A stretch of DNA of 63,584 nt, the filler included, from Candidatus Babelota bacterium (GTDB lineage Bacteria; JAGOBX01), in NCBI GenBank assembly GCA_017999075.1. It is 11 parts of 11 records of this genome, joined end to end, with 100 filler letters (N's around TTAATTAATTAA, not from the genome) between each part and the next. Parts side by side here need not be neighbours in the genome. Positions count along the whole stretch, not along the records: positions 52,302 to 57,893 come from JAGOBX010000268.1; 10 more parts are not named here. One strand, 5' to 3'. Below the pieces are notes generated by a model. The model worked only from the letters and a program-made list of their open reading frames with translations, did not search any database and was not told where the DNA came from. Within the stretch, counting starts at the first letter, position 1, and each line of letters opens with the position of its first letter. Shown here piece after piece: positions 1-63,584 of the stretch. A program made the position numbers and the translations under genes.

Positions 1-90
1 TTAATATTAAATTTAATTTTAAGTGTTCCGCAATGAATTTGCCAATATAAAAAAATCAAAAAAATAATAAAATTTTTTAAGGAGAAAATT

Positions 91-1578
91 ATGACTGTTA
101 AAAATGATACTTTAATTTTGATACGTTCGAAATTTTTAGTTCCTGTAAGCGACAAACTTGGCAGATCAGCGGTAATTCAAGATGGATATGTGTTGATAAA
201 AAATGAAAAAATTTTCAAATCAGGAAAATATGCGGAATCAATAGGGAAATCCATTATTGAAAAATATGGGAAAAATCTTAAAATAATCGGAACCCCAAAG
301 AAATCAGGATATAAAGTTTCTGACATAAAATGTCTGCACAGAATAATGCTTCCTGGTTTTGTTAAAGCGCACGGTCATGATCACGAATCTCCTATTATAG
401 GTATAGCTAAAGATGTTCCGTTAACTCCATGGCTTGATAAAGCTGTAAATTTATTTACAGGTTTTATGAATGAAAAAAGAAATATGCTGGAAAAGAAATT
501 CGGGAAATCTCCGAATTACATAACTTATATAAAGGCTCGTCTTGATGATATATATTACGGGATAACATCGTCTATGGTACATCATTGCAATCATAATAAA
601 TACCGAGTTGAAGAAATTGTGAATGCAAATATTGATGCCGGAACTAAAATGATTGTAGCAGTAGGAAGCCAGGATCAGCATTATGATGCAAGAATATTAG
701 ATATTCCTGCTGATATAGCTGTAGAACGTCTTGATAAATATTTGAAACTATATGGAAATTCTGAACGTACACAAATTATACCTGGTCCAGATCAGGATTT
801 TTCAAATACTCCGGAGTTATTGAAAAAACTTAAGGCGTGGTCGAAAACTAATAAAACGCTTATACACATACATAGTTCGGAAGAACCCAATACTACAAAA
901 TGGTTTACTAAAAATAATGGAATGACTCCAGTTGAAATGTTTAATTCAATAAAATTTCTTGATGAAAATACAATTCTTGCACATCAGGTTAATTGCACGG
1001 AAAATGATTTGAAAATATTAAAGAAGACAGGGGCGAAAGTTGTTCATAACCCTTTAGCGAATACAATATTAGGTTCAGGAATGCCGCCGATTATTAAAAT
1101 GCTAAAAATGGGAATTCCTGTAGTGATTTCAACTGACGGCTCAGGCAGCGCTGATAATCAGTCTATTATATCTGCTGCTAAATTGGCATCACAGTATCAA
1201 AAAGCATTAAATCAGGATGCGACTTTGCTTCCTGCTCAAAAAATCCTGGAAATGATTACTATAGATCCTGCCAATTTTTTGAGAATGAACACTGGCTCTA
1301 TTGAAATTGGAAAAGATGCTGATGTTATTTTGCTTGATCTTGATAGACCTAATATGACTCCTACACGCAAAGATAATGTTATTGATAATATTATTTGGGC
1401 AGCTGACGGAAGTGAAATAAGCGATGTTATAGCTAATGGAAAAGTATTGAAAGAAAATTATAAATTTATAACTTTAAATGCTGATAAGATAAAAAAAGAA
1501 ACTTTAGAATTGTCTGAACTTATGATTGAATATAGAAAAACAGCTAAAGAAATAAAAGGAACCGGAGCTCATAAATAA
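91..1578 (+). CDS. Amidohydrolase superfamily metal-dependent deaminase (MtaD/GuaD/AtzA-like)
   Basis: PGFVKAHGH metal motif, HIHSSE, LAHQV, HNPLAN, STDG, and the GSIEIGKDAD C-terminal motif; GGAG RBS upstream. Confidence 0.85.
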   Translation: MTVKNDTLILIRSKFLVPVSDKLGRSAVIQDGYVLIKNEKIFKSGKYAESIGKSIIEKYGKNLKIIGTPKKSGYKVSDIKCLHRIMLPGFVKAHGHDHESPIIGIAKDVPLTPWLDKAVNLFTGFMNEKRNMLEKKFGKSPNYITYIKARLDDIYYGITSSMVHHCNHNKYRVEEIVNANIDAGTKMIVAVGSQDQHYDARILDIPADIAVERLDKYLKLYGNSERTQIIPGPDQDFSNTPELLKKLKAWSKTNKTLIHIHSSEEPNTTKWFTKNNGMTPVEMFNSIKFLDENTILAHQVNCTENDLKILKKTGAKVVHNPLANTILGSGMPPIIKMLKMGIPVVISTDGSGSADNQSIISAAKLASQYQKALNQDATLLPAQKILEMITIDPANFLRMNTGSIEIGKDADVILLDLDRPNMTPTRKDNVIDNIIWAADGSEISDVIANGKVLKENYKFITLNADKIKKETLELSELMIEYRKTAKEIKGTGAHK

Positions 1579-1585
1579 AAAAATA

Positions 1586-3508
1586 TTATGAACCCATTTT
1601 TTTTTGTTCGAGAAATGCCCAGCGTTCGTATAATGAATTTATTTTTTCGCTGACATTCTGATAAAACAACTGACGTTCTTTTATTATGTCAACCGGTTGT
1701 TTGTGAAACGCCGGTTGACTCATTTCATTTTCAATATCGCTTTTTAGTTTTTCGTTTTTTAGTATATCGTGTTCTATTGAAGCAAATTCTGCTTTTTCCG
1801 AATATGATAATACTGATTTTTTTTGTTTTTCTGTCGGTTTGGATTCGGCTGCAACATTTTTTTTTGATGGATTTTTATTTGGAGTTAAGGCAAGACTTTC
1901 GATTATATCACAGTTATCAGAATAATTTCCTGCAAGACTTAATATTGTATTATTTTTTGTAAACAATAAAATTGAATCCGCTAATTTATCAATGAAAAAA
2001 CGGTCATGAGAAACAAAAATAATACAGCCGCAAAAAGATTTTAAACTGTCTTCAAGGTTTTGTAAAGTTTCAATATCAAGATCATTGGTTGGTTCGTCAA
2101 ATAGTAAAAAATTAGCTCCTGAAGTCATACTTTTTAACAATACCAGTCTATTTAATTCTCCTCCGCTTAAATATTTAATTTTGTTATTCATTTGTTCTGA
2201 ATTAAAAAGCATTTTTTTTAATATTGAATGAACCCTTATTTGATGATTGTTTAATGTAACATAATCATATCCGTCGCCGATGTATTGAACAAGAGTCAAT
2301 TCGGTATCAAGCGAATCTTTTAATTGTTCGTACATTTGAAATTTTGTGTTTATTCCAGCTTCAATTTTTCCGCTGTCAATTGATTCTTTATTCATTATTA
2401 TTTTTAATAAAGTTGATTTTCCGCATCCATTTGGTCCTATTACGGCAATTTTTTGATTGTCTTTCACCACCAATGAAAAATTTAAAAATAATGTCTTATG
2501 GTTGAATTGTTTTGAAATTGAATCAATCTCCAGAATTTTATTTCCTAAACGAGGAAACCAATTAAAATCAAATTCTGTTTTTAAAATGTTTTTTTCTAAA
2601 TTTCCTGAATCAAGAAGTTCGTAATATCGATCAATCCTTGCTTTTTGTTTAGTGGTTCTTGCTTTAGCTCCACGTTTTATCCATTGTGTTTCATTACGCA
2701 GAATATTAAGCCTGCTTTCTTCAGCCTTTTTAGAAATTTCAAGTTCATGAGCTTTTAATTCAAGGTATGCAGAATAATTTCCTGAAAATTTTTTTATTAA
2801 ACCGTTTTCTATTTCGTAAATATAATCAACTGTATTATCAAGAAAATAACGGTCGTGTGTGATTAACAACATGGTACCGTTATATTTTTGAATCATATCT
2901 TCGATAATTTTTATGGTGCTAATGTCAAGATGATTAGTAGGTTCGTCAAAAAGCAGAATATCAGGATGTTCAATAAAACATTTTGCTATAGCAATTTTTT
3001 TTTTTTGACCTCCGCTAAGATATTTTATTTTTGAATTAATATTGGCAATATCTAATTTTTGAAGAATAGATTGAATACGGTAATAATAATCCCAACCGTT
3101 GAGAAAATCAAGTTTGGAATGCAGTTCAGACTGCAATTTCAAGTCAGGATTTTCAGAATTTATTATTTTTTCATAATTGTAAATGGTTTTTATTATTTCG
3201 GAAAATGCAGCATTAGAATTTTCTTTAGAATAATTGGGGATATTTTCTATTTCCTGCAATATTGTGTGTTCAGGATTGAATTCCGGAAACTGTGGCAGAT
3301 AGGAAATAGAAGAGTCTTTTTGTATATAAATATTCCCTGAATTTATATGAAAAATTCCAACCAATATTTTCAGAAGAGTTGATTTTCCGCATCCGTTTCT
3401 TCCAATCAGCCCGATTTTTTGCCCTTTTTCTATTATTAAATCAGAATCTTTGAAAATATTTTTATTATCGATTGTTGCATTTAATTTAGTACATTGTATT
3501 ATAGACAT
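1586..3508 (-). CDS. uup: ABC-F family ATPase, Uup-like
   Basis: Two ABC domains (GRNGCGKST, LSGGQ, DEPTNHLD; GPNGCGKST, LSGGE, DEPTNDLD), ARTTKQKARI linker, C-terminal YERWAFLE coiled-coil domain, no TM segments. Confidence 0.88.
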   Translation of the reverse strand: MSIIQCTKLNATIDNKNIFKDSDLIIEKGQKIGLIGRNGCGKSTLLKILVGIFHINSGNIYIQKDSSISYLPQFPEFNPEHTILQEIENIPNYSKENSNAAFSEIIKTIYNYEKIINSENPDLKLQSELHSKLDFLNGWDYYYRIQSILQKLDIANINSKIKYLSGGQKKKIAIAKCFIEHPDILLFDEPTNHLDISTIKIIEDMIQKYNGTMLLITHDRYFLDNTVDYIYEIENGLIKKFSGNYSAYLELKAHELEISKKAEESRLNILRNETQWIKRGAKARTTKQKARIDRYYELLDSGNLEKNILKTEFDFNWFPRLGNKILEIDSISKQFNHKTLFLNFSLVVKDNQKIAVIGPNGCGKSTLLKIIMNKESIDSGKIEAGINTKFQMYEQLKDSLDTELTLVQYIGDGYDYVTLNNHQIRVHSILKKMLFNSEQMNNKIKYLSGGELNRLVLLKSMTSGANFLLFDEPTNDLDIETLQNLEDSLKSFCGCIIFVSHDRFFIDKLADSILLFTKNNTILSLAGNYSDNCDIIESLALTPNKNPSKKNVAAESKPTEKQKKSVLSYSEKAEFASIEHDILKNEKLKSDIENEMSQPAFHKQPVDIIKERQLFYQNVSEKINSLYERWAFLEQKKMGS

Positions 3509-3741
3509 AAATTTTATATTTTAACCTGAATTTTCATAAATTTATAAAATAATTTAAAAAACTAAAATTGAATTTTTAAACTAAAGTCGAATCAGTAATT
3601 TTTAAAATTTTATCCAATAATTTATAGTATATAATCTATTTATTCTAAGTCAAATTTATTTTTTAATTGTAAATTGAATTTTTATTGAATATAAGGTAAA
3701 ATTATATTCAATATTTATAATTTTTATTTAATTGGCAGGTT

Positions 3742-4764
3742 ATGTATATGAAAAATATTTTAGTTACAGGAGGAGCCGGTTTTATCGGTTCTAATTTTAT
3801 TCGGATATTATTGTCGGAACGTGATGATGTGAAGGTCATAAATTTTGATAAATTGACTTATGCTGGAAATCCGGAAAATTTGAAGGATGTAGAAAATGAT
3901 TCAAGATATAAATTTGTTCTCGGAGATATTTGTGATTATGTTAAAGTTCAAGAAACTATCGGAAGATACAAAATCGATACAATAGTAAATTTTGCCGCTG
4001 AAAGTCATGTTGATAGATCAATTATGGGAGCAGTTGACTTTATAAAAACAGATGTAGAAGGAGTATATGTGCTTCTTGAATGCGTCAGGAATACCGGAAT
4101 AGAAAAATTTATACAGATAAGCACGGACGAAGTTTATGGGAGCGTTGAAAAAGGATATTCAAAAGAAACTGATACTTTGATGCCGAGAAATCCTTATTCT
4201 GCAAGCAAAGCAGGCGGGGACAGGCTTGCGTATTCGTTTTATGCAACATATGGAATGCCAGTAATAATAACTCGCGCTTCAAATAATTACGGACCTTATC
4301 AATATCCGGAAAAATTAATTCCGTTGTTTGTTACAAATGCTATGGAAAATAAGAATGTGCCTTTGTATGGAGATGGGTTAAATATTCGAGACTGGCTGTA
4401 TGTTGAAGATCATTGCCGCGCTATTTTGTTTTTGCTTGATAAAGGGAAAAACGGAGAAATATATAATATCGGCGGAGGAAACCTTCACACTAATATTGAA
4501 ATAACTAAACTTATTTTAAAACTTGCCGGAAAAACTGAATCTCTCATATCTCCTGTAAAAGACCGTTTGGGACATGATAGAAGATATGCACTGGACTCCT
4601 CAAAACTTGAAATGATAGGATGGAAGCCGCTTATGTCTTTTGAAGAAGGAATTGAAAAAACTGTTAAGTGGTACATTGATAATAAGGAATGGTGGATGAA
4701 ACTTAAAAATAAGGATTTTGACAATTATTATAAAAAGCAATATATCGAAAGGGAGAAAAAATAA
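3742..4764 (+). CDS. rfbB: dTDP-glucose 4,6-dehydratase
   Basis: GGAGFIG, DKLTYAGN, AAESHVDRS, STDEVYG, YSASK and GHDRRYA motifs. Confidence 0.95.
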   Translation: MYMKNILVTGGAGFIGSNFIRILLSERDDVKVINFDKLTYAGNPENLKDVENDSRYKFVLGDICDYVKVQETIGRYKIDTIVNFAAESHVDRSIMGAVDFIKTDVEGVYVLLECVRNTGIEKFIQISTDEVYGSVEKGYSKETDTLMPRNPYSASKAGGDRLAYSFYATYGMPVIITRASNNYGPYQYPEKLIPLFVTNAMENKNVPLYGDGLNIRDWLYVEDHCRAILFLLDKGKNGEIYNIGGGNLHTNIEITKLILKLAGKTESLISPVKDRLGHDRRYALDSSKLEMIGWKPLMSFEEGIEKTVKWYIDNKEWWMKLKNKDFDNYYKKQYIEREKK

Positions 4765-4765
4765 C

Positions 4766-5641
4766 ATGAATATACTGGTAACAGGAGCAAATGGCATGCT
4801 CGGTTCTTCTTTAAAAGAAGAATCCCATAATTATAAGAATTTTAAAGTTTATTTTACAGATGTAAAAAAAATTGATATAACTGATAAAGATCAAGTTTCC
4901 AGATTTATCGAGGATTATCAGATTAAAGCTATAATAAACTGTGCTGCTTATACCAATGTGGATGCCTGTGAAAAAAATTCTGATTTGGCTAAACAGATAA
5001 ATGCTGAAGGTCCTGGGGTTTTAGCTGAAGTATGCAGAAAATATTTTATTAAACTTTGTCATATTAGTACCGATTATGTTTACAGTTCTTCAATTCTTGA
5101 ACCTCTTGATGAAACAGCTCAATTAAAACCGTTAAGTGTTTACGGTAAAACAAAACTTCTTGGAGAAAATAAGATTTGCGATAAAATGGACAGATATTTT
5201 ATTTTGCGTGCGGCATGGATGTTCGGCTGTTACGGAGAAAACTTTTTCAAATGGGTTTATAATACTGTCAAAAATAAAAATCAAATTAAACTCATTATTG
5301 ATCACTATGGAAATCCTACTTATTCTAATACGCTTGCAAATATAATATTTCACATAATAAAAACAGATAAATTCGGAATTTATAATGCATCCAATAACGG
5401 ATACACCAACTGGTATAATTTCGGAAAACATATTATTGATTCTGCAGACTTGGAAGCTAATATAAAGAAAATTACAGGAGCAGAATTGAAACTTCCGGCG
5501 AAACGTCCGCAGTTTTCTGTTATGAATATAAATAAACTTATTTCTACATTTCATATTAATATTGAATTGTGGCAGGATGCGGTTGTAGAATGTTTAAAGC
5601 GTTATAGAAAGATGTATGAACAGCGCCATCAAAGTAATTAA
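4766..5641 (+). CDS. rfbD: dTDP-4-dehydrorhamnose reductase
   Basis: GANGMLG, NCAAYTNVD, ISTDYVY, YGKTKLLGE and AKRP motifs. Start set at ATG 4766, immediately after the rfbB stop (ORF track starts at 4718). Confidence 0.92.
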   Translation: MNILVTGANGMLGSSLKEESHNYKNFKVYFTDVKKIDITDKDQVSRFIEDYQIKAIINCAAYTNVDACEKNSDLAKQINAEGPGVLAEVCRKYFIKLCHISTDYVYSSSILEPLDETAQLKPLSVYGKTKLLGENKICDKMDRYFILRAAWMFGCYGENFFKWVYNTVKNKNQIKLIIDHYGNPTYSNTLANIIFHIIKTDKFGIYNASNNGYTNWYNFGKHIIDSADLEANIKKITGAELKLPAKRPQFSVMNINKLISTFHINIELWQDAVVECLKRYRKMYEQRHQSN

Positions 5642-5769
5642 AGATAAAAACGGAACAAAAGATATTCTTTTAATAAATAACACGGCTATTTATAGTTCCT
5701 ATAACATTGAAAAATTTATAGAACGCCAGCTTTCCGCTATATTAAATTCCAATGTAAAAACAATAATAA
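5616..5769 (+). CDS. Partial CDS, truncated at contig end; N-terminus resembles motility-associated factor (Maf) proteins
   Basis: Overlaps the rfbD end; KNG...INN..IYSSYN..K..ER resembles the 'LHSxYxP' start of Maf-like proteins. Only about 50 aa are visible. Confidence 0.3.
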
Positions 5770-5869
5770 NNNNNNNNNNNNNNNNNNNNNNNNNNNNNNN
5801 NNNNNNNNNNNNNTTAATTAATTAANNNNNNNNNNNNNNNNNNNNNNNNNNNNNNNNNNNNNNNNNNNN
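5770..5869. other. Artificial contig spacer
   Basis: 44 N + TTAATTAATTAA (stops in all six frames) + 44 N. Confidence 0.99.
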
Positions 5870-7436
5870 TTTTACCTTTTGATTTTACTACAAATAAACT
5901 TGTTCCTATTGAGCTTGTGGTTGTGAATTTTTTAAGTGTTAATTTGAATTTTTTTCCTTTAGGCAATGTTGATGCGTCAACTTTAATGGTTTTTCCGGAT
6001 AATGACATTGAAGTTGAAACTCCTGAATAATTGTATAGCAGAACTTCTCCCAATCCGCCTACGGTAGTAGTTGGAGACGGCGACCAGTCTGACGGAATTG
6101 TTAAAGTTACTTGTCCGCCTGACATATCTTCAGTAGCAGTATAATAAAAAGTCAGGCTGCTGAGTTTGTAGTTTGGTTTTGCTGGAGTTGTTCTTGAAAA
6201 TTTTGCAGTTCCTGTACCGTCTATCGAAACTGTCCCGACAGGTTTATCAGCAGGAGGATTCCAGTATTTTTTTATGAAAGAATCCCATCCTGTGGCTGCA
6301 TTAAAATTGCTTGCTGCGTATTCTGAACCTTCAGCGTTGTTATAGGCAGTTTGAGTTTTAGGGAAAAATATTGCCGAACCGAATGAATTTGTTCTGGCGC
6401 TTCCGTATTTATATTCAATAACTGCTGATGATAATGCTGTCATAACAGAACTCGCTCCTGATAATACTGCAGGATCTGTTATGCCTTTAGCTGAAATGTT
6501 TTTCATAAAGTGATATAAGTCGGCATGCGGGTAACCATCAGCTTCCGAGAATGTTCTTGTAGCTTCTCTTGCTAATTTTATTTTTGACCATTGGTTAGCT
6601 GCAGAAATAAAATTTTTTATTGCGGTATGTACGTTTGAAATTTTTGTCAAATCTATAGCGCTTTGAGTTACTTCGGTTTCAACTCCTTTATAAGATTCGT
6701 CGTATTTTGTTACAATGATTGAACCAAGTGTTTTAGCATCCATAGAAGGGTTTGCCGCAAGTTGAGGCATAATTAAATCATAAGGCCAGCCTGCGCCTGG
6801 TTCAAGTTCTTCTGAACCTACCATAACATCCGCCAAATCTTTTACGTCTGTAGCTACTTCAATCATTCCCATTAGACAAGCATCAAAACCGATCAGATTC
6901 AATTTTGTTCCGCTTGAACTTATAGCAGATTTAACTTCTTTCATATACAAACAATCTTCGCCGTTTGAATCATCCCAGCAAATTGCTTTTACTATTCTTC
7001 CTGCTCTTGTTCTTTTAGCTCTCCATCCGCCTCCGTGATTCCATAAAACTAAAGCATATTTTTTGGCAGGATAATTTTGAGTTGTCCATACTATAAAATC
7101 TTTTAAGGTATTTGGATCTCCCATATTTTTTTCACCGAGATTTTGCACTGGAGTACTCTGAGGAGTATCCCCTTTTTTAATATAAAATCTTCGGGTATCT
7201 GTCCAATTGCCGTAAGAACTGTTTTCTCCGGGAATTCTGTCAAACTGAACAACAATATTCAAATTTTCGTTTGAACCGGATGTTGCCATTTCATTGAAAT
7301 CATTTACTGCATCGCCTTCAAGATTACAATCGCCGTCCATATAAACCATCCAAGTCCATTCTTTTGTAGCTGCATAAATTGATGCTGTAGAAAAAATTAA
7401 ACAGGTAAGTACAACCAGAAAAAACAATTTTTTCAT
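5870..7436 (-). CDS. Secreted clostripain-family (C11) cysteine peptidase with C-terminal beta-rich domain, 3'-truncated
   Basis: Signal peptide; WTWMVYMDGD, NMGDP, catalytic WNHGGGW (His) and GFDACLM (Cys), SEELEPGAGW. Confidence 0.9.
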
Positions 7437-7476
7437 AGGTTTGGCTCCTTAAAAAATATTTTTTGGGTACCATATT

Positions 7477-7505
7477 AATATACTGTAACAATATATGCTT
7501 GTCAA
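7477..7505 (-). promoter_or_regulatory. sigma70-type promoter for the clostripain gene
   Basis: Minus strand TTGACA-17 nt-TATATT about 40 bp upstream of the ATG. Confidence 0.6.
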
Positions 7506-7631
7506 ATCTTAAAGTCTATTATTTATTCAATTCATTTTTTATCAATATATTATTTTTTTATTTAATAATAATGAAAAAACAATATAATATATTGATAAAT
7601 AATCAATTAGTTAAAAATAATATTATTATCT

Positions 7632-7658
7632 TAAGATTTTTTCAGTTTATGCCGATAA
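7632..7658 (+). promoter_or_regulatory. sigma28 (FliA)-type promoter
   Basis: TAAG-N15-GCCGATAA versus consensus TAAA-N15-GCCGATAA; about 50 bp upstream of the flgE-like ATG. Confidence 0.7.
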
Positions 7659-7711
7659 AAAAAACGATTAATTTGTAAAAACTATTTATATCTTAACTTA
7701 AGGGAAAAATT

Positions 7712-10327
7712 ATGATAAGCGCATTATATACATCAGAATCAGGAATGTTAAGTATGCAGACAGGTTTGGATGTTATAGGTTATAACATTGCAAATGTCAA
7801 TACCGAAGCTTTTAAAAAGAATGATGTGACTTTTAAAGATTTATTATATCAATCATATAATGTTGCTCAAACTAATATAAATCCGCTTCAAAAAGGTTTG
7901 GGGGCAATGTTTGCCGATGCAAGGAAAATTATGACTCAAGGTTCTGCAATATCAGGATCATCTGAAACAGATTTGTATATAAGCGGTAATGGTTTTTTTG
8001 TATTGAATAAAGATGGTATGCAGTTATATTCAAGGCTTGGAAGATTTAGATTTGAAGCCGGAGAAAATTCTTCTGAGAATGGTTTTCCTGTAGTATCATC
8101 AGACGGAAATATTAATTATTATCTTGGTAATCCTACTGTAACTACCGCATTAAAATTAGTTAATCCGAATGACGGCGCAGTTTTACAGGGATGGATGGCT
8201 GATACTGAAACTGGAGAAATAACTTCTTCGGGTTCAGTTTCAAATATTGAAATAAGTGAACCGTATTTTTATATGAACCCTAAAGCTACTACTTATGAAA
8301 ATGTAAAAGGAACAATAAATGCTGAAGCGGCATTATCAGTATATAATTCTTCAATGATTAAAAATATGAGTGTCGGAGGTTCTGAAATCGGTCAATCAGA
8401 ATTATCAGATAATATTGAATTGTATGGAGCTTCAACCAATAATATTAAAGGACAATATAATATAGAAATTTATGAAGATGGTTCTGCAGTAGTAACTTTT
8501 GTATCTGAAAATGGACTTACTCCTCCTTCATCAAAAACTTTTGATGAAGGAAGTATTTCAACTGAAGTTGATGAAAATGGCGAAATTGTTTTGACAAATC
8601 TTATTCCAGGGTTGGAAATAACTTTGAAAAATGATATCGATTCACAGGTGAAATTGACCATAGATAATTCGGGAAAATCTATAGGCGATGAATTTTCTGC
8701 TATAAATACTGTTATTGATTCTTCCGGCGGAGAACATTCTGTAATGACAGTTTTTACTAAAATTTCAGAAAATACATGGAAATGGAAAACAGACCTGATT
8801 AATGAAGAAACTTTTACAGGCACGGGTAATGCTCAAAATTTTGTATTGTCAAATGATATAAATCAGCAGTATCCTGTTACTATTACGGCAAATAACGGGC
8901 TTGTTACAAGAACTATAGAACCATCACAATTTTATTTTTTTGAAGATAATAAAATAATTACTAACGGAACATTTGAATCAAATGAAACAATTACAATTTC
9001 ATATACTGATAAACTGGGGAATTCGAGAACTGAACAATTTACAGAACCTGAATACAGGCAGGCGTTTGTTTTAGATAAAAATATTGATCCTGAAACAGTA
9101 AAAATTTTTGTGGGCGGAAATGATTCTCCTCTGTCTTCTGAAAATTATTCGGTTGTAGGAAATAAAATTATTCCTGTAGATCTTGACGGTGACGGGAAAA
9201 GTGATCAGCCGTTTATTTATCCGGGAGCTGATATTAAAATAACATATCAGATTTCTCCTGTTTCAAAAAGTATGGCTGCATTTTATAAAGATGAATTTCC
9301 TGGTTCTGGAAATGCTGAAAATATAACGCTTACCAAAAAACCTGATTCAGATAAAGATATTACAATTAAAGTTGTAAATAATATTACCGGAGAAGAAGAG
9401 GTTTTAAGTTTGTCTGATTTTGATCTTACGGAAAATATTTTGTCGCCGAAAGACACTGATGGCGACGGAACAGCTGACAGTCCAGTTATAAATACTGATG
9501 AAAAACTTGTGGTAGAGTATTCTGAATATGTCAAACCTGTTACATTGACAGAAAATTTTACTATTGAAAACGGAAATAATGCAGCTCCTATCAGATTGCA
9601 GGCAGTTCCTGATTTATCTTCTATCATTGTTAAAGTAAATGGTGTTGAAATATCAGCGGATAATTATGAACTTGGCGGAAATATGATTTATCCTAAAGAT
9701 ACAGATGGAGACGGTATACGCGATTCATTCGGCTCTACAGGAGATATAGTTGAAATAAGTTATGATATTGTAAGTCAAACTGAAGGTATAATTACATTTG
9801 ATGCAATAGGAAATGTAATCGGAGGTTCAAGGACTCCAGAAATAACTTTTAATATTAATACTGCTGCAGAACCGTTAGTGATAGATTTTGATTTTGATAA
9901 AATAGTTCAGCAGGCAGGAGTTAAAGATTCTCTTAACGCTGAATATGACGGAAATAAAGAAGGGTATCTGACTAAAGTTCAGGTTTACAGCGATGGAACA
10001 ATTTCAGGGTATTATTCAAATTCTGAAACAAGAGATATAGCGCAGATAGCTCTTGCTACTTTTACAAATTCTGAATCGCTTGACAGGTTTGGAGACAGTT
10101 ATTTTAATGTAAATGCTAATTCTAATGAAACTGCGGTAATTTCAACTGCCGGAACTGACAGCGCGGCAGGAGTTATAGTTTCAAATTATCTCGAAGGTTC
10201 AAATGTGGATTTATCTACAGAGATGACTAATATGATAATTTATCAGCGCGCATTTCAGTTGGATGCCAAAGGAATCCATACTGCTGATGAAATGCTGCAA
10301 AATGCGATTAATTTGAAACGCAGTTAA
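7712..10327 (+). CDS. flgE: Flagellar hook protein FlgE family, enlarged by internal repeats
   Basis: N-terminal GLDVIGYNIANVNTEAFK, DLYISGNGFF, YSRLGRF; C-terminal LEGSNVDLSTEMTNMIIYQRAFQ..AK.I.TADEMLQ. Confidence 0.88.
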   Translation: MISALYTSESGMLSMQTGLDVIGYNIANVNTEAFKKNDVTFKDLLYQSYNVAQTNINPLQKGLGAMFADARKIMTQGSAISGSSETDLYISGNGFFVLNKDGMQLYSRLGRFRFEAGENSSENGFPVVSSDGNINYYLGNPTVTTALKLVNPNDGAVLQGWMADTETGEITSSGSVSNIEISEPYFYMNPKATTYENVKGTINAEAALSVYNSSMIKNMSVGGSEIGQSELSDNIELYGASTNNIKGQYNIEIYEDGSAVVTFVSENGLTPPSSKTFDEGSISTEVDENGEIVLTNLIPGLEITLKNDIDSQVKLTIDNSGKSIGDEFSAINTVIDSSGGEHSVMTVFTKISENTWKWKTDLINEETFTGTGNAQNFVLSNDINQQYPVTITANNGLVTRTIEPSQFYFFEDNKIITNGTFESNETITISYTDKLGNSRTEQFTEPEYRQAFVLDKNIDPETVKIFVGGNDSPLSSENYSVVGNKIIPVDLDGDGKSDQPFIYPGADIKITYQISPVSKSMAAFYKDEFPGSGNAENITLTKKPDSDKDITIKVVNNITGEEEVLSLSDFDLTENILSPKDTDGDGTADSPVINTDEKLVVEYSEYVKPVTLTENFTIENGNNAAPIRLQAVPDLSSIIVKVNGVEISADNYELGGNMIYPKDTDGDGIRDSFGSTGDIVEISYDIVSQTEGIITFDAIGNVIGGSRTPEITFNINTAAEPLVIDFDFDKIVQQAGVKDSLNAEYDGNKEGYLTKVQVYSDGTISGYYSNSETRDIAQIALATFTNSESLDRFGDSYFNVNANSNETAVISTAGTDSAAGVIVSNYLEGSNVDLSTEMTNMIIYQRAFQLDAKGIHTADEMLQNAINLKRS
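8804..9766 (+). repeat. Four degenerate ~70-80 aa repeats inside FlgE, three with DxDGDG loops
   Basis: Units begin E.F(TG/PG).GN...L; units 2-4 contain DLDGDGKSD (9179), DTDGDGTAD (9452) and DTDGDGIRD (9698); each ends in an I.I.Y-like strand. Confidence 0.75.
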
Positions 10328-10345
10328 TTTTTGCTTATTTTAATA

Positions 10346-11131
10346 TTAAAATTCTGAAATACACGAGTCAAGGAAATTTATTGAATCGATAAATTTTCGT
10401 TCATTGAACAATTCTATAATTATATTACCTGAATAATTATGTTCTGTTAAAAAATCAAAAACAGATGTAATTCGTTTTTTATTTGATAAAGCATTATGGT
10501 CTTCATTAAGAAAATTAATATCGTGCAGATGAACCAGTTTTATATGCTCGGCCAATTCAGTTAAGCAGGTTATATCCAAATTATATTTAAATAAATGCCC
10601 GAAATCAGCACAAATTCCTATTTTAAAACGTTCCACAAAATATTTTAAAAATTTCGGATGATAATAAATATTTTCAGCTGCAATAGAAGATTGAATAGAG
10701 GTTTTTTTTAAGATGTATTCAAGATTTTTTGAAACATTTGAATAAAACTGATTTTTAATTTCATCAGATAACTCATTGTAAAATTTTTTTTTGTTTAGAA
10801 TTGCAGGCAAATCAAAATGAATTACAAAAATTTCAGAACCTATAATCTTTCCTATTTCAATAATTTTAATCAATGAATCAAGTTTTTTTTCTGAACATTT
10901 TTCTGATAAATTAATATTTAGAGGAAGATGAACTGCGTATTCCAACCCGATTTTTTTTTTTAAGTTTAGTATTTTTTCAGTATCAAATGGATTAGGAAGT
11001 TCAGCTGAATCTTCAGTTTCAAAAAATAAAATTTGAATTGTTTTGATAATTTCAAAACAAGCCAGTTTTTTGATATTTTCACATATTTCAGCCGGATATA
11101 TATAAGAAGTAGTACCGAATTTGAATTTCAT
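10346..11131 (-). CDS. cbiR: Cobamide remodelling phosphodiesterase CbiR-like (AP endonuclease 2 / xylose-isomerase TIM barrel)
   Basis: GTTSYIYP...N start, ILFFE, VHLP, ENI, DFGH, VHLHD, DH, IIELF; directly downstream of a cobS-like gene. Confidence 0.72.
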   Translation of the reverse strand: MKFKFGTTSYIYPAEICENIKKLACFEIIKTIQILFFETEDSAELPNPFDTEKILNLKKKIGLEYAVHLPLNINLSEKCSEKKLDSLIKIIEIGKIIGSEIFVIHFDLPAILNKKKFYNELSDEIKNQFYSNVSKNLEYILKKTSIQSSIAAENIYYHPKFLKYFVERFKIGICADFGHLFKYNLDITCLTELAEHIKLVHLHDINFLNEDHNALSNKKRITSVFDFLTEHNYSGNIIIELFNERKFIDSINFLDSCISEF

Positions 11132-11207
11132 AATTTTTAAAAATAAAAGTCAATCCGTAAAAAAGTTTTTCTTAAAAAATTAAAATAAAATAGTTTTAAA
11201 AATTAAA

Positions 11208-11632
11208 TTACATTTTTGATATTAATAAAATTCCTGCAGCCAATCCTGATAATTTTGCGGTTTCGATTCCAAAACCGATTGTATCTCCGTTAAATCCGTT
11301 GAATTTTTTATTTAATCCAAAAGAAATTATTAAAGATATTGTAAATACTGATATGACATATATTGCGGCAAATATCAAATTAAACAAAAAAACGGATAAA
11401 ACAAATGAAAAAATTACTGATACTGAAAGATGTTTGAAAGAAATTTCTTTTTTTAAACTGTTTCCCAATCCTTCTTCAAACATTGGTTTAAAAAAAAGCG
11501 TCTGGATAAATGCAGGGATATAACCTGATACAGGATATAATAAAAGTAATTTTAAATATTTATTTTGAACAACGGAAATCATTAGTCCGATTTTTATAAT
11601 AAACAGAAAAAACAGGAGACTTGCCGCATACA
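11208..11632 (-). CDS. cobS: Cobalamin synthase CobS, C-terminal part (5'-truncated)
   Basis: Hydrophobic helices, EEGLG and KKFNGFNGDTIGFGIE (CobS GGxTGDxxG..E motif). Frame stays open to the contig edge (YAASLLFFLFIIKIG). Confidence 0.72.
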
Positions 11633-11732
11633 NNNNNNNNNNNNNNNNNNNNNNNNNNNNNNNNNNNNNNNNNNNNTTAATTAATTAANNNNNNNNNNNN
11701 NNNNNNNNNNNNNNNNNNNNNNNNNNNNNNNN
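11633..11732. other. Artificial contig spacer
   Basis: N44-TTAATTAATTAA-N44. Confidence 0.99.
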
Positions 11733-12033
11733 CTTTTTTTGATATTTGTCAAGTTTTTTATTGATATTAATTTTAACTCATTTTATATCATTATAATAAC
11801 TTTATTTTTTTTGGCAAGTTTTTTTTAAAAAAATTATTAGTAACAATTCCACGCATTTCTTTCATCTATCCCTTGATTTTTCGTAATAATGGTTTTATAA
11901 AAATATTTTAAACGAACAAAAAACAATTATTTTTTTATTATAGTTTATAAAATGTAAAATTATTCTTGATATAAATAATAAACAATATATAATTATAATG
12001 TTAATTTGTTTGATTATGGGGGAAATTTATCAA

Positions 12034-13992
12034 ATGAAAAAAATATTATGGATTTTTATTTTAATATTTTTCTTCTTCGGGAACGAATCATTATTTTCTG
12101 CAGAAGTTCCTTCTAAAATTTTACAGGATGCAAAAATATTTTATGAAAATGGATTATATGTAAAGTCACTTGAATTAGTGAATTCAGCATTGAAAATAAA
12201 TCCTTATTATAAAGACTGTTATAATTTACTCGGTTTGATTTATCAAAAAACAGATAATTACGATTCTGCAGAATTTTTCCTAAAAAAATCAATTTCACTT
12301 GACAGTTCTTATGATAAATCAATGTTTGATCTTGCTAATATTTACATTTCGCGTGCAAATTATGATTCTGCAGCGGCAATACTTATAAATGCATTAAAAA
12401 TTAATTATAAAAATCCTGAATACAGATCAGCTTTAATGGAATGTTATATTAATACAAGTAATTTTAAAAAATTTTTAGAAGAATTTGAGTTAATAGAAAA
12501 ACTGCACCCTGATTATTCTGTTTCAAAATATTTATACGGCAATTATCTTAAAAAAACAGGCAAAACTATTGATGCAAAAAAATATTATCTTGAATCTTTA
12601 AAACGCGAATATACTCCGCTCATTCCTTATCCTTATCTTGATTTAGCTGACATTTTATTATCTGAAAATAATATACTTGAAGCAAAAGACTTTTATGAAG
12701 AAGCTTCAAAATATCCTGAAACTTCAAAAAAATCATTTATACAGCTCGCTAAAATTTATAATTACACAGGGCAATTCGATAAAACAATAAGATTATGGGA
12801 TATCACTCCTTCTTATTATCTGAACGCATATCATATAGGATTAGCTTATTATAACCAAGCTATGACACTGTTATCTGACGAAAGAATAGAATCCGCAGGA
12901 AACCTTCTTGAACGTTCATTATTTTATTTTAAATCAGCCTTACTTTTAAATGCCGATGATGAACTTACAAGAGATATGATAGAAAAAATATTATTAAGAA
13001 CATCACCTATAAATTCTTCTGAACGGAATGAATATTCAGAATACAGAAAACTTAATGGATTATATTTTTTATATGATAACGGAAAAATTTATGAATCAAT
13101 TCTTGAACTTTATAAATCCATAAACCTTAATCCGCAAGATATTCAAAACAGACTTGAACTTGCTAAATTTTATCAGAAAAAGAATTATATTCAATCCGCT
13201 ATTTCCGAATATGAAAAAATTTTAGACATAAATTCTTCCGATTTATTCTCAAAAGATAACCTTGAGTTATTAAAATATAATTATGAATCATTAAATCAGA
13301 ATTTGAATGAATTTATTAAAACCAATCAGAATTTCAAAAAAAATCTTCTTAAAATAGCTGTTAAAATATCAGTTCCGGTTTATTCAATAAATCATTCGAA
13401 TTTAAGCGAATATATAGAAGATATGCTTCAAAATCTTTCAGGAATTAATTCGAAATTTGAATTTTTTTATATTCCAAAACATCTTGAAACAATTGAAACT
13501 ATCGAACAATATTCACGGACCATAGATGCTGACGGTATTATCATTCTGGATCTGATTGAAACTGATAATTATATAAAAACAGGTATTAAAATATATAATA
13601 TTACCGCTTTAAAAAGCAACCCTAGGTATTCTATCAATAGACCAAGAAGAAGTTCCGATTTAACTGTTATAGAAGATAAAACATTTTTTGAAGGAAAAAA
13701 TAAATTATTAAAGACAGCATGCGCAATATTCGATAAAATTAATAATAACTTTAATGCAATAGGAACTATTCAAAAATTGTATCAATATAAAGCAATAGTC
13801 AATCTCGGTTATATGCAAGGAATAAATAAATTAGATAAACTGAAACTCATATCGCGTCATTCTGATCGTGAGTTTTCAATCGGAGAAATTATTGTTAATG
13901 ATTTAAATGAAAATTATTGTATATGCGATATCAGGGATATTTCTGTTTTAAACGCTATTAAGACAGGGGATGTTTCATTTATTACCAAATAA
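12034..13992 (+). CDS. Exported tetratricopeptide-repeat protein
   Basis: MKKILWIF signal peptide (ORF track starts at 11998); multiple TPRs (ALKINP, YNLLGLIY, SINLNP); C-terminal VNLG..QG beta domain. Confidence 0.7.
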   Translation: MKKILWIFILIFFFFGNESLFSAEVPSKILQDAKIFYENGLYVKSLELVNSALKINPYYKDCYNLLGLIYQKTDNYDSAEFFLKKSISLDSSYDKSMFDLANIYISRANYDSAAAILINALKINYKNPEYRSALMECYINTSNFKKFLEEFELIEKLHPDYSVSKYLYGNYLKKTGKTIDAKKYYLESLKREYTPLIPYPYLDLADILLSENNILEAKDFYEEASKYPETSKKSFIQLAKIYNYTGQFDKTIRLWDITPSYYLNAYHIGLAYYNQAMTLLSDERIESAGNLLERSLFYFKSALLLNADDELTRDMIEKILLRTSPINSSERNEYSEYRKLNGLYFLYDNGKIYESILELYKSINLNPQDIQNRLELAKFYQKKNYIQSAISEYEKILDINSSDLFSKDNLELLKYNYESLNQNLNEFIKTNQNFKKNLLKIAVKISVPVYSINHSNLSEYIEDMLQNLSGINSKFEFFYIPKHLETIETIEQYSRTIDADGIIILDLIETDNYIKTGIKIYNITALKSNPRYSINRPRRSSDLTVIEDKTFFEGKNKLLKTACAIFDKINNNFNAIGTIQKLYQYKAIVNLGYMQGINKLDKLKLISRHSDREFSIGEIIVNDLNENYCICDIRDISVLNAIKTGDVSFITK

Positions 13993-14040
13993 ATCAGTAT
14001 CTTTGGAGTACATTTAAAACTTAAAACGTTCAGTAAAAAT

Positions 14041-15210
14041 TTAAATGTTAAAACCTGGTGCTGCAGCAGTTCTGTAATCAGGATATTTTTGGTTTAACAT
14101 ATCTAATATTTTTTTTGCTTTTTGAGGATTATTGATTTTTAAATATCGGACTGCAAGAGAATAGAGATTTTCAGGATTATCCTCCAATTCTGCAAGTTTA
14201 GCTGCTAAATATATGGTTTTATGAATTTTATTAATTTTATCGTATAATTGTATTCCAAACCTAAATATTTCAAGGTCGTCTTTATGGTTATCTTTAAAAG
14301 CTTTATTAAAATATTCGACAGAAGAATTCAAATCACCTAATTGAAACAAACATTTAGAAATATTCAAAAAAATTTCCGGGAAAGTAATTTTATAATCATA
14401 TGATTGCGAATTAAATTTTTCTGCTGATTTCAGATGAGTTAAAGCAGAATTAAAGTCAAAAAAATGAGTTGCATACAGCATGCCTAATTTAAAATGTATT
14501 TCCGGATTATTTTTTGAATATCCTAATGCTTTTATAAAAGTTTTTTTTTCATATTCAAACATTTTATTTTTTTCATATTCAGCGGCAAGCATAACATAAA
14601 GTTTATAATTTTCCGGAAAAATTTCGATTTGTTTTTTTAAAAGTTCAATATATTTTGAGCTTTTAACTAAATAATTATTTTTGTTTAAAAAACTGTAGTG
14701 TTCGATTTTACCTGGAAATTTACATATTATTTTATTGATTGAAAGTATAGAATTATCTACTTTTTCATGAACCGGAGCATTATATCTGATAATTTTATTG
14801 TTGCGGAACAATCTTGTAACAAAATCAGTCCATTGCTGTAATTCTGATTTAGAATCACATACATTTTCGCGTTCAAAATAGTATCCCCATACATCAGGTT
14901 CAGCTGATTGCAAAATTTTCGAAAGTTTATCGGACAAAATTATTTTTTTATCAGCATCCAAAACCAGAATCCATGGATGGGCAGCCAATGAAATTGAATA
15001 ATTACGAGCTGCACTGAAATCGTTAATCCAATTAAAACTGAAAATTTTATCAGTATATTTTTTACATATAGATATGGTTTTATCTGTTGAGCCTGTATCT
15101 ACAATAATTATTTCATCTACCAAATCAATTACAGACGATAAGCAGTTATTTATTGCCTCTTCTTCATTTTTTACAATCATACACAATGAAACCGGAATAT
15201 TGTTATTCAT
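14041..15210 (-). CDS. GT2 glycosyltransferase with C-terminal TPRs
   Basis: SLCMIVKNEE, VDTGSTDKT, WINDFSAARN, LDAD, RLFRN, VHE; TPR tail. Confidence 0.88.
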   Translation of the reverse strand: MNNNIPVSLCMIVKNEEEAINNCLSSVIDLVDEIIIVDTGSTDKTISICKKYTDKIFSFNWINDFSAARNYSISLAAHPWILVLDADKKIILSDKLSKILQSAEPDVWGYYFERENVCDSKSELQQWTDFVTRLFRNNKIIRYNAPVHEKVDNSILSINKIICKFPGKIEHYSFLNKNNYLVKSSKYIELLKKQIEIFPENYKLYVMLAAEYEKNKMFEYEKKTFIKALGYSKNNPEIHFKLGMLYATHFFDFNSALTHLKSAEKFNSQSYDYKITFPEIFLNISKCLFQLGDLNSSVEYFNKAFKDNHKDDLEIFRFGIQLYDKINKIHKTIYLAAKLAELEDNPENLYSLAVRYLKINNPQKAKKILDMLNQKYPDYRTAAAPGFNI

Positions 15211-15310
15211 GATAAATATTTTTTATATTTGAATTTTTTTAATTTTAAATTATAATTTTGAATATAAAAAAATAAATATAATATTTATATTTTACTCAAG
15301 GAGTTAAATT

Positions 15311-15622
15311 ATGAGATTATCAGTATTGATTTGTTTGCTGGCTGCCGCGATGTTGATATTATCAGGATGCGGCAAAGGCGTTATTGTAGGGAAAGTTATT
15401 GACGAAAACAATGATCCGGTTGCAGGCGCTCAAATAGTTACTGATCCGCCGACTTATTCAAAATTATCTACTGTAGACGGTTATGAAATGAAGAATATCC
15501 CATCAGGAGTTTATACAGTAACTGTAAATAAGTCAGGATATAGCAAAAAAGACATAGAAATTAAGGTTTTCAATAAAAGAACAACTCAGGCTGACGTTCA
15601 AATAAAAAAATTAAATAAATAA
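15311..15622 (+). CDS. Lipoprotein with carboxypeptidase-regulatory-like (PEGA/CnaB-like) domain
   Basis: LSGC lipobox; GKVID...PVAGAQI, GVYTVTVNKSGY; GGAG RBS. Confidence 0.78.
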   Translation: MRLSVLICLLAAAMLILSGCGKGVIVGKVIDENNDPVAGAQIVTDPPTYSKLSTVDGYEMKNIPSGVYTVTVNKSGYSKKDIEIKVFNKRTTQADVQIKKLNK

Positions 15623-15705
15623 ATTTTTTTTATTATTTTTTCTAGTTTAAGTGGAAAAATTTTTACTGCAAATCCGGAGTAAAAATTATTTTTTTATCTT
15701 ATTTT

Positions 15706-16749
15706 ATGAAACAAATTTTAAAGTTATATTTTTTTGTTGTTATTATAAATTATTTTTTACATCCCGTTAATTTTTTATATCCCGTTAATGCGGATAATTT
15801 GGTTAAAGAATCAAATGCAGAAAAATCAACCGTTGAAATAGGGGGAATAAGAGAATCAGTTTCGAAAAGTCACAAATCGAATGAAAATTTATCTGAAAAA
15901 ATAAATAAAATTGAAACAAATCTTCCTGAACCTCGCTTAATGGATATTAAAATTATTGAGAAGGATACAGATTCAATTTTTATAAAATCAGATGATGTTA
16001 AATTAGAAACAACGCCGCAAGATATAAAAATACCTGTAAACCTCGGAGATTACACTGACGCGCCTTTTTATCTGGATACTGAAACAGTAAACTATTACGA
16101 ACCAAAAAATAATAATACCCCAATCTCAATTTCTGAATATAAAAAATTTTTTTTATTTATCAGGGAACTATTGTCAAATAAACTATATAGTCAAATTGTA
16201 GAAGAAATAAATGAAATTCAAAAAAATCAATTACATTCAGGAGAAAGAGAAAAACTTAATTTCATAAAAATCTTTGCATATTTAGAACTAAAAAAAAATA
16301 ATGAAGCCATTGTTATAATTGACGGAATAAAAAAAACAGATACTGCAAACAAGTATAGGGCATATTTATTGTTTTTCCAGGCGAAATATTTTGAAAATCT
16401 TAATCAGCCGGATAATGCGCTGAATGAATATTTAAAGGTTTTTAATCTGGAACCTGAAAAACAGGTTGCAGATGATGCCTTATTTAGAAGCGCAGAATTA
16501 CTGATTGAAAAAAATGATATAAAAAAAGCAATAGAATATTTAGATATAATTATTGAAAAATATGCGCAAAGTGATTATTCAGACGATGCGGTTTTTTTAA
16601 AAGCAAAGTTATTTGATACAATAAAAGAAATAAGAAATTATTCAACAGCTGAATTTAATTATAGAAAATTGTATAAAACCTATCCAAAATCAAAACATGC
16701 CAAAGAATCTCAAAAACGCGGCGAAGAAATACGCATAAATTTTTTGTAA
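15706..16749 (+). CDS. Exported TPR protein (CpoB/BamD-like C-terminus)
   Basis: Hydrophobic N-terminus; ADDALF..A, KY..SDYSDDAVF and YPKSKHA repeats. Confidence 0.65.
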   Translation: MKQILKLYFFVVIINYFLHPVNFLYPVNADNLVKESNAEKSTVEIGGIRESVSKSHKSNENLSEKINKIETNLPEPRLMDIKIIEKDTDSIFIKSDDVKLETTPQDIKIPVNLGDYTDAPFYLDTETVNYYEPKNNNTPISISEYKKFFLFIRELLSNKLYSQIVEEINEIQKNQLHSGEREKLNFIKIFAYLELKKNNEAIVIIDGIKKTDTANKYRAYLLFFQAKYFENLNQPDNALNEYLKVFNLEPEKQVADDALFRSAELLIEKNDIKKAIEYLDIIIEKYAQSDYSDDAVFLKAKLFDTIKEIRNYSTAEFNYRKLYKTYPKSKHAKESQKRGEEIRINFL

Positions 16750-16768
16750 AAACAAAAAAAATTTCCCA

Positions 16769-17487
16769 ATGCCTATTAAAATTTTGTTTATATCCCATAG
16801 GTCAGACATTGGAGGAGGAGAATTAAGTTTATTTGATTTAGTTTTATGGCTGCATTTAAAAAAAAAAATTATTCCATATATAATTTTATCTGAAAAAGGC
16901 GGGTTATATGATAAGTTTAAAGATGCCGGTTTTCATGTTGAACTAGTACCTCTGCCTCCTTTAAAAAAAATCAAGATTTCGTCAATTATAAATATAATAC
17001 GTATAGTAAAAAAAAATTCCATCAATGTTATACATGCTAACACTACAAGAGCGGCAATGTATTCTGTTTTTGCTAAAATATTTTTAAATGTAAAGTTTGT
17101 ATGGCACAATCGCGGTACAGATAAACGCGGTATTTTCGAATATATCCTTTCATTATTTACGGATAAATTAATAGCTATTTCACATTCTGTGAAATCAGGT
17201 CTTATAAATGCAGGAGTAAACCCAAAAAAAATATCTGTTATTTATAATGGAATTAATTTAGATTTATATAATAAAAATTCAGATAAAAAGAAAAGAAATA
17301 TTCATCCCGAAATTACAAAAAATAATAAAAATATTATAAGTCAAAAAAAATATAACGTTGGATTGATAGGACGGTTTACATCTGAAAAAGGACATAAATA
17401 TCTTATAAATGCAGCTGATTTGATAATTAATAAATATAATTTCAAAAACATTAATTTTAAATTTATCAGAAATGATAACTTTGGAAT
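16769..17487 (+). CDS. GT4 glycosyltransferase, 3'-truncated
   Basis: GGGELS, VIHAN, VWH, IAIS, VIYNGI, GRF..EKGH. Confidence 0.85.
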
Positions 17488-17587
17488 NNNNNNNNNNNNN
17501 NNNNNNNNNNNNNNNNNNNNNNNNNNNNNNNTTAATTAATTAANNNNNNNNNNNNNNNNNNNNNNNNNNNNNNNNNNNNNNNNNNNN
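17488..17587. other. Artificial contig spacer
   Basis: N44-TTAATTAATTAA-N44. Confidence 0.99.
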
Positions 17588-17643
17588 TCAGGAACATATG
17601 AACCTGTTCCTGCAATAAATATTTTAGTTTTATCTATAGACAT
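17588..17643 (-). CDS. fabH: N-terminal fragment of 3-oxoacyl-ACP synthase III (not in ORF track)
   Basis: Reverse strand reads MSIDKTKIFIAGTGSYVP, a typical FabH start; GGAG RBS upstream; cut by the contig end. Confidence 0.65.
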
Positions 17644-17824
17644 TTGTTATAATCTCCGGAAACTATAAATATAAAATATAAAACAAACAAATTAAATTCA
17701 GTAACCAGATGAAGTTAATGTTTTAATTTACTAATTTTTTTTATTGAATATTATAATAGATTCTTTTTTATATAAATCAATAATATTTTGTTTAAATCTT
17801 TATATAATAATAATTAAAAAATTA

Positions 17825-17853
17825 TTGACAGTTCAGTTTAATTATTCTAATAT
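17825..17853 (+). promoter_or_regulatory. sigma70-type promoter upstream of cheX
   Basis: TTGACA-17 nt-TAATAT, followed by a GAGGA RBS before ATG 17892. Confidence 0.55.
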
Positions 17854-17891
17854 AATATAAAGTATTTTATATTATTTTTTGAGGATTATTA

Positions 17892-18359
17892 ATGAAAGCA
17901 GAATTTGTAAATCCATTTGTAGAGTCAGCGGTAACTGTGTTTAAAGATATGTGCGGTTTTTCAGTTTCAAAAGGTCAATTGTCGATAAAAAAATCTAATA
18001 TTGACACGTTAGGAGTCGCACCTATAATAGGAGTTACCGGAGATGTGAGCGGCAGGGTAATTTATGACATGTCAATTCAAACTGCTTTAAAGATTTCTTC
18101 AATAATGAACGGAGAAGAATTGAAAGAATTCGATGATTTGGCTCAAAGTACAATATCCGAGTTGTCAAATATAATAACTGGGAATACGATTTCTTTGCTT
18201 TCTTCTGCCGGTTTTCATGTGGATATAACCCCCCCCACTTTATTTTTGGGGAAAGATATGCACATTTCAAAAGGAGAAATGCTTACTTTAGTGGTTCCGT
18301 TGCAAACCGATGCCGGCGAGATTTTTATTAATGTCGCTTTAAAAGAAAACAAAAAATAA
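17892..18359 (+). CDS. cheX: CheY-P phosphatase CheX
   Basis: EFVNPF, IGVTGD..G, catalytic ExxN (ISELSNIITG), DITPPT. Confidence 0.92.
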   Translation: MKAEFVNPFVESAVTVFKDMCGFSVSKGQLSIKKSNIDTLGVAPIIGVTGDVSGRVIYDMSIQTALKISSIMNGEELKEFDDLAQSTISELSNIITGNTISLLSSAGFHVDITPPTLFLGKDMHISKGEMLTLVVPLQTDAGEIFINVALKENKK

Positions 18360-18375
18360 TGTTTTCGTTTTCATA

Positions 18376-19485
18376 ATGAAATATCATGTTTTTTTTGATA
18401 ATAAAATCATAGGCCCTTTTACAAAACAAGAAATCCTTACCAACCCTGATTTTTCAGAAGAAGAATTGGTTAAAGAAGAAAGTTCAGATAATTGGTTTAA
18501 ATTGGGTATAATTTTTAAAAAAGAGCTGTCTGGTTCAAACAATTTTATCTCTTCTAATGATACAGAATCAAAATCTGAAAAAAAATCGGATGAAATTATT
18601 AATGATAATGCGCAACAGGATATATCTGATATTTTTTATCAATTTCTTGACGATCTTGAAAATTATTTGAATTTTAAATCTGATCTGAATCATTATAAAT
18701 TTAAAAAAATATTTGAGTTTGTTAGCCGAGATTATAAAAAACATATTGAGAAGATTCAAAATAATACAGGTGCATTCATAGAACTTCGTATTGATGAAAA
18801 ACGGAAAATCATTGAAAATGAATATAAAATTCAGTTAGAAACCAATAAGAAAAATATTTATGAAGAAATTAAAAATAATTTATTGAAACAATTTGAAATA
18901 GAATATGAAATTAAAGTTAACCAGATAAAAAAGGAAACAGAACAGAAATTTTTTGAAGATTTGAATAATTATAAAAAAGAAATAGAAGAAAAGTATAAAT
19001 CTATTTATTTTAAAAACAGAGAAGAATTAACTGCCGAAATAGAACCTGTTATCAAAACCAAATATGAAAAAGAATTCAATGAACGGAAACAGGAATTTAT
19101 AAATGAAGCGTTTAACAGACTTGAATCTGAATACGACAGAAAATTAAAATTAAATACAGGGATAATAAAACTTGAGAGTGTCATAGATGCTTCGAAAAAA
19201 ATTAAAGAAACAATTAATTCCTATGACAAAAATTTCAGGGATAAATTAAAAGAAGAAATAAGAAATGAATTGAAAGAAGAAATGATGAGTGGAATTCTCC
19301 GGGAAGTAAAAATCGAACGTCAGAAAATAAAAGAAGATTACAATGCACAGCTTGAAGCAGAAAGGAAACTTCTGGAAATTCAATTGAAAGAAGAACTTGT
19401 AAAATCAAAAAAAATACTTAAGGAAAATGCTGATAAATATATAGAAGATCAGATAAAAAAGAAAAATGTAGATAATAATATATAA
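18376..19485 (+). CDS. GYF_2-like N-terminal domain plus long E/K-rich coiled coil
   Basis: Y......IGPF...EI.......LV......W pattern, followed by more than 200 aa of helical charged sequence. Confidence 0.6.
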   Translation: MKYHVFFDNKIIGPFTKQEILTNPDFSEEELVKEESSDNWFKLGIIFKKELSGSNNFISSNDTESKSEKKSDEIINDNAQQDISDIFYQFLDDLENYLNFKSDLNHYKFKKIFEFVSRDYKKHIEKIQNNTGAFIELRIDEKRKIIENEYKIQLETNKKNIYEEIKNNLLKQFEIEYEIKVNQIKKETEQKFFEDLNNYKKEIEEKYKSIYFKNREELTAEIEPVIKTKYEKEFNERKQEFINEAFNRLESEYDRKLKLNTGIIKLESVIDASKKIKETINSYDKNFRDKLKEEIRNELKEEMMSGILREVKIERQKIKEDYNAQLEAERKLLEIQLKEELVKSKKILKENADKYIEDQIKKKNVDNNI

Positions 19486-19550
19486 TAAACTTAAGTTTTT
19501 ATTTATTATATTGCATTTTTATTTATTTTTCATTATAATTAAATACCATT

Positions 19551-20876
19551 ATGAAAACATTTAAAGGCGGAATACATCCTGAAGACAACAAACAGCTAAG
19601 CGCATCGATCCCTATTTCTAAAATGCCTGTTACTGAAAAAATTGCAGTTTCAGTTGCTCAGCATTTGGGAAAACCTGCTATTCCTCTGGTAAAAAATTGG
19701 GAGCCGGTTAGTTTAGGTCAGTTGATAGCCAAATCTGACGGATTTGTTTCAGCAAATATTCATTCGCCTGTTTCTGGGATTGTTGAATCAATTGAGAATT
19801 ATCCGCATCCTGTTTCAGGATACGCTTCTGCAATAATAATAAAAACAGATTTATCAAAAGATCAGGAATATAAATATCCTGAAGCAACTGATTGGAGAAA
19901 ATTGACTTCCGAAGAAATTAAAAGGAAAATTGCTGATGCAGGAATTGTAGGTCTTGGCGGAGCAACATTTCCAACTATAGTGAAACTATCTCCTCCGGCA
20001 GACAAAAAAATTGATAGTATAATAATCAATGGTGTAGAATGCGAACCATATCTGACTTCAGATTACAGGTTAATGCTTGAACATACGGATGAGTTAATTA
20101 CAGGTTCTGAAATAATTCAGAAAATAATGAATGTCAATAATATTTATATCGGAATTGAATCGAATAAAAAAGATGTTTATGAAAAAATTAAAAATAAAAA
20201 ATCTGTTCTGAAACCGGAATTGTTAAAATTGAAATATCCGCAAGGTGCGGAAAAACAATTGATTGATGCAATATTGAACCGGAAAGTTCCGCCTGGAAAA
20301 CTGCCTATGGATGCAGGAGTAGTAGTTATAAATGCTGGAACATTATTTGCAATTTACGAGGCGATTGTTTTTAATAAACCATTGATTGAACGTATAGTTA
20401 CTGTATCGGGCCGAGGCATTACCACTCCTAAAAATCTTCTTTGCAAGATTGGAACTTTGTGGTCTGATATAATTAGTAATTGCGGCGGGTTAAACAAAAA
20501 TTCAAATATAATGCGCCTTATATTAGGCGGACCAATGATGGGATTCGCTCAATTTACTGATGCTGTCCCTGTAATTAAAGGGTGCTCAGGGATTTTAGTT
20601 TTAACAGATGAAGAAACTGTATATGTTGAAGAACAGCCATGTATAAGGTGCGGTAAATGCATTCGGGGCTGCCCTATGAATCTCATGCCTTCTGAATTAA
20701 ACAGATTTATGGATTATAATGATATTGAAACATTATACAGATTGAATATTTCTGATTGTATTGAATGCGGCACGTGTGCGTATGTTTGTCCTGCAAACAA
20801 AAAAATAATTCAGAAAATAAGGAAATATAAAAATAAAGTTAGTGAATGGGCTAAAAAAAATGTTGGAAACCAATAA
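19551..20876 (+). CDS. rnfC: Rnf electron transport complex subunit C
   Basis: FKGGIHP, IHSPVSG, GIVGLGGATFPT, NGVECEPYLTSD, YPQGAEK, GGPMMG, two 4Fe-4S motifs (CIRCGKC..CP; CIECGTC..CP). Confidence 0.95.
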   Translation: MKTFKGGIHPEDNKQLSASIPISKMPVTEKIAVSVAQHLGKPAIPLVKNWEPVSLGQLIAKSDGFVSANIHSPVSGIVESIENYPHPVSGYASAIIIKTDLSKDQEYKYPEATDWRKLTSEEIKRKIADAGIVGLGGATFPTIVKLSPPADKKIDSIIINGVECEPYLTSDYRLMLEHTDELITGSEIIQKIMNVNNIYIGIESNKKDVYEKIKNKKSVLKPELLKLKYPQGAEKQLIDAILNRKVPPGKLPMDAGVVVINAGTLFAIYEAIVFNKPLIERIVTVSGRGITTPKNLLCKIGTLWSDIISNCGGLNKNSNIMRLILGGPMMGFAQFTDAVPVIKGCSGILVLTDEETVYVEEQPCIRCGKCIRGCPMNLMPSELNRFMDYNDIETLYRLNISDCIECGTCAYVCPANKKIIQKIRKYKNKVSEWAKKNVGNQ

Positions 20877-21864
20877 TTCTAAGATTTATGAAGTTTCGGC
20901 TTCTCCTCACAGCATAAAACCAGAAACAATCAAATCAGTAATGTTTGATGTTCTTATTGCTTTAATTCCGGCAGTCATTGCAGCATTTGTTTTTTTTCGC
21001 TGGTCAGCAGTATATGTTATGGGTTTAACTATATTATTCTGTGTAGGTTTTGAATATATTTTTTCAAAATTATTATTAAAAAAAAATACTGTTTCTGATT
21101 TATCGTGTGTGGTAACAGGTCTTTTGCTTGCTATGAATTTACCAAGTAATGTTCCGTGGTGGATAATGCTGGTAGGTTCTTTTTTTTCAATAGTAATCGG
21201 TAAACTGGTTTTTGGAGGGATAGGGCAGAATCCGTTTAATCCGGCTTTAGTAGGAAGAGTTGTTTTGCTTGTATCCTGGCCTGCAATATTGACAACCTGG
21301 CCAAAACCGCAGTTAATAAAATCAGTTTCAGATATTTTTAGAAATATTGATTCAATAACTTCTGCAACACCTCTCGGAATACTAAAAGAAAAAGGAGTTT
21401 CTTATTTATCTTCCTCAACGCCGCATTTTTTATATTCGGATTTATATTTCGGATATTGCGGAGGTTCGCTCGGCGAGATATCAGCATTTGCATTAATTAT
21501 CGGAGGTATATATTTACTGTACAAAGGACATATCACATTACACATTCCATTAAGTTTTATTATATCAGTTTTAATAATATCCGGGATTTTCTGGTTTACA
21601 GACAATTCGAAATTTGCTGATCCTTTATTTCATATATTATCCGGAGGAGTTATGCTCGGAGCAATTTTTATGGCTACAGATATGGTGACTACTCCTTTGA
21701 CAGTTTCAGGTATGATTATTTTCGGAACAGGCTGCGGGATAATAACTATGATGATACGTATATTCGGAGCGTATCCGGAAGGAGTATCATTTTCAATTTT
21801 AATTATGAATGCGCTGACTCCGTTGATAGACCGTTATACAAAACCAAGACGTTACGGAATATAG
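20860..21864 (+). CDS. rnfD: Rnf subunit D
   Basis: SASPH, GGIGQNPFNPALVGR, FMN site TSATP, FMATD, YPEGV; start overlaps the rnfC end. Confidence 0.95.
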   Translation: MLETNNSKIYEVSASPHSIKPETIKSVMFDVLIALIPAVIAAFVFFRWSAVYVMGLTILFCVGFEYIFSKLLLKKNTVSDLSCVVTGLLLAMNLPSNVPWWIMLVGSFFSIVIGKLVFGGIGQNPFNPALVGRVVLLVSWPAILTTWPKPQLIKSVSDIFRNIDSITSATPLGILKEKGVSYLSSSTPHFLYSDLYFGYCGGSLGEISAFALIIGGIYLLYKGHITLHIPLSFIISVLIISGIFWFTDNSKFADPLFHILSGGVMLGAIFMATDMVTTPLTVSGMIIFGTGCGIITMMIRIFGAYPEGVSFSILIMNALTPLIDRYTKPRRYGI

Positions 21865-21919
21865 AAATTTTATATTCCATAAATATTTATTATTTAGTAG
21901 AAACAAGGTATTTTAATTT

Positions 21920-22516
21920 ATGAAATCAATTATTGTTTTAACAGTGATTTGTTTGATATCGGGTTTTTCTCTTGCTTATGTTAACCATACAACAGCAGAG
22001 AAACGTCTGGAAAATTCAAAACTTATTTTGGAAAATGCTAAAAAAGAAGTTTTATCAGCTGAAATAGTTTCTAATATGGCAGACATAACTGAATTAACAA
22101 TAGAAGATGGGGTAAAGTTTTATAAAGTAACTGATAAATCCGGAAAAAATATAGCTTTAATAGCAGAATTTTCAGGGAAGGGATATGCTGGAGATATTAA
22201 ACTTCTTGCAGGAATAAGTTCTGACAATACAATATTAGGACTTAAACCTTTGGCACACAATGAAACTCCTGGTCTTGGTGCCAAAATCAGCGAAGTAAAT
22301 GAGAATATAGCTAAAAAGCTTTCAGTGTCAAATAAGAATATTGACATTAAAAAACCATGGTTTTGCGAACAGTTTAAAGGAATTTCCGCTGATTTGATTA
22401 AATTAAAGAAAGATGGAGGAAACATTGACGCTATTACAGCTTCCACAATTTCGTCGAGGGCTGTGACAGATGCTGTAAATAAAACCCTCCAGATTAGTAA
22501 AAAAATAAATAGATAA
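21920..22516 (+). CDS. rnfG: Rnf subunit G
   Basis: N-terminal TM helix, GYAGDI, HNETPGLGAK, DAITASTISSRAV FMN-binding motif. Confidence 0.92.
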   Translation: MKSIIVLTVICLISGFSLAYVNHTTAEKRLENSKLILENAKKEVLSAEIVSNMADITELTIEDGVKFYKVTDKSGKNIALIAEFSGKGYAGDIKLLAGISSDNTILGLKPLAHNETPGLGAKISEVNENIAKKLSVSNKNIDIKKPWFCEQFKGISADLIKLKKDGGNIDAITASTISSRAVTDAVNKTLQISKKINR

Positions 22517-22556
22517 AAAATCATCTGCTGCCGCCTTATTTGAAATTAAAAATAAT

Positions 22557-23328
22557 ATGAATGGGAAAATATATATCTGTGTATTTTTTCTTAAAAGTCA
22601 GGGTTTAATTGAAGCGATTAAAAAAGAAGCTTTATTTCTTTTTTCCCATCTTCAAAAGAGTGAATTCAAAAACAAGGTAGAATTGATATCAATAGAACCC
22701 GATAATTTCAAAAGCGGCACAAGTGAAAATATAAATTGTATTGCTATAAGTAAATTTGATTCTTTTATTGTTGAAACTGAACCGGTATTGATTCATTTAT
22801 TTATTCCATTTCTGAAAACCGCTTTTTATTTTCCGAATTTATTTAATTTTCAAGTTTTAATAACTGCTTCAGGAGGTAATCCGCTTTTTGGAATTAATAA
22901 TGAAGAGTTGGAAATTCTTGAACAAGCTGTTGATTCAGGAAATTTGTATATTATAACACAATCGAAATATTCTTCAGAAAAATTTTTCAGTGATATTTTC
23001 CGCGAAGTTTTTCTGATTTATCCTCCTGATTTAATTGAGCTCCCGCAAAAAAACTCAAACAAATATTTAAACAAGAAGATAAAGATAGGATTTGCAAGTT
23101 CTCCGTTTATCAAAGAAGATTATATTAAACGAGGCATACATATAATAAAAAAAATAGCTGCAAAACATTGCGGATCAATGGAATTTGTCATATTATGGAG
23201 AAACCCCACATTAAAATTTTATTCTGATTCTGAAATTGAGGCTGAAAATATTGAAATCAAGTGCGGAGTTCAGGATATTAAACTTTTTTATGAATCAATA
23301 GATATTTTATTTGTTCCTTATACAGATA
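22557..23328 (+). CDS. Putative GT-B (GT4-like) glycosyltransferase, 3'-truncated
   Basis: IYPP, KIGFASSP..KRG and DI..FY..IDILFVP resemble a GT4 C-terminal domain. Confidence 0.5.
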
Positions 23329-23428
23329 NNNNNNNNNNNNNNNNNNNNNNNNNNNNNNNNNNNNNNNNNNNNTTAATTAATTAANNNNNNNNNNNNNNNN
23401 NNNNNNNNNNNNNNNNNNNNNNNNNNNN
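23329..23428. other. Artificial contig spacer
   Basis: N44-TTAATTAATTAA-N44. Confidence 0.99.
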
Positions 23429-25804
23429 ATCTAAATATGCGTTAATTATATTTAAACCAATTGTGTCATATAAAACCGCATTATATTCTGAATTTATTAA
23501 TGTGTCAGCCTGATTTCCATAAACATCGCGCATATGGTTTGAAAGAGATATTCTGTCTCCATCATTAATAAGTTTGTTGTAACCGATGCCGATTGAAAGA
23601 GTTGAACTGTCGAGCCATAAAATTAAAGATGTGTCACCGAAATTTTTTGATACTCCTGAATTTATTTTTATGGTATCCTGTAAATTTAGTTTAATTCCAT
23701 TTGTTAAATAACTTGAATCCATAGGTTCGCTGAATTTTAAAACTATAGTGTCTCCGGAAGTAATAAAAGTAGAATATCTCTGAGAATAATCATTGTTTAT
23801 AAATTCGACTTTTTTTAAAATTGGACCCGCATTATCAGGAATCTGAGAAGTAATTGAAGTATCTGCAAAATTCCCGAATATATCTGATATTGTTTCAAAT
23901 AAATGAAATGTATCTCCGGTATTTAAAATATAATCAGCAGGTAAAGTTAAAATTAAACTGTCATAAATATTATTCCAATTAAATGCTGATATAGTTCCTA
24001 ATATCTTCCCGTTATCATTTACAATAGCGGTATCTATTAAAGAAATAGAAGAAGTATCCAAAATGTTATTAAATGTTATTATAAAAGAATCTCCTGCACT
24101 GACTGAAGTATTTGAATCCGATATATCATTGTTTATGTGAGTGATTGAAATTATTTTAGGTAAAACGGAATTTACTTGTAAAGTCTTGCAGTTATTTTCA
24201 TATAACTGTGTTGCAGAAAACAATTGGCTGTCACTGTAAACTGTTATATTTCCAAAATAATCCTTTAAATATACTGCAGGGTAAACAATCCCGTCGTTTA
24301 AAAAAATTGAGGGGGTTGTGATTCTATTTGTTTCAGAAATTTCAATAAAATATACAGTGTCTGAACCAGTCATATAATTTGTAGAATCATTATTATTTTG
24401 CCGGGAATAAAATTTTAAATATACCGTATCTACCGGATTACTGTCTGATAAAATCAGTTCTATGCTATACATTGAATCTGCATTTGAATTTTTTGAAAAA
24501 GTCAGATCTGCAGAACTGTCTTTAGAATTTAAAATATTAAATGAAGAAACAAGCGGACCGGATGAATCCACTATTACTGTTTTTCCGGTAGATTCAGTTA
24601 TAAAAGTCGTAGATAAAACAGCATTACCAGCTTTATCAGTTCCTGTTACCCAAAATGTTATTATATCTTTATTTGAATAAGAATTTAAAGGAATAATCCC
24701 AGTGAATTCCCCTGAATATCGTGTTCCATTATAATTCATAACAGATGTTTGTTCCGTCCCGCCTTGTTTTTTATGATGCAGAATAAAATTCCCGGTTTCT
24801 ATGAACATATCATCTGAAACAGTTATTACAACTGAAGTATCAAATCCTTTTATAAAACCAAAGTATGAATCTGGAGATGTAACCTGAGTTAATACCGGAG
24901 CAATAGCGTCTATATACAAAAAATTTGCATTGCCGGAATCAGTTAATGAATTCGATAACAAGGATGAAGTAAAAATATTCCCATCCAATGAATAATCAAT
25001 AATTTCATCATTCAATCCTGAAGAATTATCTGTTCCGCTTATCCAGTATACGACTACAGTGTCGGAACCGCATAATGTTACCGGAAGTATTGCGGAAACA
25101 TAATAAAATCCCTGGGTTTCAGCCGAGGATACAGTCATTGGAACAGAATTGGCATTATTTAACTGAATATAAGAAGCAGTATCTGATTTGAATCCGTAAT
25201 TTAAATATAAATTGCCTGATGCAAGAGAATTATTTTCATAAACCAATAAATTAATTTGTATGTTGTTTTTTGAAACATAATCTTGATTTCCATGAGTAGA
25301 GCCGTATAGAGATTGTATAGATGGGCCTTGAGTGTCACATTTTATTGAAACAGTATTTGAAGCATCACTGTAAAATCCATCAAATCTGTCAAGAGCAATT
25401 ATAGAATAATAATAGTATTTATTATTTTCAAGATTTGAACTTGTATCAGACCAAAATGTAAATGTGGATGGATACCCTGAATTTATAACTTGTGTAACAG
25501 TATCAATTAAATCCCCCTGACTCATTACAGTCTGGGTATCAGCGTTTGAGAAATCCGAATCGGATTTTCTGTAAATCAAATAAATAATATAGCTTTGATT
25601 AGTGCCTGAAGGAGTATCATTTGAACTACGCATATTCAACCATTTAATATCTATTTCCCCGTTTTTATCATTCGCAATATTTATTATAGTAGGATTTGAA
25701 CTTCCCTGCGGCGCGTAATATATTTTAGCAGATAATGTATTAGTAGTGAATAGTATAGAAAAAAACAAGCACACACAATAAAAATAAAATATTTTTTTAT
25801 TCAT
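23429..25804 (-). CDS. Large secreted protein with FN3/Ig-like domains, 3'-truncated
   Basis: Signal peptide; YYYYSIIALD (FN3-like); DxxGP domain starts; DKAGN/DYFGN/DIFGN/DVYGN domain ends; GDTIVLKFSEPM. Confidence 0.7.
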
Positions 25805-25983
25805 AAATATAAATAATAAAAAATTTTCATTATAAAGTCAATTAAATTTTTTTCCGTAACTCAGGAAGAAGTCCTGAAACTCACTCTGATACAAAAAAAC
25901 AAAAAATGATTTTGACAACAAAAAATCTGTCTGGAAAAATATAAAAATATTAAAATCGATTTATCCGTATTTTTTTATTTGTG

Positions 25984-26652
25984 TCAATATTTTTTCAAGC
26001 CTAATTCTTCAAGAGCTGATTCAACAAAATCTTGGGGAAGATTGGGTTTTTGAAGAGCTGATTTATAAATACGTTTTGCATGTTCAACAAAATTTTTTTT
26101 CTTATAAAAATAAACAAATAATTTATAATATTCAAGCGGACTATCGGGTTTGAGCAATTCTTTTTCAATATTTAAAATTTCAGGCAATGTTATATCCTTG
26201 TTATTAAGCAGATAAATAAAAGCAATCTGTTTAGTATAAACCGAATTTGCATCAATTTTATCAGATAATTTTAAAATTTCTTTTATAACAAATTCAGATT
26301 TATTGCTTGAAAATGTGTATATCATAGTTCCATATAATTGAGCATCTCTGAAAAACGGATCAGTATAAACTGTTTTGAGCAAATATTTTATAGACATTTT
26401 TTCTCTATGTTCATCCTCCTGTTCAATACATTGGACAAAATTAATCCAATTAATATCCGCTTTAAACCTCTGACGGTTAGATAATATATATATCATGTCA
26501 ATTGCGTCTAAATGATTATTTTTAATCCCGGCGGATATGAATTGATAACCCGATTTTCCCATTTTCCTAAAATTGATTGAAAGAAAATTCCCAAATAATC
26601 CGCCGCATAATATAAAAATTATTATTATCAAATAATATTTTTTCATATTCAT
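25984..26652 (-). CDS. Membrane-anchored helical protein, PilG/XapA-like ABC accessory
   Basis: N-terminal TM; ADINWINFVQ and TDPFF..A.LYG motifs; overlaps the permease stop. Confidence 0.5.
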   Translation of the reverse strand: MNMKKYYLIIIIFILCGGLFGNFLSINFRKMGKSGYQFISAGIKNNHLDAIDMIYILSNRQRFKADINWINFVQCIEQEDEHREKMSIKYLLKTVYTDPFFRDAQLYGTMIYTFSSNKSEFVIKEILKLSDKIDANSVYTKQIAFIYLLNNKDITLPEILNIEKELLKPDSPLEYYKLFVYFYKKKNFVEHAKRIYKSALQKPNLPQDFVESALEELGLKKY

Positions 26653-27425
26653 ATGCTGCGCTTATTAAAAGAAATTAATGAAATAATAAGAAATGCTGCT
26701 GCATAAAAAAAAGTATATAAACTAAGTGAAAACACGTATCTTGATAGAGAACTGAATTTATGCATATCAAACATAAAAAAAATATCATAATAAATAAAAT
26801 TCGGCATTACAAAAAACAACACTTTATAAATTGACTGTAAAATGACATTCGGTTGATTAAATGTAAGCCAGTATTTAAGACTTTCTAAAAATTCAAAGGT
26901 AATTATTGAAACAAATGAAAGCATAATTGCCGGAAAAAAAGAAGTTGAATAAGTTGAAAATATCAAAGAAATCGAACAAATTAAAAGTATTTTCAGAGAA
27001 CTTACAACAAAAAAATTCAATTTCATTATATTTGACAGTTCAAGATGAAAAATTAAAGATATAACTACAAATAAAAAAGTTATTATCAAATGCATGAATA
27101 AAACACATATTGATACTCCTAAATATCTTCCTATAACATACTGATTTTTTGAAATCGGTCTGCTTAAAATATAATAAACTTCCTTTGACTGAATATCTTT
27201 AATAATTGTAGTGGAACTTATAAAAACAGCTGTGATAACAGATATTAATTCAATAAAAAACATAGAACTGTCTATAAAAACACGTTCCTGAAACAATCCT
27301 GTAACATTAGCGCATATGAAAGCAAATCCTATCAATATCAGCGCAGCAGAAAAAAAACCAATATAAATATAATTCCGCATCAAACAAATTACAGTATGCC
27401 AAATTATGGTTTTTACATTATTCAT
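26649..27425 (-). CDS. ABC-2 type permease (PilI-like)
   Basis: About six TM helices; KDIQSKEVYYILSRPISKNQYVIGRYLG, MPNF and FNKR motifs. Confidence 0.8.
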   Translation of the reverse strand: MNNVKTIIWHTVICLMRNYIYIGFFSAALILIGFAFICANVTGLFQERVFIDSSMFFIELISVITAVFISSTTIIKDIQSKEVYYILSRPISKNQYVIGRYLGVSICVLFMHLIITFLFVVISLIFHLELSNIMKLNFFVVSSLKILLICSISLIFSTYSTSFFPAIMLSFVSIITFEFLESLKYWLTFNQPNVILQSIYKVLFFVMPNFIYYDIFFMFDMHKFSSLSRYVFSLSLYTFFYAAAFLIISLISFNKRSI

Positions 27426-28131
27426 TATTAATTACCTGATAAAATTTATTTTCAATATCAGCAATATCAGCTTTATTTTCAATGTCAGCTACAACCGAAC
27501 CTTTATTTATAATTAGTATATTATCCGCAACCTTTCTTACAAACTCAAAACTATGAGTTGAAACAAGCAATGTAATATTCTGTTTAACTGATTTTATAAT
27601 ATCAATAATTAATTTTTGACCAAATGGATCAAGTCCAGTCATAGGCTCATCCAGTATTAACAATTTAGGATCATTAAACAAAGACAGCGCTATACCGGCT
27701 CGTTGAGATTGCCCTTTTGAAAAACGGCTTACCCTAGTATCAATTAAATGTTCAAGTTTAGTAAGCTCCGATAATTTTTTCATTTTAATTAACGTATCGT
27801 TTTTAGAAATTTTATATATTTTCCCAAGAAATCTGAAATGTTCGGCTAATGTAAGCTCAGAAGTCAAATTAACTTTTTCAGGCAAATATGAAAGAGTAAT
27901 TCTACTTTCAGAGTCAGAACTTTTTTTATCAAAAATAGATATTTCTCCTGAATCCGGAGTGATAAAATTCAGTATACATTTTATAGTGGTAGTTTTTCCT
28001 GCGCCATTTACTCCCATTAACGCAGCAACACAACCTTCTTTTATTTTAAAAGAAACATTGTTTAAAGCTGATATTTTTTTTATTCCATCTAAATATGAGT
28101 ATTTAATATTATTAACTTCTATTGCATTCAT
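27418..28131 (-). CDS. ABC transporter ATP-binding protein (PilH-like)
   Basis: GVNGAGKTT, YLPE, FSKGQSQR, LILDEPMTGLDP, STH. Confidence 0.9.
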   Translation of the reverse strand: MNAIEVNNIKYSYLDGIKKISALNNVSFKIKEGCVAALMGVNGAGKTTTIKCILNFITPDSGEISIFDKKSSDSESRITLSYLPEKVNLTSELTLAEHFRFLGKIYKISKNDTLIKMKKLSELTKLEHLIDTRVSRFSKGQSQRAGIALSLFNDPKLLILDEPMTGLDPFGQKLIIDIIKSVKQNITLLVSTHSFEFVRKVADNILIINKGSVVADIENKADIADIENKFYQVINNE

Positions 28132-28194
28132 ATTACCAAAAATAAACTAATGTTATAAAAAATATATTCAAAAAAATCTGAAACAAAACTATAT

Positions 28195-28971
28195 TCAGTT
28201 AACTAACCTTTTTTCTATTTTTTTCGATCTGTCCGTTAAAGCTGCAATTTGATAATTAAATATTTCGATTTTATGACGAATTAATTCCATTTCAAATTTT
28301 AAAGATTCGCAAACCGTATTTCTTATGTTACTGCATTTTGATAATGTAAAACCGACTTCCCTGGTGTTCATTTTATCAGGAGCAAGTTTTTCAGCTATTT
28401 TTTCAGCTATTTCAGGAGTAATATTTCCCCCTACAGACACGCTTATATTTTTCAAACGGCATTTATCAATAACATCTTTTGTGAGTTTCATCATCAAATC
28501 AGAATTAATATTTTGTCCGAGTGAATTTGACAAATCAGACCTTCCCACAGTAGCCTGATCAATAGAATCTATAGATTCTGATTTAAGTATATCATCAAGA
28601 TATTTGCACGCAGTTACAGTTTCTATATTTATATGTTTAGATAATTTTTCAAATTTTACAGAACCAGCCACTTCTTCCACTGTCAATATAAATTTATCCA
28701 AACTGTAAGCGCTTTCTATCATAGGCGCTATAATTCCGGCAACTCCTATTTGAACTGCATTATGAATATCGTTTCTGGCTTCAGGTCCGCCTATCTTCAT
28801 AGCTATCGGAAATATATCATTGAATAATCTGTAAACTTCTCGTATCTCTTCAAATGACATACCTGCATCTTCAGTAGATACTTTAAGAGAATCGCACCCG
28901 AAATCATCCCGCAAACGCAGAGCCATATCACGAAGTTTCTTTTCATTGTCAAGCCAAACTATCTTATTCAT
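28195..28971 (-). CDS. HpcH/HpaI aldolase / citrate lyase family protein
   Basis: KIGGPEARND, GIIAPMIES, INIET, VGRSDLS, SVGG. Confidence 0.8.
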   Translation of the reverse strand: MNKIVWLDNEKKLRDMALRLRDDFGCDSLKVSTEDAGMSFEEIREVYRLFNDIFPIAMKIGGPEARNDIHNAVQIGVAGIIAPMIESAYSLDKFILTVEEVAGSVKFEKLSKHINIETVTACKYLDDILKSESIDSIDQATVGRSDLSNSLGQNINSDLMMKLTKDVIDKCRLKNISVSVGGNITPEIAEKIAEKLAPDKMNTREVGFTLSKCSNIRNTVCESLKFEMELIRHKIEIFNYQIAALTDRSKKIEKRLVN

Positions 28972-29152
28972 AATAATTCATCTCCAGAAATTATGTATCG
29001 AAATTCAAACTTATTTTATCAGCTTTTGAAATACATTATTCTAAAATTATCTTATTTATTTATTACAAAAAATGCAATAAAGTTTTAAAAAAAATTATTT
29101 TCTTATTGATAATATTTATTTATTTCTAAATATTAAAGCATCGGTATTGAAC

Positions 29153-29252
29153 NNNNNNNNNNNNNNNNNNNNNNNNNNNNNNNNNNNNNNNNNNNNTTAA
29201 TTAATTAANNNNNNNNNNNNNNNNNNNNNNNNNNNNNNNNNNNNNNNNNNNN
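29153..29252. other. Artificial contig spacer
   Basis: N44-TTAATTAATTAA-N44. Confidence 0.99.
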
Positions 29253-29254
29253 TT

Positions 29255-29860
29255 GACATACAAAACAAAATCATTATATCTGCAGATCAGAAAATCAAAT
29301 ATGAAAATCTTATAACAACCATCCCATTAATAGAATTTTTAAAATTAATAAACAATAGGAATCATTTCAATAATATGATTTCAAAACTTGATTATATCTC
29401 GGTTTTCAATATAAATTACGGAATTGAAACTTCCGTTAATAATCAAGCTCACTGGATTTATTTTCCAGAAAAAAAATATGATTTTTACAGAGCAGGTTTT
29501 TATCATAATTTCAGTGAATTTTCAGTGCCTTCTAAAAATCACCATTCAAGCTATCTCGAAATAAGCTACAAAGGTTCATCAAAAAAAAAGCAAAACAAGG
29601 ATTTCCTGAAAGAAATAAAAAAACAGTTTTTTGAAATCGGAATTTATTCTGAAAACAATTCAAAAATATGTCAACAATTTTTACTTGACATAAAATACGC
29701 ATACGTAATTTTCGACAGATACAGGAAAGAAGCTATAGAATATTTAACTCCTATATACAAAAAAAATTCTATTATTCCAGTTGGAAGATACGCCGAATGG
29801 GATTATTCATCAATGCAGGATTCAATAAAATCGGCTCATAATGCAGTTTCCAAACTATGA
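29255..29860 (+). CDS. FAD-dependent oxidoreductase (HemY/UDP-galactopyranose-mutase-like), C-terminal part, 5'-truncated
   Basis: Frame open from the contig start (YENLITTIPL); HWIYFPE..FYR, YAYV, GRYAEWDY..M.D. Confidence 0.72.
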   Translation, partial: DIQNKIIISADQKIKYENLITTIPLIEFLKLINNRNHFNNMISKLDYISVFNINYGIETSVNNQAHWIYFPEKKYDFYRAGFYHNFSEFSVPSKNHHSSYLEISYKGSSKKKQNKDFLKEIKKQFFEIGIYSENNSKICQQFLLDIKYAYVIFDRYRKEAIEYLTPIYKKNSIIPVGRYAEWDYSSMQDSIKSAHNAVSKL

Positions 29861-30990
29861 AAAAAATCCTTCATATCATAACTAAACTTGAATTTGGCGG
29901 AGCGCAAATTAATACAGTGTATTCAGTAAATCATTTTGCTTCTGCAGGAAACGATGTTACACTAATAACAGGTTCAGGAGGAATACTCGATAAAAAATTA
30001 ATAGATGAACGGGTAAAACTTATTGAAATCCCTGAACTTATCAGAAATATCAATCCGTTTTATGATTTTATTTCAATGTTAAAATTGTATTTTATAATAA
30101 AAAAACACAACTTTGATATTGTGCACACTCATAGTTCAAAAGCCGGGATTTTAGGAAGAATTGCTGCTAAACTTGCAGGAACAAAAAAAATTCTCCATAC
30201 TGTTCACGGATGGGGTTTTTCAGATAAACAAAATTACTTGGCATTCAGGATGTTTGTGATTCTTGAACAGATAACTGCATTTTTCACAGACAAAATAATT
30301 GCAGTTGCAAATGATAACATAGCTAAAGGATTAAAAAATAAAATAGGGAAAAAAAATCAATATACTGTCATAAGAAGCGGAATCGACTTTGAAAAATTCG
30401 AAAAAGCCTATGCTGACTCCACCGAAAAAAAAAATAAAACAAAAAAAAATTTAGGTGTAAATTGCGACGATTTAATCATCGTTATGATTGGATGTTTTAA
30501 ACCTCAAAAAAATCCTATTGAATTCATTAAAATAGCTTCAGTTATTAACAAAAAATACAATAACATAAAATTTATTTTAGTAGGAGACGGCGCACTTCGA
30601 AAAGATATTGAAAATGAAATACAATCAAACAATCTTTCTGATAAAGTCATTTTAGCAGGGTGGAGGACTGATGTTCAGGATATACTTGCTGCAAGCGACA
30701 TATTCTGTTTGACTTCACTTTGGGAAGGACTCCCCAGATCAATTCTTGAAGCGTATTCATGCAGACTGCCTGTAGTTGCAACTGAAGTTGACGGAACTCC
30801 TGAAGTTGTAATAAACAATAAAACCGGTTTCTTGTATAGTTGCGGAAAAATCGAAGATGCCGTAAAATATCTTGAACTCCTAATTTCCGATAAATCAAAA
30901 AGGTTAAAATTCGGAGAAAACGGATATGATATTGTTAATAGTGAATTTTCTGTTCAAAAAATGCTTGCTGATTTGGAGAAATTATACTAA
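29857..30990 (+). CDS. GT4 glycosyltransferase
   Basis: GGAQ, HTHSSKAG, HTVHG, KPQKN, SLWEGLPRSILEA (ExxxxxxxE). Confidence 0.92.
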   Translation: MKKILHIITKLEFGGAQINTVYSVNHFASAGNDVTLITGSGGILDKKLIDERVKLIEIPELIRNINPFYDFISMLKLYFIIKKHNFDIVHTHSSKAGILGRIAAKLAGTKKILHTVHGWGFSDKQNYLAFRMFVILEQITAFFTDKIIAVANDNIAKGLKNKIGKKNQYTVIRSGIDFEKFEKAYADSTEKKNKTKKNLGVNCDDLIIVMIGCFKPQKNPIEFIKIASVINKKYNNIKFILVGDGALRKDIENEIQSNNLSDKVILAGWRTDVQDILAASDIFCLTSLWEGLPRSILEAYSCRLPVVATEVDGTPEVVINNKTGFLYSCGKIEDAVKYLELLISDKSKRLKFGENGYDIVNSEFSVQKMLADLEKLY

Positions 30991-31097
30991 TACCATTTTA
31001 TATTCAATTAAACATCAAATGTGAAATAAAAAACAAATCGGCTTTCAAGTCAAAAACACAGTTTTCTTCATATTTCCATTATTGAAACATAAAATTT

Positions 31098-33320
31098 TTA
31101 TTTAAGTTTTATTCTCGCAATTTCTTTTGTCATATCATATCCTTGAGTCTGTAAAAATTCAAATTCATCTATCATATAACCGTATTCTTTATTATCATAA
31201 TATATCTGCAATATTTTAGATTGATCCCATGAATTTTTTTCAAGCTGTTCAAGTAAATTCAAAGGTGGAATTTTTATTTTCTGTTCTATAGTATTAATTT
31301 TATATAAAAACGAGCCGTATTTAAAATATTCAAGAGAAACATATTTTTTCCAGAATTTATCAAAAATATCCCTATCTTTATTATTCCAATAAAAAGTCCT
31401 GTAAGATGGGTTTATTCGCATCGCTTCCCAATAATTAATCAATAAATGAGTGATACGGTTATTTTTAAATTCATTAAGCAATTCTTTCTCATCAGAAGAA
31501 TTTTTTATAAATTCCATGAGCGGCTGTTTATTAAGTTCTAATGAATAACTTATAAAATCAATGTTTAAATAATACGCCCTGCTTTCACCTGCAATCATAA
31601 TTTTAGAATTTTTATCAAGATTCGCATTTGCCCACAATATCGTTTTATAGGAATATCTTGGATATAATATTTTCGGCGTAGAAAGGTAATCTTCTTTTGA
31701 AATTTTTCTTTGAAAATATCCGGTTAAATCCAGACTGTCGTACATCTGAATATTATTAATAAAAAAACTTAAAAATATTATAAAAACAAGACTCCAGCTT
31801 ATAATACGGTTATAAAGAGCAGCATAGCAAATACAGTAGCTTAAAATAATCGAAAAAATTATAAATGCCGGAATTAAAAACCTGTACTGCGGAGTTCCCA
31901 TATACCATAATATATAAGATATTATAAATCCTGCAGTAAGTAAAATAATCTTTTTTTCACGCGTAAAAAAAGGAATTATCAAAAAGGGAAAAAACACCAG
32001 AAAATGAATTCCTATCTCATCTCCTGTCATTGTAAGATCCCATAATGATAACAGCAGCTTTTTCATATCAAAATTATAAACGTTTAATGCCATATTGAAA
32101 AAATTTCCGCCGCCAAGCTGAATAAGATTATCCCCGCCGAAATATTTACATAAAAACGGATAAACGGGATTCCCGGTAAAAATAAAATTTTTTATCAACC
32201 ATATTGATATTATTAAAAAAATTACAGCAGATGATTTTAAAATAAAAGAAAAGCATGTTTTAAGCTGATATTTTCTTGATATATAAATTACAATTGCAGC
32301 AAATAATCCTGCTACAGAAAAAACAGTTGTGTATTTTATGCTTAAAGTCAATCCTAAAAAAACAGAACTAACATATATAAATTTTATGTTTTTCCCATAA
32401 AACAAATTTAATGCAGATGCCACAGCAGCTGCAAAAAATAATGCGGATGCCACGTCGTTTCCGCTATGCCATGAATTATAAGAAACAATTGGAAGAGAAT
32501 AATATAATAAAACCGAAATTAATCCCGAATGTTTTATTCTGATATTTTTTGAAACAACCGAATATAAAAGTATTACAGTTAATATTCCCATACTGAAATG
32601 AAGAAGTTTCGCGGCAGTTTCATCGCCCTGAATCAAAGTTACCAAATACAGCATTTGCTGGGTTGAAGGAAAATTTGAATGTGCAATATACGGTATCTCA
32701 AAAATTTTATGGTGCATTAAATATAATTTTGGTACTGCAAGATGATAAACAAGCGCATCATAAAAAATTTCCGGCGAATAAGACATTATCAAATTTAATA
32801 AAAAAAAAAGAAAAAAAACAATTACTGCGGATATTGATAAAAGATCGAATTTAAATCTGATAACAGGCTTAAAATTTTGTATAGGAAATTTCCATAAACA
32901 AAGGATAAAAACAATTAAGAAAAATATTGTCATCGGAATTTTATACAACAATCCGGCAAATCCTGAAATTAAAATAAAATATGCTATAATTCCAAATCCT
33001 GAAATTATTCTGAAAATATTTTTTTCAATACAGGTCAATTCGTCTTCAACATCAAAAATTTTAAACAATATCCCGCCTATTCTATATGATATGACATACA
33101 AAATAAAAAGTATTGCAGCAGATGTTGCATTTCTTATGATTAATAAAAAAGTATCAGGCAATAATATTATTATATTTGAAATATATTTTACGGGACTTCC
33201 AAAACTTCTGAAATTCAAATAAGTCTTAAATGAAGTATAAAACCAAAAAAGAAAAAAAAATATTCCTGTTAAATAAAATAAATTAAACAATCTTTTTTTC
33301 AAACAAAGTTTATGTTCCAT
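31098..33320 (-). CDS. Multi-pass GT-C fold (ArnT/PMT-like) glycosyltransferase
   Basis: Many TM helices; YDALVYHL.VP, SNFP, IKY, WLIKN..TGNPVYPF, YRFLIP. Confidence 0.72.
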   Translation of the reverse strand: MEHKLCLKKRLFNLFYLTGIFFFLFWFYTSFKTYLNFRSFGSPVKYISNIIILLPDTFLLIIRNATSAAILFILYVISYRIGGILFKIFDVEDELTCIEKNIFRIISGFGIIAYFILISGFAGLLYKIPMTIFFLIVFILCLWKFPIQNFKPVIRFKFDLLSISAVIVFFLFFLLNLIMSYSPEIFYDALVYHLAVPKLYLMHHKIFEIPYIAHSNFPSTQQMLYLVTLIQGDETAAKLLHFSMGILTVILLYSVVSKNIRIKHSGLISVLLYYSLPIVSYNSWHSGNDVASALFFAAAVASALNLFYGKNIKFIYVSSVFLGLTLSIKYTTVFSVAGLFAAIVIYISRKYQLKTCFSFILKSSAVIFLIISIWLIKNFIFTGNPVYPFLCKYFGGDNLIQLGGGNFFNMALNVYNFDMKKLLLSLWDLTMTGDEIGIHFLVFFPFLIIPFFTREKKIILLTAGFIISYILWYMGTPQYRFLIPAFIIFSIILSYCICYAALYNRIISWSLVFIIFLSFFINNIQMYDSLDLTGYFQRKISKEDYLSTPKILYPRYSYKTILWANANLDKNSKIMIAGESRAYYLNIDFISYSLELNKQPLMEFIKNSSDEKELLNEFKNNRITHLLINYWEAMRINPSYRTFYWNNKDRDIFDKFWKKYVSLEYFKYGSFLYKINTIEQKIKIPPLNLLEQLEKNSWDQSKILQIYYDNKEYGYMIDEFEFLQTQGYDMTKEIARIKLK

Positions 33321-33323
33321 TAC

Positions 33324-34942
33324 TTAAAATTTAAACATTTTTTCGAATAAAATAAAATGTTCTGCTTCCTTATCTTTTTCAATAGAAGGCGAATACCTGT
33401 ATTTAAAAAAAGCATTTTTTTTCAAATTGTATTTTGCTTCAAGTTCAGACTGCCAGCCTGTTTTAATATCATTTGATAATACAGAATTCTGATTAACATT
33501 AACTACTTTCCCGCGATATTCAAAATACAAATCTTTAAACAGATATTTCCCTACTGAAACAGAAGTATTCAACAATAAATTATGTGACATTTTTTCAGAA
33601 TCAGAAGATTCGTTGCTTTTTACAATATTTTCGACAAACGGAGCATTTAAATTGAAATATAATTTAAAATCTTTTAATAGCCTCTCTTCAATAGGTTTTC
33701 CTATAATAGCACTTATATTGCTGTCAACAAATTTATATACTCCATAATCATTTTCAGCGTCTACTGTTCTCCCGGTTGCAGTCAATGTTCCGATAGTTCC
33801 TATTCTTACAATTTTAAGAACCTCTTCTTGTGTAAGTTCAGGACGCGATGGAGCTCTGAATATAGGATTAAATTTATCAACAGGTCCTGAATAATTCAAT
33901 TTTATTTCAAGCCCGTCTATTAAAGTTCCGCATTCTCCGGTTACTACTGGTATTCCAGCTTCGCTGTTAACAATCATTTCCGCCAAAACAAGATCGAATT
34001 TTCTGTTTAAATAAGGAACCTTGCCGGCATGCGCTGATAAAAATCCTTTTACAGAAATATCAAATTTGGTACCTTTAAAATATAAACTTGCTCCTTTATC
34101 CAACTCAATTTCAACTGTAAGATACTTATATCTTACATTTTCTCTTATATGCACATTGGCATCCCAAAAAGGATATATTCCTTCAGGATTAAATTTTGAA
34201 GATTTCTGCGGTTTTATAGGAGGATAAGTAAATTGAGCGTTGCTTACAAAAGCATCTCCTTTAACAACAGGTTTTCTTATAGTTCCAATCAATTTCCCTT
34301 TAATATCAGCCTGAGCTGTAAGTTCAACTTCCGGAACTTCTACAAAAATTTTAGTTGCAAACAAATTCACATTAAGATTATTAATATTAGAACCTGTATC
34401 ACTCGTTAATAAAACATATCCTTTGTAATTGTCTCCTTTTATATTATCAAAATACACTTCATTATTATTTATTTTTATACTTCCATTTATATTTTTTATT
34501 TCTTTAACATAATCTGTCAAATACAAATTTACGTTTTTCAATATAAGCTCTGCATTAATTACAGGATTATCTATAGTATTTTCAATCTCAATATAAAATG
34601 ATCCTGTTCCATCAATTTTCCTCAAAATATCAGTATAATAAGCAAGAGTTGACAAATCACTTGATAATTGGGTATATTTAAATTTAATTTTTTTCGAAGA
34701 TAAATCATAAAATCCGTTTACTGTAGCTATATTTTTCCCATTTTTTAAAAGATAAATATTTTTCGTATAAAAAGAAGAATGGTTTTTTCCTATGTAAACA
34801 TTCCCTTTTAATCCCCAGCAATTCATGTCAGGATCAATAAAAATAAGGTTATTATTATTAAAATTAAGTTTTAAACAAACAGTATCTAAATCAGAATTAT
34901 TCACTGAAATATCATTTGAATAAACAGAACAGTTTGCATTAC
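33324..34942 (-). CDS. tamB: TamB/AsmA-family (DUF490) protein, C-terminal part, 5'-truncated
   Basis: G.I..P.V.G beta repeats, S.P.LTQEEVL, VSVGKYL..DLY; C-terminal F. Frame open to the contig edge. Confidence 0.75.
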
Positions 34943-35042
34943 NNNNNNNNNNNNNNNNNNNNNNNNNNNNNNNNNNNNNNNNNNNNTTAATTAATTAANN
35001 NNNNNNNNNNNNNNNNNNNNNNNNNNNNNNNNNNNNNNNNNN
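34943..35042. other. Artificial contig spacer
   Basis: N44-TTAATTAATTAA-N44. Confidence 0.99.
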
Positions 35043-35468
35043 TGTGAAATTATCTGTAATTTTAAAAAGAATTTCTTTTTCCAGATTTTTATATTTATTG
35101 TCATTAGAATTATATAAAGTTAAGAGATATTTGTTTGATTCAGAATAATTTTTTTGTTTTTTTTTAATATCTCCAAGATGATATAAAATTAGGGGTTTGA
35201 GCAGTTTTGATGTTTTTAAAATATCTTTTAATATTACTTCGCTATTGGATAATTCATTGATATTCTTAAAACATAGCGCAAGAAGAAATTTTTCTTTTGG
35301 TTTGAGATTATTGGGGTTTTCGTTTAATTCAGTTATTGCATTAAGATATTTTTTGTTGAAAAAATTCAAACTTGCGGAATTTGTAAGGTTATTAGTATCT
35401 GAAAAAGCTGAGGTTTTAATTAATAATAATATAAAAAAAATTTTTAGAGTTAATCGGGAATAATGCAT
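35043..35468 (-). CDS. Exported TPR-like protein, 3'-truncated
   Basis: Signal peptide (AFS/D); helical FLLALCF and LYHLGDI repeats. Confidence 0.5.
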
Positions 35469-35542
35469 TTGCAGGTATTGTATTATATATTATATTCGTT
35501 TTTAAATTCAGGCTGGAAAATTATAAAAATAAAATTACAGAT

Positions 35543-35893
35543 TTAAATTATTTTTTTTTCGATGTCAGTTATACGTACTATTTCTGTAATCCGCACTCCG
35601 AATTTGTCGTCTATAATTACTACTTCTCCTTTAGCTATCAATTCTCCGTCAACATATATATCTACGGATTCGCCTGCCTGTTTATTCAATTCAATTACTT
35701 CGCTTATATCCAGTTCGAGTATTTCACGCAAAGTCATTTTTGTTTTTCCGAGTTCGACTACGATTTCTTTAGGCAAATCAACATACATGCTGATGTCCCT
35801 GTTAGAAAATTCCATAGTAGAATCACTAATTGGCGCGAATTCAACCGGGGTAACTAATTTTTTGTCATCTTCATTTTTGAGTATAGTTACCAT
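35543..35893 (-). CDS. fliN: Flagellar motor switch protein FliN
   Basis: VELGKTKM, VIEL.K.AGE.VDI, IAKGEVV..DDKFGVRITEI; GGAGG RBS. Confidence 0.92.
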   Translation of the reverse strand: MVTILKNEDDKKLVTPVEFAPISDSTMEFSNRDISMYVDLPKEIVVELGKTKMTLREILELDISEVIELNKQAGESVDIYVDGELIAKGEVVIIDDKFGVRITEIVRITDIEKKII

Positions 35894-35923
35894 AATTCCT
35901 CCAAACTTAAAAAATCTTTTTAT

Positions 35924-35952
35924 ATTTTAACTGAATAAAATTATTATGTCAA
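35924..35952 (-). promoter_or_regulatory. sigma70-type promoter for fliN
   Basis: Minus strand TTGACA-17 nt-TAAAAT between the uvrA stop and the fliN start. Confidence 0.65.
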
Positions 35953-35957
35953 GCAAA

Positions 35958-38801
35958 TTATTTTTGTGACAAGATTTTTTTTAAATATTGTCCGGTATAA
36001 GAATTTTTTGTGGCGGCAATTTCTTCCGGAGTGCCTGTTTTTATTATTTTCCCGCCGGCATCGCCTCCGTCAGGGCCTAAATCAATTATGTGATCTGCAG
36101 TTTTAACAACATCGAGATTATGTTCAATAACTAAAACGGTATTCCCTCCGGATGTTAAACGATTTAATACATCAAGAAGTTTTTTTATGTCATCGAAATG
36201 AAGGCCTGTTGTTGGTTCATCCAGTATATAAAAAGTTTTGCCGGTAGATTTTTTTAAAAGTTCGCCTGCGAGCTTTATTCGCTGCGCTTCGCCGCCTGAT
36301 AATGTTGGTGCTGATTGTCCTAATTTGATATAACCAAGACCTACATCATGCATAACTGACAACTTATGTTTTATTGAAGGAATTTTATCGAAAAATTCCA
36401 GAGCCTGATTTACGCTCATATTTAAAACATCATATATATTTTTATCCTTATATTTGACTTCGAGTGTTTCGGAATTGAATCTTTTTCCTGAACATACCTC
36501 ACACTGAATAAAAACATCACTTAAAAAATGCATTTCAATTTTTATTACACCATCTCCCTGACATGATTCGCATCGCCCGCCTTTTACATTGAAAGAAAAC
36601 CTTCCTGGAGAATATCCTCTGATTTTAGATTCAGGAGTTGAAGCGAACAGCATACGTATGTCATTAAATAAACTTGTGTAAGTTGCAGGGTTAGACCTTG
36701 GAGTTCTGCCTATTGGATCTTGCGTTATGTTAATTACCTTGTCTATTAAATCAAGATTTTTTATTTCTTGATGTTCTCCTGGTTTTATTTTGGTTTTAAA
36801 AAAATGACGATGCAGAGATTTGTAGAGGATTTCATTTATTAAAGTTGATTTTCCTGAACCGGAAACTCCAGTAACGCAGACTAATAATCCGAGCGGAATT
36901 TTTACATTTATGTTTTTCAAATTATTTTCTTTAGCTCCGATTATTTCAATATATTTTTTCGGATCTTCAATTCTTCTTGTTTCAGGAATTTTTATTTCAA
37001 GTTCCCGCCGTAAATATTTTGCAGTTAAAGAATTTTGTGATTTTAATATTTCATCAGGTGTTCCAATAGCAACTATTTCTCCTCCATAAATTCCGGCTCC
37101 TGGACCTAAGTCCACAACATAATCCGCAGATCTGATCGTTTCTTCGTCGTGTTCCACAACTATTACCGTATTCCCGAGATTTTTTAAGTCAATAAGAGTT
37201 TTTAATAATTTTTCATTGTCGCGCTGATGCAATCCTATGCTGGGTTCATCAAGAACATACAGTACCCCGACAAGACCGGAACCTACTTGAGTTGCGAGTC
37301 TGATTCTCTGACTTTCTCCTCCTGATAAAGTTGTTGCAGTACGGTTAAGAGTTAGATAACCTAATCCTACATTAAGCAGGAATTTTAATCTGCAGGAGAT
37401 TTCCTTTAAAAGCTGTTCAGCTATTTTTTTTTTTTCGCCTTTAAATTTCAGTTTACTGAAATAATCGTAACAAGCTGATACGGATAAATTACCAATTTGA
37501 TATATGTTGTAAGCTCTGGTGCCTGAATCATCAGATTCAAGAGTTACAGATAGAGATTCATTTTTTAACCGTGCTCCTTCGCAGTCAGGACATACTTTTT
37601 CACTCATAAAATTTTTATAGAATTCTCTTGCTCCGTCAGAATCTGTTTGATTATATCTTCTGAAAAGCATTGGGATAATTCCTTCCCATTTGCCTGAAAA
37701 TTTAAAATCCATGCGTTCGCTTTTAAATTCTTTCATTATTTTTTCGCCTTCTGAACCATATAGAATAATTTTCTGTGTTTCTTCCGGCAAATCTTTGAAT
37801 GGAATGGAAGTTGAAAAATTATAATGTTTTGCAAGAGATCTTAACTCCTGACGGAACATGCTGTTAGCTGAATTATGAATAAGTATAGCTCCGTCTTCAA
37901 TACTTTTATTTTTATCAGGAATAATTAAATCAGTATCGAAAATATATTGTTTGCCAAGACCATGACATGTGTTACATGCGCCATATGGATTGTTAAATGA
38001 AAAATTGCGGGGGGCAAGAGGTTTATAACTTATACCGCATTTTAAACAAGTTAATTGTTCACTGAATATTCGCGAGCCTTTTCCAGGAACCTCTATTTCT
38101 ATAAGTCCTGAACTTAAATGCAGTGATGTTTCTACTGATTCTGTTATTCGGCTTTTAATATTATTTTTCATTACAAGTCTGTCAACAATAACGTATATTG
38201 AATGTTTGATGTTTTTTTTTAGTTCAATTTTTTCTTCAAGCATATAATCTTTTCCATCAACTCTGACCCTTACAAATCCTTTGTTTCTGAGGTTTTCAAA
38301 CAATGATTGATATTCTCCTTTCCTGGAAAGCACTACAGGAGACAGAACTATAAATTTTTCATTTTCATTGATGATTTCATGGATTTCTGATACTATCTGA
38401 TCTACTGTTACTGATTTTATAATATCCCCGCATTTATAACAGCGGATTGTTCCAAGTCTTGCAAATAACACTCTTAAATAGTCATATATTTCTGTTATTG
38501 TACCTACAGTGGAACGAGGGTTTCTTCCTGCCCCTTTCTGTTCAATTGATATGGCCGGGGATAAACCGGTAATTGATTCTACGGCAGGTTTATTCATTTG
38601 CCCTAAAAATTGTCTGGCATAAGAAGAAAGCGATTCAATATATCTGCGCTGCCCTTCGGCATAAATAGTGTCAAAGGCTAATGTGGATTTTCCGGAACCG
38701 CTTAACCCGGTGATAACGACCATTTGTTCTCGTGGTATTTTTAGCGAAATATTTTTCAAATTATGTTCGTGAGCATTTTTAATTTCAATATAAGTTTTCA
38801 T
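35958..38801 (-). CDS. uvrA: Excinuclease ABC subunit A
   Basis: [21 protein letters not shown], zinc fingers, [33 protein letters not shown]. Confidence 0.98.
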
Positions 38802-38804
38802 AGT

Positions 38805-40127
38805 TTATTTTTTATTTTTAAGATTCTCCCAAAATTCTATTCGTTTAATAATTTCTTTTTCAAATCCGAAATTTGACGGACTATAAAAACGAGAATTACT
38901 AATTCCTTCAGGAAAATAATTTTCATCAACAAAATTATATTTATAATCAAAAGGATATTTGTAGTTATTTGAATATCCCATTTGTTTCATCATTTTAGTA
39001 GGAGCATTGCAAATGTGAAGAGGAACCGATCTATAGCCGTCTTCAGCAATAAATTTTTTTGCCGAATTATATGCCATATAAACTGAATTGCTTTTAGGAG
39101 CAGACGCCAGATAAATTACTGCTTCAATTATAGCCAATTCTCCTTCAGGAGAACCGAGCATTTTGTAAACGTTATAGGCATTCAAAGCTACTGTCATGGC
39201 ATTAGTATCCGCTACTCCGATATCTTCTGAAGACATTCTGATAAGCCTTCTTGCTAAATACAAAGGATCTTCCCCTGATTCAAGCATTCTCACACACCAA
39301 TAAATTGAAGCATTAACATCAGATCCTCTAAGTGATTTATGCAATGCTGAAATAATATTGTAATGTTCTTCGCCTGTTTTATCGTAATTCATAAATACTG
39401 TCTGCATTGCATCCGAAAGTTCAGTTTTGCTTATAATTTTAGTGTTTTGAGCGATTGCATTTATAAATGATGTTTCAAGAATATTAAGCGCTTGCCTGCC
39501 GTCTCCATTTACGGAATTTTTCAGTATATCTATGCAGTCTTCAGAAACTTCGATATCGGCAAGTAAATGATTCCATTCATTTTTTTTTAATACTGCATTT
39601 CTTAGGATTTTTTCAATATCGTCAACAGTTAATGGATATAACTTCAAAACTTTTAGACGCGACAATAGTTGCGAATTTATTTCGAATGAAGGATTTTCAG
39701 TAGTTGCACTTATTAAATATATGGTCCCTGTTTCAACATATGGTAAAAACAAATCTTGCTGGTTTTTATTGAATCTATGTATTTCATCAATAAATAGAAT
39801 TGTCTTTATATTATTTTTTTTTTCATATTCTGCTGTTTCGAATATTTCTTTTAAACTTTTTGTGGAGGCGTTAACGCTGTTTAACATTATAATTTTTGAA
39901 TTTGTAGTTCTGGCTATTATATTTGCTAAAGTTGTTTTGCCTGAACCTGGAGGTCCCCAGAACAAATAAGACTGGATTTTGTCTGATAATATGGCATTAT
40001 ATAGAATTTTATTTTTTTTGACAAGATGTCCTTGTCCCACAAAATCTTCTAATTTGTCAGGACGCAGAAATTGAGCTAAAGGAATAAAAAAATCAGAATT
40101 CTGTTTTGCCGGAGAATCATTCATCAC
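38805..40127 (-). CDS. rarA: Replication-associated recombination protein A (MgsA/RarA)
   Basis: PLA..LRP, WGPPGSGKTT, DEIHRFNK.QQD, TTENPSF, ISALHKSLRGSD, SEDIG, PKSN. Confidence 0.95.
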   Translation of the reverse strand: MMNDSPAKQNSDFFIPLAQFLRPDKLEDFVGQGHLVKKNKILYNAILSDKIQSYLFWGPPGSGKTTLANIIARTTNSKIIMLNSVNASTKSLKEIFETAEYEKKNNIKTILFIDEIHRFNKNQQDLFLPYVETGTIYLISATTENPSFEINSQLLSRLKVLKLYPLTVDDIEKILRNAVLKKNEWNHLLADIEVSEDCIDILKNSVNGDGRQALNILETSFINAIAQNTKIISKTELSDAMQTVFMNYDKTGEEHYNIISALHKSLRGSDVNASIYWCVRMLESGEDPLYLARRLIRMSSEDIGVADTNAMTVALNAYNVYKMLGSPEGELAIIEAVIYLASAPKSNSVYMAYNSAKKFIAEDGYRSVPLHICNAPTKMMKQMGYSNNYKYPFDYKYNFVDENYFPEGISNSRFYSPSNFGFEKEIIKRIEFWENLKNKK

Positions 40128-40501
40128 TTAATGGTTTTTAAAATATCAGATACAGTTGATTTAAATATGGAAATATTTATGGGTTTTTCAAGCATTTGAA
40201 CTCCGAACTGCTGAATTTCCGAGAGTTCTTTTATATCTTCAATAAAATCTCCTGTTATTAAAATACATTTTATGTTTTTCTGGGCGCATTTTTTGATTAT
40301 GTCTACCCCTGTTAAATTACTGTTATCATAATGCAAATCTATTATTGCTAAACTTATTGAATTTAATTGTTCAAGAGCTTCTATTGCTGTCTCAGGATTT
40401 TTTGCCACTACATAATTTTTATCAAAATTTGATAGGGCATTAAGCATCATAGTTCTTGAATTAGGACAATCGTCGCTTAATAATATAAAATATTCTTTCA
40501 C
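40124..40501 (-). CDS. Single-domain response regulator receiver (CheY-like)
   Basis: GTG start with AAAGGAG RBS; DD, phospho-Asp in IIDL, ITG, EKP. Confidence 0.8.
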   Translation of the reverse strand: MKEYFILLSDDCPNSRTMMLNALSNFDKNYVVAKNPETAIEALEQLNSISLAIIDLHYDNSNLTGVDIIKKCAQKNIKCILITGDFIEDIKELSEIQQFGVQMLEKPINISIFKSTVSDILKTIK

Positions 40502-40536
40502 TGAAATTCTCCTTTGAGACAGTATATTATCTTTTT

Positions 40537-40565
40537 ATTATACAAAAAATAAATAAATACGTCAA
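40537..40565 (-). promoter_or_regulatory. sigma70-type promoter for the receiver-rarA-uvrA operon
   Basis: Minus strand TTGACG-17 nt-TATAAT. Confidence 0.65.
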
Positions 40566-40706
40566 GCATATTTTCCTTGTAATTTTTTTTACTTGTATTA
40601 AAATTAAGTTTTAATATAAATCATTTTTTTTTTTTTTTTTTAGGATTTAATTAAATTAATTTAATTTTATTTTTAAAACTGAATTTGGGAATATTAGGGA
40701 ATATTA

Positions 40707-40806
40707 NNNNNNNNNNNNNNNNNNNNNNNNNNNNNNNNNNNNNNNNNNNNTTAATTAATTAANNNNNNNNNNNNNNNNNNNNNNNNNNNNNNNNNNNNNN
40801 NNNNNN
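40707..40806. other. Artificial contig spacer
   Basis: N44-TTAATTAATTAA-N44. Confidence 0.99.
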
Positions 40807-40807
40807 G

Positions 40808-40957
40808 ATTGAAATGGGATTTGATTCATTAATGCTTGTGAATCTTATGAATAAATTATCGGAATGTTTCAGTATGGAAATGACAATTGCCGTGTTCTAT
40901 GAGTTTGAAACGGTAAATAAACTCACTGATTACTTTTTTATAAAACTAAATAAATGA
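40808..40957 (+). CDS. C-terminal PKS-type acyl carrier domain, 5'-truncated (not in ORF track)
   Basis: Reads IEMGFDSLMLVNLMNKLSECFSMEMTIAVFYEFETVNKLTDYFFIKLNK*; GxDSL phosphopantetheine motif and FYE..TV..L helix; its stop overlaps the next ATG (ATGA). Confidence 0.8.
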   Translation: MEMGFDSLMLVNLMNKLSECFSMEMTIAVFYEFETVNKLTDYFFIKLNK

Positions 40958-42120
40958 AAGAGGAATTTATGAAAAAAAAAGTTTGTATTTTAACTTCTAT
41001 GCTTTTATGTGAAGGTAATTCTTACCTCAGTTCGCGGTTATATAAATATTTTATAATGAATGATTACGAAATAGTATCTGAAGCTCCCGGAACAGAAGCA
41101 GTTATAGTAAATACCTGTATATTTGACGAAAAACGCGAAAAAGACGCTTTTGATTTAATTAATAATATTGTGAATAATGCAGAAAAAAATCAAAAAATAA
41201 TTATTATAGGCTGCCTTGCAAATATGGAAAAAAGATTGCCTTCAAGCGATAAATATATAAAGATAGGATTAGCTGAGGGAAATAAATTTGATGAGATATT
41301 TAAGCCTGCAATACCGTATAGTGATATTCTAATAGAAACTGTTAACCCGAAATATGCAAATACTGCATACGCATTGCTTGACCATTTTTATCTGAAACTT
41401 GGTTACGGATGCGCTAACAAATGCTCATACTGCATTATCCGCGTGGCAAAAGGAATGGTAAAAAGTGAACCAATCAAAAAAGTTCTTTCTGATTTTGAAA
41501 CTGGATTAAAAATGGGTCATAAAAAATTTATACTGCTTATTGACGATATTGGAAGTTATGGAATAGACATAGGAACTAATTTTGCCGAACTTTTAAATGA
41601 AATGCTTGCATATAAAGAATATAATTTTCAGTTATCAATGTATTATATTTTTCCGGGTCACTTTTTGAGGCTATTTGATAAAATAAATAAAGAAATATTT
41701 TTATATATGAGATTAATAAATATACCGCTTCAATCAACTTCTCAGCGCATATTGAAAATGATGAACAGAAATTACGATGTGAAAAAAGTGTTGGAATTAG
41801 TTGAAAAAATAAAAACATTTAATCCTTCAATAAAATTCAGAACTCATATAATGTATGGTTTTCCTACAGAAACCCGTGAAGAGTTTGAAAAATCATTTGA
41901 AATTTTGCCTGAATATTTTGATGAAAGTTATTTTTTTTGCTATTCAGATAAAGAAGGAACTGAATCAATTAATTATGATGGGAAAATAAGCAATGATGAA
42001 AAAATTTCAAGAACTCAATATGTATGTGACTATTTTAAGAAAAACAAGAAAATACTTTTGGGTTATTATTGGGCTGATACAAGTTATGAAGCATTGGCAA
42101 AAGTAATAGGAATAAAGTAG
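40954..42120 (+). CDS. MiaB/RimO-like (methylthiotransferase family) radical SAM protein lacking a TRAM domain
   Basis: UPF0004 cysteines (LCEGN, NTCIF, IGCLA), CANKCSYC, DIGSYG.D, IPLQS.S.RILK.MNR, GFPTETREEF. Alternative start at 40969. Confidence 0.85.
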   Translation: MKEEFMKKKVCILTSMLLCEGNSYLSSRLYKYFIMNDYEIVSEAPGTEAVIVNTCIFDEKREKDAFDLINNIVNNAEKNQKIIIIGCLANMEKRLPSSDKYIKIGLAEGNKFDEIFKPAIPYSDILIETVNPKYANTAYALLDHFYLKLGYGCANKCSYCIIRVAKGMVKSEPIKKVLSDFETGLKMGHKKFILLIDDIGSYGIDIGTNFAELLNEMLAYKEYNFQLSMYYIFPGHFLRLFDKINKEIFLYMRLINIPLQSTSQRILKMMNRNYDVKKVLELVEKIKTFNPSIKFRTHIMYGFPTETREEFEKSFEILPEYFDESYFFCYSDKEGTESINYDGKISNDEKISRTQYVCDYFKKNKKILLGYYWADTSYEALAKVIGIK

Positions 42121-42240
42121 TCAGAATATAATTTTTCTAAAAACGTTCTGATTAAATCAAAAAATACTGCTTAAAAATATTATATAATTTCAAAATAGTT
42201 TTCCTGAATAAATCAATAATATATTTTGGAAATTAAGAAT

Positions 42241-45200
42241 ATGAAAAAAGAAAGTTATATTAACGAAAAAAAAATTTATCCGTTGACATCAACGCAGATG
42301 GATATTTGGAATGATCAGAAATTATTTCCTGATCTGCCTAATTATATAATAGGAGGATATGGAATAGTAAATGGCAATTTCAATATTGATATATTTTCTA
42401 AAGCATTGAAAATTACAACCGATGAAAATGAAAGCCTGCGTTTGAAATTTACGGAAATAGAGAATATACCTTACCAATATGTCGAGGTAAATTGCGAACC
42501 TGATTTGAAAATTCTTGATTATACAAATTTTACGGAACCGGAAAAGCAAGCCATAGATTTTATAGAAAAAGAATTCTATGTTATTTTTGATTTGGTGAAT
42601 AATCTGCTTTTTAAGACATATATTATAAAACTGTCTGAAAATCGGAATATTATGTTTTACAAGTTTCATCATCTGATTAATGACGGTTTTGGAATAATGA
42701 AATTTTATTCTAAACTATCAGAAAACTATAATAAAATTTTGAAAAATGAAAAAATTGAAATTTCAAAAAATGAATATGTTTCTTTTATAAAAGAAAATCT
42801 TGAATATTTGCAGTCTGAAAAAATTAAAATTGACGCTGAATACTGGAATGAAAAATTTAAAATTCTTCCTGAACCTCTTTTTAAAGAAACAGCAGCTGAC
42901 AATACCCAGGAAAGCATTATAAAAACAATTAGATTGGAAAGGGAAAAATATGAACAATTAAACATTATTGCCCGGAATTCAAAAACAGGATTTTTTCATT
43001 TGTTTATTGGAATGCTTTGGCTTTATTTGTCACGTATATATCAGGAAGAAGATATTGTATTCAGTTTATCCTTATTGAACAGAGAAAAAAAACAGTATAA
43101 AGAAACGACAGGATTATTTACATCGGTTATTCCATTTAGACTTAAAGCAGACAGCAGTGAAAATTTTTTAACTTTAACGGGAAAAATAAGGGATGAAATT
43201 TTTACTGATTATAAATACCGCAATTATCCCTACAGCAGAATAAATAATATAATCAGTTCAAAAACCGGGAGAATGAACGATATATTTCAAGTTACGTTGT
43301 CATATGAAATCAGTAAAATGGATATTTTATTCGGTGACTGCAAAATTATTTATTTTCCTATGGCTAATAAATATGAAATGTTTGGATTGAATATTTATGT
43401 ACGCGAATATCAGAAGGAGGATAAGTTAAATAACGATATTATTATAGATATTGGCGGGAAAAAAAGTTTTTTTTCTGAATATGAATTGGAGAGAATTGCC
43501 GGAGATTTGAATAACTTAATAAATGAAATAATAAGTAATCCGGATAGAAAAATTAATGAATTCGAATTAATAAGCGCAACAGAAAAAGAAAAGATATTAT
43601 ATGAATTCAACGCAACTGATGCTGATTATCCGAAGGAAAAAACAATAGCTGAATTATTTGAAGAGCAGGTTGAGAAAACTCCGGATAATATAGCTGTAGT
43701 GTTTGAAAATAAAAAAATAACATACAGTGAATTAAATGAAAAGGCAAATGTTATTGCTCGTTATCTCGTGGGAACTGAAAAACTTAAAACTGAAGATATT
43801 GTAGCTTTGCATCTTGAGAGAAGCGAGTATATGATTATTGCTATACTCGGAATTTTTAAGGCTGGTTGTGCATATTTGCCTATTGATATAGATATGCCGG
43901 AAGAACGAATAAACTATATTTTAAATGACAGTAATGCAGTGTTAACATTTTCTGATACCGGAGAAAGTGAGTATTTGGACATTAGAAAAATCATTGGAAT
44001 CTGCGGAACAGGAAATTTGAATTTGAAAATATTTAATGATAATTTAGCTTATATTATATACACATCAGGTTCGACAGGCCAGCCTAAAGGCGTTATGATA
44101 GAACAGAAAGGTATGATAAATCATCTTTTTGCAAAAATAAATTCTCTGAAATTAACTTCAGACAGTATAGTCGCTGTTAATGCCGCATATCATTTTGATA
44201 TATCAGTTTGGCAGTTTCTGGCAAATCTGCTTGTCGGAGGACGAATAGTAATATATTCAAAAAATGTAATTTTAAATATTGAAAAATTTATAAATAAAAT
44301 AGTTGAAGATAAAATTTCGATTTTGGAGGTTGTTCCTGCATATCTGACTGAAATGCTTGTTTTTTTTAATGAAAAGCAAATTCAATTGAATTCACTTAAA
44401 TATCTTATTGTTACCGGAGAAAGTTTAAAACAGAATTTGGTAAAATTATGGTTTGAAAAATATCCGGAAATATTAATGGTTAATGCTTACGGGCCCACAG
44501 AAGCATCTGATGATATAACTCATTTTTTTATAGATAAATCTTTTAATATGGATCGTATACCTGTGGGAAAACCTGTTTCTAATTTAAAAATTTATATAGT
44601 TGATAAAAATATGAAATTATGTCCGGTTGGCGTTCAAGGTGAAATTGTAGTTTCAGGCGTTGGGGTAGGCCGAGGGTATATAAACAACAAGGAAAAGACT
44701 GAAGAAGTATTTATAAAAGATTGTATTTTGAGTGAAACAGGTAATCGTATGTATAAAACCGGAGATATAGGCAGGTGGCTTCCTGACGGTAATATTGAAT
44801 TTTTAGGGCGTATAGATGAACAAGAGAAAATACGAGGTTTCAGGATAGAACTTGGAGAAATAGAAACTGCGATTTCAAAACATCCTGCAATAAAAGAAAA
44901 TGTTGTTATAGCGAAAAAATTGAAAGGAGAAAACGAAAACAAGGAACTTATAGCGTATTACACTTTGAAAATTAACGGATTGGCTGATAATGAAAACTCC
45001 GATGATTCGGAAAATTTGCGAATTAGCAAATCAGAAAATTTTAAATTAGGAATTAGCGAGATTCGAGAATTTTTAGAAAAATTTCTTCCTGAGTATATGA
45101 TTCCGTCATATTTTGTAGAATTGGAAAGAATGCCGTTAAATCAGAATGGAAAGATAGATAAAAAAAAATTGCCGTTACTGTCAGAGGAAGATCTGGTTGC

Positions 45201-46463
45201 CGGCCGGAAATACAAAGAGCCGGAAACTCAAATTGAAAAAAAACTTGCTGAGATATGGAATGAAGTTTTAATGCTTACAAAAGTAAGCGTTTTAGATAAT
45301 TTTTTTGAACTGGGCGGACAAAGTATAAAAGCAATTCAGGTTGTATCGCGTATACAAAAAAGTATAAATGCTGGAATCGGGATTAAAGAAATATTTCAAT
45401 ATCCGACAATTAAAGAACTGGCAAATTGTATATCAAACAGTAAAAAAATTGAATTGTTTGATATAAAAAAAGTAGAAGAAAACGAATATTATGAATTGTC
45501 AAACGCTCAGCGCAGATTATGGGTATTGTCGCAGTTTGAAGAACAAAAGAACGCATATAATATGCCGGCAGTTCTTGAAATTGAAGGGAATTTAAATATT
45601 GAATGCTTCAGAAATTCTATTTTTGAAGTAATAGACAGGCACGAAATATTGCGTACAATATTTGTTATGATTAATGGAGAACCGAAACAAAAAATAATTG
45701 AAACCGACAAATTGAAAATTGAAAATTATTTTGAATATGAGGATATTTCAAAAACAGATAATTCGGAATCTATAATTCTCAATTGTCAATCTTCAATTCT
45801 TAATTATCAATTTGATTTAACAAAAGTCCCGATGATGAAAATAAAAATAATAAAAATTTGTGATTATAAATTTTTATTGTTTTTCAACATGCATCACATA
45901 ATATCAGACGGATGGTCAATGAATATTTTGATAAAAGATATTATGGAGATTTATAATTCTAAAATTGAAAAAAGAGAATCTGGTTTAACAAAATTAAATA
46001 TTCAGTATAAGGATTATGCTTATTGGCAGAATAAATTGTTGAAATCGGAAAAAATAAATTATGCTCGCGAGTACTGGTTGAAAAAATTATCAGGAGAAAT
46101 ACCTGCATTGGAATTGCCGTCGGATAAACCTCGGCCTGTTGTTCAAACATTCAATGGCGATATGATTGACGGATTTATAGAAAAAGAAATTACCGGAAAA
46201 ATAAACGAATTATGCAAGAAACAGAATGTAAGTTTATTTATGTTTTTAACAGCAGCGGTAAAAGTATTGCTGCATTTTTATACAGGCGCTGAAGACATAA
46301 TAATAGGTTCGCCGATTGCGGGGAGAATACATTCGGATTTAGAAAATCAAATCGGATTTTATGTTAATTCATTAGCGCTGCGAGATAATATAAAAAGCGA
46401 AATGACATTTGCAGAATTTTTGGATGCTGTCCGCAATACAGCTCTTGAAGCGTACCAAAATGA
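42241..46463 (+). CDS. Non-ribosomal peptide synthetase, C-A-PCP-C, 3'-truncated
   Basis: HHLINDG C domain; A domain YTSGSTGQPKG, YGPTE, YKTGD, KIRGFRIELGEIE, NGKIDK; PCP LGGQS; second C domain HHIISDGWS. Confidence 0.95.
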
Positions 46464-46563
46464 NNNNNNNNNNNNNNNNNNNNNNNNNNNNNNNNNNNNN
46501 NNNNNNNTTAATTAATTAANNNNNNNNNNNNNNNNNNNNNNNNNNNNNNNNNNNNNNNNNNNN
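46464..46563. other. Artificial contig spacer
   Basis: N44-TTAATTAATTAA-N44. Confidence 0.99.
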
Positions 46564-46706
46564 ACGAGACAGCCTTGAAGGCTGTGCAGAAATTCAGCTG
46601 TTTCTGATGCGTAACTGTTTTTATAAAAGAATAAAACCGTTAATATAAAAATATAAATTATACGGAAAAACGATTTTATATGAATGTTTTTTTTAAAATT
46701 ATTCAT
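46564..46706 (-). CDS. Partial exported protein (possibly a PorV/PorQ-like N-terminus)
   Basis: Signal peptide ending SYA, then SETAEFL; 8 bp downstream of the subtilisin; truncated. Confidence 0.3.
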
Positions 46707-46714
46707 AAATTATA

Positions 46715-48373
46715 TCACCAGTTTATAACTGTTAATTTTTCAGTCCATTTGCCGTAATCTGTTTTTGCGTAAAACATATACGTTCCGGGAGATACGGAAG
46801 AAGTATAAATAGAATCTCCGTACCACCTTGCGTCAAGAGAACCATCTCCATCAAAATCATTTATTTCCTGTGTTCCTGATAAAGTTTTAATCAATTGTCC
46901 AGATAAATTATATATTTTAATTTCGAGTGTTTTTGTTGAAGCTGCCGGTCTGAAAACAACATAATCCCATTGATTGATTTTTTTAAAAGGATTCGGAAAA
47001 TTAATTACAGCTCGTTTATCTTTATCTATTACAGGCCGGTTTAACTGAACCATTTTTAAAGCATTATAAGCGTTTAACCTTCCTTTGTTGGAACTTGCAG
47101 GATCATTCAAAACAGGATAATCAGCGCTTCTTATCAGAATATCTTTTATTTCCCATGGTTTAAGATTAGGATTATATGAAAATAATAAAGCAGCAACACC
47201 GCTGACAAAAGGAGCTGAAGCTGATGTTCCGTTCCAGTATTCTATTGAGCCGTTGGTTTTAGGAAAATATATGTTGGTTCCAGGAGCAAATATATTGACG
47301 TTATTCCAGCCGTAATTTGAAAAATCTGCCCGATTATCTGAAATATCTGATGCGCCTACAGAAATAACATTACTGAAATCCGATGGGTATATGTTTGAAT
47401 AATCATTATTACTGTTGTTGTTTCCTGCAGCTGCTATCAGAACAATATTTTGGGCATACGCATAATTGACAGCCTGTTCTTCAAGGGAATCTTTGTCGCT
47501 GCTTCCAAGACTCATATTTATAACTTTAGCTCCGATTTTTACTGCATAATAAATGCCTTCAACCAAAGTTGATGTTGTTCCTATAATTTGTCTGCCGTCG
47601 TCATCTGCACCAAGGCAGCGAACAGGCAATATTTTTCCGCCCCATATTACTCCTGCTCCGAAGGTGTCGTTATCAGTTTCAGCGCCAATAATCAATGAAC
47701 ACCATGTCCCGTGTCCATCAATATCAAACATATCCGGGAAGTTAGTATCAGACTGCCATTGACCATTTGTTTGAAATGCCCCTACAAAATTAAATCCATT
47801 ATAATCGTCGATATATCCGTTGTTGTCATCGTCGATTCCATTACCCGGTATTTCATAAGTATTTAAAAATGTTTTGTTTTTTAAATCAGGATGATTTGTA
47901 TCTATACCTGTATCAAGAACAGCAATGATAATATTGGAATATAATCCTGAATCTATTTCCCACGCATTATTTGCTTTGATTTTTCCCAACCCCCATTGTT
48001 TACCGTTTGCGGCAATATCGTAATCATCATCATTCGGATTTGGAATAACACATGATTTATAAACATAGTTTGGCTGAGATATAATTATTGTTGTGTCGGA
48101 CTTGAATATATTATAAAATTTATCAAATGAAGAAGAAGAGTCAAATTCAAATAATACGGTGTTGTTTGATAAAACTGATGTATTGATTATTCCGCCATAA
48201 GTCTTATATGCTTGTATTTTAGAGTCAATAATTTCAGAAACAACAAATTTTGCCAATAATTGATTTTCAGCTATTTCACCTAAACTCGAGTGTTTTATAG
48301 AACGAAATTTCGCAGCATATACCAATTGTCCGGTTATGAGAAAAAACAAAATAAATGCAGTAAATTTTTTCAT
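46715..48373 (-). CDS. Secreted S8 subtilisin-like protease with T9SS type A / FlgD-Ig-like C-terminal domain
   Basis: Triad VLDTG, GHGT, GTS.SAP.VSG; AAAGN; GNGIDDDNNGYIDD Ca loop; CTD NFPNPF..IKIYNLSGQLIKTL..W.G..PGTY..KLTVI. Confidence 0.92.
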   Translation of the reverse strand: MKKFTAFILFFLITGQLVYAAKFRSIKHSSLGEIAENQLLAKFVVSEIIDSKIQAYKTYGGIINTSVLSNNTVLFEFDSSSSFDKFYNIFKSDTTIIISQPNYVYKSCVIPNPNDDDYDIAANGKQWGLGKIKANNAWEIDSGLYSNIIIAVLDTGIDTNHPDLKNKTFLNTYEIPGNGIDDDNNGYIDDYNGFNFVGAFQTNGQWQSDTNFPDMFDIDGHGTWCSLIIGAETDNDTFGAGVIWGGKILPVRCLGADDDGRQIIGTTSTLVEGIYYAVKIGAKVINMSLGSSDKDSLEEQAVNYAYAQNIVLIAAAGNNNSNNDYSNIYPSDFSNVISVGASDISDNRADFSNYGWNNVNIFAPGTNIYFPKTNGSIEYWNGTSASAPFVSGVAALLFSYNPNLKPWEIKDILIRSADYPVLNDPASSNKGRLNAYNALKMVQLNRPVIDKDKRAVINFPNPFKKINQWDYVVFRPAASTKTLEIKIYNLSGQLIKTLSGTQEINDFDGDGSLDARWYGDSIYTSSVSPGTYMFYAKTDYGKWTEKLTVINW

Positions 48374-48471
48374 AAAATTATTTTTTAATAAAATTTAAAG
48401 TTATACTTATTTGACAATTTTAAATTAAAAAATGTCAATAAGCTAAAACAGTTAAATTGAAAAATATGCAG

Positions 48472-50586
48472 TTAAAAAGTTACAGTTCCTTCAAAAACAA
48501 TAAAATTTGTTTTTTCATAATATGATTCTGAACTTAAAACAGCGTCAATATCATAAAATGTGCTGTTTTTACTTTTTAGATATTCTTTGTATTTTTCGTT
48601 TAAACTGTTTGCAAAATAAATATCTTTGTCTTCGTCTTCTGAAAATAATCCTAAACCGTAAGAAAATTTAATATAAACATTGTCGGCAAAATTATATTTT
48701 ATTCCAATGTTTTTATTTGTAAAATCATCATTGCGGCTTGATCCGGTTGATAAAATATTTTCAATATCATATTTTTTATATCTGAGTCCTGTAAACGCAG
48801 ATAATTTTTTTGTGATTTTATAAGAAAATTGAGTTTTAAGTTCGTGCGTTGTAATATCGCCTGAAATAATGTTAGACGCTTTATAATCATTAAAATAATC
48901 ATTGAATTTTATAGTGAATTTATCAGAAGGAATAAAATTCAGATTTAAATGAAATCTTTGAATTTTAGATATGCCTTCCAGTTCATAATTTTTAAAGTTA
49001 TAATCGTCAAACATTGCATAATAACTAACCAAATTTTCATTATCCGGTTTTTGATATGAATAATCAAATCCGAGTTCGATTTTTTTATCAGGCATATATT
49101 TTAATTTATAATTTATTTCAAACCATTTTTTTGAAATATCAGTTGTATTTGAATAAATGCCGGTTACATTTCCTGGATTGAGAAGGGAAAATGAATTTGA
49201 AATATAAATATCTTTTGCTGAAATATCGCGGGATACAAGTTCAATTCCTGTTTTAAAAGCGGAAGAATTTTTTAAAATTATACCTAAAATTATTTTGTCT
49301 TCATCATAATATTCGCCGAGCAAACGCCGTAATCCGAGAGGAGTTGAAGCATTTCCGCCAATTGCATCATCATATCCGTCATTATAAACTATTGCGGCGC
49401 ATCTGCTTTGAGTTATCAGATATTGAAAATATAATTTGATGGAATCTGCTAAAGACAAATTACAATCAAGACCGAAATACTGTTTATAGTTTTTTCTGCC
49501 GGAATCAATTATTTGAAGAATATCATAATGATACCAGTCATCATTATAATTTCTGGGATGTTTTATCCAGCCGTCTGTGTCGTTTGAAATTATTTCCATA
49601 TTTGCTCCGTTGGGACTTCCGTAAATTCCGTCATCGTCCTGACTTCTTAATAAAGTTAATCCGAAATTGAATTTATCAAATTTAGAATTAATCCTGGAAC
49701 CGATTAAATCTTCATTTGAAGTTTGTTTGTCGCTATAAAAAAACATAGCATCGAATTTTTCGAATTCTTTGGCGAAATGTATTATACTGTAATCTCTGCC
49801 GAATTTGTGATATTTTGTTCGTTCATCATCAAAAAAATAAATTCCATTTTGAAAATTTTGAGAATAATTATCAAGAAGTTTTGATGGTTCTGCAAAATCA
49901 AGTATTCGTTCTCCCCGTCCTCCGAAAATATAAATATGTTCATTTTTAAATGTGATATGGCCTTCATCAACTTTTGATGAATTTTCCACCCATCCCTGAT
50001 TATAACCTGCCTGACGTTTTATATTGTTTGTTCTTAAAACATTTAATTGAAATACAGCTTGAACTTCCGAAGAAATGTTTAATAATACATTTAAATCAAT
50101 GTTATGAACAGGTTTCTCGTTTCTCCATCTGCTTTCTTTTTTGAACAGCTGTAAAAATTTATAGTCTCCGAAAATGAAAATTTTGTTTCCGAGATTAGTG
50201 TTTCCTCCGGGAAATTTGAATGCTTTTGCTACAGGAAGCTTCAATAAATTTTTTCCATCTTTTGAAATTACTGAAAAAGTCAGATTGCCTCCATCATCAG
50301 CCCCTATCCAGTTATCATCATCGAGAACAAATTTATATTCATAAGTTCCTTCGTTCAATTTTTGTCTTAATTCCCAAACTCCATCGGTATTTTTATTTAA
50401 AAAATTTACAGATTTATTCCAACCGTTGAAATTGCCTGCAATGCTTATTTTAGAAGCTTCATCTGATTTGAATTTAAAAACAACCATTTCATTATCCATA
50501 GACAATTCAACAGGCTCAGCATATAATATATTGGTTATTGCTAATAAAATTATTAAAACCAGAATATATTTTATTTTAAACATCAT
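48472..50586 (-). CDS. CBM48 (glycogen-binding) domain fused to a putative outer-membrane beta-barrel
   Basis: Signal peptide; IAGNFNGW, GVWEL..L.EGTYEYKFVLD..W; alternating aromatic beta strands; terminal FEGTVTF. Confidence 0.7.
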   Translation of the reverse strand: MMFKIKYILVLIILLAITNILYAEPVELSMDNEMVVFKFKSDEASKISIAGNFNGWNKSVNFLNKNTDGVWELRQKLNEGTYEYKFVLDDDNWIGADDGGNLTFSVISKDGKNLLKLPVAKAFKFPGGNTNLGNKIFIFGDYKFLQLFKKESRWRNEKPVHNIDLNVLLNISSEVQAVFQLNVLRTNNIKRQAGYNQGWVENSSKVDEGHITFKNEHIYIFGGRGERILDFAEPSKLLDNYSQNFQNGIYFFDDERTKYHKFGRDYSIIHFAKEFEKFDAMFFYSDKQTSNEDLIGSRINSKFDKFNFGLTLLRSQDDDGIYGSPNGANMEIISNDTDGWIKHPRNYNDDWYHYDILQIIDSGRKNYKQYFGLDCNLSLADSIKLYFQYLITQSRCAAIVYNDGYDDAIGGNASTPLGLRRLLGEYYDEDKIILGIILKNSSAFKTGIELVSRDISAKDIYISNSFSLLNPGNVTGIYSNTTDISKKWFEINYKLKYMPDKKIELGFDYSYQKPDNENLVSYYAMFDDYNFKNYELEGISKIQRFHLNLNFIPSDKFTIKFNDYFNDYKASNIISGDITTHELKTQFSYKITKKLSAFTGLRYKKYDIENILSTGSSRNDDFTNKNIGIKYNFADNVYIKFSYGLGLFSEDEDKDIYFANSLNEKYKEYLKSKNSTFYDIDAVLSSESYYEKTNFIVFEGTVTF

Positions 50587-50696
50587 ATTCCTCCAGACAT
50601 AATTTTGAGTGACTGCATTGTATTTTATATTATAAAATTCTCTATCATATTTTTTTATTATGAATTAACCTTACGAACCCGGATTTGAATTTTTAA

Positions 50697-52049
50697 TTAA
50701 AACCAGACTCCGAGTTTAAAAAAAACTTTATCTGAACTCGGATAATCTCCGTGCCATCCGGAATCGTATTCAACCAGCATTTCGGCATTATCGTGAATTT
50801 TATATTTTAACTGGGCAAAAATGTTTTCGCTTCTCCGTTTGATATAAGGCTGATAATTTATTGTGAACCTGTTAAAAGAAGTTAGTTTTTTTGTTAAGTT
50901 TATACTGTTTTCTAAAGACATTTCATTTTTTTTATATTGAGTTCCTATATCCTGAATTTTGTAATAAAATTTATACCACATATTTTCAAGGTCTCGTTCG
51001 AGCTGAATATAATAAGTCGGATAATGCACATTATTATTTAAAGCATCAATATAATAATTGTATGATGTTTTAAATTTATAACCGTGAATAAAATCAATGT
51101 AAATTTCAGAATAAGTTTCTGAGCTTTTTTTTGTATTTCCTGCATCTTCTTTATATGTGTTTTTTAAAACAAAAGTTACCGCTTTTTGGGGGAGATTATA
51201 ATATATTTCATTATAATAAGCCTGTTCGTCTCCAGTCTGTTCATATCCGCTGTTAGCAAGATAATTTCTGTAATTTTTACCGAAATTCCAGTACATTGAT
51301 TTATAACCGAGTTCGCCTAAATTATTTGATTTGAAACGGATCCATTGGAGTTCAGATTTGAAAGCAAGAGAATCGTCAGACTGACGTTGACCTGGGTCGC
51401 CGCTTTTTAAAAATTCATTTGAAAAAAATACATCTCCTATTTTCCATTGAGTAAAGATTCCGGTAAACCAGTTGTAATCGTTTGGATTATCCCCCCATCT
51501 TTTTTGTCCATAACTGAAATTATATTTTAATTTATATTTTTTAATTTCGTGACGTATAGTATAGAAATTGAAATCATCAGAGCCATTATCTTTCTGGTCA
51601 CCCAAAAAAATTGTTCCTGAAAAATTATTCGGCAGCCACCAGTCTGTTCTTAATCCCTGAATATCGTATCCGTTAGATACTATATTTATTATATGATCAG
51701 GCTGCCACAATCTGTCTTGATTATAATAATAAATGAGTTCCATTCCTCTGGCATCATTCTTGCCTGTTAACCGGTATTTAATGTTAGCTTCATTAAGGGA
51801 CATGTTAGCTGCAGGATTACTTCCGCCAGCGCCCAACTTGATAAATGTTTCAACATTTTTTACATTATCAGACCAGAATTTGAGTTCAAGATAATGATCC
51901 GGATCATTTACATCCCATCTATGACCAGAATTTTTATAAGTATTGTTTTGAAATTGATAATATAAATTTAAGTTGGTGGCAGGATATATATTATAATTTA
52001 ACGATAAAAATATTATCAGTCCAATAATAAATCGCAATTTATTTTTCAT
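50697..52049 (-). CDS. Putative outer-membrane beta-barrel protein
   Basis: Signal peptide; W/Y/F-rich amphipathic strands; C-terminal beta-signal KVFFKLGVWF. Confidence 0.65.
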   Translation of the reverse strand: MKNKLRFIIGLIIFLSLNYNIYPATNLNLYYQFQNNTYKNSGHRWDVNDPDHYLELKFWSDNVKNVETFIKLGAGGSNPAANMSLNEANIKYRLTGKNDARGMELIYYYNQDRLWQPDHIINIVSNGYDIQGLRTDWWLPNNFSGTIFLGDQKDNGSDDFNFYTIRHEIKKYKLKYNFSYGQKRWGDNPNDYNWFTGIFTQWKIGDVFFSNEFLKSGDPGQRQSDDSLAFKSELQWIRFKSNNLGELGYKSMYWNFGKNYRNYLANSGYEQTGDEQAYYNEIYYNLPQKAVTFVLKNTYKEDAGNTKKSSETYSEIYIDFIHGYKFKTSYNYYIDALNNNVHYPTYYIQLERDLENMWYKFYYKIQDIGTQYKKNEMSLENSINLTKKLTSFNRFTINYQPYIKRRSENIFAQLKYKIHDNAEMLVEYDSGWHGDYPSSDKVFFKLGVWF

Positions 52050-52201
52050 ATATTAAAATATAAAATTATAATGTCGAATTTACAAAAATTATATAAGTAA
52101 ATAAATAAATTGCAACTGATTTTTAGGTTTATTTATTGACAAATATAAAACTATGTTATATATAATTTGTAAACAAATATAGCGTGATGCTGTACAAATA
52201 A

Positions 52202-52301
52202 NNNNNNNNNNNNNNNNNNNNNNNNNNNNNNNNNNNNNNNNNNNNTTAATTAATTAANNNNNNNNNNNNNNNNNNNNNNNNNNNNNNNNNNNNNNNNNNN
52301 N
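52202..52301. other. Artificial contig spacer
   Basis: N44-TTAATTAATTAA-N44. Confidence 0.99.
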
Positions 52302-52304
52302 AAT

Positions 52305-52348
52305 AAAAAATATGAACCTGAATTTATTGAATCAGGTTCATATTTTTT
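52305..52348. terminator. Intrinsic terminator downstream of spoVG, probably bidirectional
   Basis: Perfect 17-bp inverted repeat AAAAAATATGAACCTGA / TCAGGTTCATATTTTTT with a 10-nt loop. Confidence 0.8.
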
Positions 52349-52372
52349 GAGGCCATCTTATTTTTAAATTTT

Positions 52373-52738
52373 TTAAAATGGAATTTCTTCGTCTGATTTG
52401 GAATCAGAATCAGAATTTTCAGGTTTTTCTTTTTTAGGTTTAGACGCTGCTTGACCTTCGGAAGCAGATTTTAAAGGTGTTTTTTCAAATTTTTCAAGTA
52501 TTAATTCGAAAAGTTTTGCTCTTCCGTCAGCTGTTATTGGATGAAAAATATCTTCCCACTGACCACCTTTAGTTGACCGGGACGGCATTGAAACCCATAA
52601 TCCTTTTTGCCCGTCCATTACTTTAAAACCTTTACATACGAAATGTCCGGCAATAACAATGTCTGCAAATGCTTTTACATTGTTCATATTTTCAACACGA
52701 TTAATTCTGACATCCGTAAACACTTCATTTAAATCCAT
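52373..52738 (-). CDS. spoVG: SpoVG-family nucleic-acid-binding protein with acidic C-terminal tail
   Basis: TDVRI, KAFA.I, KV.DG.KGL.VSMPSR, DIFHPI; start at ATG 52738 after a GAGGAG RBS; ends DEEIPF. Confidence 0.9.
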   Translation of the reverse strand: MDLNEVFTDVRINRVENMNNVKAFADIVIAGHFVCKGFKVMDGQKGLWVSMPSRSTKGGQWEDIFHPITADGRAKLFELILEKFEKTPLKSASEGQAASKPKKEKPENSDSDSKSDEEIPF

Positions 52739-52757
52739 AGTTTTTCTCCTCTTTAAC

Positions 52758-53216
52758 TTAACGCTTGATTTTATCAGCGCTTTCAAGTATTAGCGTAACA
52801 GGACCATCGTTAAATATACCTACTTCCATATACGCCTGAAACACGCCGTATTTTATAATAATATCATTTTTTGTCAAGCAGTAATTTTTCAATTTGTCGA
52901 AAAGTTTTTTTCCTGCAGAAATATCGGCAGCTTCTATAAAATCAGGCCTGTTTCCTCTCATGCAACTGCCGTATAAAGTGAATTGCGGAACTATCAGAAG
53001 CTCTCCTTTAACCTCTTTTAAAGACAGATTCATTTTTCCGGCGGAATCTTCGAAAATTCTGAGATTAACAATTTTTTCTATTGAATATTCAATATCTTTT
53101 ATAGAATCGTCTTTTCTGAATCCTGCAAGAACCAGCAAACCCTGTTTTATTTCATCAATTAAGGTGTCATTTATTTTAACATACGCTGATTTGACTCTCT
53201 GAATAATTGTTTTCAT
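52758..53216 (-). CDS. dtd: D-aminoacyl-tRNA deacylase
   Basis: IQRVK.A.V, LRIFED..GKMN.S, QFTL, NDGPVT. Confidence 0.95.
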   Translation of the reverse strand: MKTIIQRVKSAYVKINDTLIDEIKQGLLVLAGFRKDDSIKDIEYSIEKIVNLRIFEDSAGKMNLSLKEVKGELLIVPQFTLYGSCMRGNRPDFIEAADISAGKKLFDKLKNYCLTKNDIIIKYGVFQAYMEVGIFNDGPVTLILESADKIKR

Positions 53217-53226
53217 ATTTTTTTAA

Positions 53227-53712
53227 TTATTTAAAAATATAGTTTTTAGTGGTGAGTTCGAGCCGTCTGCTTAAAGTGCGTGATAAATTAAACAGAATTT
53301 TTATTGTAGTGGTTTTATTCTTTTTCAGCATAATGTTAAAATGGTGTTTACTTAAAAAATATGCTGTTGTAGGAATAATTGTTCGTACAGTGGCAGTACG
53401 TCTGATATTATCTATTAATGACATTTCTCCGAAATAATTAAGATCGCCGAGAGTTGTAATGATAAATTCTTTTCCTGCATCATTTTTTTTTAAAATATTA
53501 ACGCCGCCGGATTTAATTATATACATTCCGTCTGATTCATCGTTTTCGCTGAAAACAACAGAATCTTTATCAAAATTAATTTCGTTTATTTCAAGAGATA
53601 ACTCTTCAAGATCATGCAGAGACAAATTGTCAAACAATTGAACTTTACTTAAAGTTATGACAGTTTCATCATCTGTTGGTTTTACGCTTAAAAGTGTTTT
53701 GAAGAAATTCAT
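53227..53712 (-). CDS. Stand-alone cyclic-nucleotide-binding domain protein
   Basis: LF..LS, MYIIKSG.V, FGEMSLID..RTATV; no HTH. Confidence 0.85.
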   Translation of the reverse strand: MNFFKTLLSVKPTDDETVITLSKVQLFDNLSLHDLEELSLEINEINFDKDSVVFSENDESDGMYIIKSGGVNILKKNDAGKEFIITTLGDLNYFGEMSLIDNIRRTATVRTIIPTTAYFLSKHHFNIMLKKNKTTTIKILFNLSRTLSRRLELTTKNYIFK

Positions 53713-53724
53713 ATTGATTTCCCC

Positions 53725-54525
53725 TTATCTTTTTTTAATAATATTTTCATAAAATTTTTTATTATCAATTACAATTTCCGATTCAGGACTAAGCAGAACT
53801 AATGAAAAAAGATTTATTCTGTTAATAACGAATAATTGTTCATTGATGTATATATGATTTCCTATTTTATAAACTGATTTAATAATGAAATGCAGATAAA
53901 TGTTATAAAACACATCGCGGAAACCTATAACCATTATTATTGAAATTGATATTATACTGCATTTTGCTATGAAAATGGAACCATTTAAAAAAGTCTGTTC
54001 ATTAATTCCCAATAATGGTAGAGAATAAAAAATTATTCCGAATCCTCCTGAAACAAGAAACAACCATTCGGCCAATCTGTAATATTTAAAGTTTATAAGA
54101 GCAAGGCATATCCTGAATATTTTCGCGAAAAAGTTCAGAATATAATAATTTATGACTATAAATGCAGCAAAAGAAATTAATTGCGACAATAGTTTTATTA
54201 TTGACCATAAAATAAGGGAAATATCTTCAAACCCGAAATTATCAACTATAACGCATAAGGTTATTGTAATAATTATCCAGTAACAGATTTTTGCTATAAT
54301 ACGCGAGGGAACATCTGATATATGATTGGTTATCAATTCGAGAAAACCTATTTTTTCAGCAGCTGCATCAAATTTTGTGATTTTTAGAATTCCTGCGATA
54401 GATAGGTAGATTAGTTTTGCTATAATCAAACCTATAATCAGTATTAGTACTGAATCAACGTATATCGGCAATTCAGTATTGAATGAATACATAAGATTAT
54501 TTATGTTTAAAACAAGTTTATCCAT
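53725..54525 (-). CDS. CmpX/MscS-like membrane protein
   Basis: Repeated TM helices (ILIIGLIIAK, PSRIIAKICYW), FRD...N, Y.IG..I short cytoplasmic beta domain. Confidence 0.65.
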   Translation of the reverse strand: MDKLVLNINNLMYSFNTELPIYVDSVLILIIGLIIAKLIYLSIAGILKITKFDAAAEKIGFLELITNHISDVPSRIIAKICYWIIITITLCVIVDNFGFEDISLILWSIIKLLSQLISFAAFIVINYYILNFFAKIFRICLALINFKYYRLAEWLFLVSGGFGIIFYSLPLLGINEQTFLNGSIFIAKCSIISISIIMVIGFRDVFYNIYLHFIIKSVYKIGNHIYINEQLFVINRINLFSLVLLSPESEIVIDNKKFYENIIKKR

Positions 54526-54548
54526 GTAACATTTCCTCCGAAATTAAA

Positions 54549-55961
54549 TTATTTGTCAATTTCAATTTTATTTCCGTTAGAAGAAACCTCTATATCCCCG
54601 TCTTCATCAGTCCTATAAATATTTTTCATTATTTTTTTGAGACGTTTGTAAGTTGACGGATGGGGATGATGAAATTTATTGCCTGCTCCTACTTGAATTA
54701 TTCCGTATGATGGTTTGACTTTATCAAGAAATTTTTGGGATGAAGAAGTTTTGCTCCCGTGATGCCCTACTTTTAAAACATCAGAATTTAATGAATTTCC
54801 GAATTTTTTTACTAATTCTTCTTCGCAATCCTCTTCCAAATCTCCGGTAAACAGAAATACATTATTCTTATATTTCATTTGAATTACAATGGACGCATTG
54901 TTTATATTGTCGTAATATTTCCCTTTTGCAGGATGCAGTATTTTTACTGATATATCCTTATCCCATTTAAATTCATCATCGCGTTTTGGAGTTTCATAAC
55001 CAATATCGTTTTTTTTAATTTGTTTAAGTATTTCTTTATAAGTGCGGGTTGTAGAAGGATGACCCGAATCGAAAACTTTTATTACTTTAATTCTTTTAAA
55101 CAAGTTTAGAGTTCCTTCGATATGATCTTTGTGAGGATGCGTTAAAACAAGTGTATCAATTTTTTTTATTTTATTTTTTTCTAATATATCAGCTATTTTA
55201 TCACCGTCTTTAGGAGTTTTTCCTGTATCTATAACAAAACATTTTTTTGATGGAGTTATAATTATCTGCGCGTCGCCCTGACCAACGTCAACATAAATGA
55301 TTTTAATTTTTTTTCCTGTTTTTTCTCCTGAAACAGAACTTGTTTTTTTTGTTGTTCCGGAAGATTTTCCGAATATGTCTTGAGCGTCTTTGATTTCAAA
55401 ATCGTCTGAAACTTCAGATTGAGTTTTTATTGGTTCCTGTTCTGTTTCTTCCTGAGAAATATCATCTGAATCATCAGAATCAGTTTTCTGGACGGTTTCT
55501 GCGGTTGCGGCAGAAGTGCCTTGATTGTCTTGTTGAATGAACTGCTGATCAGGAATTTTTGGAGAAGAAGACGAACTTTCGGTTAATTTCTGAAACTGCG
55601 GTTTATAGTAAGAGGTATAATACTTAAATCCGGCAAATCCTATGATCAGTATAAAAACAGCTATTAATCCTGACAATATTATGTTTTTGCTTTTTGAAGG
55701 TTCTGCTATTTCAGGAGAAGAAGATTCTTTTCCGAACAATTCGAATGCAGTTAAGCTGATTGTAGAAATATCCTGCTCATCAACAGTATAAAAAAATATC
55801 TGAAAATCAAAAGAACCGGTCATTACCGGATAAACATCTGATGATTTAAACTGAGGAAGTTTTTCTTTTAATAACTGAATTTTTTTTTCAGATCCTTTGT
55901 ATAAAACCCGCGTTTTCCCGATTTTAATCTGAGGATCTATTATCCAACGTTTATTTTCCAT
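54549..55961 (-). CDS. Membrane-anchored ComEC/Rec2-type metallo-beta-lactamase-fold hydrolase
   Basis: DVGQGDA, IDTG, THPHKDH, NNAS.V, FTGD, KVGHHGS, HPH, YRTDEDG; single TM and acidic linker. Confidence 0.85.
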   Translation of the reverse strand: MENKRWIIDPQIKIGKTRVLYKGSEKKIQLLKEKLPQFKSSDVYPVMTGSFDFQIFFYTVDEQDISTISLTAFELFGKESSSPEIAEPSKSKNIILSGLIAVFILIIGFAGFKYYTSYYKPQFQKLTESSSSSPKIPDQQFIQQDNQGTSAATAETVQKTDSDDSDDISQEETEQEPIKTQSEVSDDFEIKDAQDIFGKSSGTTKKTSSVSGEKTGKKIKIIYVDVGQGDAQIIITPSKKCFVIDTGKTPKDGDKIADILEKNKIKKIDTLVLTHPHKDHIEGTLNLFKRIKVIKVFDSGHPSTTRTYKEILKQIKKNDIGYETPKRDDEFKWDKDISVKILHPAKGKYYDNINNASIVIQMKYKNNVFLFTGDLEEDCEEELVKKFGNSLNSDVLKVGHHGSKTSSSQKFLDKVKPSYGIIQVGAGNKFHHPHPSTYKRLKKIMKNIYRTDEDGDIEVSSNGNKIEIDK

Positions 55962-56025
55962 AAATTAAACAATATTATAATTATCAATTGAATAATTTCA
56001 AGATTTTTTATATAATAAATACAGC

Positions 56026-56887
56026 CATGAAAAATTTTGAACCTTTTGTAGATGTAATAATAACAACTTTTAACAGACCGGGCTTTTTAGAAGAGTCGAT
56101 TGAAAGCGTTGAAAATCAAACTTACGGAAATATAAATATCATAATTGTTGATGACGGTTCGGAAAAACAGATTAAATTATTTCCTTCTTTGAAAAAAAGA
56201 AAAAAAAATATATATTATATTTATCAGAATAATTCAGGTATAAGTTCTGCAAGGAATACAGGAATAAAGTTAAGCAAATCGAAATATATTGCGTTTCTTG
56301 ACGATGATGATTTATGGGTTAAAAATAAAGTTGAAAAGCAAATGAATATTTTACTGAATACAGAATACAGTGTTTGTTATACAAATGAGAAGTGGATGAG
56401 AAATGGAAAACATCTTAACCAGCACAAAAAACATCAGAAATATTCAGGAGATATTTTTGATAAAGTTTTAAGTTTATGCATAATAAGTCCGTCATCAATT
56501 CTTTTGGAAAAAAAAGTGTTTGACACAATTGGAATGTTTGACACTGACTTCGAGGTATGCGAGGATTATGAGTTATGGCTGCGCCTTGCACTGAAGTATA
56601 AAATATATTTTTTAGATGAACCTTTGATAATAAAACAGGGCGGTCACAATGATCAGTTATCCAGAAAACTGCCTGTTATGGACAGTTTCAGAATAGATGC
56701 TTTAAAAAAATTACTTGATAATTATAATTCTTCAATGGATTCATATAAAATAAAAATAGTGATTGCCGAACTTGAAAAAAAAAGTAGAATAATTATTAAT
56801 GGCTGTATAAAACGCGGGCTTAACGATGAAATTGAAAAATATGAACGAATTATTAAAAGTTGTAAGGCAAAATACGGATTATTGTAA
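56026..56887 (+). CDS. GT2 glycosyltransferase
   Basis: VIITTFNR, VDDGS, G.SSARN.G, FLDDDD.W, CEDYELWLR, K.GGH.DQLS (ORF track starts at 55988). Confidence 0.9.
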
Positions 56888-57779
56888 AAATTCCGGCGAC
56901 CATAAAATTTTATCAGGGAAATACAGTTTTTCTATTTTTGATGCTGAAAAATTCACGGAATATATAGAAATTACCGGATTTCCGGTAATTGAAAATAAGA
57001 ATGAATATATTCCGCTAATAGGTTTTAAAAATTATAATTTGAACGAAATCCGCATTTTCAGGATATTAAACAGTATTCTGACTCCTGAACATCATTTGTA
57101 TATGCTGAATTATGAATTTGAAAAATTCGGGCTTAAAAATCCTGTTATAACTGCTGAACTTATAAAATATTATAATTCTGAAGTAGGCAGTTCAGGATTA
57201 CACGAATATATGAAATTCAATAATATAAAACCTGTTAAAGAAAACCTTGAATTTTTTTTATGGCTTGCAGATGAAACCGAATATGTGAAAAAAATGCTGA
57301 TTGAAACAAATCTGTCAAAAGATATTATTGAACTGCTTAGAAATCTTAGCAGGGAAATACAGATTTTTTTATTGGAATTATTTGTGAAAATCAATTTATC
57401 TCTGAATGATAAAAAACATGCTGTAAATTATATTTTCGATTTAGTTCAGTCTGGCAAAACAGATATTGAAAAAATTATTAATGAAATAAATTGTTTGACA
57501 TTTGAAAAGCAGACCGCTCCAGTTAAAATACTGGATTATTTGAAAAAATTAAGATTTCCTGTTTTGTCAGGGTTAATCCTTGAAAAAGACGAAATTGTAA
57601 ATAAGCTGAATACCGGTAAAATAAAGTTTGAATACGATAAAACATTTGAATCTCCGGGAATTAGCTGCAAAATTAAATTAGAAAAATCGGAAGATACCGA
57701 AACAATAATTGAATATTTTCGTGAAAAAAAATTTTTGATAGAAAAATTTTTGGATGTAAATGAACAAAAATTATTTTGA
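56826..57779 (+). CDS. Hypothetical protein, possibly degenerate ParB-like
   Basis: Long ORF overlapping the GT2 end; P.I.....PLIGFK loosely recalls the ParB-N GxRR region; LKKLRFP C-terminal motif. Confidence 0.4.
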   Translation: MKLKNMNELLKVVRQNTDYCKNSGDHKILSGKYSFSIFDAEKFTEYIEITGFPVIENKNEYIPLIGFKNYNLNEIRIFRILNSILTPEHHLYMLNYEFEKFGLKNPVITAELIKYYNSEVGSSGLHEYMKFNNIKPVKENLEFFLWLADETEYVKKMLIETNLSKDIIELLRNLSREIQIFLLELFVKINLSLNDKKHAVNYIFDLVQSGKTDIEKIINEINCLTFEKQTAPVKILDYLKKLRFPVLSGLILEKDEIVNKLNTGKIKFEYDKTFESPGISCKIKLEKSEDTETIIEYFREKKFLIEKFLDVNEQKLF

Positions 57780-57893
57780 TGCACTGAAGTTATCTTTGAT
57801 TTACGGAACTGTTTCGCTGATATGGATTTTTGGTTCAAATGCAGTTGTATCTGAATTGATGAATCGATATCCGGGATTTATTTGGATATCTGC
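57760..57893 (+). CDS. N-terminal TM of a probable membrane sensor (kinase/GGDEF/HD-GYP type), truncated
   Basis: LSLIY...SLIWIFGS resembles the 'IxxxYxxxxxLWIxxSD' sensor start. Confidence 0.4.
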
Positions 57894-57993
57894 NNNNNNN
57901 NNNNNNNNNNNNNNNNNNNNNNNNNNNNNNNNNNNNNTTAATTAATTAANNNNNNNNNNNNNNNNNNNNNNNNNNNNNNNNNNNNNNNNNNNN
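57894..57993. other. Artificial contig spacer
   Basis: N44-TTAATTAATTAA-N44. Confidence 0.99.
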
Positions 57994-58232
57994 ATATCAG
58001 TTATATCAAATGAAACTTTAATAATAACCGATTTTAAAACAAAAATAAAAAATATTATAAAAAAAAATATTTTTTTTGCTGGGATTTTAAAACAAGATTT
58101 TATTTTTTCTATAAATTCATCAATAATAAAAAAAACACTGTTAAAAAATCTATTTTCAAGATTACCTGAATTATTTACATTAAATATTCTCAATAATATT
58201 ATAAAAAGTATAATATTTAAAATTGAATCCAC
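57994..58232 (-). CDS. Partial membrane protein (YggT-like?)
   Basis: GTG start with AAGGA upstream; IILLRI...N.F...F..I.E pattern; truncated. Confidence 0.3.
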
Positions 58233-58265
58233 AAAATTAAATTATCCTTATTATCACGAAAGCGG

Positions 58266-59621
58266 TTAAATCTCAAAATGATAAGATTGGACATATTCTA
58301 TTTTCCCGTTAGCATCAAAAACAGCAGAATCTGTTTTTCTGTGCAGTTTTACTTGTTCCCGGTTGATATGTACTATTCTTATGTTATAAGAAATATTGGG
58401 TGCGTCAGGTGTCAATACATTAAAATTTTTCTTCATTATCTTTTTATCCTGAACAAAAATAAAATCAAATACATTCATCCCCAAAATTTTTTCTTTAGTC
58501 ATTCCAAAATATTTGCAAAATGATTCGTTTACAAATAATATTTTACCATCAGAAGTAAACCTTGACATCAGCAGAGGCATGTTTTCAACAACAGTTTTAT
58601 ATAATTTTTCAGATTCTTTCAGATAGTCGTCCTCAAGCAATTTATCTGAAATCAGACGTATAATTCCAACAGTTCCAATAAAATTATTTTTTTCTGTTTT
58701 AGTGTTCATCAAATAATGACCTGCAGAAGAAACTTCTCCCCATGATATTACGTTTCCAAGTTTTTCACGTCTAATCGAATCTTCTTTTATTATCAAATCT
58801 TTTTTATTGGTTTTATCAATAAACCTTATTTGCAGATTTGATGTTTTTCTATCGCCGCTTCTTCTTTCATCAAAAAGTTTAGGAGAATTTTTATCACCGG
58901 TAAAAATTCCTTTATATTTCGGCAAAATATAGAATCTCGAAACTTTTTTTATATCATCAGGATGTATTATTAAACTAAAATGTTTTCCTATTAAATCAGC
59001 CGGATCATATCCCAGAGTTTTAATTGAATCATTCAAATAAGTAAATTGCCCTTTTTCATCAAGTTTATAGATTATATCCGGCAAAGAATCCATAAGATTC
59101 TTATAGCTTTGTCTATTTTTCTCAAGTAAAATTTGATTAACTTTATTCTCGGTAATATCCCGAATCATTAAAAAAATTAATTTATTGTTTTGAATATACA
59201 ATTGATTAATACTTATTTCCACAGATTTAAGAACACCTGTTTTACTCTTAAACTCTGCAGAATAAGATAATTTTTTCTTGCGGGAAAGATCGTTTATATG
59301 ATTTAAAAATTTTTCTTGCGAAGATTCGAATTCAAAATCATAAATATACTTATCAATTATTTCGCAGCCGTCATATTCAAGAATATCGCATAACGCATCA
59401 TTAATAAATTGTATCTGTCCTGTTTCGCTAATAATTGCAAAACCTTCCATTGTCGCCGTTAAAATAACATTTTTCTCAGCAAGCTGCTTACTTAACTTTT
59501 TAAGAAGTTTTTTTTTTTCAGTGCCGCAAGACGCAATTTTTTCCTGAAGTTCTGCGCATTTAATTTCAAGCTTATGAATATATTTTTTCAGTTCAATAAC
59601 ATTTCCGTCATTTTTTTCCAT
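58266..59621 (-). CDS. Cytoplasmic multi-PAS protein without output domain
   Basis: N-terminal coiled coil and three PAS S-boxes (IQFINDALC.ILEY..RDITE; FTYLND..LGY..LIGK..HPDD; ILFVNESFC..FG). Confidence 0.8.
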   Translation of the reverse strand: MEKNDGNVIELKKYIHKLEIKCAELQEKIASCGTEKKKLLKKLSKQLAEKNVILTATMEGFAIISETGQIQFINDALCDILEYDGCEIIDKYIYDFEFESSQEKFLNHINDLSRKKKLSYSAEFKSKTGVLKSVEISINQLYIQNNKLIFLMIRDITENKVNQILLEKNRQSYKNLMDSLPDIIYKLDEKGQFTYLNDSIKTLGYDPADLIGKHFSLIIHPDDIKKVSRFYILPKYKGIFTGDKNSPKLFDERRSGDRKTSNLQIRFIDKTNKKDLIIKEDSIRREKLGNVISWGEVSSAGHYLMNTKTEKNNFIGTVGIIRLISDKLLEDDYLKESEKLYKTVVENMPLLMSRFTSDGKILFVNESFCKYFGMTKEKILGMNVFDFIFVQDKKIMKKNFNVLTPDAPNISYNIRIVHINREQVKLHRKTDSAVFDANGKIEYVQSYHFEI

Positions 59622-59648
59622 ATTTCTATGAAAAGATATTATAATACG

Positions 59649-62192
59649 TTAATATTTATATGAAAAACTCACTTTGAATTTATTATCAGTTTTTTCACCA
59701 AACGCATATTCTCTTCTATCAGGTCTAATACTTGCAGAAAATGCTATTTCTCCGTTATCTTTCATAATTTTTTTTGCAACACGGAAATTAAAAAAGATAT
59801 AGCTTGCAACAGATTCAGTGCTTTCATTTTGCGACGAAGCAGCAAGAGCGCTGCCGAACCCTGCTCTGGCTGACTGCTGAGCATTAATTTTATCCGCATT
59901 TATCTGCGCGTCTGCCTGAGCGCTCGTCATACCTGCTCCGCCAAATCCTACAGGAGCCATAAGAAAAGCTTTATATCCTGTAAGCAACGCAGCGTTCTGC
60001 GTATAAAACCCAAAAAATGCAGCTTCATTTTTATTTAACCCTGCCACATCTGCTCCCATAGCATTATAAAATCCAACAGCTAAAGGACTAATTGACGAAA
60101 ATGCAGCAGAACTTGTAACTATATACGAATTGTAAACATTGCTGTAAGGTTTTCCTACAGCTCTTTCTGATATTAAAGTATTATTGTTTCCTGCTGCAGT
60201 AATAGTCTGAAGCAATGTTTGATCCATAATATTAGTTAAAGTAACTTCAGACGAACTCACAAAATTTCCGGATGCTGAAAACACCCAACCGTTTTTCATA
60301 TAACGAGTTACTCCTAAAGACGCCAAATGCTGAGGAGCAGCTTTAGTTGTTTTATCCTGAAATTTACTGTTCTGATAAGAATAATTGCTCCATACTTTAT
60401 AATCTTTAGACGGGTTATAACTCATAGAAAGTTCCAATCCTGTAGATTTAAAAGTCCCATCTAAATTAACAGTTTGCAAATCTACCCCTGATGAAGTATT
60501 GAAATCAGAATGCAAAGCCACTGCAGCAGGCGAATCAGATACATTTAAACTATAACCTATAACATCTTTTGTTCTGTAATGATATAAATTAGCGTCAAAA
60601 TTAATTTTTTTCATTAAAACTGTAGAATATCCCAACTCAACAGATTTTATAGTCATAGGATTTAAATTTTCATTTGGCAATAATCTTATTATCGGAGCCA
60701 GTCTGTTATCTGCTGTTATACCGTCTGACATTTGAGCGTTCGTAAACAAATCAGCAATAAAAGGAGCGCGAATAGCCTGAGAATATATCAATCTATAAGT
60801 CTGATTTTCTTTAGGGGTATAAAATAATATAGTTTGAGGAGAAAGTCTTGCTTTATCAGGCGTATCAAATTTATCATATCTTGTTCCCAAAACCCATTTG
60901 ACTTTATCAGAAAATTTATATTCATTATTGAAAAAAGCAGCAATAAATTTTTGTGATTTTTCCTGATAATCTCTGAAATATACATCGTCTGATCTGCTTT
61001 CTGATTTACGCCATTCAATACCTGCAACTAAAATATCTTTGTCATTTATATTAAAAATATTCTGAACATCTAGATCTAACGAGTTCCAACTCATTCCATC
61101 CTGTTCATCTCCATCAGTTATTTCAGTAAATGCCGCACCTGTATATTTATCAGGTTTAATTTCAGTATATAACGGATTTTCATAAATTGTCCCTAACTGC
61201 CCCCATATATTTGATAACGCAATTTTCAAATCATTATTATAATAAGTGAATTTAACCACGTTGTTTTCCAAATTATCGTAGCCTACAAGAAGTAAATCTC
61301 CTGAAGTACCAGCCATATTAGCTTTGCCTTTACTGTGACCTATCTGCATAGTCATTTTCTTGTTATCATTAATCAGATATCTTGAAAAAAATGAAACTTT
61401 ATAATTTTCCAAGGCTTCATCATTAACGCCTTTATAATCAGCATTAGAAAGACCTGAACTTGCAAGTATCGATTCTCTATATTTATAAATATGATTAGTA
61501 TGATCATACGAAAAATTATCTTCAGTTGATTTTTTATTCATCTCAGCAGTAAGCCGGAATGCAAATTTTTTAAAACTGTCTGAAACCTTTATAGAATTTT
61601 TATATGAATTGTTTATTCCTAATGAAGCAGTAAATCCGAATTCTTTTGTATTCTGAAAATCTTTTGTTATAATATTTATAACTCCTGTTACGGCATTTGC
61701 ACCGAACAAAGCTGATGAAGGTCCTCTTACAACTTCTATTCGTTCTATATCATCAACAGTTACAGGTAAAAATTCCCAAAATGTTCCGCCGAATATATCA
61801 TTAAAATATGATCTGCCGTCAATCATAACAAGTATATTTCTTGAATAAACTGCAAGCGCTCCTGCCTGTTTCGGAACATTTATCATACCGCGTATAGCAA
61901 CATCCTGCTGTCCCCCTGTTGTTTCCTGAACATATACTCCGGGAACCATACGAAGAACTTCAGCAATACTCTGGCATCCTGAAACCTTTATTTCTTCGGC
62001 GCTTATTACAGAAATAGCTACTGAAGCTTCACTTAATTTCTGAGCGCGTTTAGACGCTGATACTACAATCTGTTCTTCCATTTTAAAAAAAGCTTCTTCG
62101 CTTGAATCATCGTAACTTATATCTGATGCGACCACAGCGAGGGTATTAAAAACAAAAATCAAAATAAATACAAAAAATTTTTTTAAAAACAT
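59649..62192 (-). CDS. TonB-dependent receptor
   Basis: Signal peptide after a GAGGTG RBS; TonB box IVVSAS; plug LRMVPG, IRG, VMIDGR, DIERIEVVRGPSSALFGANAVTGVINIITK; barrel with C-terminal FSYKY. Confidence 0.9.
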   Translation of the reverse strand: MFLKKFFVFILIFVFNTLAVVASDISYDDSSEEAFFKMEEQIVVSASKRAQKLSEASVAISVISAEEIKVSGCQSIAEVLRMVPGVYVQETTGGQQDVAIRGMINVPKQAGALAVYSRNILVMIDGRSYFNDIFGGTFWEFLPVTVDDIERIEVVRGPSSALFGANAVTGVINIITKDFQNTKEFGFTASLGINNSYKNSIKVSDSFKKFAFRLTAEMNKKSTEDNFSYDHTNHIYKYRESILASSGLSNADYKGVNDEALENYKVSFFSRYLINDNKKMTMQIGHSKGKANMAGTSGDLLLVGYDNLENNVVKFTYYNNDLKIALSNIWGQLGTIYENPLYTEIKPDKYTGAAFTEITDGDEQDGMSWNSLDLDVQNIFNINDKDILVAGIEWRKSESRSDDVYFRDYQEKSQKFIAAFFNNEYKFSDKVKWVLGTRYDKFDTPDKARLSPQTILFYTPKENQTYRLIYSQAIRAPFIADLFTNAQMSDGITADNRLAPIIRLLPNENLNPMTIKSVELGYSTVLMKKINFDANLYHYRTKDVIGYSLNVSDSPAAVALHSDFNTSSGVDLQTVNLDGTFKSTGLELSMSYNPSKDYKVWSNYSYQNSKFQDKTTKAAPQHLASLGVTRYMKNGWVFSASGNFVSSSEVTLTNIMDQTLLQTITAAGNNNTLISERAVGKPYSNVYNSYIVTSSAAFSSISPLAVGFYNAMGADVAGLNKNEAAFFGFYTQNAALLTGYKAFLMAPVGFGGAGMTSAQADAQINADKINAQQSARAGFGSALAASSQNESTESVASYIFFNFRVAKKIMKDNGEIAFSASIRPDRREYAFGEKTDNKFKVSFSYKY

Positions 62193-62322
62193 TTTACACA
62201 CCTCTTACGAACTAATATTTCACCATTTTTTTTATTTTAAATTTAATATATTTATTATAGATTATTTTATTTAAAAAACAAGATTTAATTTTTATAAAAT
62301 TCAAATCAATAATTTCATCATA

Positions 62323-63441
62323 TCAAACTATCAGCCCTTTTTCCGCAAGTTCGTTTTGAGCCTGTTCAACCTTATCTTCGGCTCTTTGATTTTTAAGCCA
62401 TAAGCATAATTCTTTTAATCCTTCATCAAAAGTAACTGAAGGAAAAAAATTCAATTTTTCACGAATTTTAGATATGTCCGCAAAACAATGACGTACGTCT
62501 CCTATGCGATATTTATTAACCAGTTCAGGTTTAATATTTTTATTCAAAACACTTGCAAGTTTTAATGCGATGTCTTTAACGGCAATCGGATTTCCAGCTC
62601 CCACATTAAAATATTCAAAGTTAGCAGAATCCTTTTCCATTGCAAGCAAATTAGCGGAAGCTATATCTTTTACATTTATAAAATCACGAGTCTGCATTCC
62701 GTCTTCATAAATTATAGGCGCATTATTATTCAACAGTCTTGACGCAAATATAGCCACAACTCCAGTATATGGATTAGAAACTGATTGCCTCTGACCATAT
62801 ACATTAAAATATCTTAACGCCACAACAGGAATTTTATAAGCCCAGCCAATATTTAAACACATATCTTCCTGATCTTTTTTTGTAATTGCATAAATGGAAG
62901 CGCAATCCCGTGATTTTTCTTCAGTTGTTGGTAAAGGAGCAGCTTCATTTCCGCAAACAGGGCATAACATTTCAAACTTTTTCAGTTTCAGCTGTTCTTC
63001 AGTCCTGATTTTCGGAGAAATTTTTCCGCATTTCGCACAATTATATAATCCTTCTCCATAACTGCTCATTGAAGCTGCTACAATAAGTTTTTTAACTTTA
63101 TTTTTTTTATTAACCAGCAGGTCCAGTAAAACTGCTGTTCCTCTTGTATTGACATCGACATAATGTTCTATCTGGTACATGCTCTGGCCAACTCCAACTG
63201 CTGCAGCTTTATGAAATATTATTTCAGCGTCTTTCACAACTTCATATAATTTTTCTTTATTTCTTACATCGCCATACACAAATTTTGCCAATCTGTTAAA
63301 ATATTCCGGCAATTCTTTTTTTATCCCGTGCACTTGAGGATCAAGATTATCGTATACAGTTACATTATGTCCTTTTTCAATAAGCAAATCAACTATATGT
63401 GAACCTATAAAGCCTGCGCCGCCTGTAACTAAAACATTCAT
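62323..63441 (-). CDS. NAD-dependent nucleotide-sugar epimerase/dehydratase (extended SDR) with CxxC...CxxC insert
   Basis: GGAGFIGSH, AAVGVGQSMY, YAITK, LRYFNVYG, EDG.QTRDF, GDVRH. Confidence 0.9.
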   Translation of the reverse strand: MNVLVTGGAGFIGSHIVDLLIEKGHNVTVYDNLDPQVHGIKKELPEYFNRLAKFVYGDVRNKEKLYEVVKDAEIIFHKAAAVGVGQSMYQIEHYVDVNTRGTAVLLDLLVNKKNKVKKLIVAASMSSYGEGLYNCAKCGKISPKIRTEEQLKLKKFEMLCPVCGNEAAPLPTTEEKSRDCASIYAITKKDQEDMCLNIGWAYKIPVVALRYFNVYGQRQSVSNPYTGVVAIFASRLLNNNAPIIYEDGMQTRDFINVKDIASANLLAMEKDSANFEYFNVGAGNPIAVKDIALKLASVLNKNIKPELVNKYRIGDVRHCFADISKIREKLNFFPSVTFDEGLKELCLWLKNQRAEDKVEQAQNELAEKGLIV

Positions 63442-63584
63442 TTATACACTCTCCGAAAAAATAAATTATATAATGCATAAAACAATAAATAGTCAATCTG
63501 AAAATTATAAAATCAATAATTTAAAAACGCAATTATTTTTAAAATAGTTTTGACTTTAATTAAATTATTACTATAATATTGTTT

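Follow-up and report, generated by a model that had tools for sequence, protein, structure and literature searches.

Lipoyl synthase (LipA) and biotin synthase (BioB) are radical SAM enzymes that take sulfur from a sacrificial auxiliary Fe-S cluster, and the substrate of LipA is a carrier-bound octanoyl group. For methylthiotransferases (MTTases), the parts of PMC10702137 available to us give tRNA A37 and ribosomal protein S12 as the known substrates, and mention methylthio-F430 as the one well-known small-molecule case whose enzyme is still to be identified. In carbapenem biosynthesis, the available parts of PMC9407657 describe ThnL as a B12-dependent radical SAM thioether synthase. Our literature searches found no description of a TRAM-less MiaB/RimO-type enzyme in assembly-line tailoring. 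Here, we describe a radical SAM gene of this type whose position hints at such an undescribed tailoring step.

The window, by which we mean the whole 63,584-nucleotide stretch of DNA that was analysed, is a pseudomolecule in which 100-bp linkers connect the contigs; it contains 10 such artificial linkers, all identical, with spacings that decrease from 5,863 to 5,692 bp. The locus occupies one complete contig of 5,657 bp (40807-46463) from an uncultivated bacterium in a wastewater metagenome. Since this contig has linkers on either side, sequence to the left of 40707 or to the right of 46563 is not its genomic neighbour. A carrier-domain ORF, the radical SAM gene and a nonribosomal peptide synthetase (NRPS) gene all lie on the + strand of this 5.7-kb contig, with the following features:

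40707..40806, no strand: artificial contig linker (44 N + TTAATTAATTAA + 44 N, 100 bp), left contig boundary
40808..40957, + strand: phosphopantetheine carrier domain, C-terminal 49 aa, with GFDSL serine motif and TGA end (PF00550)
40969..42120, + strand: TRAM-less MiaB/RimO-family radical SAM gene, 383 aa (PF00919, PF04055, TIGR00089, structure model)
42121..42240, + strand: A+T-rich spacer of 120 nt from the radical SAM stop to the NRPS ATG (read in the sequence)
42241..46463, + strand: NRPS gene, 3' end cut by the contig end (Pfam; public call of 1,407 aa, P0391)
42283..43620, + strand: first condensation domain, approximate limits, HHLINDG (HHxxxDG motif; PF00668, two stretches)
43657..45153, + strand: adenylation domain, AMP-binding plus AMP-binding_C (PF00501 E 4.3e-72; PF13193 E 1.8e-06)
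45241..45432, + strand: peptidyl carrier protein domain (PF00550 E 2e-11, residues 1006-1069 of P0003)
45484..46461, + strand: second condensation domain, truncated by the contig end, HHIISDG (PF00668 profile positions 3-326 of 456)
46464..46563, no strand: artificial contig linker (44 N + TTAATTAATTAA + 44 N), right contig boundary

We show that the radical SAM protein has an MTTase-type fold and both [4Fe-4S]-binding cysteine triads, and that it lacks a TRAM domain. Its N-terminus matches PF00919 UPF0004 (E 6.5e-12) and its core PF04055 (E 3.2e-17). As the original prediction held, the three N-terminal UPF0004 cysteines and the CxxxCxxC motif are present: the auxiliary-cluster residues C14, C50 and C82 (383-aa numbering) are each found in 72 of 73 aligned relatives, and C148xxxC152xxC155 is invariant in all 73 rows. 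The cysteine of a DDC motif common in the clade (51/73 rows) is an isoleucine in the window protein. The predicted absence of TRAM is likewise borne out, as a profile search of the protein found no match to PF01938 or PF18693, the TIGR00089 match covers only profile positions 9-362 of 429, and past residue 341 (342-383) the AF2 model (pLDDT 93.9, pTM 0.91) contains no more than two helices and a strand of 3 residues. The top Foldseek matches of this model are the MtaB model 9a6d (E 2.3e-24), RimO 4jc0 (7.3e-22) and MiaB 7mjw (7.8e-22); 9a6d and the structures 7mjv-7mjz represent tRNA A37 methylthiotransferases.

A similar trace might be left by a canonical methylthiotransferase that continues to modify tRNA or S12 although its TRAM domain has been lost or its ORF is truncated or mis-called. 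RimO, the ribosomal protein uS12 Asp methylthiotransferase, is indeed the best NCBIfam equivalog and also heads the PDB sequence matches with its T. maritima structure 4jc0 (E 1.2e-34 over query residues 31-343), and MiaB-scoring ORFs that end before the TRAM region occur in two genomes (375 aa at L081, 415 aa at L082). However, the window protein falls under every curated cut-off, with 178.3 bits against 356.95 for RimO, 173.8 against 357.05 for MtaB, 142.7 against 355.3 for MiaB, and 220.8 against 251 for TIGR00089. Moreover, the ORF closes at a stop codon, and the confidently modelled helical C-terminus leaves no space for a TRAM barrel. Phylogeny speaks against this explanation as well: in an IQ-TREE analysis (LG+C20+F+G4 PMSF) of 57 rows, comprising 50 TRAM-less proteins and 7 NCBIfam-labelled MiaB, MtaB and RimO proteins, all 50 TRAM-less rows split from the three canonical families with 100/100 support and a stem length of 2.52, and a FastTree analysis of 148 rows agrees with this separation. 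Finally, canonical MTTases above the TIGR00089 cut-off co-occur with a TRAM-less paralog in 5/5 other genomes examined; NCBIfam names MiaB, RimO and MtaB in two of these (G003 and G005), and MiaB and RimO in a third (G001), which also encodes an MtaB-like protein 1 bit below the cut-off. Taken together, we regard a canonical function as very improbable.

The window protein, placed outside the canonical MiaB, RimO and MtaB clades, belongs to a TRAM-less sister clade that is large and uncharacterised. This clade comprises hundreds of 50%-identity clusters from anaerobic bacteria and archaea, with cultivated hosts that include Geomonas azotofigens and Desulfosarcina cetonica. The original prediction had proposed that TRAM was lost here as the enzyme was repurposed; this does not hold, since the absence is common to the entire clade (50/50 rows, on a 100/100 branch) and is therefore not a local loss. 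The separate clade and the co-occurrence of canonical MTTases in 5/5 genomes argue that the window protein is not a housekeeping enzyme.

Upstream of the radical SAM gene, the carrier fragment aligns to positions 26-66 of the 67-position PF00550 profile (E 4.5e-10), the 5' part of its ORF being lost at the left contig end. This fragment had been read as a terminal polyketide synthase (PKS) acyl carrier protein (ACP) missed by the ORF calls. A carrier domain with a GFDSL motif is present, but it is cut by the contig end rather than missed, and although the PF00550 match stands, phmmer matches in the PDB are all non-significant (E 0.04-1.9) and mixed, with NRPS peptidyl carrier proteins (PCPs) best (E 0.04) and PKS ACPs at E 0.2-1.9. 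Neither a terminal position nor a PKS origin of the fragment is supported. The overlap previously taken as the start of the radical SAM gene also exists, in that ATG 40954 (388 aa, ORF 40954-42120) forms an ATGA with the carrier stop TGA at 40955-40957; the in-frame ATG 40969 is nevertheless the likelier start, with a GAGG Shine-Dalgarno sequence (40960-40963) 5 nt upstream and agreement from the public gene calls (383 aa, P0004), and it leaves a gap of 11 nt.

Downstream, ATG 42241, 120 nt past the radical SAM stop, is a more probable start of the NRPS than the alternative TTG 42226. The C-A-PCP-C order predicted for it, on the same strand as the radical SAM gene, was recovered from PF00668 (overall E 2.5e-156, two stretches, the best of which covers residues 1087-1412 in the second condensation domain), PF00501, PF13193 and PF00550. 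The adenylation domain also matches NRPS A domains in the PDB and carries an NGK motif in its C-terminal part; we take HHLINDG, HHIISDG and NGK to be NRPS catalytic motifs. In the spacer at 42121-42240, no terminator-like site was found on the + strand, and the 12 promoter-like matches are close to the 11.7 that shuffled sequence would give. The single strand, the 11-nt and 120-nt gaps, the lack of a + strand terminator-like site in the spacer and a contig from run X1 that bridges 40837-42395 all argue for an operon.

The contig is short and derives from a wastewater metagenome, and many matching run contigs continue into unlike sequence (shares 0.52-0.91), both of which would fit a gene order created by an assembly chimera of the metagenome bin. 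Against this, two X1 records match with 0 differences each, record 1 (Logan, 1,559 nt) over 40837-42395 and record 2 over 42378-44568, although X1 is the likely source run, perhaps the source sample, and so provides an independent assembly rather than an independent sample. An X1 contig also extends 1,211 nt past 46463. Near-identical pieces are present in runs from two other studies than that of X1; record 18 of X3 corresponds to 42074-42224 and records 10 and 11 of X2 to 41698-42199 and 42221-42497. We consider a chimera extremely improbable.

Gene neighbourhoods of homologs offer a broader test. The original prediction was to be refuted if homologs lay mostly outside biosynthetic clusters, and the result goes against it: an NRPS adjoins a homolog in only 3 of 158 loci (2 distinct sequences from one Margulisbacteria-like lineage), leaving 155 without one. 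This count refutes with limited force, since identity to those homologs does not exceed 41% and none of them is an ortholog. Other loci contain radical SAM genes, some of them B12-dependent, or molybdenum-cofactor (Moco) genes, and contexts extend to molybdopterin oxidoreductase, DUF169, Usp, heat-shock and glycosyltransferase genes. Among 106 neighbour proteins of the nearest clade, we found 18 radical SAM, 6 Oxidored_FMN, 4 MobB, 3 GT2 and 3 B12-binding proteins; since other families dominate, family membership predicts no particular pathway. Both the scarcity of NRPS neighbours and this diversity are compatible with a paralog that serves another cellular pathway and merely sits between megasynthase genes. 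However, both neighbours of the window gene are assembly-line ORFs on the same strand, 11 and 120 nt away, no terminator-like site was found, and genes between megasynthase ORFs are usually pathway-specific. A role outside assembly-line chemistry is distinctly unlikely, and from gene position a tailoring role in the assembly line is likely.

The NRPS-associated homologs, L015 (a Margulisbacteria MAG, identical to L127) and L146 (a related metagenome contig), add a second case of NRPS association in favour of an assembly-line role. They resemble the window protein in combining UPF0004 and Radical_SAM without a TRAM match (36% identity) and in adjoining C-A-PCP NRPS genes. In the best maximum-likelihood tree they are its sisters, with a support of only 11/21, which does not establish a common subclade dedicated to NRPS loci. 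They differ in being 517 aa long, with a C-terminal extension, rather than 383 aa, and their NRPS genes are divergently transcribed and 28-30% identical to the window NRPS. In addition, their loci encode a BioB-like protein, a YgiQ-like radical SAM protein and an A domain into which a radical SAM/B12 segment is inserted, none of which is on the window contig.

What chemistry might the enzyme perform? Given the conserved cysteines and fold, sulfur insertion or methylthiolation is plausible. In such a mechanism, the radical SAM cluster would cleave SAM to a 5'-deoxyadenosyl radical, and this radical would take a hydrogen off an unactivated carbon in a substrate other than RNA. The substrate would be an acyl or peptidyl intermediate tethered to a carrier, an amino-acid building block, or the product after its release. 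A C-S bond would then form with sulfur from the N-terminal auxiliary cluster, delivered either bare or, as RimO and MiaB do, as -SCH3. Alternatively, the enzyme could tailor its substrate without sulfur, its auxiliary cluster anchoring the substrate or relaying electrons as in MoaA/TYW1, in reactions such as C-C bond formation, C-methylation with a partner, dehydrogenation or epimerisation. The clade is distant from enzymes of known activity, as its stem length indicates. Its members occur in multi-gene radical SAM arrays and in fusions that hold 2-4 radical SAM stretches, some with SPASM, and a B12-binding radical SAM gene lies within 3 kb in 28/157 loci, directly adjoining the homolog in L141, L015 and L146. 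These arrays and B12 neighbours fit multi-step radical pathways in which sulfur transfer is not required. On the other hand, the three cysteines are nearly invariant in the clade, and every characterised UPF0004 three-Cys protein is a methylthiotransferase in the available parts of PMC10702137. We consider non-sulfur chemistry the less likely of the two, though a serious alternative. Most likely, the gene is co-transcribed with a nonribosomal, possibly hybrid, assembly line and serves it; the full reading we favour, that its TRAM-less MTTase-like product does so by inserting sulfur, is one we hold tentatively, as a possibility a little short of probable.

The chemistry expected of the methylthiotransferase family would broaden with a sister clade that lacks TRAM but keeps both clusters. 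It is tempting, if doubtful, to see here the first MiaB/RimO-type enzyme on a natural-product assembly line, placing -SCH3 or sulfur at an unactivated carbon of a precursor or of a substrate tethered to a carrier, and in the clade a reservoir of MTTases for small-molecule, lipid, cofactor or protein substrates beyond tRNA and S12. Natural-product mining would gain a tailoring enzyme that installs sulfur and escapes current rules. For now, its value is limited by a 5.7-kb fragment and a predicted function; the clade nevertheless supplies concrete candidates for assay, including those of the two cultivated hosts named above.

Among described enzymes, RimO shares with the window protein an N-terminal domain with three cysteines for the auxiliary cluster and, after it, a radical SAM core, and because it targets a peptide side-chain C-H it is the closest example of action on aminoacyl or peptidyl substrates. 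The window protein differs from it in the missing TRAM domain, the low equivalog score, the separate clade and neighbours that are NRPS rather than housekeeping genes. MiaB and MtaB have the same two-domain fold (Foldseek E 2.3e-24 to 1e-20, query TM 0.65-0.74) and the same six cysteines, whereas the window protein is without their RNA-binding TRAM domain and scores only 143-174 bits against their cut-offs of 355-357. LipA and biotin synthase are precedents for radical SAM chemistry in which an auxiliary cluster is sacrificed to modify a protein-tethered acyl chain; the window model matches LIAS/LipA weakly in fold (E about 1e-7), but their auxiliary-cluster domain and family differ, and TIGR00510 (lipA) scores the window protein at 17.7 bits. 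ThnL provides a likeness in radical SAM C-S bond formation within secondary metabolism, but as described in the available parts of PMC9407657 it belongs to class B (cobalamin) and links a thiol that is already present, unlike a UPF0004-type enzyme with cluster-supplied sulfur.

The region discussed here is one complete contig (40807-46463, 5,657 bp), equal in length to the longest contig recorded for its radical SAM protein. The window contains 10 copies of the linker pattern TTAATTAATTAA, where 0.43 would be expected, and their spacing drops steadily from 5,863 to 5,692 bp. These linkers, with stops in all six frames, and their falling spacing therefore identify the window as a pseudomolecule of length-sorted contigs of ~5.6-5.8 kb each. 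Genes beyond the linkers at 40707 and 46563 are not genomic neighbours of those on this contig, and adjacency read across any linker is unsafe.

40707-40806 and 46464-46563: linkers of 100 bp, each 44 N, TTAATTAATTAA and 44 N
5814, 11677, 17532, 23373, 29197, 34987, 40751, 46508, 52246 and 57938: linker positions

A run of ~18 T (40624-40641), within A+T-rich sequence close to where the preceding contig ends, probably contributed to the assembly break. G+C is ~24-35%, and other contigs of the window encode a TonB-dependent receptor and TamB, as well as a UvrA (on a neighbouring contig) whose nearest relatives are 86%, 75% and 74% identical. The share of sequence words of contig 40807-46463 is 0.98 in a wastewater metagenome run, possibly the source sample, 0.45 in an activated-sludge run and 0.21 in an anaerobic-digester run, from three studies. 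The host seems to be an uncultivated diderm bacterium with low G+C that lives in engineered wastewater or anaerobic systems. Elsewhere in the window (7712-10327, + strand), an 871-aa protein, unusually long for a hook-type protein, has a flagellar basal-body rod/hook C-terminal motif as its sole Pfam match.

On the contig itself, a radical SAM gene sits between a carrier domain and a nonribosomal peptide synthetase (NRPS):

40808-40957: carrier domain, last 49 residues, with the GFDSL serine motif, ending in TGA (PF00550, E 4.5e-10)
ATG 40969 (or 40954) to 42120, + strand: radical SAM ORF, 383 aa in the public gene call
Between the radical SAM end at 42120 and the NRPS ATG at 42241: spacer of 120 nt
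ATG 42241 onward: NRPS, C-A-PCP-C up to the contig end (Pfam; 1,407 aa in the public gene call), with the PCP at 45241-45432

The upstream part of the carrier protein is lost at the contig end, and the matches of the 49-aa fragment to the PDB are non-significant, a mixture of PKS ACPs and NRPS PCPs. The original prediction placed an ATGA overlap between the carrier stop codon and the radical SAM start. Such an overlap with the TGA does exist at ATG 40954, but ATG 40969 is the likelier start, because GAGG lies 5 nt before it and the public gene call uses it. No terminator-like site was found on the + strand of the contig, and promoter-like matches number 12, about what chance would give (11.7 expected). 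The radical SAM gene, with a methylthiotransferase fold, two cluster motifs and no TRAM domain, is apparently within one transcription unit between assembly-line genes.

Logan contigs, an independent assembly of run X1, bridge 40837-42395 and 42378-44568 with 0 differences, and we regard an assembly chimera as very improbable. Short near-identical pieces from two further studies span the radical SAM 3' end, the spacer and the NRPS start, and one Logan record of run X1 extends 1,211 nt beyond 46463. The order of carrier domain, radical SAM gene and NRPS looks real.

The radical SAM protein has UPF0004 and Radical_SAM matches in Pfam and no Pfam match to TRAM. It scores 220.8 bits against the NCBIfam MiaB/RimO subfamily model (cut-off 251), covering profile positions 9-362 of 429, and 178, 174 and 143 bits against the RimO, MtaB and MiaB equivalogs, respectively, whose cut-offs are near 356. 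The closest solved structure by sequence is that of T. maritima RimO (E 1.2e-34), and the top structural matches by Foldseek are an MtaB model, RimO and MiaB (E 2e-24 to 1e-20). In an AlphaFold2 model built from a 73-row alignment (pLDDT 93.9, pTM 0.91), two helices and a short strand are all that is predicted past residue 341, without a TRAM barrel. The three N-terminal cysteines (C14, C50 and C82) and those of the CxxxCxxC motif are kept in 72-73 of the 73 relatives. Canonical methylthiotransferases hold their tRNA or S12 substrate by the TRAM domain; sequence and predicted fold point to a two-cluster, methylthiotransferase-type catalyst that lacks this holding domain. A further clade motif, DDCGSYG, has its Cys in 51 of the 73 aligned relatives. 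At this position (residue 194 of 383, 41548-41550) Ile stands in the window protein (DDIGSYG), so the extra Cys is not essential to all clade members.

Relatives of this protein are numerous but distant. None above 42% identity was found among 5.8 billion proteins, nor any above 41% in genome and metagenome scans. HMMER, run exhaustively over 1.84 billion cluster representatives, returned 716 proteins at E <= 1e-30. The best 150 of these are mostly 350-430 aa; among 11 longer matches noted, the 10 examined have two to four radical SAM stretches each, some with Fer4_12 or SPASM, and one MurB_C as the sole other informative domain. In the ESM Atlas, 22 of the 30 nearest clusters combine Radical_SAM and UPF0004 without TRAM and carry no functional name.

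For phylogeny, NCBIfam-labelled MiaB, RimO and MtaB from the same genomes served as reference rows. FastTree was run on 148 rows, leaving out locus proteins that were below 300 aa, 3'-open or matched to the query only past its residue 40, as well as 14 rows identical to others, and IQ-TREE on a chosen subset of 57 rows under a site-heterogeneous model. In both, a long branch (100/100, length 2.52) parts all TRAM-less proteins from the three canonical clades, and TRAM absence is thus a clade trait rather than a local event. The proposal that TRAM was lost in a local repurposing for this assembly line does not hold. Canonical methylthiotransferases over cut-off also occur in all five genomes examined that carry a TRAM-less paralog (210-222 bits): G003 and G005 encode MiaB, RimO and MtaB each, and G001 encodes MiaB, RimO and an MtaB-like protein that falls 1 bit short of its cut-off. 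Cultivated hosts of such paralogs are Geomonas azotofigens and Desulfosarcina cetonica (L012, L002). That the window protein is a degenerate housekeeping methylthiotransferase seems to us highly improbable. Two MiaB-scoring ORFs, of 375 aa in G001, a Margulisbacteria genome (locus L081), and of 415 aa in G002, the genome of locus L017 titled Velamenicoccus archaeovorus (locus L082), have matches ending at about profile position 360-368 of 429; in these too, the TRAM region seems to be missing or split off.

To place the clade in its genomic context, we collected 78 loci from species-representative genomes (best 80 of 401 relatives) and 80 from metagenomes (best 80 of 439), with a median length of 12.3 kb and at least 8 kb in 103 of the 158. 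With the window NRPS as tblastn query, C-A-PCP genes were found in three loci (L015, its duplicate L127, and L146) and AMP-binding-only matches in five more. Homologs hence lie mostly outside NRPS clusters: an NRPS adjoins in only 3/158 loci by this search. Such scarcity would fit an unrelated paralog in the wrong place; the carrier and NRPS genes flanking the window gene stand on the other side, and we consider this reading unlikely.

The nearest clade gave 140 proteins within two genes of the homolog across 50 loci, and 106 remained once near-duplicates were removed. Their commonest Pfam families are Radical_SAM (18), Oxidored_FMN (6), MobB (4), Fer4_12 (4), GT2 (3) and B12-binding (3), with two occurrences each of MoaC, FmdE and the MoaA C-terminal domain; none of the 25 most frequent of the 94 families is a PKS family. 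A B12-binding radical SAM protein lies within 3 kb of the homolog in 28 of 157 loci. TRAM-less homologs might conceivably be linked to the maturation of a molybdenum or tungsten cofactor or enzyme. In one subclade (L001, L002, L005 and further loci of Desulfobacterota/Geobacter type, e.g. L005:1387-13672), the homolog is accompanied by a molybdopterin oxidoreductase, a DUF169 ferredoxin-fusion, DUF2064, Usp, a B12-binding radical SAM, an HMPTM-type radical SAM and a peroxiredoxin.

The homologs in L015 (a Margulisbacteria MAG) and L146 (a related metagenome contig) share 71% identity and are transcribed divergently from the NRPS. Their surroundings are as follows:

L015:4980-9914 (-) and L146:5135-9919 (-): NRPS loading protein, A domain apparently interrupted
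L015:11626-14386: BioB/ThiH-like radical SAM with BATS domain and YgiQ-type radical SAM (Radical_SAM_N, DUF3362), directly downstream of the TRAM-less homolog
L146:11607-14428: ORFs of matching size and order

A ~575-aa insert comes after ~110 N-terminal A-domain residues of the loading protein, and beyond it lie the remaining A-domain part and a PCP; the insert matches Radical_SAM at 172-335 and B12-binding at 514-625. The locus thus has four radical SAM modules around one NRPS. A full-text search for A domains interrupted in this way turned up no paper on the subject, judged by titles and abstract openings. In the best maximum-likelihood tree, L015/L146 form the sister group of the window protein with support of 11/21, and FastTree (86) and a quick tree (82) group it with these and with the homologs of L141 and L145 on long branches. 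A well-supported NRPS-associated subclade was rejected, given the 11/21 in the careful tree and the long branches joined in the other two; a dedicated NRPS subclade is possible.

The window NRPS itself is isolated: the closest relative found for its first C domain is 31% identical, so no orthologous cluster is usable for context. Read by eye against the core motifs, the A domain (43657-45153) has Glu at the 278-equivalent and Asp-Asp at the 330/331-equivalents, and the usual Asp235 and Lys517 equivalents. Acidic at three specificity positions, the pocket weakly suggests a cationic (basic or diamino) amino acid, not Asp; on this weak by-eye reading, the substrate of the enzyme would probably not be simply this module's amino acid. 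The AMP-binding_C part of the A domain carries a low-complexity insert rich in Asn, Glu and Ser.

We infer that the window enzyme tailors the assembly-line product or a precursor. Searches of open-access and bioRxiv full text yielded no account of the TRAM-less clade, nor of any MiaB/RimO-like enzyme that belongs to an NRPS or PKS pathway. One paper notes that antiSMASH mislabels the rimO region as a biosynthetic gene cluster (PMC9177418), and RadicalSAM.org lists a methylthiotransferase subgroup with three N-terminal cysteines and, in the passages seen, no finer subdivision (PMC9477430). In the chemistry we envisage, radical C-H abstraction would come first, and the auxiliary cluster would then give up sulfur or methyl-sulfur to the substrate; this would be the most economical scheme, because every characterised UPF0004 enzyme is a methylthiotransferase (PMC10702137, PMC2952846). 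Tailoring by C-S bond formation is the reading that we tentatively favour, short of confidence, and tailoring by other radical chemistry comes second and is less likely. Within its 5.7 kb of context, the finding is real and worth an assay, with the C-S chemistry putative. RimO, the closest characterised relative of the window protein, acts on the aspartyl side chain of a protein, and by analogy an aminoacyl or peptidyl substrate would be chemically reasonable for the window enzyme.

Follow-up and report, generated by a model that had tools for sequence, protein, structure and literature searches.

The acidic tip of SSB, the bacterial protein that binds single-stranded DNA, serves as an address label that guides replication, restart and repair enzymes to single-stranded DNA, and it has been studied almost only on SSBs with an OB fold. 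Published work gives the E. coli tip as DDDIPF (PMC5872125) and describes a large set of partner proteins recruited through it (PMC10018359, PMC10164576, PMC3152348). The locus considered here, from an uncultured wastewater bacterium whose genome is 87% complete, encodes a protein of the SpoVG family (P0001) that ends in DEEIPF after a low-complexity linker. This raises the question of whether a protein built on a different fold may have been drawn into the SSB partner network through its C-terminus and, if so, whether it would stand in for SSB or work alongside it.

The Tailed SpoVG Gene and Its Expression Signals

The DNA analyzed (the window, 63,584 nucleotides in its entirety) consists of 11 MAG contigs joined by ten spacers (5770..57993), each made up of 44 N, TTAATTAATTAA and 44 N. 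The contig carrying the gene spans window positions 52302..57893 (5592 bases) and ends 72 bases from the gene, so that the genes to the left of it in the window are not its neighbors. Two large ORFs at 48472..50586 and 50697..52049 are located on another contig. The features of the locus are as follows.

52373..52738, minus strand: tailed SpoVG paralog (protein P0001); translation gives 121 aa plus stop
52481..52717, minus strand: SpoVG domain, residues 8-86 (PF04026 match, PDB sequence matches, Foldseek, pLDDT)
52394..52480, minus strand: disordered low-complexity linker, residues 87-115 (pLDDT and low identity)
52376..52393, minus strand: SSB-Ct-type tip DEEIPF, residues 116-121 (tip alignment, likeness to the genome's own SSB)
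52745..52752, minus strand: Shine-Dalgarno sequence AGAGGAGA, placed 7 nt ahead of the ATG and within the 19-nt gap between dtd and the gene (direct reading)
52758..53216, minus strand: dtd (D-aminoacyl-tRNA deacylase), the conserved upstream neighbor (PF02580 at 1.9e-50)
52850..52877, minus strand: promoter-like TTGACA-16-TAAAAT (11/12), located within dtd and some 110 nt upstream of the ATG (consensus scan)
52305..52348, minus strand: terminator-like hairpin 3' of the stop codon, with a 17-bp stem and a 10-nt loop, its U-run cut by the contig end

Translated on the minus strand, the ORF runs from an ATG at 52738 to a stop codon at 52373-52375, and its product ends in ...SKSDEEIPF. An extended ORF of 137 aa with a TTG start overlaps dtd; the ATG agrees with the N-termini of the homologs. 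The original prediction had credited the gene with a strong ribosome-binding site and a terminator of its own. The first can be read directly from the DNA, where the context is AAGAGGAGAAAAACT-ATG, and the second was recovered by folding, with a hairpin of -20.5 kcal/mol (z = -6.75) that none of 200 shuffles equaled. A consensus scan for terminators found none, missing this hairpin because its loop is 10 nt long. The promoter-like site is weak evidence, since the scan that found it returned 6 sites against 3.7 expected in shuffles. The listing of sequencing runs gave six DNA runs from three studies (wastewater, activated sludge and anaerobic digester) and no RNA run.

A SpoVG Fold Followed by a Disordered Tail

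By profile and by fold, P0001 is a member of the SpoVG family. It matches Pfam SpoVG (PF04026) with 87.8 bits against a cut-off of 29.6 (5.5e-25), residues 8-86 aligning to profile positions 4-82 of 82, and its PDB sequence matches are 2ia9, 2i9z and 2i9x (E 6e-15 to 2e-13), with 33-38% identity to the solved SpoVG structures. An AlphaFold2 model built on 23 relatives scores a pLDDT of about 90 across residues 1-90, and the value drops under 50 across residues 91-116. The best 10 Foldseek matches of this model in the PDB are all SpoVG (2I9X, 2IA9, 2I9Z), with rmsd of 1.4-2.2 A over 80-82 columns and TM-scores of 0.72-0.87, normalized by target length. SpoVG is the sole Pfam family matched and Foldseek returned only SpoVG, with neither PF00436 nor an OB fold among the hits; since the OB-fold core was looked for and is absent, P0001 falls outside the SSB family. 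The layout first read from the gene, in which the core ends at LEKFEK and is followed by about 30 low-complexity residues and DEEIPF, holds up closely, as the PF04026 match covers residues 8-86 and is followed by 29 residues and then the tip.

The fold also bears on the probable ligand. In published work, SpoVG cannot bind DNA without a basic doublet (R53-R54 in Borrelia and K50-R51 in S. aureus; Jutras et al., PMC3688583). The SpoVG of Borrelia has its highest affinity for RNA, binds ssDNA too, and has an affinity for dsDNA that is lower by a factor of more than 100 (PMC11086051), and canonical SpoVG prefers RNA (PMC4959528). In P0001 the doublet site reads R then S (PSR-STKG), and 19 of the 23 tailed relatives have R or K at the first position, whereas the second is mostly non-basic, with a K found two to three residues further on. 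By analogy with canonical SpoVG, the ligand of P0001 is probably of the same kind, single-stranded RNA or DNA, and it may be RNA because the published SpoVG proteins prefer RNA to ssDNA.

Conservation of the C-Terminal Tip

Scoring the C-termini of SpoVG homologs, a check that followed from the original prediction, separates the tip clearly from the linker that precedes it. Among 23 aligned relatives, mean pairwise identity is 67% over the last five residues, 52% over the fold and 13% over the linker, and the tails range from 22 to 49 aa in length. All 23 sequences close with an unvarying P and F; position -3 is one of [ILVM] in 22, position -4 is acidic in 21, and the net charge of the tail is negative in 22. 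The tip is kept in orthologs down to 33% identity. A word-indexed search gave the same picture, with [DE][DE][IM]PF ending 10 of 11 homologs although their linkers cannot be aligned; the single tipless protein is 41% identical and comes from a contig of 548 bases. These alignments indicate that the tip of the tailed SpoVG is under selection as a short linear motif.

SpoVG was taken at the outset to lack such a tip as a rule, and this agrees with the canonical background: among the matches listed, which are mostly from Bacillota, none of 80 canonical SpoVG ORFs (loci L004-L083) has a PF end, and the canonical copy of this genome is itself untailed. At E <= 1e-3, exhaustive searching brought the family to 2944 members, and among the best 150 representatives of these 2944 a PF end is present in 12 and has the acidic-[ILV]PF form in 10. 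A narrower alignment search gave 18 loci, 17 of which had a SpoVG ORF that could be scored and two the tip (at 84% and 55% identity); it used two patterns specific to the sub-branch of P0001, which tailed forms elsewhere would escape. In this genome, PF ends occur on 16 of 6007 ORFs of at least 60 aa, and at least four acidic residues just before the PF end are found only in SSB and in P0001.

The third most acidic of all PF-ended ORFs in the genome encodes a radical-SAM protein of 425 aa (L229:159-1436, minus strand, G000 contig C475), which contains a helix-hairpin-helix motif and ends in ...EDYMDMLPF.

SSB and Untailed SpoVG in the Same and Related Genomes

One PF00436 SSB is encoded in the genome. 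It has 144 aa, lies in the order rpsF-ssb-rpsR on a contig other than that of the tailed SpoVG gene, and ends in EEDSIPF. The genome also holds two SpoVG genes, the second being an untailed canonical copy of 88 aa directly after ispE. The same trio of tipped SSB, canonical SpoVG and tailed SpoVG is present in one genome of the same genus and in one of the same family. In these three genomes the SSBs end in EEDSIPF, DDDEIPF and EEEDIPF, and the SpoVG tails in SDEEIPF, TDEEIPF and PEDEIPF.

Because the genome has both an SSB that is intact and a canonical SpoVG that is untailed, the tailed SpoVG is an extra paralog and not a replacement. Whether the genome's own ssb exists and keeps its tail was among the checks named with the early suggestion of an 'alternative or auxiliary SSB'. 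The intact, tipped ssb, found here and likewise in both of the relatives with a tailed SpoVG, favors an auxiliary or parallel hub and disfavors the other half of that suggestion; replacement of a lost SSB was accordingly rejected, as ssb is intact in rpsF-ssb-rpsR with the tip EEDSIPF.

Beyond the family, a genome of the same class has two SpoVG genes, both untailed, and the tailed form was found in none of 37 more distant genomes searched. The same-class genome (L233, G003 contig C9) also carries a second SSB of 133 aa, which ends in ...DLDNEVD without a PF tip and stands beside a normal SSB ending in DDEVPF. In the same-genus genome there is a third SpoVG-like match with one in-frame TAA (G001:C216:1009-1293).

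Chromosomal Neighborhood

Upstream of the tailed SpoVG gene, on the same strand, lie dtd, a gene for a cNMP-binding protein, a 266-aa ORF (a membrane protein without a Pfam match) and a gene for a metallo-beta-lactamase-fold protein. The order dtd-tailed SpoVG is repeated at L115, L117, L085 and L086, and in relatives with longer contigs the gene order is held at 84% and 55% SpoVG identity. Downstream, the relatives have a triad composed of a 75-77-aa ORF, a carbamoyltransferase (597 aa) and a DUF5989 protein (L115:8650-11104; L116:1371-3742), in which the short ORF has a weak SxtJ-like match (E = 0.0022) that is below the cut-off. The corresponding region is missing from the window, where the contig ends first.

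The neighborhood is thus chromosomal, stable and housekeeping. A prophage location was rejected, given housekeeping neighbors that are syntenic across the family, and no phage, replication or repair genes were found around the chromosomal tailed SpoVG, either on its contig or on the longer contigs of the relatives. These neighbors give no link to replication or repair, which counts against reading the protein as an SSB-like hub.

Phage Relatives

Scanning viral contigs yielded 125 relatives. Of the 80 that were kept, 8 end in PF, 57 have poly-acidic tails and 18 have neither. Most of the poly-acidic tails belong to one phi29-like phage family with genomes of about 18-19 kb, in which the SpoVG gene adjoins the DNA polymerase gene, and three copies in this family (L129, L141, L144) end in DDLPF and not in its usual acidic end. 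Members of the family (L123-L198, e.g., L144:4947-5297) also have collar and connector genes and an 851-aa DNA polymerase.

Placement in replication or recombination modules, which is absent for the gene of P0001, was seen in four viral records whose SpoVG proteins are 30-43% identical to P0001. In L196 an Erf-like gene is followed, after an HNH gene and others, by the tailed SpoVG, a regulator and a DnaD-like loader. In L188 the Erf-like gene overlaps the tailed SpoVG, and NinB, an initiator and a primase-helicase come next. The tailed SpoVG of L193 precedes a replisome organizer, a primase and a helicase, while that of L120 (43% identical to P0001) follows a DnaB-like helicase and an 87-aa ORF. 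In temperate phages the SSB gene is usually found between the annealing protein (Erf, RecT or Sak) and the replication loader. Some phage SSBs, for example T7 gp2.5 and T4 gp32, are known to end in an acidic tail.

PF00436 was found in none of five viral records with a tailed SpoVG, two of them rated 100% complete. In these two complete phages, ORFs of at least 70 aa were scanned against PHROGs, and no PHROG annotated as SSB was matched among the 55 ORFs of one (E <= 1e-6) or the 56 ORFs of the other (E <= 1e-10). The tailed phage SpoVG itself is placed by PHROGs in phrog_27338, annotated as 'unknown function'. A tblastn search of 50,697 cultured-phage records gave 20 records with P0001 and 15 with a phi29-like copy, in which no tail was covered and none was annotated. 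The observations support the conclusion that the PF-tipped phage SpoVG occupies the position of SSB in phages without a recognizable OB-fold SSB. Published reports state that phage annealing proteins depend on the C-terminal tail of SSB (10.1101/2020.04.14.041095; PMC13490951) and are stimulated by their cognate SSB (PMC5928155).

Descent of the Tailed Form

A tree of the SpoVG domain alone (94 rows, 83 columns, quick method) placed the canonical SpoVGs, including those of the lineage itself, in a 53-row group (SH-aLRT 91) with P0001 outside it. P0001 falls in an entirely tailed group of 18 rows (SH-aLRT 80) together with the phage-borne P0028, while most viral tailed or acidic forms make up a group of 11 rows (SH-aLRT 85). 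An AU test that joined the 18-row tailed group to the canonical copies of the lineage, as a lineage-specific duplication would have it, did not reject this arrangement (p = 0.13). The source of the tailed gene may be acquisition from a phage or local duplication. The tip was gained or lost at least five times on this tree, and its function may for that reason differ between branches.

Putative Partners of the Tip

PriA and RecO are encoded in this genome, and the RQC domain of RecQ was not found in it at 87% completeness. We modeled RecO together with tail residues 85-121, using a 10-row alignment; a search for RecO homologs gave only three proteins. The complex scored 0.53 (0.53, 0.38 and 0.58 in separate runs), against 0.00 for the best of three controls, with contact agreement of at least 38% and a partner pLDDT of at least 43 across the runs. 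Of 157 solved complexes, 116 pass the mark for this score, as do 2 of 215 mismatched pairs; at scores of 0.60 or lower, where the RecO prediction falls, only 18 of the 157 pass, together with both of those mismatches. Since a crystal structure of E. coli RecO with the SSB tip already exists (PMC3152348), the score may reflect the predictor's memory of that complex. The predicted complex shows at most a likeness to that solved structure, and it is weak evidence.

A further ORF of 255 aa lies directly upstream of recO in this genome (L201:722-1489, G000 contig C419); it has no Pfam match and ends in ...NDMPF. Its counterpart in the same-genus genome ends in ...CDMPF, and the ortholog in the same-family genome (247 aa) lacks a PF end. 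This ORF may be another tip-bearing protein, adjacent to one of the known readers of the SSB tip, though its tip is conserved only within the genus.

Proposed Role and Competing Explanations

P0001 shares its fold and family with canonical SpoVG (PF04026; 2IA9, 2I9X and 2I9Z; Bacillus, Staphylococcus, Listeria and Borrelia). It differs in its disordered tail of 35 residues with an SSB-type tip, which is missing at 80 of 80 canonical loci, and in the second residue of the basic doublet, which is mostly lost in P0001 and its tailed relatives. With bacterial SSB (PF00436) it has in common a layout in three parts, namely a core for nucleic-acid binding, a disordered linker that is comparable in length and not conserved, and an [ILV]PF tip, acidic and nearly identical to the SSB tip of the same genome. 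The core is an OB fold in SSB and a SpoVG fold in P0001, and ssb stands in rpsF-ssb-rpsR while the gene of P0001 stands elsewhere. The phage relatives share with phage SSB genes the slot between annealing protein and loader, as well as acidic or IPF/LPF tails; they differ in fold from phage SSBs, and the gene of P0001 is chromosomal with no phage genes around it.

Taken together, we propose that P0001 would be a protein with a SpoVG fold that binds single-stranded nucleic acid and joins the SSB partner network by means of its SSB-type tip, a reading to which we assign a probability of roughly 0.55. Points against it are the chromosomal neighborhood, the half-kept basic doublet, the RNA preference of published SpoVG proteins, the weakness of the RecO prediction, the missing RQC domain, the at least five changes of the tip on the tree, and phage evidence that comes from relatives of 30-43% identity and not from this gene. 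The SpoVG fold would have acquired two further functional parts of SSB, namely a linker that is flexible and an acidic tip that closes with I-P-F and its free carboxylate. The core would bind single-stranded RNA or DNA, as published work on canonical SpoVG suggests; the tip, judging by its motif identity and conservation, would enter the pockets for the SSB tip on partners such as PriA and RecO; and the partner enzymes would thereby be brought to the nucleic acid bound by the core. In phages, the tailed SpoVG seems to act as the phage's own SSB-like protein beside an annealing protein and a replication loader, and in this bacterium it would be an auxiliary hub alongside the intact SSB and the untailed SpoVG, and no substitute.

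The first of the other explanations draws on the RNA preference of canonical SpoVG (PMC11086051 and PMC4959528). P0001 might be a post-transcriptional or transcriptional regulator of the SpoVG type whose tip docks outside the SSB network, for example on an RNA-processing or translation factor, the likeness to SSB being convergent. The conserved upstream neighbor dtd, a translation-quality gene, and a chromosomal context without DNA-metabolism genes fit such a role. However, the tip is more than acidic, as it has the exact terminal [DE][DE][ILV]PF-COOH form that it shares with the SSBs of the same genomes, and the phage copies are found in DNA replication and recombination modules and not among regulators. 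On balance, we consider a regulator of this kind unlikely.

The coexistence of P0001 with an intact SSB bearing the same kind of tip implies that both would address the same pockets, and the tail could then act as a decoy that competes with SSB for its partners, thereby tuning or blocking the pathways of repair and restart, the SpoVG domain serving only regulation or stability. The strong ribosome-binding site would permit a high copy number. A pure decoy would nevertheless have no need of the kept fold and the conserved core (52% mean identity), and phages that lack SSB and carry the tailed protein beside Erf are better matched by a working hub than by a blocker, which makes a decoy quite improbable in our view.

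It is also conceivable that the tail, being acidic, turns against the basic nucleic-acid-binding face of the SpoVG domain in the same protein, where it would inhibit the protein itself or mimic nucleic acid, with partner recruitment being secondary. The SSB tip is known to act in this way on its own OB fold. The negative net charge of the tails in 22 of 23 relatives would suit this, and the 57 of 80 viral relatives that are purely poly-acidic without a PF end show that in some branches selection acts on acidity by itself. By contrast, the tail is not docked on the core in the model, with pLDDT below 50 for residues 91-116, and a charge mimic has no need of an invariant terminal P-F. As the primary function of the tail this seems to us very unlikely, although it is compatible with recruitment of SSB partners, and the two mechanisms can coexist. 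The description of SpoVG as a septation protein had suggested a link to the C-terminal peptide of FtsZ, which was dropped because 23 of 23 tails end exactly in P-F, and the FtsZ peptide motif is not known to lie at the extreme C-terminus. Finally, that the tail is a chance or annotation artifact, added without meaning when an ordinary SpoVG gene is read through, has in its favor the low complexity of the linker alone and is refuted by the conservation of the tip to 33% identity and the canonical background of 0/80 PF ends, with conserved synteny and the hairpin after the stop codon also against it.

Significance

In the openly accessible papers searched, no description was found of a SpoVG with an SSB tail or of a phage SpoVG serving as SSB. 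Extending the SSB-partner reading of P0001 beyond this protein, we tentatively suggest, with less confidence than for P0001 itself, that a SpoVG fold with an SSB linker and tip may constitute a second structural class of SSB-like hubs without an OB fold. Such proteins may be the only SSB of some phages, where they would act with Erf-type annealing proteins and the restart enzymes of the host. In the wastewater lineage they may have become a fixed chromosomal parallel hub, bringing PriA, RecO and others to ssRNA or to RNA-DNA structures outside ordinary SSB coverage.

Pairing of annealing proteins with SSBs restricts the portability of recombineering, according to the literature, and a tailed phage SpoVG beside Erf would enlarge the toolbox. 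If the proposed role of P0001 is true, the occurrence of the same tip on a different fold, kept while the linker before it changes, would mean that the SSB partner network can be aimed at other substrates, and SpoVG, a family whose cellular role is debated, would in one branch or more be tied concretely to genome maintenance.
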